This document shows, piece after piece, positions 1 to 32,000 of a stretch of DNA of 32,000 nt. Every line of letters begins with the position of its first letter. Positions within the stretch are counted from its first letter, which is position 1. The notes below the pieces were generated by a model that was given only the letters and a program-made list of their open reading frames with translations, did not search any database and was not told the DNA's origin. The stretch spans positions 1,800,001-1,832,000 of the forward strand of contig NZ_CP010904.1 of assembly GCF_001017655.1 (NCBI RefSeq). The letters run 5' to 3'. This DNA comes from Kiritimatiella glycovorans (GTDB lineage: Bacteria > Verrucomicrobiota > Kiritimatiellia > Kiritimatiellales > Kiritimatiellaceae). The translations under genes were made by a program, and so were the position numbers.

Positions 1-779
1 GGCTTCGGCATGAACGTCACCGTCTTACCGTGCTTCTTGGCGACGTTTTTGATGACGTACTTATACTTCAGCATCTTGTCGGACATCTCGACCAGCGGGG
101 CGAAACGCATATCGATCTCCGCCTGACCGCCGGAGGCCACTTCGTGGTGCTGACACTCGATGTCGATGCCCAGATCCTCCATCGTCAGCATCATCTCCGT
201 CCGGATGTCCTGCATGCTGTCGGTCGGCGGGACCGGGAAATAGCCCTCCTTGTAGCGCGGCTTGTACCCGAGATTCGGGTCCTCCTGCCGGCCCGTGTTC
301 CAGCGCCCCTCCACCGAATCGATGAAGTAGTAGCCCGACTGCACGTTCTGATCGAACCGGATGTCGTCGAAGATGAAGAATTCCGCCTCCGGACCGAAGA
401 ACGCCGTGTCGGCAATCCCCGACCCCTGAACGAACGCCTCCGCCTTCCGCGCGATGTTGCGGGGATCGCGCGTGTATTCCTCGCCCGTGATCGGATCGCA
501 GATGTTGCAGATCATCACCAGCGTCTTTTCCGCAAAGAACGGATCGACAAACGCCGTCTCCGCCACCGGCTTCACCAGCATATCCGACTCGTTGATCGCC
601 TGCCAGCCGCGGATGCTCGATCCGTCAAACCCCAGCCCCTCCTCGAACGCGTCCTCGTCGATCTCGTGCGCGGGCACCGAAAAGTGCTGCCACAACCCGG
701 GAAAATCCATGAACCGAAGATCGATGACCCGTATGTTCTCCTTGTTCACAAACTCCAGTACGTCTCTCGGCGTCTTCAT
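1..779 (-). CDS. glnA: Glutamine synthetase type I, N-terminal ~259 codons. The gene continues past the left edge of the window.
   Basis: Reverse-strand translation from the ATG at 779 reads [36 protein letters not shown]...[18 protein letters not shown]...[13 protein letters not shown]...[18 protein letters not shown]...[12 protein letters not shown], typical GS-I sequence. It is absent from the ORF track because it has no stop inside the window. The 30..956 + ORF is its antisense shadow. Confidence 0.9.
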
Positions 780-887
780 TGTCCTTCCTCCATTCCGCTT
801 GGCTTCATTTCACCGGCGTCCGCCGCAGGATGCTCCACCCCCGGCACATCATCCGCCGACCTTCCGTTCTTCATTGGCAAAGAGCTA

Positions 888-903
888 AGCAATGCCCATG
901 CCA
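888..903 (-). promoter_or_regulatory. Candidate sigma-54 (-24/-12) promoter for glnA
   Basis: The minus strand reads TGGCAT-GGGCA-TTGCT, matching the TGGCAC-N5-TTGCW consensus with correct spacing. It lies about 110 nt upstream of the glnA ATG. glnA is a classical sigma-54 target in many bacteria. Confidence 0.5.
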
Positions 904-981
904 CTCCAACATCGATCATTCACAAGTACCTTTCCTGCAAAGATATAAAAAATTAATCCCCATTTCCTCCAAATCATTATA

Positions 982-995
982 ATACATTAATGTAT
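982..995. promoter_or_regulatory. Perfect 14-bp palindrome ATACATTAATGTAT in an AT-rich patch upstream of the glnA promoter; possible enhancer-binding-protein or regulator site
   Basis: The sequence is self-complementary when read directly. It sits about 80-90 nt upstream of the -24 element. A further ATATGTA...TACATAT inverted pair follows at about 994-1020. The regulator identity is unknown. Confidence 0.3.
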
Positions 996-1025
996 ATGTA
1001 AGCCCCATCATGATACATATTTGTT

Positions 1026-4000
1026 TTAGCTATAGATATGTCTTTGATACGATTCCGTAACTCTGTGTCTGATTCGGTTCAGCTCGCGGATCAGGTCTTC
1101 GACGGCGGCGTCCGCACCCAGCAGGCAGCGCGCGAAAGAGGCCAGCTGGTCTCTGTTTTCGGGGAGGCGGTGGATCTGGCGATCCTCGAGGATCTGGAGG
1201 TAGTGTTCGGCGCGGCGGAGGAAGGCGTAGTCGGACTGCAGGGTGGCGGCTTCGTTCCGGTCGAGCAGACCGTGGGCGGCCAGTTTTTCGAGGGCGTTGC
1301 GCGTATTGCCGTCGGGGAGGTCGGGGCAGTCGGGGGCGTGGACGAGCTGCAGGCCCTGGGCGAGAAATTCGATATCGCGTATACCTCCCCTGCCCTGTTT
1401 GATATCGAACCCGTCTTCATCCTCGGACGTACGGGGGCCGCGCATCTTTTCGATTTCCGCGAACACCCGTTCTTTCTCCGCGACGGGTTCGAGCAGGATG
1501 TCGCGGACGGCCGCTTCCACCTCGCGGCCGAGCGCCGCGGAGCCGGCGACGCAGCGAAGCTTGAGCAGCGACTGCCGCTCCCACAGCGCGGCGGCGTTCC
1601 GGTAGTACTGCAGCAGTCCGTCGCGGGTCGGCACCACGGGTCCCGAACGCCCGTGGGGGCGGAGGCGCAGGTCGACCCGGTAGACGTATCCGCAACCGGG
1701 GTGCGCACCGAGCTTCGCGCGCAGACGGGTCAGGATCTTTTCATATTCACCCGGTTCGCGGGATTCCGCGCCGGGGCGCGAGGGGTCGCAGACGGCGAGC
1801 AGGTCGATATCGGAGCTGTAGTTCAGCTCGCGTCCGCCCAGTTTTCCCAGCGCGAACACCGCGAAGTCCTCGCCGGCCCGGTCCTCTTCTTCGAGCGCCG
1901 TCCGGATGACCGCATCGGCGAGCATGGACAGGTCGCGGGTCACGTCCTTGACGGGCACGCCGAGAATCATGTCGCGGGTTCCGATGCGGAGAATCTCGCG
2001 GAAGCGGAAGTCGTACAGGACGGCCCCCTTCTGTCCCTCCTCCGCACGTTCCAGTCTCGTCCGCACATCCTCGGCCATTTCCGCCGTGTCACGGCGGCGG
2101 TAGAGGATCTCGGGCGACGTGACGTGTTCGAGTTCCTCCGGGCTGCGGATCAGTCCCTCGGCCAGGAACTGGCTCCGGGAGAAGATGCCCAGCATGAACC
2201 GCAGGCGCTGCGGCTGCGCGAAGAGCATGGCGTAGTGCTCGCACGGGTCGCCCCCGGCCGCGTCGAGGAAGCGCTCCCAGTTATTCAGCGCGCGATCGGG
2301 GTCCGGTTCGCGTCGGAGGACGTCGCCCGCCAGCGTCACCAGCTCGAAAAAGATCTCTCGACGCCCGCCGGCACCCGCCAGACGCTGAAGGTTGAGGAAG
2401 GCGCGGTCGGGGTCGGTGAACCGGTACTTCCCCAGGATCGCACGCCGCACCTCCTCCGGCGAATCGCCGTCGAGAATCAGGTCCGCCAGGGTGCCCGAGG
2501 TCGGGACCGGCAGCGCCTCGCGGCCGAGGTGCACTTCGACGAAGTGGCGCACGCGGGCGCTGTGGCGTTCGACGTCGACGGTGAGCCGGTCGGCGGCCTC
2601 GAGGCCCGCTTCGCTCCGGTATCCCATCCTGCGCGCGAGGTGACCGAACTCGGGGGAGTCCTGTTCCGGGAGATAGAGATCGCGCGCGGAGCCCCGGAGC
2701 ATGCGCAGGCCGTTGATCAGGGCGCGGAAGAACCGGTAGGCCTCGGCGAGATTCTGGTGTTCGGACGCGCTCAGTTCGCCGCTGTCGCGCAGGGCGTCGA
2801 GCGCGCGATGCAGGTAGGGCGTCCTCATATTCGAATCGCGCACACCGGCGGCCACCTGCAGAAGCTGAACGGTGTATTCGAGGTCGACGAGCCCGCCGGG
2901 ACTGAATTTGGCGTTCATGCATCCGGGCCGGCACTTCTGCTCGAACTGCTTTTTGCGCAATTCGCGCAGTTCGCCCGGGTCGATGGCGCCGGCGTGGTAG
3001 ACGAATTCATCGCGGAGCCGCTCGACCTGGGCGCCCAGTTCGCGCTCGCCGGCCACGGCCCTCAGGCGGACGAGCGCGAGGCGTTCGTAGGCGTGGGCCG
3101 TCCCGCCGGGGCCGTAATAGCGGCAGAAGCTTTCGAGGCTGACCGCCTTGGGTCCGCTCTGTCCGTGCGGGCGCAGGCGGAGGTCGATCTCGAAGATGCC
3201 CTCCCGTTTGGTGCGGATCATACCGCAGGCCAGATCGACCAGTTCGTTGAAGAATTCGGCGTTGGGCCGGGGGTCCTCCCCGTCCGTGCGCCCCCGATCA
3301 CTGTAGAGAAACAGGAGTTCGATATCCGAGGCGTAGCCGATCGCGCGTCCGCCCATCTTGCCGAGTCCGAACACCGCGCACGGGACTTCCAGCCCTCCGA
3401 CCGTGCGGGGGGTGCCGTGCCGCCGCGTCAGCTCGTCCCGCGCCGTCTCCGTGGCAAGCTTGACGATCGCCTCCGCGAGCGGGGTCAGGCTGGCGGAGAG
3501 TTTCCGGACGTCGAGTTCGCCGTGCAGGATGTGCCGGAGATCCGCGTCGAACAGTTCGCGGTCCTTGAAGCGATTGAGCCGTTCGGCCTTTTCCTCGAAG
3601 GATCCGGCATCCTCCATCGCCGCGCGCAGGCGGCTCTCGCAGTCGCCCGGTTCGGGGCCGTCCATGTGTTTCCACGGTTCGAGCACCGGGGCCAGCGACT
3701 CGTAATGGAGGCGGATGACGTCTTCCCAGAGGTAATCGCTCGTGCCGAGCACCCGGGCGAGATTCTGCATGCTGCGGGGGTCGGAGAGGCGCTGCGCCCA
3801 TTCGCCGCCCGGCGCCTCCCCGCCGAAGAGGTTTTCGGCGATCTGCTCGAAGCGCACGAGCGCCGTGTAGGGGTCGGGCGCGCGGTCGAGGTGATAGGTA
3901 AACTGTTTGGTGAGGATTACGGACAGGCGCAGCCGGTTCAGGCGGGAGTCCTCGCGAATCGGGCGGCCCGCGCGGTCAGTGACCCGGAGGACGTCCTCGA

Positions 4001-4757
4001 TCCGCCCTTCGGGCGAAGTCCGGATGTCGACGTGCTCGATCGACACGCGCTGCATCGTCAGCGCTGTGCTGACGGCGTAGAGAAAAGCCGGGGTGTCCTG
4101 CGATACCAGGCGCAGTTCGGTGGCCCGCTCGCCCGGAGACAGCTCGATGTCGACCGGATACATCGGGGGCTGCGCGCTGCGTTTGCGGCGGCGCAGGGCG
4201 CCGGTGACCCACTCGTTCACCTGCTGGCGCACCTCGTCGGCGGCCCGGCGGCCGCCGTCCTCGAGATGACCGAACATCCATTCCATGCGCCGCCGGACCT
4301 CGCCGGCCCACAGATCGAATTCCATGAGGGAGTTTGTTTCCCCTGAAAAATGATCGAGGATACGGCGGCGGGCGGCCCGCGTCGCCCCGCCCCGTCTTTT
4401 CCTCCCGGCCGGGACGCGCCGGGGTGCTGACGATTCTTCGCTCTGGCGGCGGTAGGTGAAGACGTCGCCGGAAAGGATATCGAAATCCAGCGAGGCGAGC
4501 ACACCGGTGATCAGCGAGAACACCCCCGGGGCGTCGTACCCCGCCACCGTGCACTCGATCCGCCCGCCGCCCTCGGCCACGAGCACGTCCACCGGATGCT
4601 GCGGAGAGACGGCATGGAGCGCGCGCACGTGTTCGGCCCGGCGCGGTCCGTCGAACCGGTCGAAATACTCCGGTTCCATCCGCGCTTCAAACTCCCGGAC
4701 GAATTCCGCCGGGATGTCCGGGCAGCGCGTCTCCAGGTCTGCGGCGCTCCGTGTCAT
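1026..4757 (-). CDS. glnE: Glutamine synthetase adenylyltransferase/adenylyl-removing enzyme (two GlnE nucleotidyltransferase modules) with an N-terminal twin ACT-like extension
   Basis: 1243-aa ORF starting at the ATG at 4757. It has two nucleotidyltransferase motifs, GLGKMGGRAIGYASDIELLFLY and ALGKLGGRELNYSSDIDLLAVC, each followed by RxDLRLRPHG. The N-terminal ~300 aa contain ACT-like segments (CTVAGYDAPGVFSLITGVLASLDFDILSGDVF; LRLVSQDTPAFLYAVSTALTMQRVSIEHVDI). It is adjacent to glnA. Confidence 0.9.
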   Translation of the reverse strand: MTRSAADLETRCPDIPAEFVREFEARMEPEYFDRFDGPRRAEHVRALHAVSPQHPVDVLVAEGGGRIECTVAGYDAPGVFSLITGVLASLDFDILSGDVFTYRRQSEESSAPRRVPAGRKRRGGATRAARRRILDHFSGETNSLMEFDLWAGEVRRRMEWMFGHLEDGGRRAADEVRQQVNEWVTGALRRRKRSAQPPMYPVDIELSPGERATELRLVSQDTPAFLYAVSTALTMQRVSIEHVDIRTSPEGRIEDVLRVTDRAGRPIREDSRLNRLRLSVILTKQFTYHLDRAPDPYTALVRFEQIAENLFGGEAPGGEWAQRLSDPRSMQNLARVLGTSDYLWEDVIRLHYESLAPVLEPWKHMDGPEPGDCESRLRAAMEDAGSFEEKAERLNRFKDRELFDADLRHILHGELDVRKLSASLTPLAEAIVKLATETARDELTRRHGTPRTVGGLEVPCAVFGLGKMGGRAIGYASDIELLFLYSDRGRTDGEDPRPNAEFFNELVDLACGMIRTKREGIFEIDLRLRPHGQSGPKAVSLESFCRYYGPGGTAHAYERLALVRLRAVAGERELGAQVERLRDEFVYHAGAIDPGELRELRKKQFEQKCRPGCMNAKFSPGGLVDLEYTVQLLQVAAGVRDSNMRTPYLHRALDALRDSGELSASEHQNLAEAYRFFRALINGLRMLRGSARDLYLPEQDSPEFGHLARRMGYRSEAGLEAADRLTVDVERHSARVRHFVEVHLGREALPVPTSGTLADLILDGDSPEEVRRAILGKYRFTDPDRAFLNLQRLAGAGGRREIFFELVTLAGDVLRREPDPDRALNNWERFLDAAGGDPCEHYAMLFAQPQRLRFMLGIFSRSQFLAEGLIRSPEELEHVTSPEILYRRRDTAEMAEDVRTRLERAEEGQKGAVLYDFRFREILRIGTRDMILGVPVKDVTRDLSMLADAVIRTALEEEDRAGEDFAVFALGKLGGRELNYSSDIDLLAVCDPSRPGAESREPGEYEKILTRLRAKLGAHPGCGYVYRVDLRLRPHGRSGPVVPTRDGLLQYYRNAAALWERQSLLKLRCVAGSAALGREVEAAVRDILLEPVAEKERVFAEIEKMRGPRTSEDEDGFDIKQGRGGIRDIEFLAQGLQLVHAPDCPDLPDGNTRNALEKLAAHGLLDRNEAATLQSDYAFLRRAEHYLQILEDRQIHRLPENRDQLASFARCLLGADAAVEDLIRELNRIRHRVTESYQRHIYS

Positions 4758-4948
4758 GGCTGCACTATAACGCCTGCCCGCCGATCAGGCGAACCGCGAA
4801 GGAACACCTATTCATAAAAACTATTCAGAAGTCTGCGCGCGGCATATCGATTCGCAGGGGGCGGGGAGAGAAGCTCTCGCGGTGCACTTCGCCTTGTACA
4901 CCTCCGGCCGCGGCGTTATGATCGGATCGCAGGAGGAGGTGCGGTGTT

Positions 4949-5467
4949 ATGAAAACACACGGAAGATTCGCGGGTATCGTCATTCTGGTTTTTCTGGCGG
5001 TCATGGTCATTTATATCTGGCCGCCGAAACAGGAAACCGGGGAAACCGCCCCCGCCGCCCCGTCCGAAGAAAAGGAGGATACGGCGCCAACGGAGGAAGC
5101 CGGGGACCGCAGCGAACGCATCCCGATCGGCGAGGTGCGCATTATCCGCCTCGAGGAAAGCTCGTCGGAACCGCCGATGGAGTGGAGGATCAACGAGTTC
5201 GGCGAGGAGGCGAAGGGGCCGGATGCCGAGCAGCCCTCAGGAGAGGGCCTGAAGCCGGACGCCCTGGAGATCGCACAGCTCGACTGGGAGAAGGTCAAAC
5301 GGTACGAAAAGCCGGGCTGGATGATCACGGCGGTGCGTAATATCGGACGCGGCCAGATCATCATTGAAACGCGTAAAATCGAAGAACCCTTCCGGCGGAA
5401 GAACTACCTGCTGGTGGAAGACGAGGCGGACTGGGGCATCATCGGCGTCGCGGAGCAAGCGGATTGA
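4949..5467 (+). CDS. Hypothetical protein with an N-terminal membrane anchor
   Basis: 172-aa ORF with ATG at 4949, preceded by AGGAGGAGG at 4931-4939. There is a hydrophobic stretch FAGIVILVFLAVMVIYIW followed by a Pro/Glu/Ala-rich linker. No domain recognised. Confidence 0.55.
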   Translation: MKTHGRFAGIVILVFLAVMVIYIWPPKQETGETAPAAPSEEKEDTAPTEEAGDRSERIPIGEVRIIRLEESSSEPPMEWRINEFGEEAKGPDAEQPSGEGLKPDALEIAQLDWEKVKRYEKPGWMITAVRNIGRGQIIIETRKIEEPFRRKNYLLVEDEADWGIIGVAEQAD

Positions 5468-5527
5468 GAGCGACGCTGCGGGGCGCCCCGGAGCGGGACG
5501 CGGACCTCTGCCCCCCGGTTCCGGGTG

Positions 5528-5974
5528 TCATGTTTCTGCGGAGACTCCCCCGTCGAGCACCCTCTCCACCTCGACGCAGTCACCGAAATGCGTGTCGCGC
5601 AGCGCCCGATCGATCCCCCGCTGAATCTTTTTCATCTCCGCGCTCAGGGGGCAGTGGTCCTCGCGCGGACACCCCGGTCCGCCGGGCGTGCAGGCGTTGA
5701 TCGATTTTCCGGACGGGTCCATAACCTGAAGCACATCATAGAGCGACAATCCTTCCGGCGCGCGCGCCAGGTAGATGCCGCCGCCCTGACCGCGCCGGCT
5801 TCTGACCAGACCGCCACCGACGAGACGCCGGACGATCTTGCGCAGGAACCGGTACGGGATCCCCATCGCCTCCGCGATCTCCGCCGAAGAAACCGCCTGC
5901 GTCGGATTCGTCGCCCCCTGCTGCACGAGCCGGAGAACCACCCTCAGTGCGTAATCTGCCTCACGTGTAATCAT
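5528..5974 (-). CDS. Rrf2 family transcriptional regulator (IscR/NsrR-like, three C-terminal Cys)
   Basis: MITREADYALRVVLRLV...SSAEIAEAMGIPYRFLRKIVRRLVGGGLVRSRRGQGGGIYLAR is a typical Rrf2 winged helix. The cysteines in NACTPGGPGCPREDHCPL fit a Fe-S cluster ligand set. Confidence 0.85.
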   Translation of the reverse strand: MITREADYALRVVLRLVQQGATNPTQAVSSAEIAEAMGIPYRFLRKIVRRLVGGGLVRSRRGQGGGIYLARAPEGLSLYDVLQVMDPSGKSINACTPGGPGCPREDHCPLSAEMKKIQRGIDRALRDTHFGDCVEVERVLDGGVSAET

Positions 5975-5978
5975 AACA

Positions 5979-5993
5979 ACACCAATGTGGTGT
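5979..5993. promoter_or_regulatory. Inverted repeat ACACCA-ATG-TGGTGT immediately upstream of the Rrf2 start codon; possible operator
   Basis: Six-bp arms with a 3-nt spacer, read directly, located 5-19 nt upstream of the ATG at 5974. No Shine-Dalgarno sequence is visible in the 34 nt that separate this gene from the upstream stop codon. Confidence 0.25.
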
Positions 5994-6008
5994 CATTCAA
6001 ATGCTTTG

Positions 6009-6431
6009 TCAATTACTAAGCTTCACTCCCAGATAGGAGGCAAGCGGATTGATCATGAAGTTGTCGCTGGGCGATATCGTCAAGTCCGGGCAGGTAACGA
6101 TGCGTAGATCCACGCCGTGATCGCGGAAAGATTCCATCAGCGTAAGGACATCGAAAACGCTTCGCGAGAGGCGGTCGAGATACTCGACGACCACAATGTC
6201 GACACAGCCCGTCCTCACCGACTGAATCAACTCCCGAAGAGCAGGCCGATCCAACGTAGCGCCGCCGTATCCCGCATCGTCATATCGTGTTCCAGTCAAC
6301 TCCAAGCCGATCGGCTTCATCGAGGCAATGAACTTCAGGCACGTATCGAACTGGGCTTTGCAGGAGGTTTCCCGATGACTGGGCTCGGAAGACTGGCGGG
6401 TATAGATGGCGCAGCGTTGTCTGCGCATCAT
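6009..6431 (-). pseudogene. Serine recombinase, catalytic (resolvase) domain only; truncated N-terminal fragment of a large serine recombinase
   Basis: MMRRQRCAIYTRQSS...YDDAGYGGATLDRPALRELIQSVRTGCVDIVVVEYLDRLSRSVFDVLTLMESFRDHGVDLRIV matches the resolvase N-terminal domain, including the catalytic Ser motif YxRxSS. The reading frame stops after ~140 aa inside the region where helix E would be. No recombinase, zinc-ribbon or HTH domain follows. Confidence 0.7.
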
Positions 6432-7348
6432 TGCGACCTGTTTGCCGACCAGCCGCTCCCTGGAGTCCAGTGAAGGCGAAGCGCCTTGCCGAGGACGATG
6501 GATTTCAGGACCGGCGCGAGGAACTCGCGAATCGCCGGAACGACCTCGCCGAGTTCAAGGTCCGCCTGGTCGGGAATCGTACGGCGCAGGAATCCCTTCC
6601 ACTGTGTCTGCTTGGTTGGGTTCGCCACAAATTCATCCTGAAGGCCGGGCGGTGTTTGCGACGGCAGTTCCCGGCCACGCCGTTTGAGAGAGGCATCAAT
6701 CGCCTTGGCGAGCAAAGCGGCATCGAAGGGAAATCGCTGGGCCAGCGTCCAGAGATCGTAGTAGTCCTTCATTCGACTGTTGAGGAGCCCAAGCACGATC
6801 ATGGCGTCGACCTTCTCCGCCACGACCGTTTCCCTGGGATATGTCTTCATCTCGGGACGTGGAAGATCGAGAAGTACGGGGTAATCGGACTTCTCCGGAT
6901 CGGGAACGACGGCGTCGCCGAATCCAACATCGACCGAGACGTTGAGCCTGGTGTTTCCCAGTCGTCCCGGAATCTTGATCCGAAGCCCCTGATAGACCTC
7001 CGCCTCCCTGATTTCCTCGATCTCGATTCCGTCCTTGGAGAACTCGATCCCATCGTCTTCGACAGGCAACTTGCAAACATCCTCGAAAATGTTTCTCAAG
7101 TTGGAGGAGGAGAGATCGCCGAAGCCGAGCAAATCCAGGTCTTGCGTCGGACGATGCAAGTCCTCCAGCCAGAGGACGAACAGCATCGCTCCTTTCAGAA
7201 CGAACCGGTCCGCGTAAGACGACCGGGAGAGGCGGTACATCAGGCGTTCGATTCCATAGCGCGTCAGCGTGTGGTTGTGGTTCACCTGATGCTCGCGCGA
7301 GTAGTTCAGCAGCCGGGCCTGAATCGAATGGGATCGGGACGTGCTCAC
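6428..7348 (-). CDS. abiEii: AbiEii/AbiGii family nucleotidyltransferase toxin (type IV toxin-antitoxin)
   Basis: The GTG start at 7348 overlaps the abiEi stop (GTGA). The translation VSTSRSHSIQARLLNYSREHQVNHNHTLTRYGIERLMYRLS...FVLKGAMLF...PTQDLDLLGF...DVGFGD is typical of this family. The longer track ORF (to 7837) would overlap abiEi and is rejected. Confidence 0.85.
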   Translation of the reverse strand: MSTSRSHSIQARLLNYSREHQVNHNHTLTRYGIERLMYRLSRSSYADRFVLKGAMLFVLWLEDLHRPTQDLDLLGFGDLSSSNLRNIFEDVCKLPVEDDGIEFSKDGIEIEEIREAEVYQGLRIKIPGRLGNTRLNVSVDVGFGDAVVPDPEKSDYPVLLDLPRPEMKTYPRETVVAEKVDAMIVLGLLNSRMKDYYDLWTLAQRFPFDAALLAKAIDASLKRRGRELPSQTPPGLQDEFVANPTKQTQWKGFLRRTIPDQADLELGEVVPAIREFLAPVLKSIVLGKALRLHWTPGSGWSANRSQ

Positions 7349-7944
7349 AGAAGCGCCTCCAGATAGGGTTCCATGACGCGCTCGACGCGGCAGACTCGAG
7401 CGTATTTCGTCAGGTCGTCGATTGGCCCCTTGCGCTGGCGCAGGTAATCCCGGAGCGCTTCGGTGGCAACGTCCACCCCGATCTTGTTGCGGTACTTGAA
7501 GCAATCGGCGACGGTCTTCGCGGCGGAGAATACCCGCAGTTCTGCGCCATTCACATCGTGCGATTCGACGCCGGCCTTCAGCGACTCTGCGGAGAACCGC
7601 GCGATGCGAAGCTTGACAAGGCCGATCCGGGGAATCTCCTTCGACTCGCCAATGGCCAGCCAGACCTCGAAAGGGCTTTGCGTGGTCATACCGTGAAACT
7701 GAAGCGCCGAAATCAGACAGATCACGCCATGGGGCACGATCGTGCAGACCTCCACCAAACTGCGGTGCTCCGTCTGAATGGCGCCGGGAAGCGCATAGAG
7801 GCCGCGATCCCGTCGCTCCAGCAGCCCCCGCTCGCAAGCGATGGATAGATACTGACGCGGGATACCGTGGTCAGCGAGGTCACGGGCGCGGATCAGCCCT
7901 TTGGTTTCGGCCACGCGCATGAGGTTTTCGAGGTGCGTCGTCAT
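7345..7944 (-). CDS. abiEi: AbiEi family antitoxin / transcriptional regulator (type IV toxin-antitoxin)
   Basis: 199 aa. It has an N-terminal winged-helix-like MTTHLENLMRVAETKGLIRARDLADHGIPRQYLSIACERGLLERRDRGLY and a C-terminal AbiEi_4-like part (ALQFHGMTTQ...VFSAAKTVADCFKY). It is coupled to abiEii by a 4-nt overlap. Confidence 0.85.
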   Translation of the reverse strand: MTTHLENLMRVAETKGLIRARDLADHGIPRQYLSIACERGLLERRDRGLYALPGAIQTEHRSLVEVCTIVPHGVICLISALQFHGMTTQSPFEVWLAIGESKEIPRIGLVKLRIARFSAESLKAGVESHDVNGAELRVFSAAKTVADCFKYRNKIGVDVATEALRDYLRQRKGPIDDLTKYARVCRVERVMEPYLEALL

Positions 7945-7953
7945 AGCGTGGCG

Positions 7954-8003
7954 ATTTTACGTACTCCCTGGACTTGTTGTCAATCCCATTGATTTAGTCA
8001 ATC
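7954..8003 (-). promoter_or_regulatory. Candidate abiE promoter (TTGACA-18 nt-TAAAAT) overlapped by repeated TCAAT/ATTGA half-sites
   Basis: On the minus strand, TTGACA lies at 7983-7978 and TAAAAT at 7959-7954, 9 nt before the ATG (near-leaderless). The plus strand at 7979-8003 reads GTCAAT-CCC-ATTGA-TTTAG-TCAAT-C, i.e. three alternating half-sites. AbiEi proteins are known to autoregulate through inverted repeats in their promoter. Confidence 0.35.
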
Positions 8004-8243
8004 GCGCCTGATCTCCGCAACGGATTTCGCATGGGTTGCACCCGATAAGCGAGCGAGAAAGGGTTCTTAACCCGTTCGGGGTGTTAATCCGAGAATCTCA
8101 GAGTTCCGCGGAGGTTGCCTTCGCAGACCGGGTGTAAATGACCCTGTTGTGCCCGGGCCGCCGGAAATGTGGTTGCGAAACAGAGAGTAACGGGACATGT
8201 CGTGAAGCGCGCAAGTGGTTCAATGACAGGCGGATACGGCAAA

Positions 8244-8268
8244 GGCCCGAGACTTATCGTCTCGGGCC
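8244..8268 (-). terminator. Strong GC-rich hairpin (10-bp perfect stem GGCCCGAGAC/GTCTCGGGCC, 5-nt loop); candidate terminator of the long minus-strand operon
   Basis: Read directly. It lies ~150 nt downstream of the sbcC-like stop. On the minus strand it is followed only by TTTG, so the U-tract is weak. Confidence 0.35.
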
Positions 8269-8418
8269 CTTGCGTTAACCTATTGTGACCGCAGCTACGC
8301 GGTGAATTTGTCTGGCTCCCCGAAAGCAACCCCTGTCGAAACCATCGCAGCGGCTACTCATATCATTATGCCAGTCAAATTCGATTGTCAAAGAGCGGGT
8401 TGCGGTTCAACGCTACGT

Positions 8419-11055
8419 TCACCGAATCGGAATCACGTTTGCTTCGCCAATATGGGCGTATCTCTCGGGTACGCAGGTAAAGATCACTATCTGGCAGTTC
8501 TTAGCCGCCTTTGCCAGGACCGCGCCCATTAAACGCAAGCGATCTGGGTCCGTGTATCCCAGTGCATCGTCCAAGACCAGTGGCATGCCGCCGTCTTTGG
8601 CCACGATAACAGAGCAGGCCAATCGAAAGATCAGGGAAAGCTGTTCCTTTGTGCCGCCGCTTAGGAATTCAAATGGCTCGGTGATTCCGCTCAGCGTTCG
8701 ACTGGCTATCTGAAGGTCTTCGCTGATCTCTACTTGGAACGTGTCGTCGAAGAGCAGACGGCCAAGATGCTCAATCCCTTCCTTTAGCGGAGCCACATAA
8801 GCCTGCCGAGCCTTGTCGCGTTCCTCCCGCATTGTTTCGAAGAGAAGCCGTGCGGCAGCGGCACGCCGATTCAGAGCCCGATTACTGGCCTCGATCCGTT
8901 CCAAGCTGGTCTGCGCCGCGTGCAGTTTTTCATGAAGGCCTTCTTCACCATGAATGCGCAGCCGCTCTTGTGCTTGCGTCAGCTCTGTTTGGGCATCATT
9001 CCTTCGATTGCGAGTCGTCTGCAAAGAACCCTCGGCCGTTTCTGCCAACGCTTTCACTCGCTCGGGGTTCTTTGCTTTGAGGGCCTCCTCTGCTGAACGA
9101 ACGCGCTTCTCCTCGCCAGCCACATCCTGGGCGGCCTTTTCAACGGCAGCGTTCAGGTCTTTGTCGGCGGCGGCCTTTCTAGCCCTGGCAAGGCTTTCTC
9201 CTTTTCGTTCCGCATCTTTCTTCAGTAAATCAATCTGAACACGAGCCTCCTGGTGTTTTGCGCTCAAGTCGTCTCGCACATTTCGCGCTGCATCCAAAGA
9301 CGTGCGAGATGATTCCGATTGCTCGTTTGCCTCTTCCAGGGCTGACTCCGCCTTCGCACGATCATCCTTGGCGGTCCCCATGTCCGGGCTGATGGCAGGT
9401 TCTTTATCACGCTTGGAAAGATATTCAGGGACGCTTTGCTCAAGGCTGCGTAGTTTCTTCGAGAGATCCTCATAGGTCAGATCAAACAGATTCTCCTTCT
9501 CGACGCGATTCTTTTCCTCGACCTGGCGGGAAGCATCCTTCTTCGCTTCCATGGCCCGCCTTGCCTGTTCGGGGTCGGCAACATCCACAGAGCGGCATGC
9601 GTCATCAAGGTTCTTCTGAGCAGCGTCGACCTTCTTGGCATGTTCCTCCAAGCTTGAGCCTGCCGTGATTTCAATGTCGAGCATATCAGGAACGGTCAGC
9701 CGCAACCTGTCGGCAACGGATAGTGTCTGGACCTCGTCTTTGTCCAAAACTGTTTCGGCTTTGTCGATGTGGAGCGTGCTCTTGCTCAGTGCGCGAAGCA
9801 AGACGCTCGGGGCACGAGTGTCCAGGTGCGCTTTGGCGGTCGCCAGGTCCAGCTCAGCCTTCTCTATTGCCTTCAGCGCCTTGGGGTCGATCTTGGCTTG
9901 CGCCAGCGTTTCTTCCGCTTTGCCCGCACTTTCCCTGGCCCGGTCGATCCTTTCCTTGCGCTCGCGGAGCTGATCGAGAAAGAGCTTGTTTGTGTAGTAT
10001 TCGTAATCCGCTCGCCGAAGGGATGCCCGCGCATCGGCCGTCTTCTTGTTCTGCTCAGATTTGTTGGCGGCTTTCTGGGCCTTCTTGAAGTTCTCCTCTG
10101 CTTGGTTCAATGCGGCAAAAGCCATCTTGCTGTTTTCCTGGAGTTCACCATGTTCCTTGGCGGCTTGGTCTGAAGCCTTGATGAGATCCTCGCGGGCATC
10201 TCTGTCACGGCGCGCCGCTTCCACAGTCTTGTTGGCGGATTCCAACTTTGCCTGAGCTGTCTCAAGGGCTGCCTCAAATCTTCCTATCTCATCAAGAGAA
10301 GCAGTATGTCCGGCAACCTCCTTCTTCAATTCTTCCTCTCTGTTCTTTAGACCCTCCAATTCATGCTGAAGCGTGTCCACACGGTCAATGTCGTGATACA
10401 GATCACCGAGTTTGCGTTCGACTTCGGCAATATCAGCTTCGATAGACTCTTGGGAGTTTCGCGCCTCCTGGAGATCTTTTTTCTCCTGACCGGTTCCGGT
10501 GTAATAACGGGCATACTCCTCACGAGCCTTTTCAAACAGATCCTCTTCTTCCGGGTCTGCGGGTTGGCCGCCTGCTGTCTTGTCAAGGGCGGCAGACAGG
10601 GATGTTTGATCCGTCAATTTCGGCTGGTCAATGGCATCGCCTTGCTGGATCGACAGTGCCTTCCACAGATTAACGTCAAGCGTTTCCTTGAGAATGGTCT
10701 CGGCACGATCATGAGCGTCCCGCCCCGTGTAGTTTTCGGGTTTCGGCTTTGTGACAACAAGTTTGGTCTCCGGTTTCTTGAGAAAGCGTTTGGAATAGGT
10801 GAATGCGTAAGGTCCGCTTTCCGCTTCGAGTTCGATCTCGGGGCCAACGTCGCGATGGACAGGAGAGATCGCCTTGACCTTCTTGTGTTTGGAATTATCC
10901 GGAAACTCAAAGAGTATCCAGGAAGCCTCGCTGAGGCTCGTTTTTCCAGCTTCATTGGGTCCCTGGGCGAGTGTGATGCCGGATGCGCCGAACGTAATCT
11001 CGGAAGCGTCAATGCCGCGATAATTGGCAATTCGAAGCCGGATGTATTTCATCAC
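8419..11055 (-). CDS. SbcC/Rad50-like (YhaN-type) AAA ATPase with a long coiled-coil insert
   Basis: 878 aa. N-terminal Walker A in IRLRIANYRGI...LAQGPNEAGKTSLSEA. About 600 aa are Glu/Lys/Ala/Arg-rich heptad-like sequence. The C-terminal ABC signature and Walker B are FLSGGTKEQLSLIFRL...GMPLVLDDALGYTDPDRL. The start is GTG at 11055 or ATG at 11052, overlapping the upstream stop (GTGTGATGA). Confidence 0.85.
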   Translation of the reverse strand: MMKYIRLRIANYRGIDASEITFGASGITLAQGPNEAGKTSLSEASWILFEFPDNSKHKKVKAISPVHRDVGPEIELEAESGPYAFTYSKRFLKKPETKLVVTKPKPENYTGRDAHDRAETILKETLDVNLWKALSIQQGDAIDQPKLTDQTSLSAALDKTAGGQPADPEEEDLFEKAREEYARYYTGTGQEKKDLQEARNSQESIEADIAEVERKLGDLYHDIDRVDTLQHELEGLKNREEELKKEVAGHTASLDEIGRFEAALETAQAKLESANKTVEAARRDRDAREDLIKASDQAAKEHGELQENSKMAFAALNQAEENFKKAQKAANKSEQNKKTADARASLRRADYEYYTNKLFLDQLRERKERIDRARESAGKAEETLAQAKIDPKALKAIEKAELDLATAKAHLDTRAPSVLLRALSKSTLHIDKAETVLDKDEVQTLSVADRLRLTVPDMLDIEITAGSSLEEHAKKVDAAQKNLDDACRSVDVADPEQARRAMEAKKDASRQVEEKNRVEKENLFDLTYEDLSKKLRSLEQSVPEYLSKRDKEPAISPDMGTAKDDRAKAESALEEANEQSESSRTSLDAARNVRDDLSAKHQEARVQIDLLKKDAERKGESLARARKAAADKDLNAAVEKAAQDVAGEEKRVRSAEEALKAKNPERVKALAETAEGSLQTTRNRRNDAQTELTQAQERLRIHGEEGLHEKLHAAQTSLERIEASNRALNRRAAAARLLFETMREERDKARQAYVAPLKEGIEHLGRLLFDDTFQVEISEDLQIASRTLSGITEPFEFLSGGTKEQLSLIFRLACSVIVAKDGGMPLVLDDALGYTDPDRLRLMGAVLAKAAKNCQIVIFTCVPERYAHIGEANVIPIR

Positions 11056-12230
11056 ACACCCCTCCCAAGCCGAAGAAGGAGCATGAGCGCGTCCCGTGCC
11101 GTGGCGCTGTCGTCGCCATCTTCCTCGATGGTGCTTCGGAGCCGTTGCACTGCCGCATCCGCGAATCCGGAAAATCCAAGGTCGGTGAAATCCGTGTCGT
11201 CAGGAATCACAATTACGTTCTCATCCCGCACATCACAAGCGCCGAACACGTCGGCAGCGGAAGCAAGGTGATCTTGAAGTAAGGCGTGCAAGGAAAGGGT
11301 AAGCGAGCCAAGCAGATTCAGACGAATGACCGATCGCTCCTTATCCGAAACGTCTTCGAGCAGTTTCCGAAGCGATTCCACATCCTCGGCAGTATTCAGT
11401 TCACGCTGATGCTCGACAAAATGCCACTGGCCAACCTGCACTTCCTTGGTGGAAATCTCCCCATCGGCAATCTCGACCAGGTTGGCAAAGCCTGAATGCA
11501 TCTCGGTGAAATCCGTGGATTCAGGTGTGCCGGAGTACCAGATATAGTCGCCGCCTACCTTTGTGAGGGAATGGCGGTCTCCAAGGGCCACAAACTGAAC
11601 CTTGCCCTCTCCGATAGCCCGCTCGAGTTCGGTTACTTTCATGACCAGAGCGGAATCTTTGTCGGGGGTGAATTGATCGACGGCCCCATGCGCAACGCAA
11701 ATACGAACAACTCCGCTTGCGGGAGTCAGAGATTCGAGAGTTCCCACGATAGGATTGGCCGACGGTCGCTTGGACATCCACGGCGCGCCGACTATTTCAA
11801 TGCCGTCACCGAGATTGAGAGTGGTGGTATCTTCGATCACGTGAACATGGGACGGTTTGCGGTCTATGAAAACGCTTGAATGGTAGACAGACGCCGCGTC
11901 CAGTGGGTCGTGGTTGCCCGGCAGGATGTAAACCGGAACAGATACGTCCTTCAGAGCCTCCAGCGTGCGGGCAACCGTTTTTCTGTCCACCTGGTTCGAC
12001 TCGAATGTGTCGCCAGCCACCACTATAAACTGGCAGTGTTCCTTCTTGGCAATGCGGCCCATGGTTCGAATCGCGTCGAAGCGCGCCTGGCTGTAGCGCT
12101 CCTGTGCCCCTTCCGAAAGGAAGTGGCGAGTCATACCCAGTTGCCAGTCACTCGTATGTAGAAATCGAGTCACGTGTGGTTTCTCCAGATCGCCGCTATC
12201 GAGAATCTCAGTGTTTGCATCCGCAGCCAT
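11052..12230 (-). CDS. SbcD/Mre11-like calcineurin-type metallophosphoesterase (YhaO-type nuclease subunit)
   Basis: 392 aa. Phosphoesterase motifs appear in order: FLHTSDWQLG (motif I, with Gln where SbcD/Mre11 has His), VVAGDTFES (II), LPGNHD (III), VAHGAV and ALGDRHS. It lies immediately upstream of, and overlaps, the Rad50-like ATPase gene. Confidence 0.85.
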   Translation of the reverse strand: MAADANTEILDSGDLEKPHVTRFLHTSDWQLGMTRHFLSEGAQERYSQARFDAIRTMGRIAKKEHCQFIVVAGDTFESNQVDRKTVARTLEALKDVSVPVYILPGNHDPLDAASVYHSSVFIDRKPSHVHVIEDTTTLNLGDGIEIVGAPWMSKRPSANPIVGTLESLTPASGVVRICVAHGAVDQFTPDKDSALVMKVTELERAIGEGKVQFVALGDRHSLTKVGGDYIWYSGTPESTDFTEMHSGFANLVEIADGEISTKEVQVGQWHFVEHQRELNTAEDVESLRKLLEDVSDKERSVIRLNLLGSLTLSLHALLQDHLASAADVFGACDVRDENVIVIPDDTDFTDLGFSGFADAAVQRLRSTIEEDGDDSATARDALMLLLRLGRGV

Positions 12231-12244
12231 ACAACATGTGTGCG

Positions 12245-12460
12245 TTATGTGCGTGCATATCTATATGTTCCCTTGATGTTCTGTGCCAAGAAGCCCCCCT
12301 TGGATGGAGCCGCCTTCATTTGCTCAAAAAGAGTACTGGGCACGTCGAAGTACTGGTAGACACTGCCGTTTTTGAACTCAACAAACAACACTTGGCTAGC
12401 TTCATCGTATCCGAAGCGGGTAATGTTTGACGATTCCGGTGATTCGGTCCAATTTGTCAT
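12245..12460 (-). CDS. KTSC domain-containing small protein
   Basis: 71 aa. SSNITRFGYDEASQVLFVEFKNGSVYQYFDVPSTLFEQMKAAPSKGGFLAQNIKGTYRY matches my memory of the stand-alone KTSC (lysyl-tRNA synthetase C-terminal-like) domain. The ATG at 12460 lies 2 nt after the herA stop, with AAGGAG inside the last herA codons. Confidence 0.75.
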   Translation of the reverse strand: MTNWTESPESSNITRFGYDEASQVLFVEFKNGSVYQYFDVPSTLFEQMKAAPSKGGFLAQNIKGTYRYART

Positions 12461-12462
12461 GG

Positions 12463-14385
12463 TTATGTCTCCTTGTCGTTTTGCGGTGGGTTAACAGTGT
12501 TGGGAGGGGCCTTCTTGTGTTCGTAATGGGGACTCTGTTTCCGCCACAGGCGAACGACTGCCCCGTAGTCTGGTACGTCACGCTTTTGATTCCAACCACC
12601 CGCACCATCAAATCCATCCAGTTGGAGACTTCCGCGCACAACCACTCGGGGGTCTTCACTATCTGGCTTCCGGTTCTTGGCGGGAGGATCAATCAATGTG
12701 CGGATTGGAAGAGAGACAGCTTCGCCCACAATGATAGCTTCACCTGTACGAAGCACTGGCAACATATCGAACAGGCCTTTGAGGCTGTCCGATGCGGCAC
12801 TGGTCACATGGCCTCGGTCTGTCTCGTTAGCCAATCGCATGGCGCAGATGGTGCCGCATTGCGACAAGATTGTGGAATCAATCTCTGATGGGCGTTGGCT
12901 AACAAGCATCAGGCCAACACCATACTTCCGTCCTTCCTTTGCAATACGCCGCACCGCCATAGAAGCTGCTTCGGAACTATCTGCGCTCAAGTATGCATGA
13001 GCTTCTTCCAGGACAACGAGGAGTGGGCGTTCTCGGCCTCCTTCGGGCAGTTTTCTTGCCCAAAAAAGAGCATCGTAAATGATCCGCAGCAATGCTCCGA
13101 CCAAGTCATTAAGTACCGCGGACGGAATACCGGAGAGGTCCAAGATCGTAATTGGGCTATCTCCACCAATCCAATCCTGTAGCAGGGCGTCGAGATCTTT
13201 TACTGTCTTTCCCTCAACGTCTGGTAGCCAATCGCCCGGGTTAAACAAGAAACCAAAACGAGGGTCGCGAAGTTTCGACGCCAAGCTGGCCAATTGCTGG
13301 CGAATTCCAATGCCCCCTGTTCCGTGTTGGACGCGTTCTTCCGCTGGCCCAGTTGTTTTTACAGTGCGGTATGCAGGAGGCGTAACAGACATGGCATCCC
13401 CAGTTTGCTCCGGTTGGCCACTCGAATCCAGGACGTAGGCTGGCTCCAGCTCACCCGCACTTCCGCCCGGCTTCGGGACAACAGTCAAGTGCTCTCGTTT
13501 ATGAAGCTCAAGCCATAATTTGTGAACGCAGAACGGCACAGGGGAATCAACGGTAACTGTCTCTTTGGTTACTCCTTCACACGGGCTTTGTGTTAATGAC
13601 TCTCTCTTAAGGAGAAGCACAGAGTCAGTAAGTGTGGCGGCCTTTTGTCCGTCAAGACCTCCAAAGCCAACCTTGATCAATTCATCGAAGCTTAATGCCC
13701 AGAAAGGGATATGCAGGGGGCGTTCGCCCTTATCCTCATCAGCAGCGGTGACACGGAACACTGTGCTGCAATCCGCGAGCGCCTTGCCGTACTCCCCGTG
13801 AATATCGAGCACAAGAATGCGCGCTGAAGGATAGCGATTCGAATCTGCGAGAGATGTAAGAAGTCCAGCGACGGTGGTCGACTTTCCTGATCCAGTTGTG
13901 CCAACTACTGCCGCATGGCGGGTGATTAGTGTGTTGATGTTGACAAGGGCGGGAATTGCCTCGGTGCTTGCCAAGTGGCCCACTGAAACAAAATCATCGG
14001 GTTCGCCTGGACCATAAATGCTACGCAGGTCTTGCTCTGTAACGAGGTGTGCGTTATCACCAATGGTTGGATATTGCGAAATGCCGCGCTTGAACTCGCC
14101 TGACCGATGACCTTCTCCGACAAGCTGAACCTTCATCCATCGATAACCGTAAGGCTCGATCTGTGCTAATGACTCGGGTACGGCACCCGCGCCGACCTGC
14201 GACACAATCCCGAAGAGGTCGGTGAAGCCGATCGACACGCGGACAAAGCTCCCGATCTGTCCGATCCGATAACCATGACCATCGATGAAGGCCAACCCAG
14301 ATACTGTGTCCTTGTCAAGCGCGATGCTGATGGTTGCGCCTTGAACGTCCTGAACCGTTCCGAGATAGGTTGGGCTATTCGGCAT
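12463..14385 (-). CDS. herA: HerA-like (DUF87 / FtsK-HerA superfamily) ATPase, partner of SIR2
   Basis: 640 aa from the ATG at 14385 (MPNSPTYLGTVQDV...). It has an N-terminal barrel-like region, Walker A VVGTTGSGKSTTVAGL and Walker B PLLVVLEEAHAYL. The start overlaps the SIR2 stop by 11 nt. The upstream extension of the track ORF (to 14505) is rejected. Confidence 0.85.
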   Translation of the reverse strand: MPNSPTYLGTVQDVQGATISIALDKDTVSGLAFIDGHGYRIGQIGSFVRVSIGFTDLFGIVSQVGAGAVPESLAQIEPYGYRWMKVQLVGEGHRSGEFKRGISQYPTIGDNAHLVTEQDLRSIYGPGEPDDFVSVGHLASTEAIPALVNINTLITRHAAVVGTTGSGKSTTVAGLLTSLADSNRYPSARILVLDIHGEYGKALADCSTVFRVTAADEDKGERPLHIPFWALSFDELIKVGFGGLDGQKAATLTDSVLLLKRESLTQSPCEGVTKETVTVDSPVPFCVHKLWLELHKREHLTVVPKPGGSAGELEPAYVLDSSGQPEQTGDAMSVTPPAYRTVKTTGPAEERVQHGTGGIGIRQQLASLASKLRDPRFGFLFNPGDWLPDVEGKTVKDLDALLQDWIGGDSPITILDLSGIPSAVLNDLVGALLRIIYDALFWARKLPEGGRERPLLVVLEEAHAYLSADSSEAASMAVRRIAKEGRKYGVGLMLVSQRPSEIDSTILSQCGTICAMRLANETDRGHVTSAASDSLKGLFDMLPVLRTGEAIIVGEAVSLPIRTLIDPPAKNRKPDSEDPRVVVRGSLQLDGFDGAGGWNQKRDVPDYGAVVRLWRKQSPHYEHKKAPPNTVNPPQNDKET

Positions 14386-15583
14386 TGGTAGCCTCCAATG
14401 ACTGGCGGCTCTGCCCGACAAGTTCTCGCAGGAACTTACCCAATTCGGCGAAGTCACCAAGCGTGAAGTGTGTGATCCGTTTGCCTTGCTCATCCGCCGG
14501 ATCAATGGGAGGCCAATCCAGGCCAGTCATGTTATTGGTAGGGACAGACTCCGAGTCTTTCTCCGGCCATTGGACTTCTTGACCGCTAACAAGTCCTCCA
14601 TCCCTTGCCAGGAGAGAGAGGTTTGGTCGCCCGAGAGCGAGATCCTTGGCCTTTTTGTACTCTTCAAGTTTGTCGTAGAGCAAAGCAAAGGCGATAGCGG
14701 TCTGAGTACTTTGCAGCCCCTGCATGATTACTTCGTTGAGATGGTCGTCTCGGAATGAGTAACCGCACAGCACGAGTGCTGAAGAAGGCTGTTTCAAGAA
14801 TGCCCTGAGCCTATCGATCATGGCCAGGTAAGGCATTCTTCTGCTCTCGTCGTACTTCAAGTGCGATGGGTGTATGACCCGGGGGAGATCTGATTTGCCC
14901 GAGGAACCCCGGAGAACTCCCTTCTCCACGTGTTGGAACCAGTTGACAGAGCCGTGCAGTTTCCATAGGCGGGCCCAGCGCGGTGGAAGTTTGTCCTCCT
15001 CCATCGCTCGTATATCAAAGAATGGACTCAAGGAACCCGCAAAGCCGTCGAAGTATGGAACGCGGCGGTCTTCAAACGCCTGTTCCATCAAGAGGTCGTA
15101 ATTGGTTGTGAATATCTCGACAGGTATTTCCCGAGGAACGGCATCCGCCCACACGGCTGTGCTGTGGTATGGCGTTTCACTGGAAGGCAGGGCTTGGTCC
15201 ACCAACTCATGGATGATCTGGCAGATATCCGCGTCGAGTTTGTCGAGGTCGTCAGCAGAGAGATCCCGAACCTTTGAGCCACCGGCAACCACACGCAGGG
15301 CGCGGATATGGCTAAGCATGTCCTCCACGGTTGTGTCATTTCGGCAATCTTCCTTGAAGTGCTTATCCAAGATGCCCAGAAGTGGTTTGGTTTCTTTGCC
15401 ATCAGACAGTCTCTTGCGGACGACTTCCGTCAATCCCGCTATGTCCGGTATCAATGCTTTCTTGCCATCTTCGATTCGCACAGACACCGGGCAGCCAGCG
15501 CCCAGAAATAAGCCCAGAGGTTTCTTGTCGCTCGATAGGCATTGCTGCAAATATCCAACTTGTTTTTGGGGGTCACTATTCAT
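14375..15583 (-). CDS. SIR2-family (SIR2_2-like) NAD-binding/NADase protein, partner of HerA
   Basis: 402 aa. Motifs: LGLFLGAGCPVS (GAGxS NAD-binding), IFTTNYDLLMEQAF (TTNYD) and LWKLHGSVNW (catalytic His region). GGAGAG lies 8 nt upstream of the ATG at 15583. Confidence 0.85.
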   Translation of the reverse strand: MNSDPQKQVGYLQQCLSSDKKPLGLFLGAGCPVSVRIEDGKKALIPDIAGLTEVVRKRLSDGKETKPLLGILDKHFKEDCRNDTTVEDMLSHIRALRVVAGGSKVRDLSADDLDKLDADICQIIHELVDQALPSSETPYHSTAVWADAVPREIPVEIFTTNYDLLMEQAFEDRRVPYFDGFAGSLSPFFDIRAMEEDKLPPRWARLWKLHGSVNWFQHVEKGVLRGSSGKSDLPRVIHPSHLKYDESRRMPYLAMIDRLRAFLKQPSSALVLCGYSFRDDHLNEVIMQGLQSTQTAIAFALLYDKLEEYKKAKDLALGRPNLSLLARDGGLVSGQEVQWPEKDSESVPTNNMTGLDWPPIDPADEQGKRITHFTLGDFAELGKFLRELVGQSRQSLEATNAE

Positions 15584-15787
15584 GACATACTCTCCGGGAT
15601 GGTAACGATCCTTGTTGAACTAGCGCCCATCATTCGATTGTGCTTTTGGTTCGTTATCGCCACCACAATCACGCACCGACTCATCGACTTCGGGCAGTTT
15701 GAACTGGAGCAGTCTCCCAACTCGGGCGCGACGCCGTTATGCGATGTTGGCACCGGGTCGTAGTTCATGTTTCGCCCTTTCTGCGTC

Positions 15788-18778
15788 TCATGCGGCGCTG
15801 TCGTCATAGGTCACACCGAAAATCGTGTCCGCCAGCCACTTCTTGAAGCCGGGGTTGTCGCTGAACTGCTTGAACAGCTCCGTGTGGTCGGACAGCATCC
15901 CGATCACCACCTTTTCCAAGGCTCGGTCGTGCTCCAGCCGCGCCGCCGATTTGCTGCTGTTCTTGATCGCGTTCAGGTATGCCTGGTCCTCTTTCACTTT
16001 GGCTGGGATGTCTTCGGTGATCACTTTGCGGATGCGGTCTGCGTCTTCCCACTCGATGTTGCCAAACCGGTCATTGAACGCTTTGATGATGTTGCTTAGC
16101 GCGTCCAATTCGGGTTCCGGCTTGCGTCCGCCGCCACTTGTCGGAACAGGGCCGATTTCGGCATCCGCATCCGGAAGCGTGAGCTGCATTGTCTGCTGCA
16201 CTTCGGCGCGGTAGCTGTCCATGTCGATGGCTTCCAGAATGCCTTTTGAAAGGTCCGGCTCAACAGGGGCTGGGAGCTTGGGAATCAGAAAATTCAGGAA
16301 GATAGACAATTTCTCCCACGCGGCGTTGGTGTATGGCAGAACCGAGGCCAGAAACTGATACGTCCGAGTGAACGTCTTGGCTTTGCCCTTGAAATCAACC
16401 TGGCCATCCTCATCAAGTTCGTCGTTGTAGACGCTCACGCATGCGTCCAGAATCGGGTCCAGCTTGTCCCGATCTTCGCCGTCGAGAAACAGCCGGACCA
16501 GTTGGTCGACCTGTTCATCGGCATACACCTGGTAACCATCCAAAGCCGCTTTGAGGTCGTGCAGCTTGTTCGGATCGGTTTCTTCGCTCAGCACCGTCGT
16601 GCGGTAGTAGTCGGAGAACGCGTCGGTGATCGTGTCCGCATCGTTCATGAAATCCAGCACGAAGGTGTCGGTCTTCTGCGGATGCGCGCGATTCAGTCGC
16701 GACAGTGTCTGCACCGCCTTGATGCCGGAAAGCACCTTGTCCACATACATTGTGTGTAGCAGCGGCTCGTCGTAGCCGGTCTGGAACTTGTCCGCAACGA
16801 TCAGAAATCGATACGGGTCTTTGCCGGGTATGCCCTTGATCTCGCCCGCTTTGATGTATTCCTCGATCTTGCCGCTCGGGAACCCGTTCATAGAGCCCTC
16901 GGTGATCTTCTTGCCATCCTGTTCGAAGTCGGAGAACGCTACGATTGCGTGGTACGGGCTCTTTCGCTCCTTGAGGTACGCCGTGACGGCGTCGTAGTAC
17001 TGGATCGCCCGCTTGATACTGCTGCAGATAATCATGGCCCGTGCCCGCCCGCCGATCTTCCGCCGAGCAATCACCTGTTCGTGAAAGTGGTCGACCATGA
17101 TCTCAGCCTTCGTCCGGATGGCGTGATCGTGCGACTCCACGTAGCGACGCAGCTTCTTCAGCGCCTTCTTTGTATCGAACTCCGGATCATCCTCGACTTC
17201 CTTGGCCAGACGACTCCAAGTGTCGACGGGGGTGTAATGCGCAAGAACATCCAGGATGAATCCTTCCTGGATCGCCTGCTTCATCGTGTAGCTATGGAAC
17301 GGCTGGTGCGGAATCTTCCCGTCCACCGGCTTGCCGGGGATGCCGAAGATCTCCAGCGTCTTGTTCTTGGGCGTGGCCGTGAATGCGAAGTAGCTGGCAT
17401 TCCCCAGCATCTTTCGCGATTCCATGATCTTGTTGACTTTGTCCTCGAAGGTCTCATCTTCTTCTTCGCCGCCCTTATCAGAAAGCGCCATGTGCATTTT
17501 CGCCGAAGTCTTCCCGCCCTGGCTGGAGTGAGCCTCGTCGATGATTATGGCAAACCGTTTCCCGCGATGCTCGTCTCCTATCTCGTCGAGGATGAACGGG
17601 AACGTCTGCACCGTGGAAATGATGATCTTCTTGCCCGCCTTCAGGAAGCTGCTGAGCTGTTGCGTCTTGCTGCCGGAGTCACCCGTTACCGCCCCGATCA
17701 CCGAGGATACTTGGGCAAACTGTTTGATCGTGTTGCGGATCTGCTTATCGAGCACGCGCCGGTCCGTGATGACCACGACGGAATCGAAAATGGCCTTGCC
17801 CCCATCCTCCAGGCCGATCAACTGATGGGCCAGCCAGGCGATGGAGTTGCTCTTGCCGCTGCCCGCCGAGTGCTGGATGAGGTACTTCTCACCCGCGCCC
17901 TTGGCGGCCGCGTCGGCCAGGAGCTTGCGGACCACGTCGAGCTGGTGATAGCGCGGGAATATCTGCTTGGGGTGTTTCTTGCGGCCGCGTTCGTCTTTCT
18001 CTTCGACGATCTCGGCGTAGTTTTCCAGCACATCTGTCAGGCCGGGCTTGGTGAGAATGCGCTTCCAGAGGTAGTCCGTCTTCAGCCCATTGGGATTGGG
18101 CGGGTTTCCGGCCCCATCATTCCAGCCCTGGTTGAAAGGCAGGAACCACGAGTCCTTGCCCTTCAGGTGCGTACACATCTGCACCTCGTGGTCGTCCACG
18201 GCAAAATGCACCACGCATCGACCGAACTTGAACAGTGGCTCGTTCGGGCTGCGATCCCGCTTGTACTGCCGCACGGCGTCATCGACCGTCTGCTTGGTCA
18301 GCGAATTCTTCAACTCGAACGTTGCTACCGGCAGACCGTTGATGAAGATGCCCATGTCCAGGGCGAGTTGAGTCTCGTCTTGGCTGTAGCGAAGCTGCCG
18401 CGTCACACTGAAGATATTGGCTGCGTGCAACTGGGCCGCCTTGGTGTTGCCCGGCGTGGGGGTCCCGTAGAACAGGTCCAAGCTCACCGGCCCATGCTTG
18501 ACGCCCTTGCGCAGCACATCGATGACGCCGCGCTTGGCTATCTCTGCGTCGAGGCGATGCAGGAACTGTGTCCGCTTTGGGCAATCCTGATCCAGCGCCA
18601 GGGTCTCGGCGGTCTCGGGCTGGGTGGCCTCCAGAAACTCGCGTAGCTTCGCCAGGTCGATTACATGCTCGCGGCCGTAGTCGGCATTGCTGCCCTGGAC
18701 GTAGCCCGCATCGTTGACGAGTGACTCGACGATCAGCGTTTCCAGCCCTTTTTCGCTAGTGTCGGTCCATGCAGTCAT
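15788..18778 (-). CDS. hsdR: Type I restriction endonuclease subunit R
   Basis: 996 aa from the ATG at 18778 (MTAWTDTSEKGLETLIVESL...). It has an N-terminal nuclease-type region (LDMGIFINGLPVATFELKN), SF2 helicase motifs (IQHSAGSGKSNSIAWLAH; FAIIIDEAHSSQ; FTATP; QTLSRLNR) and a C-terminal helical domain. The start overlaps the hsdM-S stop (ATGA). Confidence 0.9.
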   Translation of the reverse strand: MTAWTDTSEKGLETLIVESLVNDAGYVQGSNADYGREHVIDLAKLREFLEATQPETAETLALDQDCPKRTQFLHRLDAEIAKRGVIDVLRKGVKHGPVSLDLFYGTPTPGNTKAAQLHAANIFSVTRQLRYSQDETQLALDMGIFINGLPVATFELKNSLTKQTVDDAVRQYKRDRSPNEPLFKFGRCVVHFAVDDHEVQMCTHLKGKDSWFLPFNQGWNDGAGNPPNPNGLKTDYLWKRILTKPGLTDVLENYAEIVEEKDERGRKKHPKQIFPRYHQLDVVRKLLADAAAKGAGEKYLIQHSAGSGKSNSIAWLAHQLIGLEDGGKAIFDSVVVITDRRVLDKQIRNTIKQFAQVSSVIGAVTGDSGSKTQQLSSFLKAGKKIIISTVQTFPFILDEIGDEHRGKRFAIIIDEAHSSQGGKTSAKMHMALSDKGGEEEDETFEDKVNKIMESRKMLGNASYFAFTATPKNKTLEIFGIPGKPVDGKIPHQPFHSYTMKQAIQEGFILDVLAHYTPVDTWSRLAKEVEDDPEFDTKKALKKLRRYVESHDHAIRTKAEIMVDHFHEQVIARRKIGGRARAMIICSSIKRAIQYYDAVTAYLKERKSPYHAIVAFSDFEQDGKKITEGSMNGFPSGKIEEYIKAGEIKGIPGKDPYRFLIVADKFQTGYDEPLLHTMYVDKVLSGIKAVQTLSRLNRAHPQKTDTFVLDFMNDADTITDAFSDYYRTTVLSEETDPNKLHDLKAALDGYQVYADEQVDQLVRLFLDGEDRDKLDPILDACVSVYNDELDEDGQVDFKGKAKTFTRTYQFLASVLPYTNAAWEKLSIFLNFLIPKLPAPVEPDLSKGILEAIDMDSYRAEVQQTMQLTLPDADAEIGPVPTSGGGRKPEPELDALSNIIKAFNDRFGNIEWEDADRIRKVITEDIPAKVKEDQAYLNAIKNSSKSAARLEHDRALEKVVIGMLSDHTELFKQFSDNPGFKKWLADTIFGVTYDDSAA

Positions 18779-21700
18779 GACAAATTCACTCCATCCTCTG
18801 ACCGTTCCGCAACACATGGCAACTGGCCCGCTACAAGCTCATTCGCCGCGATAGCAGCCTCCTCTCGTATCGATTGGCTTAGCTGTTGATGCGTTTCTGC
18901 CAGCTGGATGAGGGATCTGATGCGATCGGCTATCTGAACCTGCTCCTCAATGGGGGGAATGGGTACCAGAATCTCTGAGAAGTCCTCGTATGTGATGTTC
19001 TTCCCTTGCCGAACTCCCGACACGGCGGTTGCAAGTTCGGCTATGAATCGCGGGGTCTTCATCAAGTATGTAAAAAACGCCTCATGAATACGGCGTTTCG
19101 GCCGCATGACAACGTAGGCTGGGCTCACGATGCCCCTACAAGCTGAGTACTCTATCCCCCCTTGGAATGAGCGGAGGCTTATAATGAAGTCCCCAGGCTG
19201 CACCAGCTTATAGCTGGATACATCGCCTCCGGGCATCACAACACTGATATCCAGCGCAGAGCGAGGCACGACCCCCTGCGACTGTGTGACCGACAATAGC
19301 TCTTCATCCGGATGGCCCTTGTCTACGACTTCCCGAAATACATGCTTGGCCTTCTCAATCTCCCAATGTGAAGGCACCCGCCCCATCCACCGCGTGCCGA
19401 TGTTGTCAATATCAGGCCCATTATCCTCCAGCGATATCGGGGTATCCTGGGTGATCGCCTGTCGCACACCCGGCAGCAGTTGCTCTCTGGTATGTGTTCT
19501 ATTATTTGCTTCAATCAGCAAGGCGTCAGTTTTAGCCGTTAGGCTATCGATGTCCTGAATGCGCGGGGGCTTAAAGAAGATCTTGTTGAATGGAATGCGA
19601 TATCCCAAGACACGTGGGACTGAGAGCCACGCATCCGATGCATGGGGTAGAATCTCGTTCTGATAGAATGCCGGTTCGCCGCCTTGGTACATCAGCGGGA
19701 TTCTCTCATGCTGCCTGAGTTCGGAATCCGGCTCGTACTCAACAACCATTGGGTTGCCGTCGCTCTCGATCTCATAGAGGCCGTAGAGCGGATCGATTTC
19801 GGCCTTGCCGGGCTTGTGGACCTTCTTGATGACCGGAGGTGCATCCTCAACCCGCCAACTCACGCTATTCAGGATGATCTTCTGCTCACCGGCGGACAGC
19901 TTGATGCCAAGATTCTTCAGCGCATCACTGACGGCATTGCGGAAGATGTTGTGATCGGTGAAGACATTCTCACCGAGTTCGTCCCGCAGGGCACGGGCGG
20001 CGTCATAGAGTTTTTTGTCCCGCTTCCAGGTGTCGGCCTTGAGCAGCTTCTTGCGTTTCTTCTCCGGGATGGCCGTTCGCTTGGGCGCATCGCTGTCTTC
20101 ATCTCCGTCGGAGTCCTCGTCCCCGTTGCCGCCCCAATCGCGGAGGGTCTGCTCGACCTGCTTGCGCACGGACGAGAAGTTCTCGAAGAGCGCATCGCCG
20201 TATTCTTCGTGCAGGGCCTGGCGGATGTCCTCGTCGCCTGAAGCGTATCGCAGGCCCTGGATTGCCTTGCGGGTCAACTGGCTGTGCAGACGAAGTGGGC
20301 GTTCGACGCGAATCTTCCAGTAGCCGAACGCGGCATTGGGGAAGATCTTCGACTGCTCGGTTTCCTCGAAGGCGAGGAATATCTCACAGATCTGCTTAAT
20401 CTGCTGGTCGGAAAACTCGCAGTTCTTCGCTCCCAGACTCTTGCGGAGGGGCTGGTGTATTTCTGTCGCGTCGATGAGTTGAATCCTACCCTTGCGGTGC
20501 ATCGGCTTCGTGTTCGTGAGCACCCAAATAAACGTCTCCATCTGGGTGTTGTAGAACATGTTGTTTGGCAGCGCGATGATCGCCTCCAGCCAGTCGTTCT
20601 CGATAATCCAGCGGCGGATGTTGGACTCGCCTTGGCCTGCGTCGCCGGTGAACAGGGACGATCCGTTGTGGACCTCTGCAATGCGGCTACCGAGGGGGCT
20701 GCGGTCAGTGGGCTCGACCATTTTCGTTAGCTTATTAACGAGGAACAGGAGCTGGCCATCGCTTGAACGGGTGATGAGGGATAGCTCGTCGCCGTCGTGC
20801 TGGACTACAAAACGGTGATCGGACATGTCCTTCTTGCCGCCCATGCGGTCGAGGTCGGTCTTCCAGCTCTTGCCGTACGGCGGATTGGAGAGCATGAAGT
20901 CGAACTCGCCGGAGGGGAAGGCGTCGCGGGAGAGCGTCGAGCCGAACTTCATGTTCTCCGCGCCCTGGCCTTCGCCCTTGAGCAGCAGGTCGGCCTTGCT
21001 GATGGCGTAGGTTTCGGGGTTGACCTCCTGGCCGAACAGGTGGATGGAGACGTCCTTGCCGCGACTGTTGGCGAGGTCGCGGAGGGTATCCTCGGCGACA
21101 GTCAGCATGCCGCCGGTGCCGCACGCGCCGTCATAGACGCGATACGTGGCGGATTGGATGTCATCGGCGATGGGCCAGAAGATCAGGTTGGCCATTAGCT
21201 TGACGACGTCGCGGGGTGTGAAGTGCTCGCCCGCCTCCTCGTTGTTCTCCTCGTTGAAGCGGCGGATCAGCTCCTCGAAGATCGTGCCCATGGCGTGGTT
21301 GTCCAGGCCGGGCAGGCGGACGGTGCCCTCGGCGTCGCGGACCGGGTGCGGGCTGAGGTTGATGTCGGGGTTAAGGAATTTCTCGATGAGCGGACCAAGC
21401 GCATCCGCGTCAACCAGCGTGGGAATCTGGTTGCGGAACTTGAATTTGTCGAGTATCTCCTGAACGTTCGGGCTGAAGCCATCGAGGTAGGCTTCAAAGT
21501 CGGCCTTGAGCTGTTGCTGCTTGGCGCGGGCCTGGAGGTCGCGAAGCGTGAACGGCGAGTCGTTATAGAAGGCGTGGTTGGCGTCGGGACCGGCGGCTTT
21601 CGACAAAGCGCCGACCTTGTTGGCGACGCCCGCCTTGTCGAGCTGTTCGCTCATCTTCAGGACGTCCTGCTTAGTGGACTCCAGGCAGGCGTCAAGACGG

Positions 21701-21822
21701 CGGATGACCGTCATGGGCAGGATCACGTCGCGATACTTACCGCGCACGTAGACGTCGCGGAGCACGTCATCCGCAATGCCCCAGATGAAATTAGCAATCC
21801 AATTCAGTTGCCCGTTTTCCAT
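18775..21822 (-). CDS. hsdM: Type I RM N6-adenine DNA methyltransferase (HsdM) fused to a single-TRD half specificity subunit (HsdS)
   Basis: 1015 aa from the ATG at 21822 (AAGGAG upstream). HsdM_N-like MENGQLNWIANFIWGIADDVLR. SAM motif VYDGACGTGGML and catalytic FDFMLSNPPYG. An acidic linker GNGDEDSDGDEDSD follows. The last ~230 aa look like one target-recognition domain (PSHWEIEKAKHVF...GDFIISLRSFQGG...) plus one conserved HsdS helix (LVPIPPIEEQVQIADRIRSLIQ). No separate hsdS gene is present. Confidence 0.85.
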   Translation of the reverse strand: MENGQLNWIANFIWGIADDVLRDVYVRGKYRDVILPMTVIRRLDACLESTKQDVLKMSEQLDKAGVANKVGALSKAAGPDANHAFYNDSPFTLRDLQARAKQQQLKADFEAYLDGFSPNVQEILDKFKFRNQIPTLVDADALGPLIEKFLNPDINLSPHPVRDAEGTVRLPGLDNHAMGTIFEELIRRFNEENNEEAGEHFTPRDVVKLMANLIFWPIADDIQSATYRVYDGACGTGGMLTVAEDTLRDLANSRGKDVSIHLFGQEVNPETYAISKADLLLKGEGQGAENMKFGSTLSRDAFPSGEFDFMLSNPPYGKSWKTDLDRMGGKKDMSDHRFVVQHDGDELSLITRSSDGQLLFLVNKLTKMVEPTDRSPLGSRIAEVHNGSSLFTGDAGQGESNIRRWIIENDWLEAIIALPNNMFYNTQMETFIWVLTNTKPMHRKGRIQLIDATEIHQPLRKSLGAKNCEFSDQQIKQICEIFLAFEETEQSKIFPNAAFGYWKIRVERPLRLHSQLTRKAIQGLRYASGDEDIRQALHEEYGDALFENFSSVRKQVEQTLRDWGGNGDEDSDGDEDSDAPKRTAIPEKKRKKLLKADTWKRDKKLYDAARALRDELGENVFTDHNIFRNAVSDALKNLGIKLSAGEQKIILNSVSWRVEDAPPVIKKVHKPGKAEIDPLYGLYEIESDGNPMVVEYEPDSELRQHERIPLMYQGGEPAFYQNEILPHASDAWLSVPRVLGYRIPFNKIFFKPPRIQDIDSLTAKTDALLIEANNRTHTREQLLPGVRQAITQDTPISLEDNGPDIDNIGTRWMGRVPSHWEIEKAKHVFREVVDKGHPDEELLSVTQSQGVVPRSALDISVVMPGGDVSSYKLVQPGDFIISLRSFQGGIEYSACRGIVSPAYVVMRPKRRIHEAFFTYLMKTPRFIAELATAVSGVRQGKNITYEDFSEILVPIPPIEEQVQIADRIRSLIQLAETHQQLSQSIREEAAIAANELVAGQLPCVAERSEDGVNLS

Positions 21823-21830
21823 GGCCTTTT

Positions 21831-22061
21831 TTACTCCTTGCGCATCTTGTCGGCATTCCCGGGTTCGGCGTCTCCGCCTGAACTCTCCCCGCCCCCTCGC
21901 CGGACCCACTCATCCACCTCCGACAGCTTGAAACGAAGCAGCCTGCCGACACGCTGCGCGGGCAGGCCCTCTTTTTCGACCCATCTATATATTGAGGGTT
22001 TCTGAACGCCCAGATGGGCGGCCACCTGATCTGCGTCGACCCACGCTTCCTGATTTGTCAT
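21831..22061 (-). CDS. Excisionase/AlpA/MerR-type helix-turn-helix DNA-binding protein (HTH_17-like)
   Basis: 76 aa. WVDADQVAAHLGVQKPSIYRWVEKEGLPAQRVGRLLRFKLSEVDEWV is the typical excisionase-family HTH. AGGAG lies upstream of the ATG at 22061. The stop is 8 nt before the hsdM-S start. Confidence 0.7.
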   Translation of the reverse strand: MTNQEAWVDADQVAAHLGVQKPSIYRWVEKEGLPAQRVGRLLRFKLSEVDEWVRRGGGESSGGDAEPGNADKMRKE

Positions 22062-22166
22062 CTCATTTACTCCTGTCCGGCACCATTTCCGATGAAGAGA
22101 CAGAACAACAATATATCAAACAGCACTGGGACTTCAAGGAAATTCCCCCAAATGACAAGAAATGGT

Positions 22167-22212
22167 TTGACAGCACTGCCGTTTAGTGTAAACTAAACAG
22201 TCTTTGGCAGTG
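22167..22212 (+). promoter_or_regulatory. Candidate sigma-70 promoter of the XRE cassette (TTGACA-16 nt-TAAACT) embedded in a nested palindrome (likely operator)
   Basis: TTGACA at 22167-22172 and TAAACT at 22189-22194. The inner inverted repeat is GTTTAGT-GTAA-ACTAAAC at 22181-22198. The outer arms are CACTGCC (22174-22180) and GGCAGTG (22206-22212). All read directly. Confidence 0.4.
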
Positions 22213-22249
22213 GAGTCGCTGACCAGGCACAGACTAATTGGAGTATGAG

Positions 22250-22612
22250 ATGACCGACAATTTGGCATTCGGAAAACGGATAAGGGAGCTGCGGGAGGAG
22301 AAGCTCAAGACGGACCCGAAATTTACGCTCCGGAAATTCGCGGAGGCGGTCGGGATAAGCCCCACGTTTTTGAGCAAGGCCGAGCGCGGCGAATTCAAAC
22401 CGCCCAAGGCGGAGAACATCATGAAGATGGCCCAGTTGCTGGACGTGGACCCGGACGAACTGCTGTCGCTGGCGAACAAGGTCGATCCGGAACTCGAGAA
22501 GATCATCAAAGAACGGCCGAAGGCCTTGCCCGATCTGCTCCGCACCGTGCGGGGCATGTCGGAAGAGGAGCTTCGCAAGCTCACGGACCGGGCACGCAAA
22601 CAAAAGGACTGA
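22250..22612 (+). CDS. XRE family helix-turn-helix transcriptional regulator
   Basis: MTDNLAFGKRIRELREEKLKTDPKFTLRKFAEAVGISPTFLSKAERGEFKPPKAENIMKMAQLLDVDPDELL is a typical HTH_3 domain. The ATG at 22250 has GGAG 6 nt upstream. The track ORF begins at an in-frame TTG at 22238. Confidence 0.85.
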   Translation: MTDNLAFGKRIRELREEKLKTDPKFTLRKFAEAVGISPTFLSKAERGEFKPPKAENIMKMAQLLDVDPDELLSLANKVDPELEKIIKERPKALPDLLRTVRGMSEEELRKLTDRARKQKD

Positions 22613-22626
22613 CACGCGGGGCGACC

Positions 22627-23328
22627 ATGGCCAAGGTGAAATACCTCCGACATAGCGAGATCGAGAACGCCGCCCTGTGCCTGCTGGCCGAGTACGGCCG
22701 CAAGTACGGGGACGTGGTCGAGCCGCCCGTGCCGGTCGAGGAGATTCTTGAGGCCCATCTCGCGCTGACGCTCGACTTCGACGACCTGGGCAAGCGTATC
22801 GGCGTGCCCGATGTGCTGGGGGCGACGTGGATTCAGGACAAGCTCGTGCTCGTCGATCAGTCGCTGGACCCGGAAGAAAACCCGACCAAGGAAGGCCGGT
22901 ATCGGTTCACGCTCGCGCATGAGCTGGGGCACTGGGAACTTCACCGCCATCACTTTCTGGCCAACGCAGGTCAGTCGTCGCTGTTCGGCGACAAGCCCGA
23001 GCCGTCCATCGTCTGCCGCACGAGTTCGCGGAAAGAACCGATGGAGTGGCAGGCCGACATGTTCTCCGGCTACCTGCTCATGCCCAAGGACATGATCTTC
23101 GCGGCGTGGGAATCGCGGTGCGGCAGCTTGGACCCGTACATCGCCAAGGATGAGATGGCCGACCTGTCGGCCAAATGGGGACTGGCGGAAGACGAGCAGC
23201 CCACGGTGGATATCGCAAAGGACCTGGCCCGGCAATTCAACGTGTCGGGGCAGGCGATGCAGATACGGTTGATCGGACTGGGCCTTATCAGGACCGAGGT
23301 GCCCGCGCCCGATCTGTTCACAGGATGA
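22627..23328 (+). CDS. ImmA/IrrE family (DUF955) zinc metallopeptidase
   Basis: 233 aa with HEXXH in RFTLAHELGHWELHRHH and the downstream conserved EWQADMFSGYLLMP. It lies directly downstream of an XRE regulator, the canonical ImmR/ImmA-type pairing. Confidence 0.85.
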   Translation: MAKVKYLRHSEIENAALCLLAEYGRKYGDVVEPPVPVEEILEAHLALTLDFDDLGKRIGVPDVLGATWIQDKLVLVDQSLDPEENPTKEGRYRFTLAHELGHWELHRHHFLANAGQSSLFGDKPEPSIVCRTSSRKEPMEWQADMFSGYLLMPKDMIFAAWESRCGSLDPYIAKDEMADLSAKWGLAEDEQPTVDIAKDLARQFNVSGQAMQIRLIGLGLIRTEVPAPDLFTG

Positions 23329-23408
23329 CTCGGTCCATATTCTTTTTTGAGGCAAGCGTTTAGTGTTTAGGCGACGCGCTACGCTGGCCTGGAAAGGAGT
23401 CCGAATCG

Positions 23409-24584
23409 ATGGCTCAGCAGTTTAACCCGAAGCGTGTGTTGCGGCAGATCTCCAATCCCCTGCTGAAGGATTTCTTCGAGCAGCAAGGCCATCCGCTTGA
23501 TGTGGAATGGGATCAGCTGAGCAACACCCAGATGGACGACGTTTTCGATGCGTGGCAGCGTCTGCCCGACGCTGACCGCAAGGCTATCGAGATCGCCTTC
23601 CATGACGTCCACGAGATGGCGAACGAGGACGGCACGCGCGTCATCATCGAGGAAGGCCAGTACCACGGCGAGGACCTTTCGCCCCTGCTCGAACCGATGG
23701 AGAGCCGGTACGACAAGGCGCTCTGGACCTTCATGAATCGCCCGGCGGTCTGGGACGCGGGGGTTCGATTCGCCAAGGCTGACACGCTCTGGGGCGGTCG
23801 GTCGTGGGTGAAGCGCGGCAACATGCCCTGCGCCGATCCGAAGTCGGACGGGGAAGCCCTACGTGAGTTCCAGGAGGCCATGTCCGCGTTCTACCGTGAC
23901 CGTCAGGGACGGGGCCATCACTGCAAGGTCGAGCATTTCCCGCGAGGCGGCGACCTGCACTACTACTTCGTTTATCTGAGCGACTACGCCGACACCTACA
24001 TCAACTTCGACGACGCCGGTCATTTTCAGCGGACGCCGGAGCGGCGTGCGTTCGAGATCGTTTTCGCCTACGACAAGGACACCTGCACGTTGGAGATGTA
24101 CGCCAAGGGCGGCAAAAAGGTCGTCGAGCCGCTGCAGCGTATCTTCTCGCGGATCATCCTGGACGAGCCGCTTCCCGCCGAGGAACCGGGCGTCCACCCC
24201 TACCAGCTCGATGGCCTGATGGACCGCAACTTCACGTTCCAGACCGATCCCGAAGATGGAATCGAACAGGTAACGCTGCGTGCGATGCGGCTGTCAATCC
24301 TGGGCCGCAAGCGCGGACGCATCACGTTGGAACCCGACCCGGAAGATGGGCGGGATCGAATCTATGAAATGCTGGAGGACGACCTGAATCGCCGCCGCTT
24401 GCCCAAGTCCATCCTGCACGTCACCAAGGCGACGATCAATTTCAAGCTGAACGGCAACGGGCACGGTCGGTCGCTGACCTTCGACGTGACGTACCCGAAC
24501 GGCTGCTCTTTGAAGAGTAAGCGCGAAGACCAGAGGCTGCTGGGCGAGAAGTATCTCAAGAGGTGGGAAATCGATGTGGCATGA
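23409..24584 (+). CDS. Hypothetical protein, 391 aa, no domain recognised
   Basis: The ATG at 23409 has AAAGGAG 8 nt upstream. Amino-acid composition is balanced and there is no internal low-complexity sequence. The stop overlaps the next ORF's start by 11 nt. Confidence 0.7.
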   Translation: MAQQFNPKRVLRQISNPLLKDFFEQQGHPLDVEWDQLSNTQMDDVFDAWQRLPDADRKAIEIAFHDVHEMANEDGTRVIIEEGQYHGEDLSPLLEPMESRYDKALWTFMNRPAVWDAGVRFAKADTLWGGRSWVKRGNMPCADPKSDGEALREFQEAMSAFYRDRQGRGHHCKVEHFPRGGDLHYYFVYLSDYADTYINFDDAGHFQRTPERRAFEIVFAYDKDTCTLEMYAKGGKKVVEPLQRIFSRIILDEPLPAEEPGVHPYQLDGLMDRNFTFQTDPEDGIEQVTLRAMRLSILGRKRGRITLEPDPEDGRDRIYEMLEDDLNRRRLPKSILHVTKATINFKLNGNGHGRSLTFDVTYPNGCSLKSKREDQRLLGEKYLKRWEIDVA

Positions 24585-25506
24585 CCCCTTGGACATCATC
24601 TGGCGAGCGGCTGACAACCCGCGCTCGGTCTTTGCCGCTGAGGACCTGGACGGTATGCCGCCGCAGATCAGAACGCGGTTGACGCAACTGGAAATCCTGC
24701 GCCCGTCCTCGACGGCGACGCACGTAGTCTGCGATGCGTGCTTCGACCATCATGTCGAGAAGGTCACGCCGATCCAGTATCCCGACAAGACAACGCGGTT
24801 CTTCATTCACTGCCCGGAGAACGGGCGGGTTGAGGTTCCGCGCGAGCGTCTCTTTCAGTGGACTGTCCATTTTGGGCCGATCCTGACCGGTCTGGCGACC
24901 GCGCTGTCGGCAAAGGGTTCGCCAGCCGAGATCGTGCCGGGGCGCGTCTGGAATCTTGGACGTGCGGCCTTGGCGGGCAAGTCCAAACCGGTATGGGTAG
25001 CGCGAGGGCTGGCCTGGCCTGATGCCGGACAGCTTGCTCAGTCGATACCTAAGGGCCGGTCACCGGTCCTCTTCTATCTTGGCCAGGCGGCAGACGATGG
25101 CCTGCTGGGAATTCCCCGTGAGTCGATCATCGAACTGCGAACGGTTGTTCATCTCGACGGCAGTATCGTTGTAGACCGTGATGCGATTGAGGTCCAATTG
25201 GTGGACGTTGAAGCACCGCCGAGCAAAAGGCAACAGAAGAAGCAGAGTCCTCGCGACGCCACGGTCGGCGCATTGAAGCGAGAATTGCACGAGCGGATTC
25301 TGTCGATGAAAAGCGCGATCCGCAGCGCCGACGACACGGGCTCGCTGTTCGATCTGCCTCGCGTGACCCAGAAGCAACTGGCTGCCGCGATCAAGGTAAG
25401 CGAATCGTCGGTGACGCGGGCAATCAACGAAAGCGGAGATCGCGAGTTGGAAATCATGCTCCAGACTATCGAGAGTGAAAACCTGATCCGGAAGTACTCC
25501 CGCTGA
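24574..25506 (+). CDS. Hypothetical protein, 310 aa, with a possible Cys/His zinc-binding N-terminal part and a C-terminal HTH
   Basis: CDACFDHH...HCPENG gives a C-x2-C...H-C pattern. The C-terminal LPRVTQKQLAAAIKVSESSVTRAINE looks like a helix-turn-helix. It overlaps the upstream ORF by 11 nt. Confidence 0.65.
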   Translation: MWHDPLDIIWRAADNPRSVFAAEDLDGMPPQIRTRLTQLEILRPSSTATHVVCDACFDHHVEKVTPIQYPDKTTRFFIHCPENGRVEVPRERLFQWTVHFGPILTGLATALSAKGSPAEIVPGRVWNLGRAALAGKSKPVWVARGLAWPDAGQLAQSIPKGRSPVLFYLGQAADDGLLGIPRESIIELRTVVHLDGSIVVDRDAIEVQLVDVEAPPSKRQQKKQSPRDATVGALKRELHERILSMKSAIRSADDTGSLFDLPRVTQKQLAAAIKVSESSVTRAINESGDRELEIMLQTIESENLIRKYSR

Positions 25507-25516
25507 ACGTGCGGAA

Positions 25517-25549
25517 TTGCAGTTGCCACCGTTTGCTGCAACTGCAATC
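25517..25549 (+). other. Perfect 11-bp stem hairpin (ATTGCAGTTGC / GCAACTGCAAT, 11-nt loop) just after the 310-aa ORF
   Basis: Read directly. No U-tract follows, so it is either a factor-dependent or weak terminator, or a protein-binding palindrome. Confidence 0.3.
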
Positions 25550-25696
25550 CAGAAATCTCTCGCCGTAACCGACGTGATGGCAGCCTGTTACGAGCACCGA
25601 AACATTTCAGGCCATCGTTTCCTGCAATTTCTCCCCAGGGTGTCGAGCAACGCAACGGGCGCTGCTCACGAGTGACACCCGTGTTGGAGAAGTGCT

Positions 25697-26035
25697 ATGC
25701 AGGAACCTCGATCCATTCCCACCAAGTCTTGTCTGTCTGACTCGCAGGTCCGGCTCATTGAGCTGATGCAGCGGATCAACTTCGGCCGCATCTTTGATCT
25801 GCCGGTGCGCAACGGCCAGCCGGTCATGGACCCACCGCCGCGCGTCGTCCGCGAGATCAAGTTCGGCAGCGACAACGGGCCTCGCCCCGAAGTCGCCAAG
25901 GCTGACTTCACTCTCAAGGCCCAGGTCCGCGACCTGTTCGCCCAGTTGGAGGCGCTGGGCGACGGCGTGATCCCGTGCATCGAGATTCAGCGCGGTCTGC
26001 CGTTCCGGATGACCGTCGAGGAGGTGTGCGCCTGA
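25697..26035 (+). CDS. Hypothetical protein, 112 aa, no domain recognised
   Basis: The ATG at 25697 has GGAG 8 nt upstream. The ORF ends 7 nt before the IS3 left end. Confidence 0.55.
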   Translation: MQEPRSIPTKSCLSDSQVRLIELMQRINFGRIFDLPVRNGQPVMDPPPRVVREIKFGSDNGPRPEVAKADFTLKAQVRDLFAQLEALGDGVIPCIEIQRGLPFRMTVEEVCA

Positions 26036-26043
26036 GCAATGGG

Positions 26044-26071
26044 GAGCGGTGGTCCCGATAGCGGAGCCAGT
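26044..26071. repeat. IS3-family left terminal inverted repeat
   Basis: GAGCGGTGGTCCCG-ATAG-CGGAGCCAGT. Its partner is at 27439-27467. Confidence 0.7.
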
Positions 26072-26219
26072 TTTTTCGAACTTTAAGTCAGCATCAGGGC
26101 TCCCGCTTCCTGCGAGTGTTCTGCCACAACTCCGGCGAGTTGTCCATAGCCTGCGGCCGTCGAGAATGGGTCATTGAACTCGTCGGAGACGGTCGCATGG
26201 CTGTGGGCAACTCGCCTCT

Positions 26220-27116
26220 TCATGCCGCTCTCCATTTCGACTCCGCCTCGATTCCGAAGTACGCCTCATCGGGCGTTCGATCCCCGATCGATGAATGCGG
26301 ACGTTCGGTATTGTAGCGCTCCAGCCACGCCCCCACGCCGCGCCCGGTTTCCCGGGGCGTTTCATAGCTTTTCAGATAAACATCCTCATACTTCAGGCTC
26401 CACCACAGCCGCTCGATGAACACATTGTCCACCCAGCGGCCCGTCCCATCCATGCTGATTTTTAAGCCCTCGTGCTGTTTCATCTCCCTGATCCAATCCG
26501 TCGACGTGAACTGCGAGCCCTGATCGGTATTCATGATCTCCGGCGCCCGTCCGGCCGTGGCCACCGCCGATCGAAAGGCCCGCAGGCAGAACGCGGTATC
26601 CATCGTGGTGCTCAGTTCCCACCCGAGCACTTTCCGGCTGTACCAGTCCATGACGGCCACCAGGTAGCAATACCCTCGCGGCATCGGGATATAGGTGATA
26701 TCGGCGCACCAGACCTGATTCGGCCGCGTAACATCCACTCCACGCAGCAAATACGGATAGATGCGATGCCCCTTGCCCGGTGCGCTGGTCCGCGGCCGCG
26801 GGCGGAGAGCCGAGATATGCGCGAGCCTCATCAGCCGGCGAAGCCGCTTTCGCCCCACGTTCAGCCCCTGTTCGCGCTTGAGTAATCGGCGCAGCCCCCG
26901 CGTCCCGAACGTCGGGAAACGCAGATGAAGTTCGTCGAGCATCCTCATAATCCGTAAGTCCGTGATCGTCGCCCTGGGCTCCGGCGGCGTCAACCGGTTC
27001 CGGTTGACGCCCAGCAGAGCACATTGGCGCCGCAGCGAGCGTTGAGCATCAGAAGGATCCACCAGAGCCTTCCTCACGGATCGATCCCCAACTCGACGCA
27101 TTTTTTTTCCATCCAC
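26220..27116 (-). CDS. IS3-family transposase OrfB (DDE/rve integrase core), expressed as an OrfAB fusion by a -1 frameshift
   Basis: The sequence ...WCADITYIPMPRGYCYLVAVMDWYSRKVLGWELS...MNTDQGSQFTS...ISMDGTGRWVDNVFIERLWWSLKYE...YNTERPHSSIG contains the D, D, E catalytic-core context typical of rve. Confidence 0.85.
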   Translation of the reverse strand: MDGKKMRRVGDRSVRKALVDPSDAQRSLRRQCALLGVNRNRLTPPEPRATITDLRIMRMLDELHLRFPTFGTRGLRRLLKREQGLNVGRKRLRRLMRLAHISALRPRPRTSAPGKGHRIYPYLLRGVDVTRPNQVWCADITYIPMPRGYCYLVAVMDWYSRKVLGWELSTTMDTAFCLRAFRSAVATAGRAPEIMNTDQGSQFTSTDWIREMKQHEGLKISMDGTGRWVDNVFIERLWWSLKYEDVYLKSYETPRETGRGVGAWLERYNTERPHSSIGDRTPDEAYFGIEAESKWRAA

Positions 27117-27379
27117 TCCTTCTCAATCACCAGCTGACCTACTTTTCGCTCCAGCCGCTCGCAGTTCTTTTCCAGCCCGCGCTTTTCTAGGTCCGGCGCG
27201 TTCTTGCGCTCAAAGAGATCGGCTGCGCCCTCTGTGAGCTCCGTCTTCCATCGAGTCACCATGGTCGGATGCACGTTGTTTTCCGCCGCGATCTCCGCCA
27301 CGGTCTTGATGCCGCGCAACGCTTCCATCGCGATACGCGCCTTGAACTGCGCGCTGTGATTTCGTCTCGGCTTCTTCAT
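27074..27379 (-). CDS. IS3-family transposase OrfA (HTH_Tnp_1)
   Basis: MKKPRRNHSAQFKARIAMEALRGIKTVAEIAAENNVHPTMVTRWKTEL... is followed by a leucine-zipper-like tail. AAAGGAG lies upstream of the ATG at 27379. Confidence 0.85.
   Translation of the reverse strand: MKKPRRNHSAQFKARIAMEALRGIKTVAEIAAENNVHPTMVTRWKTELTEGAADLFERKNAPDLEKRGLEKNCERLERKVGQLVIEKEWMEKKCVELGIDP
27101..27108 (-). promoter_or_regulatory. Programmed -1 ribosomal frameshift site (A8 run) joining orfA and orfB
   Basis: The minus strand reads GGAAAAAAAATGCG. In the orfA frame this is GAA AAA AAA TGC. A -1 slip then reads ATG CGT CGA, which is the orfB frame (..KKMRRVGD..). Confidence 0.7.
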
Positions 27380-27438
27380 CGGTTCTCCTTTCGGTCTCCT
27401 TTTTACCGGGAGAACCCGATGCGGTCTATCCGCCCCTC

Positions 27439-27467
27439 ACTGGCTCCGTTTTCCGGGACCACCGCTC
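27439..27467. repeat. IS3-family right terminal inverted repeat
   Basis: The reverse complement reads GAGCGGTGGTCCCG-GAAAA-CGGAGCCAGT. It is identical to the left repeat in 24 positions (a 14-nt block and a 10-nt block) with a 1-nt indel in the spacer. Confidence 0.7.
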
Positions 27468-27873
27468 AATGGATGCGGTCCCAGGACCAGGCATAACCGA
27501 TGCAGGCGTTTCCAGCTTCACCGCCGGAGTAAAGCATCCACCATCGGCCGTCTGCCAAACGCTCCGCATGGCAGGAGGAGACGTAGCCGTTCGCGCCTTC
27601 CCAATCCTGAGCGTCGATCAGGCCGGAGAGGATCGGCGCGTTTCCATACAGTCGCCAGTCCAACCCGTCGTCCGAGTAACCCAGACCGAGACTGTCGTTG
27701 CCGCCGGTCGAGGCGATGAAGATCATGGCGTAGCGCCAGGTGAAAGGTTTGCGTAGGAACTCCTTGTGGTAGGATCGCGTCTCCTCGCCGAACACATCGA
27801 GATACTTCTCTCGAAGCTCGCCGACCGTCATCCGGGCGAGCCCCTGGATTTCTTGATATGTGGTTGTTTCCAT
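27466..27873 (-). pseudogene. Chimeric ORF: a DUF2924-like N-terminus joined to a beta-propeller glycosidase-like fragment, with the stop codon supplied by the IS3 end
   Basis: The ATG at 27873 has AAGGAGG 6 nt upstream. METTTYQEIQGLARMTVGELREKYLDVFGEETRSYHKEFLRK resembles DUF2924, a family usually found just upstream of large serine recombinases. The remainder (STGGNDSLGLGYSDDGLDWRLYGNAPIL...DGRWWMLYSGG) resembles a glycoside-hydrolase propeller blade. The TGA at 27466-27468 spans the IS/flank boundary. Confidence 0.5.
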
Positions 27874-27939
27874 CCGAAACCTCCTTGGTTCACGTTTCAC
27901 CCGTCGCGTGCGGTCCTCCCGCACCGCAATCTCGGGGCG

Positions 27940-28161
27940 TTAACTCGTGAATGAATGAAGGCTTCGGTGGCCCGAAACATCAAGGCGTTTCTCCGTAAAC
28001 GCCTCAGATTCTTGGACTTGCGCCACATTCCCCTCCGAATCTTGGGAATCAGAGGGAAGTCTTCGGCCTTTCCGGTAGCGCATGTAGCCCTGGGCCAGGA
28101 TTGAGACGACTTCGGCGGTCAACGCTTCAATCGTGTCGGGGATGTTGGTTTCAGCCTGCAT
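27940..28161 (-). CDS. Hypothetical small protein (73 aa)
   Basis: The ATG at 28161 has AAGGAGG 6 nt upstream, a strong site. No domain recognised. It lies upstream of, and is co-oriented with, the DUF2924 remnant. Confidence 0.4.
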   Translation of the reverse strand: MQAETNIPDTIEALTAEVVSILAQGYMRYRKGRRLPSDSQDSEGNVAQVQESEAFTEKRLDVSGHRSLHSFTS

Positions 28162-28627
28162 CCGGTCCTCCTTCGCGGAAGGCCGCTGGAAGGACCGTTG
28201 TGGATGCCGCGGGATGAACGACCTTGGTCAGGAACCGTTGGAGCCCGTCCGATATCGCTCGAGAGCGATTTCGCCGGCACCCACAACGGTCTCCGTTCTC
28301 ACGGCCGCATCCGCTGTCTGGTGATCAACTTGCCGCCGAACCACTTGGTTCGGCTTCCGGCTGATACCTACCGGAGGATGGCGTTTGATGTCGGCGCAGG
28401 GGCTTTGGGGAACCGGACTGTTAAATAGCCGGATTCAAAAAACGGAGAATGGGAGAATCAGGAAAGGACATTTGTGAAAACCGAGGCTGACCCCCCACGG
28501 TTGCATCGCAACCCCGGGCGGAGAGCGTCGAAATGGAGAATCGGGAAGGATGTGGCTGGCGGCGTAAGTCGGCGAAGGCAGGGCAGAAATGACAAAACCC
28601 CGTGGGGATCAACCCACAGGGTCTTGT

Positions 28628-28655
28628 GTTAAATAAGAACCGCTGATTTCAGCGG
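28628..28655 (-). terminator. Rho-independent terminator downstream of tRNA-Asn
   Basis: Hairpin CCGCTG-ATTT-CAGCGG at 28640-28655. On the minus strand it is followed by TTCTTATTT. Confidence 0.5.
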
Positions 28656-28664
28656 ATAGAATTT

Positions 28665-28739
28665 TGGCTCCGGCGGTAGGACTCGAACCTACAACCTAAT
28701 GGTTAACAGCCATCCGCTCTACCATTGAGCTACGCCGGA
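28665..28739 (-). tRNA. tRNA-Asn (anticodon GUU), CCA encoded
   Basis: Hand-folded cloverleaf of 75 nt: acceptor TCCGGCG/CGCCGGA, D arm GCTC-AATGGTA-GAGC, anticodon arm GATGG-CTGTTAA-CCATT, T arm GTAGG-TTCGAGT-CCTAC, discriminator G, CCA. Confidence 0.9.
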
Positions 28740-28817
28740 ACCGTAAAAAAGGGATGGGAGAAGATAAACGATCTGGGGTCGAAGTCAACCCCGATGTAGC
28801 GGATTTCAGCCGGGATT

Positions 28818-29405
28818 TCATTCGCGGCCGTCGTCGGCCGGACGGTGCGAAAGGATCCAGTCCGCGGCGGATTGCAGGTCTTCGACGATCACGGTTCCGT
28901 CCGGAAGTTCGCTGCGGTGTTTGCGTCCGTGACCCGTGAGCACGTAGAGGCCCTGCCCGCCGAAACGCGTGCCCAGTTCGACATCGCAGGGATGGTCTCC
29001 GACGCTGTATGAGCGGGACAGGTCGATCCCGTGTTCGCGCGCGGCCTTCTGCGGAAAGTAGGAATTCGGCTTGATACATGCGCAGCCGTCGTCCCGGTGG
29101 TGCGGGCAGACGTACACCTCCGCAAGGGTCACGCCCGAGGCGTGCAGGGTATCGACCACATGCCGGTTGACCCGCCTGACCTCGGTCATGGCCACCATGC
29201 CTCCCGCCACCCCCGACTGGTTGGTCACGATGAAAAGACGGAAACGGCGCTGCAGCGCGGCCAGCGCCTGGACGGCACGGGGAAAGAAAACCACCTGCGA
29301 CGGCTCTCTCAGGTGGCCGCGGTCTTCGATAAGGGTTCCGTCGCGGTCGAGAAACACGGCCGCCGGACGGGTCCCTGCTCCTTTGTCGCTGCCTGCGATG
29401 CTCAT
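28818..29405 (-). CDS. gmhB: D-glycero-beta-D-manno-heptose-1,7-bisphosphate 7-phosphatase (HAD-IIIA, histidinol-phosphatase-like)
   Basis: 195 aa. Motifs: AVFLDRDGTLI (DxDGT nucleophile), FIVTNQSGV, the Cys cluster CPHHRDDGCACIKP typical of GmhB zinc-binding loops, and SYSVGDHPCD. AGGAGG lies upstream of the ATG at 29405. Confidence 0.8.
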   Translation of the reverse strand: MSIAGSDKGAGTRPAAVFLDRDGTLIEDRGHLREPSQVVFFPRAVQALAALQRRFRLFIVTNQSGVAGGMVAMTEVRRVNRHVVDTLHASGVTLAEVYVCPHHRDDGCACIKPNSYFPQKAAREHGIDLSRSYSVGDHPCDVELGTRFGGQGLYVLTGHGRKHRSELPDGTVIVEDLQSAADWILSHRPADDGRE

Positions 29406-29512
29406 GAGAACCTCCTGCGGATCGCCTGATGGCGCACACCTTCTCTCAACACCTTCCGCGGTTCAAGACCCAGTTCCTCCTTGCTTCCGCCCCCGCGCAT
29501 CCGCTATAAGGT

Positions 29513-31462
29513 TCAGCCCTTCGACCGGGAGAGGTGGCAGAGCGGCTTAATGCGCTGGATTGCTAATCCGGTATACGCCGTAAAGGCGTATCGGGGGTTC
29601 GAATCCCCCCCTCTCCGCCAATTTGGAATCCGGCGATTTTCGGCGACGACGGACCACGGGGCCGGGAACCGGACATGCAAGACGGGATCGGTCTTCGAGC
29701 CGAGCGACCGGAAGAGCGTGACGGACTGACCGCCCGCCGCCTGACTGCCTCCTGACAGTGACGCCACGTCCGCCGGAAGGATCGGGATGAACTCCGACAC
29801 GTCGCCGGACGCCGCCGCCGCGACCGTGACGCCGACCGCCGAGGGCTGCGAAATCGCCTTGTTTTCTTCGATTCTTGGACTCTCCAGCCGCTTCCCAGTG
29901 TCGGGACAATTCGGCGAGCGTGCGGCAGAGCCGCCGCGAAGCCCTGCGATGGGATTCCCGCCGTCGCCGAGGCTATGGCGGGCAAGCCGGGACGGGGCAT
30001 CCGTCAGACTCGGACTCTGACACGCGCTCCGGCTTCCGTCGGTCTCGGTCTCCTGACCGTCCGCCGACCCGGACACGCCGCCGCCGGACAGAATCGCCGC
30101 CGCCAGAAGCAGGTTTGAACCGGTCTTTTTGTGCCAGTTCCGCAGATCCTCAAGGTCGTCCGTCTCGGCGTCGTACTTCGCTTGACGGGAAGCGGTTATG
30201 AAGTCGGCCAGAGGTTTGAACCGATTGGCCCCGTGACCCTCAAGCCGGGCCACCGAATCGGCAAGCGTCGCCTTTTCCTGAACGAGTCTTTCCTTGTGAC
30301 TCGTGAAGTCCTCCTTTGTGATGGTGCCGTCGATGAACACGTCAAGGAGGCGGTTCAAGCGGTCGGTCGCGCGGGAGAGGTCCGCCCTGTGCCGCGCCAG
30401 CAATTCGGCTTGCCTCGCGGTGTCGGCGAGTTTCCACGCTTCAACCTCGGCAAGCATCGCATCGGCCCAGTCATCGCGAATCGAGGCAAGCCGGATGCTG
30501 GCGCGTAGGTACTGCGTCAAGGCTTCTTCCCGGATCGTCTTCAACTCGCAAGGTCCGCGCCGCTTGCCGCATCGGTAGTAGGAGTGGCCCTTCTGCTCGT
30601 CGGCGGTGATGGCGCATCCGCAATGGTGACACTGGATCAAGCCCCGGAACGGGTAGCGGGCGCGCCGCGTGTAGCGTCCGCGTCCCCGGTTCTTGCGAAC
30701 CTTCTGCACGCGGTCAAACACCTCCCGCGAGACAAGCGGCGGGTGTTTGCCTTCGTACACCTCGCCGCTAAACCGGAAGACGCCGACATAGAACGGATTG
30801 GCGAGAATCGCGTGTACGCGACTCATCGAGAGCGGCTTGCCCCTGACGCCCACAAGCCCCCAGTCCTGAATCATGGCGGCGATCTCCGTAACCGTGTACT
30901 GCCCGGTTGCGTAGGTCTCAAACATCCGACGGAGAAGCGGCGCTCGCTCTTCGTCGAAAACGATCATGCGCGTTCGCCGGTCGTTCACGTAGCCGGGCGG
31001 CGGCATGTTCGGATAGATGCCTTCCCGGAGCTTCTTCCGTATGCCGCGCTTGATGTTCTCCGAAAGGTTGTCCACGTAGTATTTGCTCTGCCCGAATGCC
31101 ACTTGCAGGATAAACTTGCCTTGCGGGGTGTTCTCAAACCAGAACGTCGGGAACTTCAAGGCGGCCAGTTTACCGGTGTCCAAGTCGTAGATGATTCGTC
31201 CTCCGTCAATGGAATTCCGGGCCAGCCGGTCGGGGTGCCAAGCAAGGATTGCCTGGGCGTCGCCGTCTTCAATCGCCTGCATCATCTCGTTGAAGACCGG
31301 GCGTCCCGGTTTCTTGGCCGTCTGCGCTTCGAGGTACTCGTGCGCCACGTCGAGCCGATCCTTGCTTGCCAGCATGCGGAGTTCGTCGAGTTGTGCGTCA
31401 ATCGAAAGCACTTGCCGGCTGTCGTCCTCGGTGGACTTCCGGGCGTAGATGAAGAACTTCAC
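29513..31462 (-). CDS. Large serine recombinase (resolvase domain + recombinase domain + zinc ribbon + coiled coil). The true C-terminus is uncertain because the frame stays open to 29513.
   Basis: GTG start at 31462 with GGAGG upstream. VKFFIYARKSTEDDSRQVLSIDAQ is the catalytic Ser motif. Other features are AWHPDRLARN, recombinase-domain YPNMPPPGYV...FETYATGQYTVTEIA, zinc ribbon CHHCGCAITADEQKGHSYYRCGK and a coiled coil. The last ~195 codons are Gly/Ala/Ser/Pro-rich and run antisense through tRNA-Ser. Confidence 0.8.
   Translation of the reverse strand: MKFFIYARKSTEDDSRQVLSIDAQLDELRMLASKDRLDVAHEYLEAQTAKKPGRPVFNEMMQAIEDGDAQAILAWHPDRLARNSIDGGRIIYDLDTGKLAALKFPTFWFENTPQGKFILQVAFGQSKYYVDNLSENIKRGIRKKLREGIYPNMPPPGYVNDRRTRMIVFDEERAPLLRRMFETYATGQYTVTEIAAMIQDWGLVGVRGKPLSMSRVHAILANPFYVGVFRFSGEVYEGKHPPLVSREVFDRVQKVRKNRGRGRYTRRARYPFRGLIQCHHCGCAITADEQKGHSYYRCGKRRGPCELKTIREEALTQYLRASIRLASIRDDWADAMLAEVEAWKLADTARQAELLARHRADLSRATDRLNRLLDVFIDGTITKEDFTSHKERLVQEKATLADSVARLEGHGANRFKPLADFITASRQAKYDAETDDLEDLRNWHKKTGSNLLLAAAILSGGGVSGSADGQETETDGSRSACQSPSLTDAPSRLARHSLGDGGNPIAGLRGGSAARSPNCPDTGKRLESPRIEENKAISQPSAVGVTVAAAASGDVSEFIPILPADVASLSGGSQAAGGQSVTLFRSLGSKTDPVLHVRFPAPWSVVAENRRIPNWRRGGDSNPRYAFTAYTGLAIQRIKPLCHLSRSKG
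29528..29620 (+). tRNA. tRNA-Ser (anticodon GCU), long variable arm, CCA encoded
   Basis: Hand-folded cloverleaf of 93 nt: acceptor GGAGAGG/CCTCTCC, anticodon arm CTGGA-TTGCTAA-TCCGG, variable-arm stem ACGCC/GGCGT, T arm GGGGG-TTCGAAT-CCCCC, discriminator G, CCA. Confidence 0.9.
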
Positions 31463-31692
31463 GGCTTCGCCTCCTTCCGTTTGGCCTTCGCCTCTTCCGC
31501 TACCTTCGTAGCCTCTTTGGCCATCTTCCGAAACGCCGATACGTCCGGGGTTGGAATCGGTTTGAGCAGGATGTGTTCGCCGTCGGTGAACAGCGCCAGT
31601 TTGCTGCCTGCCCGTAGGCCAAGCATCTTCCGCACGTTCTCCGGGATGACGAATTGCCCCTTCGATGAAAGCCTCGCTATCTGATAGTGCAT
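31459..31692 (-). CDS. AbrB/MazE/SpoVT-family DNA-binding small protein, translationally coupled to the serine recombinase
   Basis: MHYQIARLSSKGQFVIPENVRKMLGLRAGSKLALFTDGEHILLKP is a typical SpoVT-AbrB swapped-hairpin domain, followed by a Lys/Ala/Glu tail. Its TGA overlaps the recombinase GTG (GTGA). The longer track ORF (to 31815) is rejected. Confidence 0.6.
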   Translation of the reverse strand: MHYQIARLSSKGQFVIPENVRKMLGLRAGSKLALFTDGEHILLKPIPTPDVSAFRKMAKEATKVAEEAKAKRKEAKP

Positions 31693-32000
31693 ATGCCTCC
31701 CGACGTCGTAAGCGTCTCTTACGCGATAGGGAGACAATAGACCGGCGGGCGAAGTGATGCAACAGGTTTCTGCGTTCTTTGCAGGGGGACCCTCCCGGCG
31801 TGATGCAGGCGGCAAACGGAGCGCCTCGCAGCGGGCGTGACACCGCGTCTGCGCGGTGGCGCGACCGATGCGCGCGGAGTGGGTGGCGGTGACGGGGCGC
31901 GGCGGTTGGTTGCTGCTTTGCGAGTGTAACCAACAAGACCAGAGCAGCCGGCATCCTATGGGAGAAGCATAGCGTGAAGCGGATCGGAAATGCCGGGCTG

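Follow-up and report, generated by a model that had tools for sequence, protein, structure and literature searches.

In a 32,000-nucleotide stretch of Kiritimatiella glycovorans DNA (NZ_CP010904.1, positions 1,800,001 to 1,832,000; hereafter the window), five co-oriented genes on the minus strand run from 15583 to 8419 and encode SIR2, HerA, KTSC, SbcD-like and SbcC-like proteins with overlapping or near-touching junctions. We consider it likely that the block consists of two distinct modules that adjoin each other within a defence island, as neighbours and not as obligate partners. Module 1 (15583-12245) would be a Paenibacillus-type SIR2-HerA anti-phage system in which the KTSC domain of HerA is encoded separately. 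Module 2 (12173-8419) would be an autonomous, horizontally mobile Mre11/Rad50 paralog without a zinc hook. The features of the region are as follows.

18775..21909, minus strand: type I restriction-modification methylase/specificity fusion HsdM-HsdS, heading the minus-strand defence array
15788..18817, minus strand: type I restriction subunit HsdR, immediately upstream of SIR2
15584..15787, minus strand: hsdR-SIR2 spacer of 204 nt, a possible promoter region
14375..15583, minus strand: SIR2 NADase effector of the Paenibacillus-type SIR2-HerA system
12463..14385, minus strand: HerA hexameric ATPase/translocase, without the distal C-terminal KTSC domain fused in some relatives
12245..12460, minus strand: KTSC-domain protein of 71 aa
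12174..12244, minus strand: inter-module spacer of 71 nt, with GGAGAA and a conserved SbcD/SbcC-cassette leader of about 25 nt at its 3' end (upstream-region comparison)
11052..12173, minus strand: SbcD/Mre11-like metallophosphoesterase (nuclease subunit), whose longest ORF extends to ATG 12230
8419..11052, minus strand: SbcC/Rad50-like ABC ATPase without a zinc hook (or from GTG 11055)
8244..8269, minus strand: hairpin GGGCCCGAGAC-GAUAA-GUCUCGGGCC, folding at -32 kcal/mol (z = -7.9 versus shuffles)
6428..7944, minus strand: AbiEi/AbiEii toxin-antitoxin abortive-infection pair, the next separate system of the island

The ORF and domain calls agreed with all five gene identities proposed by the sequence-only reading. 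SIR2 matched the PADLOC SIR2 model PDLC04094 (1.7e-138) and PDB 8w9l (3.8e-104); its TNYD and LHGS motifs are conserved, with the catalytic N, D and H residues intact. HerA matched the PADLOC HerA model PDLC04105 (5e-160) and Pfam DUF87 and HerA_C, and its residues 3-602 aligned with residues 9-588 of PDB 8wiv (6e-214). The small protein between the modules matched Pfam KTSC at 4.7e-24. The SbcD-like protein matched Pfam Metallophos (2.3e-10) and, below cutoff, TIGR00619 sbcd (2.3e-14), while the top 50 PDB Foldseek matches of its AF2 model were all Mre11/SbcD (best E 6e-14). It carries DWQ for DxH and GDRH for GHxH, and these variants are invariant in the family. The SbcC-like protein matched Pfam AAA_15 (9e-10) and, over its C-terminal half, PDB Rad50 (4e-7). 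Its Walker A (residues 31-39), LSGG (797-800) and Walker B/D-loop (824-835) motifs are present, with a long, poorly conserved middle between the halves of the ATPase head, and no conserved CxxC was found in it. The pair is of the Mre11/Rad50 class, a zinc-hook-less paralog with altered metal ligands.

The operon-like packing of the five genes was borne out when the junctions were checked on the sequence itself. The SIR2 TAG (14377-14375) and the herA ATG (14385) overlap by 11 nt. The herA TAA (12465-12463) lies 2 nt from the KTSC ATG (12460), with the AAGGAGA ribosome-binding site within herA. The sbcD-like TGA (11054-11052) overlaps the sbcC-like start, which is ATG 11052 (1-nt overlap) or GTG 11055, with the ribosome-binding site GGGAGGGG upstream; the SbcD-like nuclease would be translationally coupled to the ATPase. 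The gap of 14 nt first given between KTSC and sbcD was revised: ATG 12230 exists, but homologs begin at GTG 12173 (V20 of the longest ORF). Because SbcD homologs start at this GTG, which has its own GGAGAA Shine-Dalgarno, the spacer is most likely 71 nt, still a short one. Downstream of the block, the strong hairpin at 8244-8269 was confirmed and probably terminates the gene array. No promoter- or terminator-like sites turned up in a simple scan of the minus strand within the block; co-transcription is therefore plausible, and the two modules are probably co-transcribed in the window.

The surroundings suggest that the window holds a horizontally acquired defence island of self-contained systems arranged head to tail on the minus strand, in the order type I restriction-modification (HsdMS, HsdR), SIR2-HerA-KTSC, the SbcD/SbcC-like pair and AbiE. 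The GC content of the island is 53-60%, versus 65-69% over the adjacent glnE, and a serine recombinase and an IS3 transposase lie within it. HsdM-HsdS matched Pfam N6_Mtase (1e-49), HsdM_N (8.5e-22) and Methylase_S, and HsdR matched Pfam HSDR_N, ResIII and T1R_D3 and TIGR00348 hsdR (6e-63). AbiEi and AbiEii were recognized by PADLOC at 3.4e-80 and 1e-105. No homolog of a 75-aa ORF at 15580-15807 was found among 160 related loci.

Judged from sequence comparison, KTSC belongs to SIR2-HerA, and the window carries a split variant of this known system. The KTSC domain comes directly after HerA in all 78 HerA-anchored loci; it is a separate gene in 75 of the 78 related metagenomic loci and fused to HerA in L082, L134 and L142. 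The KTSC protein also aligns with residues 631-695 of the 696-aa HerA of Paenibacillus sp. 453MF, which fall inside the segment described as the "C-terminal arm domain" (aa 576-696; PMC11472057). The sequence-only reading was right to count KTSC as functionally belonging to the locus, though it does so as part of HerA. The separate product probably re-associates with HerA, where its role may lie in DNA binding or in the stability of the hexamer arm. The gene order of the window, taken alone, is compatible with KTSC as the first gene of a KTSC-SbcD-SbcC module outside SIR2-HerA. However, the comparative data already refute this assignment and leave it practically no probability. The SbcD/SbcC pair follows KTSC in only 3/61 loci, HerA-KTSC fusions occur, and the nucleotide homology of the cassette begins past the KTSC stop. 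Any KTSC gene is found in only 3/80 SbcD-anchored loci, two with SIR2-HerA and the third (L024) with the gene downstream on the opposite strand.

The sequence-only reading had joined SIR2, HerA and the Mre11/Rad50-like pair into a single DNA-end machine, which the locus counts do not bear out. SIR2-HerA adjoins the pair in 2/59 pair-anchored (SbcD-anchored) loci, the pair adjoins SIR2-HerA-KTSC downstream in 3/61 loci and upstream in 1/39, and the other module is absent from more than 93% of the loci of either module. Each module is normally found alone, but their linkage is not confined to this genome, as the same five-gene order recurs in L140, L006, L110/L111 and L028. The modules were joined at least three times: in the window and L140, in L006/L110/L111 with L028, and in L097, where the order is reversed. 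Where they occur together, they are directly adjacent and co-oriented every time, and no locus has them apart within its 10-kb flanks. This constancy appears to exceed pure chance placement. Neighbour-joining trees of SbcD and of HerA, which carry no support values, recover the five-gene loci as polyphyletic.

The module edges are sharp at the nucleotide level, with homology ending right at the KTSC stop and about 12 nt ahead of the SbcD start. The cassettes of L004 and L110 are 98.5% identical in nucleotides, their upstream genes are unrelated, and the homology begins 12 nt before the SbcD start. Relatives with SIR2-HerA-KTSC only match L110 from about the SIR2 start (~15 nt in) to a few nt from the KTSC stop. 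The window shows the same limits; its nucleotide homology to other cassette copies ends within 12164-12195, in many of them at 12172-12174. In L003, an hsdR gene 76% identical in nucleotides to that of the window leads on to the SbcD/SbcC pair without an intervening SIR2-HerA-KTSC, and the hsdR-SIR2 spacer of the window holds a degenerate remnant of the small gene following hsdR in L003. The window's SIR2-HerA-KTSC is a mosaic, with SIR2 and the HerA N-terminus from one subclade and the remaining HerA and KTSC from another. Two further observations speak against a single DNA-end machine: the pair abuts many other defence systems, and the 98.5%-identical copy sits in an unrelated context.

The SbcD/SbcC-like pair occurs in at least 588 genome loci. 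By tblastn, SbcC comes after SbcD in 74 of 75 loci, and in the 75th (L052) it was detected by phmmer. The neighbours of the pair vary, among them type I, III and IV restriction, Gabija, Wadjet and PDC-S06. Genes immediately beside it include type III REase, HsdR, GmrSD, DUF499, AAA_13/PDC-S06, JetD, YhcG and Gabija. Other defence systems are abutted as tightly as SIR2-HerA, and Gabija is adjoined as often. More than 15 pair loci have a divergently oriented upstream gene, and the pair can therefore stand alone. The pair is a candidate defence cassette, widespread and uncharacterised, with a putative role drawn from its gene neighbourhood. From fold and context, it most likely acts alone as an ATP-gated nuclease on the ends or hairpins of invading DNA, and it would habitually dock 3' of other defence operons, lacking its own promoter.

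A rather unlikely alternative, which nonetheless carries some weight, would place the pair outside defence, as a paralog of the SbcCD/SbcEF type that works in DNA repair or recombination and is carried along by genomic islands. There it might, for instance, serve island maintenance or repair self-damage from neighbouring restriction systems. PGAP labels the homologs "DNA repair exonuclease / exonuclease SbcCD subunit D" and "AAA family ATPase", and metabolic genes surround a divergent family branch (43-49% identity; Actinomycetota and others), as would suit a role in repair. The nuclease-first, CxxC-less architecture matches B. subtilis SbcF/SbcE (PMC2811018), and the SbcD-like protein has no PADLOC match and no model among the anti-phage models of PADLOC 2.0 or NCBIfam 2026. 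However, the clade of the window copy keeps 57-87% identity between unrelated phyla, an archaeon among them, which indicates recent horizontal transfer. The neighbours of this clade are overwhelmingly restriction, Gabija, PDC-S06 and similar genes, a pattern typical of defence genes and not of housekeeping repair.

A facultative five-gene supersystem, limited to the minority of loci with both modules in one operon, has a low probability in our assessment. The pair would process or sense phage DNA ends and pass 3'-overhang or forked DNA to SIR2-HerA-KTSC, coupling end recognition to NAD+ depletion. Paenibacillus SIR2-HerA prefers such DNA (PMC11472057), which an Mre11/Rad50-type enzyme could make. 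The tight junctions, the lack of internal promoter or terminator signals in our scan and the single terminal hairpin closing the block are consistent with this idea. A facultative synergy is possible because the juxtaposition arose at least three times, in lineages across three phyla, and is always adjacent and co-oriented. Against it, most loci of either module lack the other, the pair docks equally tightly after type III REase, GmrSD, DUF499 and YhcG, near-identical cassette copies exist both with and without SIR2-HerA, and the prototype SIR2-HerA defends with two genes. In agreement with the sequence-only reading, no described five-gene system of this composition was found in the literature searched, and PADLOC 2.0 and NCBIfam 2026 hold no model for the SbcD-like protein. 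Under the preferred two-module reading, homology to the solved system suggests that module 1 assembles from a HerA hexamer and a SIR2 ring bound together, and that on infection it would deplete NAD+ and unwind or cleave DNA.

Among known systems, SIR2-HerA of Paenibacillus sp. 453MF (PDB 8wiv, 8wld, 8w9l; PMC11472057) shares the gene order and overlapping genes of module 1, although its HerA carries KTSC as its own C-terminus. The block resembles the archaeal herA-mre11-rad50-nurA operon in having a HerA-family ATPase beside Mre11-like and Rad50-like genes in one co-oriented block. However, the linkage here is not conserved, NurA is absent, HerA falls in the anti-phage SIR2-HerA clade and the two modules have separate evolutionary histories. 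The pair shares with SbcCD/Mre11-Rad50 the Mre11 fold and capping domain, phosphoesterase motifs II-IV, the Rad50-type Walker A, signature and Walker B motifs, and a nuclease gene that comes first with its stop overlapping the ATPase start. It differs in lacking the CxxC zinc hook, in the family-invariant changes of motif I His to Gln and of the first motif V His to Asp, in its marginal sequence similarity to SbcD and Rad50 (E 1e-6 to 1e-7), and in belonging to a mobile family of defence islands. By description, B. subtilis SbcF/SbcE (YhaO/YhaN), a hook-less SbcCD paralog acting in double-strand-break repair, has the same order of nuclease and SMC-like ATPase, no CxxC and similar sizes, and SbcE has a conserved hydrophobic central domain (PMC2811018); SbcEF serves repair and competence and is encoded in the chromosome proper instead of in an island. 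In PADLOC, the SbcC-like protein did not significantly match Lamassu LmuB, Wadjet JetC or Gabija GajA, its only match being a weak one to PARIS AriA over the ATPase N-terminus (6.6e-12). The pair nevertheless resembles the Rad50/SMC-based defences Lamassu, Wadjet, Gabija and PARIS in combining an ABC/SMC-type ATPase with a nuclease in defence islands.

ORF calling and searches of Pfam, PADLOC, and NCBIfam returned all five ORFs and domains proposed by the sequence-only reading of the window.

SIR2, minus strand, PADLOC match at 1.7e-138
HerA, minus strand, PADLOC match at 5e-160, with Pfam DUF87 and HerA_C
KTSC, minus strand, Pfam match at 4.7e-24
SbcD-like, minus strand, Metallophos at 2.3e-10 and TIGR sbcd at 2.3e-14
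SbcC-like, minus strand, AAA_15 at 9e-10, with NCBIfam matches to Rad50 and SMC-related families

Their packing is also as that reading described it, with one exception. A HerA-family hexameric ATPase gene comes immediately after SIR2, the SIR2 stop and herA start overlapping by 11 nt; 2 nt separate the herA TAA from the KTSC ATG, and AAGGAGA is located within herA; the sbcD-like TGA overlaps the start of the sbcC-like gene, which is either ATG 11052 or GTG 11055 with a GGGAGGGG site upstream; and the terminal hairpin at 8244-8269 has a folding energy of -32 kcal/mol (z = -7.9). The exception is the 14-nt gap claimed between KTSC and sbcD. Most of the 20 aligned SbcD-like homologs start at the residue equivalent to V20, and a GGAG-type Shine-Dalgarno sequence lies 6-8 nt 5' of the V20-equivalent GTG or ATG across many loci. 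The SbcD-like start is thus most likely GTG 12173, giving a spacer of 71 nt, and the ATG at 12230 was dropped. A consensus scan, whose counts were not informatively above those of shuffles, found no promoter or terminator on the minus strand inside the five-gene block, and SIR2-HerA-KTSC (module 1) and the SbcD/SbcC-like pair (module 2) are probably co-transcribed in the window.

The proposal that SIR2-HerA and the Mre11/Rad50-like pair form a conserved system was not borne out by their co-occurrence across genomes. SIR2-HerA-KTSC lies upstream of the pair in only 2 of the 59 SbcD-anchored loci whose upstream sequence reaches at least 3.6 kb, L006 from Desulfobacterales and L028 from Fuerstiella. 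Among the HerA-anchored metagenome loci, the pair comes after KTSC in 3/61 (L110, L111, and L140) and before SIR2, in reversed order, in 1/39 (L097). The homology boundaries point the same way. The cassettes of L004 and L110 are 98.5% identical over 3704 nt, with homology beginning 12 nt before the SbcD start, and the gene upstream is of AAA_13 type in L004 versus SIR2-HerA-KTSC in L110. Relatives having only SIR2-HerA-KTSC match L110 over 8806-12064, from about 15 nt into SIR2 to within a few nt of the KTSC stop. The window cassette is homologous from 8419 to 12164-12195, with the end at 12172-12174 in many copies, and homology of the window SIR2-HerA-KTSC spans 12252-15574. The hsdR of L003 is 76% nucleotide-identical to the window hsdR, and there the pair comes next, without an intervening SIR2-HerA-KTSC. 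In neighbour-joining trees of SbcD and HerA, the five-gene loci are dispersed over three or four positions among loci that lack the arrangement. These counts, boundaries, and scattered trees indicate that the juxtaposition arose repeatedly and is neither ancestral nor obligatory.

Two independent modules are therefore the best-supported reading. The linkage counts and the gene-edge breakpoints do not support the earlier view of the block as a conserved HerA/Mre11/Rad50 reunion in which SIR2 replaces NurA. A weaker form of it would be a facultative synergy of the modules wherever they are juxtaposed. Because the juxtaposition is repeated and the modules are then always adjacent and co-oriented, there is some room for such synergy, which we consider improbable. 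The sequence-only reading was accordingly right in what it observed, namely the genes and their packing, and only partly supported in what it made of them.

As one of two independent modules, SIR2-HerA-KTSC has a characterised relative. The window SIR2, a SIR2 NADase with the catalytic Asn/Asp/His, matches the Paenibacillus SIR2 (8w9l; E 4e-104) and keeps the catalytic TNYD and LHGS motifs, and the window HerA matches that of Paenibacillus sp. 453MF (8wiv; E 6e-214). The window HerA, used as the anchor of a metagenome scan, gave 80 loci at 43-91% identity, and a KTSC ORF is directly 3' of herA in all 78 that reach past herA (78/78). In L082, L134, and L142, KTSC is fused in frame to HerA, giving proteins of 708-711 aa (= 640 + 71). 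The best PDB-sequence match of the 71-aa KTSC protein is residues 631-695 of the 696-residue Paenibacillus HerA (8wiv; E 1.8e-12). The Paenibacillus HerA has a “C-terminal arm domain (aa 576-696)” that wraps the neighbouring RecA-like domain and stabilises the split-spiral hexamer, and the name KTSC is not used for it in the structure paper (PMC11472057). The KTSC-like module of this arm is present in the window but split off as its own gene. Its constant position after HerA, the fusions, and the 8wiv match argue that KTSC belongs to SIR2-HerA and that module 1, judged by its sequence, is a split-gene variant of the characterised two-gene system. Homologous SIR2-HerA gives phage protection with NAD+ depletion (PMC11472057). 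By homology, the HerA hexamer of module 1 would assemble with a SIR2 ring, the free KTSC protein would re-bind HerA, and infection would lead to NAD+ depletion and to DNA unwinding or cleavage, as in the Paenibacillus system.

The window SIR2-HerA is itself a mosaic in a comparison of 12252-14374 with 13789-15574, spans that overlap inside herA (13789-14374). SIR2 and 5' herA, which encodes the N-terminal beta-barrel, resemble the subclade of L107-L117, L028, and L110, and the remaining herA and KTSC resemble the subclade L081-L105. This beta-barrel contacts SIR2 in the solved complex, and the pattern suggests a recombination inside herA that kept the putative SIR2/HerA N-terminus interface together.

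SIR2-HerA-KTSC is often within a larger operon (L085 2694-15856, L108, L095, L090, L093, L082, and L098) with the order DrmD-like SNF2 helicase, DUF2130, SIR2, HerA, KTSC, type III methyltransferase, sometimes RhuM, and type III REase. This REase matches PADLOC PDLC03648, as does the gene abutting the pair in L001. The DUF2130 protein (about 433 aa, e.g. L085 5677-6978), for which PADLOC has no model, occurs in 18 of the 80 HerA-anchored loci, directly upstream of SIR2 in most of them and downstream of KTSC in L133 and L135. Spread across several HerA subclades, it is a far commoner SIR2-HerA neighbour than the SbcD/SbcC pair. A protein of about 344 aa (e.g. L147 6497-7531), with no Pfam or PADLOC match, lies a few nt after KTSC in 18 loci within L129-L158. 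It is clade-specific, confined to two HerA subclades, and may belong to their SIR2-HerA-KTSC systems as a true fourth component.

The pair is a widespread, autonomous cassette. The window SbcD-like protein matches an NCBI protein of Kiritimatiella glycovorans at 100% identity and has more than 4000 homologs, most of them 65-70% identical across unrelated phyla. Scanning one genome per species gave at least 588 pair loci, and the analysis took in the best 80. SbcC follows SbcD in 74/75 loci with enough sequence by tblastn, and in the 75th by phmmer; the two genes usually overlap by 4 nt. The neighbours are heterogeneous and largely defence genes.

Type III REase: L001, L007, L021, and L023
HsdR: L003
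GmrSD: L026
DUF499: L013
YhcG nuclease: L040
AAA_13/PDC-S06: five loci
JetD: L051
Gabija GajA/GajB: L026, L029, and L034
Type IIG enzyme

In about 12 loci, no more than 35 nt separate the end of the upstream gene from the SbcD start, or the two genes overlap. In more than 15, the upstream gene is divergent, and the pair therefore works as a unit of its own as well. The window copy belongs to a clade that is highly conserved across phyla and resident in defence islands. A second, divergent branch of the family (43-49% identity) from Actinomycetota, Chloroflexota, and Myxococcota lies among metabolic genes, for example those for an acyl-CoA ligase, alanine dehydrogenase, ZnuA, and an amidase.

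Conservation of the SbcD-like protein is unusually high, with 57-87% identity across many phyla (Kiritimatiellota, Planctomycetota, Desulfobacterota, Chloroflexota, Acidobacteriota, Bacteroidota, Nitrospirota, and a Bathyarchaeota MAG, L036) and about 130 invariant columns among 20 diverse sequences. This points to a recent and wide horizontal spread under strong constraint. Carriage by phages or plasmids was considered and rejected: the pair has no match in the 2.9 M IMG/VR viral contigs and is essentially absent from INPHARED phages (one weak match), and plasmids hold distant relatives only (≤39% identity). Two apparent variants were also discarded. The “SbcD-only” form, with SbcD and four small convergent genes (L004, L008, L017, L023, and L036), is an artefact: SbcC is cut short by the end of the contig, and the small ORFs lie antisense within its middle region. 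Clusters c17 and c18 (L026, L029, and L034), taken as a second HerA-type system, are Gabija GajA/GajB according to PADLOC.

The AlphaFold2 model of the SbcD-like protein (pLDDT 68.8) has an Mre11-type phosphoesterase and capping-domain fold: its top 50 Foldseek matches in the PDB are all Mre11/SbcD (best E 6e-14) and cover the nuclease and capping domains. Against the canonical metal motifs I-V (DxH, GDxxD/H, GNHD/E, H, and GHxH), motifs II-IV are present with GD and GNHD kept, motif I is DWQ, and motif V is GDRH. In a profile alignment with E. coli SbcD, HTSDWHLG becomes HTSDWQLG and ALGHIH becomes ALGDRH. DWQ and GDRH are invariant in the 20 diverse homologs, and the substituted residues could retain metal binding. 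The SbcC-like protein has a Rad50-type ABC ATPase head with its motifs at the two ends (Walker A 31-39, LSGG 797-800, and Walker B/D-loop 824-835), split by a poorly conserved middle of about 570 residues that is presumably a coiled coil. PDB Rad50 matches fall on its C-terminal half. No conserved CxxC zinc hook was found in a 63-sequence alignment, and the only cysteines are at 486, 813, 853, and 860.

By its architecture, module 2 would act as an ATP-gated Mre11/Rad50-type nuclease on DNA ends or hairpins. The grounds for a defence role are its neighbourhood and mobility, which suggest one. A fuller proposal, which we offer tentatively and hold to be possible if rather doubtful, is that the pair is a widespread, hitherto undescribed stand-alone anti-mobile-element system: a hook-less Mre11/Rad50 whose metal site has been remodelled and whose origin is a repair paralog of actinobacterial type. 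It would spread as a cassette that lacks a promoter and inserts at the 3' ends of other defence operons (R-M, GmrSD, Gabija, and SIR2-HerA-KTSC), and it may also feed processed DNA ends to HerA where it follows SIR2-HerA-KTSC.

GC content in the window falls from 65-69% over glnE (1026-4757) to 53-60% at about 5.5-28 kb, and the following genes surround the block.

29513-31954, large serine recombinase
26220-27116, IS3-type transposase
18775-21909, type I R-M HsdM-S fusion
15788-18817, HsdR
7944-6428, AbiEi/AbiEii pair, next after the terminator hairpin

This GC-lowered stretch, with its recombinase, transposase, R-M genes, five-gene block, and AbiE, is a horizontally acquired defence island. 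Inside it, three ORFs of 310-391 aa without a Pfam domain separate the type I R-M genes from the IS3 transposase.

22234-23355, minus strand
23409-24584, plus strand
24574-25506, plus strand

The longest AbiEii ORF (469 aa, TTG start) overlaps AbiEi. AbiEii homology starts only near residue 167, so the real start is probably near 7345. A promoter-like TTGACA-18-TAAAAT is at 7983-7954, near the AbiE pair. ORFs of 75 aa (15580-15807) and 81 aa (8084-8329) were dismissed as extra components; neither has a homolog in 160 related loci, and they are probably not genes. The 204-nt hsdR-SIR2 spacer (15584-15787) is partly similar to the start of a small L003 ORF that overlaps the hsdR stop, and the 3' part of the L003 spacer (9622-9996) resembles the stretch that codes for the C-terminal end in the DUF499 gene preceding the pair in L013. 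When the L003 hsdR-to-sbcD spacer was compared with the two window spacers, the only similarity was partial and lay just past the hsdR stop; this L003 spacer looks like pieces of several genes joined together. Traces of former neighbours seem to persist at island junctions.

The apparent extended five-gene system is two cassettes, and tight packing in a defence island is no evidence of a single machine. The KTSC domain that ends the solved HerA arm is a separate obligatory small protein in most relatives, which bears on the assembly and regulation of the split-spiral HerA hexamer; two-gene SIR2-HerA constructs from split-KTSC loci would miss one component. The pair is flagged as a broadly distributed, highly conserved, mobile Mre11/Rad50 paralog resident in defence islands and without a model in PADLOC 2.0 or the NCBIfam anti-phage families, where no cutoff was reached. 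Literature searches turned up neither an account of the pair as a defence system nor one of the five-gene block. The novelty is modest: a split-KTSC variant of SIR2-HerA, and an uncharacterised cassette, its enzyme class known, that is a candidate for defence.

Among known defence systems, the PADLOC protein models of Lamassu, Wadjet, Gabija, PARIS, and Septu are not matched by the pair, apart from a weak AriA match of the SbcC-like protein (6.6e-12) over the generic ATPase N-terminus, its only one; the SbcD-like protein has none. The archaeal HerA-Mre11-Rad50-NurA linkage differs in its conserved co-occurrence of HerA with Mre11-Rad50, which is not seen for window-type modules. SbcCD/Mre11-Rad50 shares the fold and ATPase head with the pair but has a zinc hook that the pair lacks. 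In architecture, the pair is like B. subtilis SbcF/SbcE (YhaO/YhaN), hook-less paralogs of which SbcE has a conserved hydrophobic central domain; there the nuclease gene also comes first and a CxxC hook is likewise missing (PMC2811018).

Follow-up and report, generated by a model that had tools for sequence, protein, structure and literature searches.

The XRE/ImmA family of regulatory pairs has been described previously (10.1101/2022.04.27.489752; PMC13228613), and one CapP protein in three has been found to contain a "cysteine switch loop" (10.1101/2022.04.27.489752). In the ICEBs1 element of Bacillus subtilis (ImmR/ImmA) and in phi105 (repressor/ImmA), an XRE gene adjoins a gene encoding an M78 peptidase with an HExxH motif, the pair lies within a mobile element at the head of its activation genes, and a palindromic operator overlaps the promoter. 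The same arrangement was found in a 32,000-nt stretch of the Kiritimatiella glycovorans genome (NZ_CP010904.1, positions 1,800,001 to 1,832,000), hereafter referred to as the window, to which all coordinates refer. However, unlike the pairs of ICEBs1 and phi105, most pairs in the relatives of this locus are co-directional with the phage genes that they regulate (of the 134 loci with enough upstream sequence, 83 have XRE and ImmA on the strand of the next gene, A, and about 21 have them on the other strand), the integrase lies outside the operon, and the 233-aa peptidase has a conserved cysteine loop, as described for CapP. We consider it probable that what survives in the cassette is the front end of a temperate phage, now degraded, from a large family, and the better-supported reading of its content is that an induction switch of repressor and protease precedes the first phage genes under its control.

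The original prediction described five plus-strand ORFs, encoding an XRE protein, an ImmA peptidase and three proteins of 391, 310 and 112 aa (A, B and C), and Shine-Dalgarno-like motifs before all five starts, and this description proved accurate. The XRE-family HTH repressor (22250–22612, 120 aa) matched HTH_19 (3.6e-11), HTH_3 (1.1e-10) and PADLOC capH (1.3e-8). The ORF delimited mechanically spans 22238–22612 and opens at a TTG codon (22238), but the true start is likely to be the ATG at 22250, which gives 120 aa; this codon has a GGAG 6 nt upstream, and alignments to relatives begin at residue 5 of the longer ORF. The next gene (22627–23328, plus strand) encodes the expected ImmA/IrrE-type M78 zinc metallopeptidase, of 233 aa and with a cysteine-bearing loop (Peptidase_M78, 7.4e-12; PADLOC capP, 7.7e-22), in which the predicted HEXXH motif is HELGH at residues 98–102. 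H98, E99, H102 and E140 do not vary among 116 homologues, of which 86% retain C130. The best PDB sequence match of this protein was CapP (7t5t_A, E 2.4e-5).

A promoter with a nested palindrome had also been predicted upstream of the XRE gene, and both elements are present. The sigma-70-type promoter (plus strand, 10/12 matches) runs from TTGACA at 22167, through a 16-nt spacer, to TAAACT at 22194, and the promoter match alone is within chance (2 sites seen versus 1.1 expected). Its −10 element is overlapped by a palindromic operator, GTTTAG-N6-CTAAAC (GTTTAGTGTAAACTAAAC; 22181–22198), which is an exact match and the sole one in the window. The TTGACA...GTTTAG-N6-CTAAAC layout is kept upstream of the XRE gene in relatives, and all 23 operator matches (at most one mismatch) in 2.55 Mb of related loci are located at the XRE promoter, 1250–2250 nt upstream of the A start. 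Since all the matches in related loci fall at one position, we regard the palindrome as a real regulatory site, and its conservation leads us to presume that the XRE repressor binds it. By direct reading, a putative tandem copy of the operator half-site (GTTTAGTGTTTAG; 23357–23369) lies 40 nt upstream of the A start; no full operator was found at this position in relatives.

Protein A (23409–24584, plus strand) is a conserved phage protein that matches phrog_37634 (2.7e-36), a group annotated as having unknown function. Its relatives were identified at 280 genome loci, on 237 IMG/VR viral contigs and among 2,590 representatives of 50% protein clusters, and no cultured phage in INPHARED encodes one. 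The structural model (pLDDT 82) comprises a helical domain at the N-terminus and an alpha/beta domain, and conserved arginines and aromatic residues are abundant in the fold. It is matched with a probability of 0.99 by three uncharacterised phage proteins, and the top PDB fold match was RdgC (2owl_A, probability 0.97), with further matches to CENP-N (0.94) and RnlA (0.8–0.9). The match to RdgC is at the fold level only (TM 0.29–0.35), and no sequence relationship was detected (no RdgC in the Pfam search; profile comparison probability 0.1). The alpha/beta domain may be described as a weak RdgC/RnlA-like fold, as a structural lead rather than as family membership.

Protein B (24574–25506, plus strand) overlaps A by the predicted 11 nt (24574–24584), suggesting translational coupling of the two genes. 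Its homologues, conserved residues and model (pLDDT 87.7) define an N-terminal zinc ribbon, a middle alpha/beta domain, a long helix and a C-terminal HTH. The zinc-ribbon residues C53, C56, H60 and C80 (C53-x2-C56) are conserved in homologues; the cysteines of the CxxC...HC motif originally proposed thus stand, but its histidine, H79, is not conserved. The C-terminal HTH, also predicted, is backed by weak profile matches at residues 252–305 and by helices at 266–298 in the confident model, and the fold search with B gave no significant match. Directly 3′ of the B stop codon lies an inverted repeat, TTGCAGTT-N15-AACTGCAA (25517–25547), the arms of which are invariant in eight relatives although the B proteins are just 45–70% identical. 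The repeat was found at 16 loci, in all cases 2000–2500 nt past the A start; the roughly 2.5 Mb searched contained it at no other place. As RNA it would fold with −21 kcal/mol (z −2.5) and it has no U-tract, and neither a terminator nor a hairpin obtained statistical support as a general feature after B. We infer that the repeat is a protein-binding site or an attenuator.

Protein C (25697–26035, plus strand; 677 homologues, no Pfam domain) is encoded by the last gene kept in the window. In intact elements, the gene directly behind C is sigma-70 region 2-like: a gene of roughly 200 aa occupies this place in every C locus inspected, with a Sigma70_r2 match in three, and the representative of its cluster matched Sigma70_r2 at 1e-05. 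The C module is also found without A-B and, judging from these associations, C forms a module of its own, linked to the sigma-like gene. The absence of a catalytic domain from the three proteins, noted at the outset, was borne out, with no significant match for A, B or C in Pfam, NCBIfam, PADLOC or PDB sequences. No profile or fold search assigned a function to any of them, and the ordinary replication, partition or conjugation functions that had been contemplated were not recovered by any search.

The cassette is widely conserved, contrary to the possibility that the trio never occurs outside this genome. The expectation of a neighbourhood kept across genomes was therefore correct, but the unit is the A-B pair and not the trio, C being separate. 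A B relative comes directly after A in 146 of 164 loci, usually with the XRE/ImmA pair upstream. Same-strand genes continue past A-B(-C) in relatives, with the sigma-like gene followed by phage recombination and replication genes (DUF3799 or YqaJ, Sak4-type AAA_24, DUF669, RusA, DEAD helicase, PrimPol/DUF3987 and VRR_NUC). Genes of this kind are found downstream of A in 99 of the 112 loci with at least 8 kb of downstream sequence. The array was traced to a packaging gene in one locus only (L071), where it runs from a primase through an HNH nuclease and a ParB/methyltransferase to a small terminase subunit (phrog_83, 7e-49). Pairwise identities of A correlate with those of B (rho 0.87), the helicase (0.77), ImmA (0.76) and the sigma-like protein (0.74). 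Co-divergence with the last three places A and B in the phage backbone rather than among swappable cargo. Sibling elements with the same C-sigma-replication core but without A-B have unrelated genes in that slot, and A-B is therefore not indispensable to such a phage.

This co-divergence bears directly on a second explanation, in which A-B would be a prophage-borne defence or superinfection-exclusion pair, raised upon DNA damage by the CapH/CapP-like XRE/ImmA switch, in a position comparable to that of lambda cI-rexA-rexB or of CapH/CapP-regulated immune operons, and retained in the window for its usefulness within a defence island. The capH and capP matches of the regulators, the identity of the best solved relative of the peptidase and its conserved cysteine loop are all in keeping with such a pair, and the RnlA toxin is among the fold matches of A. 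The RM/SIR2 neighbours reported initially are type I RM and SIR2-HerA genes on the minus strand, accompanied upstream by AbiEii, and the region just upstream proved to be a recurrent defence-gene site in relatives (HsdR, HsdM, DUF1156, DUF499, SNF2/PLD helicases, DruA and HerA). Furthermore, the sibling slot upstream of C holds various other genes, some defence-like, including those for a reverse transcriptase, HsdR and a protein that weakly matches QueC; in relatives, the PADLOC candidate PDC-S16 is matched (3e-33) by a small DUF2188 gene lying between ImmA and A; and the five ORFs are intact in the window though the rest of the phage is lost. However, A, B and C have no PADLOC match, nor could an effector domain (nuclease, NADase, pore-forming or ATPase) be recognised in them; 88% of the informative loci link A-B to a single element family, and the pair diverges with backbone genes, unlike typical mobile defence cargo; and few loci (about 4 of 112) have a standalone cassette like that of the window. 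We consider a defence role unlikely.

The hosts of the phage family include Planctomycetota (Phycisphaerae, Planctomycetaceae and Pirellulaceae), Lentisphaerota and some other phyla. Homology between the window and the relatives stops at 26036–26044, directly past the C stop codon. At this truncation point there is an IS3-family insertion sequence (26044–27467, minus strand; HTH_Tnp_1 and rve/rve_3 ORFs), with terminal inverted repeats at 26044–26071 and 27439–27467 and an AATGG on both flanks, possibly a target duplication. Neither a sigma-like nor a replication gene was found anywhere in the window, and no structural genes are left in it. Everything after C having been lost next to the IS3 element, the remnant cannot replicate. 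Other pieces are present in the window: an N-terminal fragment of a DUF2924 gene (27733–27879, minus strand; DUF2924 3.5e-6, profile positions 2–42 only), fused to unrelated sequence and 63% identical over 49 aa to the DUF2924 protein of one relative (L003), and a recombinase fragment at 6033–6416. In relatives, the DUF2924 gene is the partner of the serine recombinase adjoining the XRE gene. The window also encodes a large serine recombinase of 813 aa (29513–31954, minus strand; Resolvase, Recombinase and Zn_ribbon_recom domains), which could be an integrase, either that of the decayed element or one belonging to a neighbour; its link to the cassette is uncertain, since it is just 23–25% identical to the recombinases of relatives.

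The cut after C, the IS3 element and the absence of replication genes support a leftover of a decayed element. The original prediction left two options, and that of leftover core functions is favoured over defence cargo because the array of the relatives is phage-like, that of the window is cut, and A and B co-diverge with the backbone; the prediction as a whole is partly supported. A related question is whether the cassette is now functionless here, as a recently stranded fragment in which disabling mutations have yet to accumulate. The truncation and rearrangement of the element, with IS3 at the break, the fused DUF2924 fragment and the recombinase fragment, and the loss of the replication and structural genes from the window are consistent with this. 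However, the switch, A, B and C are intact ORFs, all five can be aligned to relatives over their full length without meeting a frameshift or stop, and the promoter and operator are intact, so that loss of function appears rather doubtful. It concerns the present role only and is compatible with any proposed ancestral function.

In the ancestral phage, we propose that the XRE protein would bind GTTTAG-N6-CTAAAC over the −10 element of a strong promoter and hold its own operon low. By analogy with ImmR/ImmA, DdrO/IrrE and CapH/CapP, the ImmA-type zinc peptidase with its CapP-like cysteine loop would cleave the repressor after a DNA-damage signal. A and B, a translationally coupled pair of the vertically inherited backbone, would be the first genes released, and they may be early DNA-binding proteins, given the zinc ribbon and HTH of B and the weak RdgC-like fold of A. 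The weakest step is the next one, in which A and B would relay the induction signal to the unit formed by C, the sigma-like factor and the recombination and replication genes; B might do so by acting at the invariant palindrome behind its own gene. Loci L123–L125 carry this repeat, yet the predicted recognition helix of B differs there. The loss of everything past C, beside the IS3 element, would break the induction chain in this genome.

Instead of regulating transcription, A-B might be an accessory for a specific phage DNA transaction at the start of induction, the main candidate being a recombination directionality factor of the large serine integrase and the alternative an accessory of recombination or of the replication origin. 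In 41–43 loci the cassette has serine recombinase and DUF2924 genes next to it, with remnants of both in the window, and none of these elements showed a recognisable Xis-type gene. The directionality factors known for serine integrases (phiC31 gp3 and Bxb1 gp47) are early phage proteins without a common fold; the fold hint in A points to RdgC, a recombination-associated DNA-binding protein; and the first genes past the switch are well placed for a function needed immediately on induction. However, A and B total 700 aa, far above the known directionality factors, and A-B is absent from siblings with the same replication core, making this role quite improbable.

Compared with other known systems, the switch resembles CapH/CapP of CBASS and other immune operons and DdrO/IrrE of Deinococcus in its best profile matches and best solved relative, and CapP in particular in having HExxH...E ligands with a conserved cysteine between them and defence genes nearby. 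The window peptidase is nevertheless shorter than the solved CapP (233 versus 291 aa) and, since the peptidase region alone aligns, the C-terminal GAF domain of CapP/IrrE is probably absent; unlike in CapH/CapP operons, the genes directly downstream are phage backbone, with no recognised immune operon. The A model has its top fold matches among RdgC, CENP-L/N and RnlA N-terminal folds and differs from RdgC in an extra N-terminal helical domain of about 125 residues. Intact relatives carry, downstream of A-B, precisely the gene set of the Sfi21/A118-type replication modules of temperate siphoviruses (Sak4/AAA_24, DUF669, helicase, primase-polymerase and VRR-NUC or RusA), whereas nothing of this module is left in the window.

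The cassette at 22167–26035 on the plus strand, with genes for an XRE repressor, an ImmA-type peptidase and three proteins (A, B and C) without assigned function, was originally predicted to be either switch-controlled defence cargo or the leftover of a decayed integrative element. Our analyses support the second option, since relatives carry a phage gene array of which the window copy ends after C. The cassette is most likely an ImmR/ImmA-type (CapH/CapP-like) induction switch, with the first genes under its control, stranded from a temperate phage of a family with many members in Planctomycetota and related phyla.

The five ORFs of the original prediction, their Shine-Dalgarno-like motifs, the A/B overlap, and the promoter with its palindrome were all found as described. 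The XRE gene (22238–22612), with a likely ATG start codon at 22250 and GGAG 6 nt upstream, encodes a protein matching the Pfam profiles HTH_19 (E-value 3.6e-11) and HTH_3 (E-value about 1e-10). It is followed, after a gap of 14 nt, by the gene for a 233 aa peptidase (22627–23328) that carries the sequence HELGH and matches Peptidase_M78 (E-value 7.4e-12), and by the genes for A (391 aa, 23409–24584), B (310 aa, 24574–25506, sharing 11 nt with A) and C (112 aa, 25697–26035). All five starts are preceded by a Shine-Dalgarno-like motif. A promoter-like site, TTGACA-16 nt-TAAACT (22167–22194, plus strand), lies at the head of the cassette, and the perfect palindrome GTTTAGTGTAAACTAAAC (22181–22198) is placed over its −10 element.

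A lone promoter-like site per 4.7 kb is within chance expectation, and conservation is therefore the informative test. The arrangement of TTGACA, spacer and −10 element within GTTTAG-N6-CTAAAC recurs 5′ of XRE in relatives with proteins 40–80% identical. When at most one mismatch was allowed, the palindrome gave 23 matches in 2.55 Mb of related loci, all 23 of them 1250–2250 nt 5′ of the A start, corresponding to the XRE promoter, and none away from it. This constitutes strong evidence, at the sequence level, for a repressor-controlled, self-regulated promoter before XRE. The start codon of A is preceded, at a distance of 40 nt, by a tandem operator half-site (GTTTAGTGTTTAG, 23357–23369), which may serve as an additional XRE-binding site or simply be a relic.

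Relatives of A are widespread. The indexed protein collection contained 174 homologues, all of about 390 aa and none with a Pfam domain, and an exhaustive profile search with A identified 2,590 representatives of clusters at 50% identity (E-value ≤0.001). Scans with an alignment of A yielded 280 loci in species-representative genomes and 237 IMG/VR viral contigs, and tblastn of A against INPHARED revealed no relative in cultured phages. Most of the 280 loci were from Phycisphaerae, Planctomycetaceae and Pirellulaceae, including the cultured Novipirellula and Aporhodopirellula; others were from Lentisphaerota/Victivallales, Desulfatitalea, Fibrobacteraceae and Acidimicrobiia, among other taxa. 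All the ORFs of 164 fetched loci were clustered for gene-content counts. A relative of B was found 3′ of A in 146 of these loci, ImmA in 115, a protein of about 200 aa resembling sigma-70 region 2 in 104, XRE in 103 and C in just 35. In 134 loci, the upstream sequence was long enough to place XRE and ImmA: they shared the strand of A in 83, were on the other strand in about 21, and went undetected in 27. As regards the proposed check for a neighbourhood conserved as five genes, or as a trio of A, B and C, the cassette is widespread across genomes, and it is A and B, as a pair, that stay together stably, rather than the trio.

C had more homologues (677) than A or B. A gene of about 200 aa followed it in all nine of the loci with gene calls examined; three of these genes match Sigma70_r2, as does the representative of the corresponding cluster (E-value 1e-05), and we therefore refer to this gene as sigma-like. 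C was also present, with the same C-sigma-replication core, in sibling elements lacking XRE, ImmA, A and B (L169, L172, L173 and L174). The slot 5′ of C in the siblings holds unrelated genes: pairs of 602 and 736 aa, 804 and 735 aa, or 264 and 706 aa (the 706 aa protein with a weak QueC match), and in another case a 356 aa protein preceded by an opposite-strand reverse transcriptase. HsdR was also found, further upstream. These pairs, or the reverse transcriptase, may be alternative modules. The 602/736 aa pair of L169 was considered as distant homologues of A-B, and a distant-homology test detected none. At locus L104 (C at 2399–2725), C is 81% identical to the window copy and A is 37% identical, indicating that C has been exchanged between otherwise distant elements. 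C is therefore an independently exchanging module rather than a member of a trio.

In close relatives (A 81% and 72% identical), gene calls and Pfam labels gave the order XRE, ImmA, a small gene, A, B, C, the sigma-like gene (about 200 aa) and a DUF3799 or YqaJ nuclease, followed by AAA_24 (Sak4-type), DUF669, RusA, a DEAD helicase, PrimPol/DUF3987 and VRR_NUC. Genes for a large serine recombinase and for a DUF2924 protein were found near the array in relatives. The cluster representatives agreed with these assignments, and replication or recombination genes were found 3′ of A in 99 of the 112 loci (88%) with at least 8 kb of downstream sequence. The small gene between ImmA and A in close relatives (L161, 9623–9859) encodes a 78 aa DUF2188 protein matching the PADLOC ‘phage defence candidate’ PDC-S16 (E-value 3e-33), and has no counterpart in the window. 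A shorter array, in L071, consists of A, B, C, the sigma-like gene, a primase, an HNH endonuclease, a ParB/methyltransferase gene and the small terminase subunit (phrog_83, E-value 7e-49). This array reaches the terminase, and the family therefore includes true temperate phages, a reading that the IMG/VR contigs and the PHROG match of A also fit. The relatives thus possess the integrase, immunity switch, replication module and packaging genes of temperate tailed phages, packaging being represented by the small terminase subunit of L071, and their switch stands at the head of same-strand recombination, replication and packaging genes. The window holds just the truncated head of this switch-led array, with no replication or packaging gene.

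Nucleotide homology between the window and its nearest relatives (about 80% identity, a Phycisphaerae MAG) extends from about 22250 to 26036–26044, ending at most 9 bases past the C stop codon, and the five ORFs align over their full length with those of relatives. None of the sigma-like, nuclease, Sak4, DUF669, RusA, helicase and PrimPol genes was found anywhere in the 32-kb window. Positions 26044–27467 are taken up by an IS3-family element bounded by 28-nt terminal inverted repeats, beyond which there are only a 49 aa N-terminal fragment of DUF2924 joined to unrelated sequence, two unannotated ORFs and an 813 aa serine recombinase on the opposite strand. The sequence AATGG is present on both flanks of the IS3 element (26038–26043 and 27468–27472), with one extra G at the left making the match imperfect. 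If it is a target duplication, the IS3 element entered an already truncated junction and did not cause the deletion. The minus-strand ORF at 27466–27924 is chimeric, its first 60 or so residues corresponding to the DUF2924 N-terminus (63% identical to L003) and the remainder being unrelated sequence that stops precisely at the edge of the IS3 element, another sign of rearrangement.

No significant match was found for A, B or C in Pfam, NCBIfam or PADLOC. Scans of these collections and of PHROGs showed A to match phrog_37634, a group of unknown function, and B to have weak HTH matches. Among the effectors of PADLOC-DB 2.0, A and C had no match and B had just a weak HTH match to mad1 (E-value 0.0076). 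Searches of PDB sequences gave nothing useful, whether with profiles (A and B) or with a single sequence (C), and the confident AlphaFold predictions for A (pLDDT 82) and B (pLDDT 88) had no PDB fold match at E-value ≤0.001. The profile and fold searches proposed with the original prediction thus assigned no function to the three proteins. The model of A has a helical domain at the N-terminus (about 125 residues) and an alpha/beta region at the C-terminus; its best PDB fold matches were RdgC (E-value 3.6e-3, probability 0.97, TM 0.29–0.35), CENP-N and RnlA N-terminal domains, and in BFVD it matched three uncharacterised phage proteins (probability 0.99). The fold resemblance to RdgC is weak and has no sequence-profile link: membership of the RdgC family (PF04381) was rejected, with no Pfam match at E-value ≤1 and an hhalign probability of 0.1 against Escherichia coli RdgC. 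The conserved residues of A are mainly arginines and aromatic residues, a composition compatible with nucleic-acid binding. At the N-terminus, the model of B has a small domain containing a zinc ribbon, the ligands of which (C53, C56, H60 and C80) are conserved, followed by an alpha/beta middle domain, a disordered linker, a long helix and a C-terminal HTH weakly similar to HipB-type and sigma region 4 HTHs. A-B is thus a very large family without annotation (about 2,590 clusters at 50% identity, with no Pfam, NCBIfam or PDB relative), placed directly under a putatively damage-responsive switch; it is new and open to follow-up.

The pairwise divergence of A correlated with that of B (Spearman 0.87), and likewise with the divergence of the helicase (0.77), of ImmA (0.76) and of the sigma-like protein (0.74); with the mosaic recombination genes, the agreement was poor (0.18–0.33). 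Together with the linkage of A-B to one element family, in 88% of informative loci, and its constant position, this co-divergence is typical of backbone genes passed on vertically. Moreover, A and B are the first genes past the regulatory region in both same-strand and opposite-strand layouts, and would therefore be controlled directly by the switch. The alternative, that A-B is cargo and constitutes a new defence effector set, takes account of the other genes held by the A-B slot in sibling elements and of the recurrent filling of the region 5′ of XRE with defence genes; however, the attachment to one element family, a position kept unchanged down to 27% identity, and a divergence that follows the backbone make it unlikely, and we found no positive evidence for such an effector set. 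It is likewise doubtful, in our view, that A-B is an undescribed two-protein module without a recognisable enzymatic domain, switched by a damage-sensing repressor/protease, that would be either a prophage defence or exclusion system kept in the island for that reason, or a new early factor linking the switch to the phage sigma cascade.

The region 5′ of XRE is itself rich in defence genes. In the window, it contains a type I RM system, SIR2-HerA, an AAA_15/metallophosphatase pair and AbiEii, forming a dense island on the minus strand (6009–21909), with the host gene glnE (1026–4757) at its edge. This island consists of a resolvase fragment (6009–6431), an AbiEii-domain protein (6428–7837), the AAA_15 ATPase and metallophosphatase (8419–12230), HerA and SIR2 (12463–15583), HsdR (15788–18817) and an HsdM protein whose C-terminal end resembles HsdS (18775–21909), all on the minus strand. 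A 76 aa HTH_17 (excisionase/AlpA-like) gene (21831–22061, minus strand) is the first of the type I RM operon, facing away from XRE. The XRE operator is 45 nt away from a minus-strand promoter-like site, TTGAAG-16 nt-TATATT (22110–22137), and an effect of the switch on the RM operon is therefore conceivable as well. The genes found 5′ of XRE in relatives include HsdR (11 loci), HsdM (17 loci; cluster c61), DUF1156, DUF499, SNF2/PLD/NOV_C helicases, DruA and HerA, and defence-rich upstream regions of up to 10 kb were seen in L161–L163, L031, L041, L046, L063, L068, L073, L101 and L116. The integrase-to-switch region looks like a hotspot for defence cargo in this phage family, suggesting a site at which such genes are recurrently carried.

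An inverted repeat, TTGCAGTT-N15-AACTGCAA (25517–25547), lies directly past the B stop codon, and its arms are invariant in relatives with B proteins 45–70% identical. It was found in 16 loci, always 2000–2500 nt past the A start, and nowhere else in the scanned loci. The B-C intergenic region (25560–25640) also carries a conserved CGTAAC...GTTACG and TTTCCTGCAA; in the latter, the CTGCAA hexamer of the palindrome arms recurs. As RNA, the palindrome folds at −21 kcal/mol, without a U-tract, and the combination of invariant arms with a variable loop suggests recognition of the sequence by a protein rather than a mere RNA hairpin. A general hairpin or terminator past B across the family was not supported by folding energies compared with coding-region controls. 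The palindrome could act as a control point separating A-B from the C-sigma-replication unit, with B as a candidate for its binding, although the B recognition helix differs in some loci keeping the palindrome.

A cassette of a regulator plus unknowns beside defence genes may thus be a stranded prophage piece, as here, and this calls for caution in defence-island mining. A-B is a large and wholly uncharacterised phage protein pair under a putatively damage-responsive switch; its carriers are temperate phages from Planctomycetota and related phyla, a group with almost unstudied phages. With defined cis elements (GTTTAG-N6-CTAAAC and TTGCAGTT...AACTGCAA) and cultured hosts carrying intact copies, its function is testable; these hosts include Novipirellula rosea JCM 17759, N. 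herctigrandis CA13, Aporhodopirellula rubra CECT 8075 and A. aestuarii (loci L024, L025, L030, L031 and L033).

Our literature search for Planctomycetota prophage switches gave nothing relevant. CapP, IrrE and ImmA are related peptidases cutting an HTH repressor, the trigger for CapP and IrrE is ssDNA from DNA damage, and a third of CapP proteins have a ‘cysteine switch loop’ (Lau et al. 10.1101/2022.04.27.489752; Calloji et al. PMC13228613). As in the ImmR/ImmA switch, the window has an XRE-type HTH repressor gene adjoining an M78 (HExxH) peptidase gene. Across 116 homologues, the peptidase residues H98, E99, H102 and E140 do not vary; C130, between H102 and E140, is kept in 86% of them, and its position is, judging from the sequence, that of the cysteine switch loop of the CapP subset. 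By analogy, we infer that the window pair would sense a signal and cleave its repressor. CapP is the closest solved relative of the window peptidase (7t5t_A, E-value 2.4e-5 in a PDB sequence search), and, within the defence library, XRE and the peptidase match the PADLOC capH and capP models best. The alignment covers residues 86–155, the peptidase core, and the window protein (233 aa) is about 58 residues shorter than 7t5t_A (291 aa), which would leave no room for a full GAF domain. This domain is probably absent, which would make the window peptidase nearer to ImmA than to CapP in architecture. CapH/CapP pairs regulate an adjacent anti-phage immune operon. The A and B genes directly downstream from the window pair match no known defence family, and the known defence genes, in the window and its relatives, are located upstream from the XRE/ImmA pair and differ from locus to locus.
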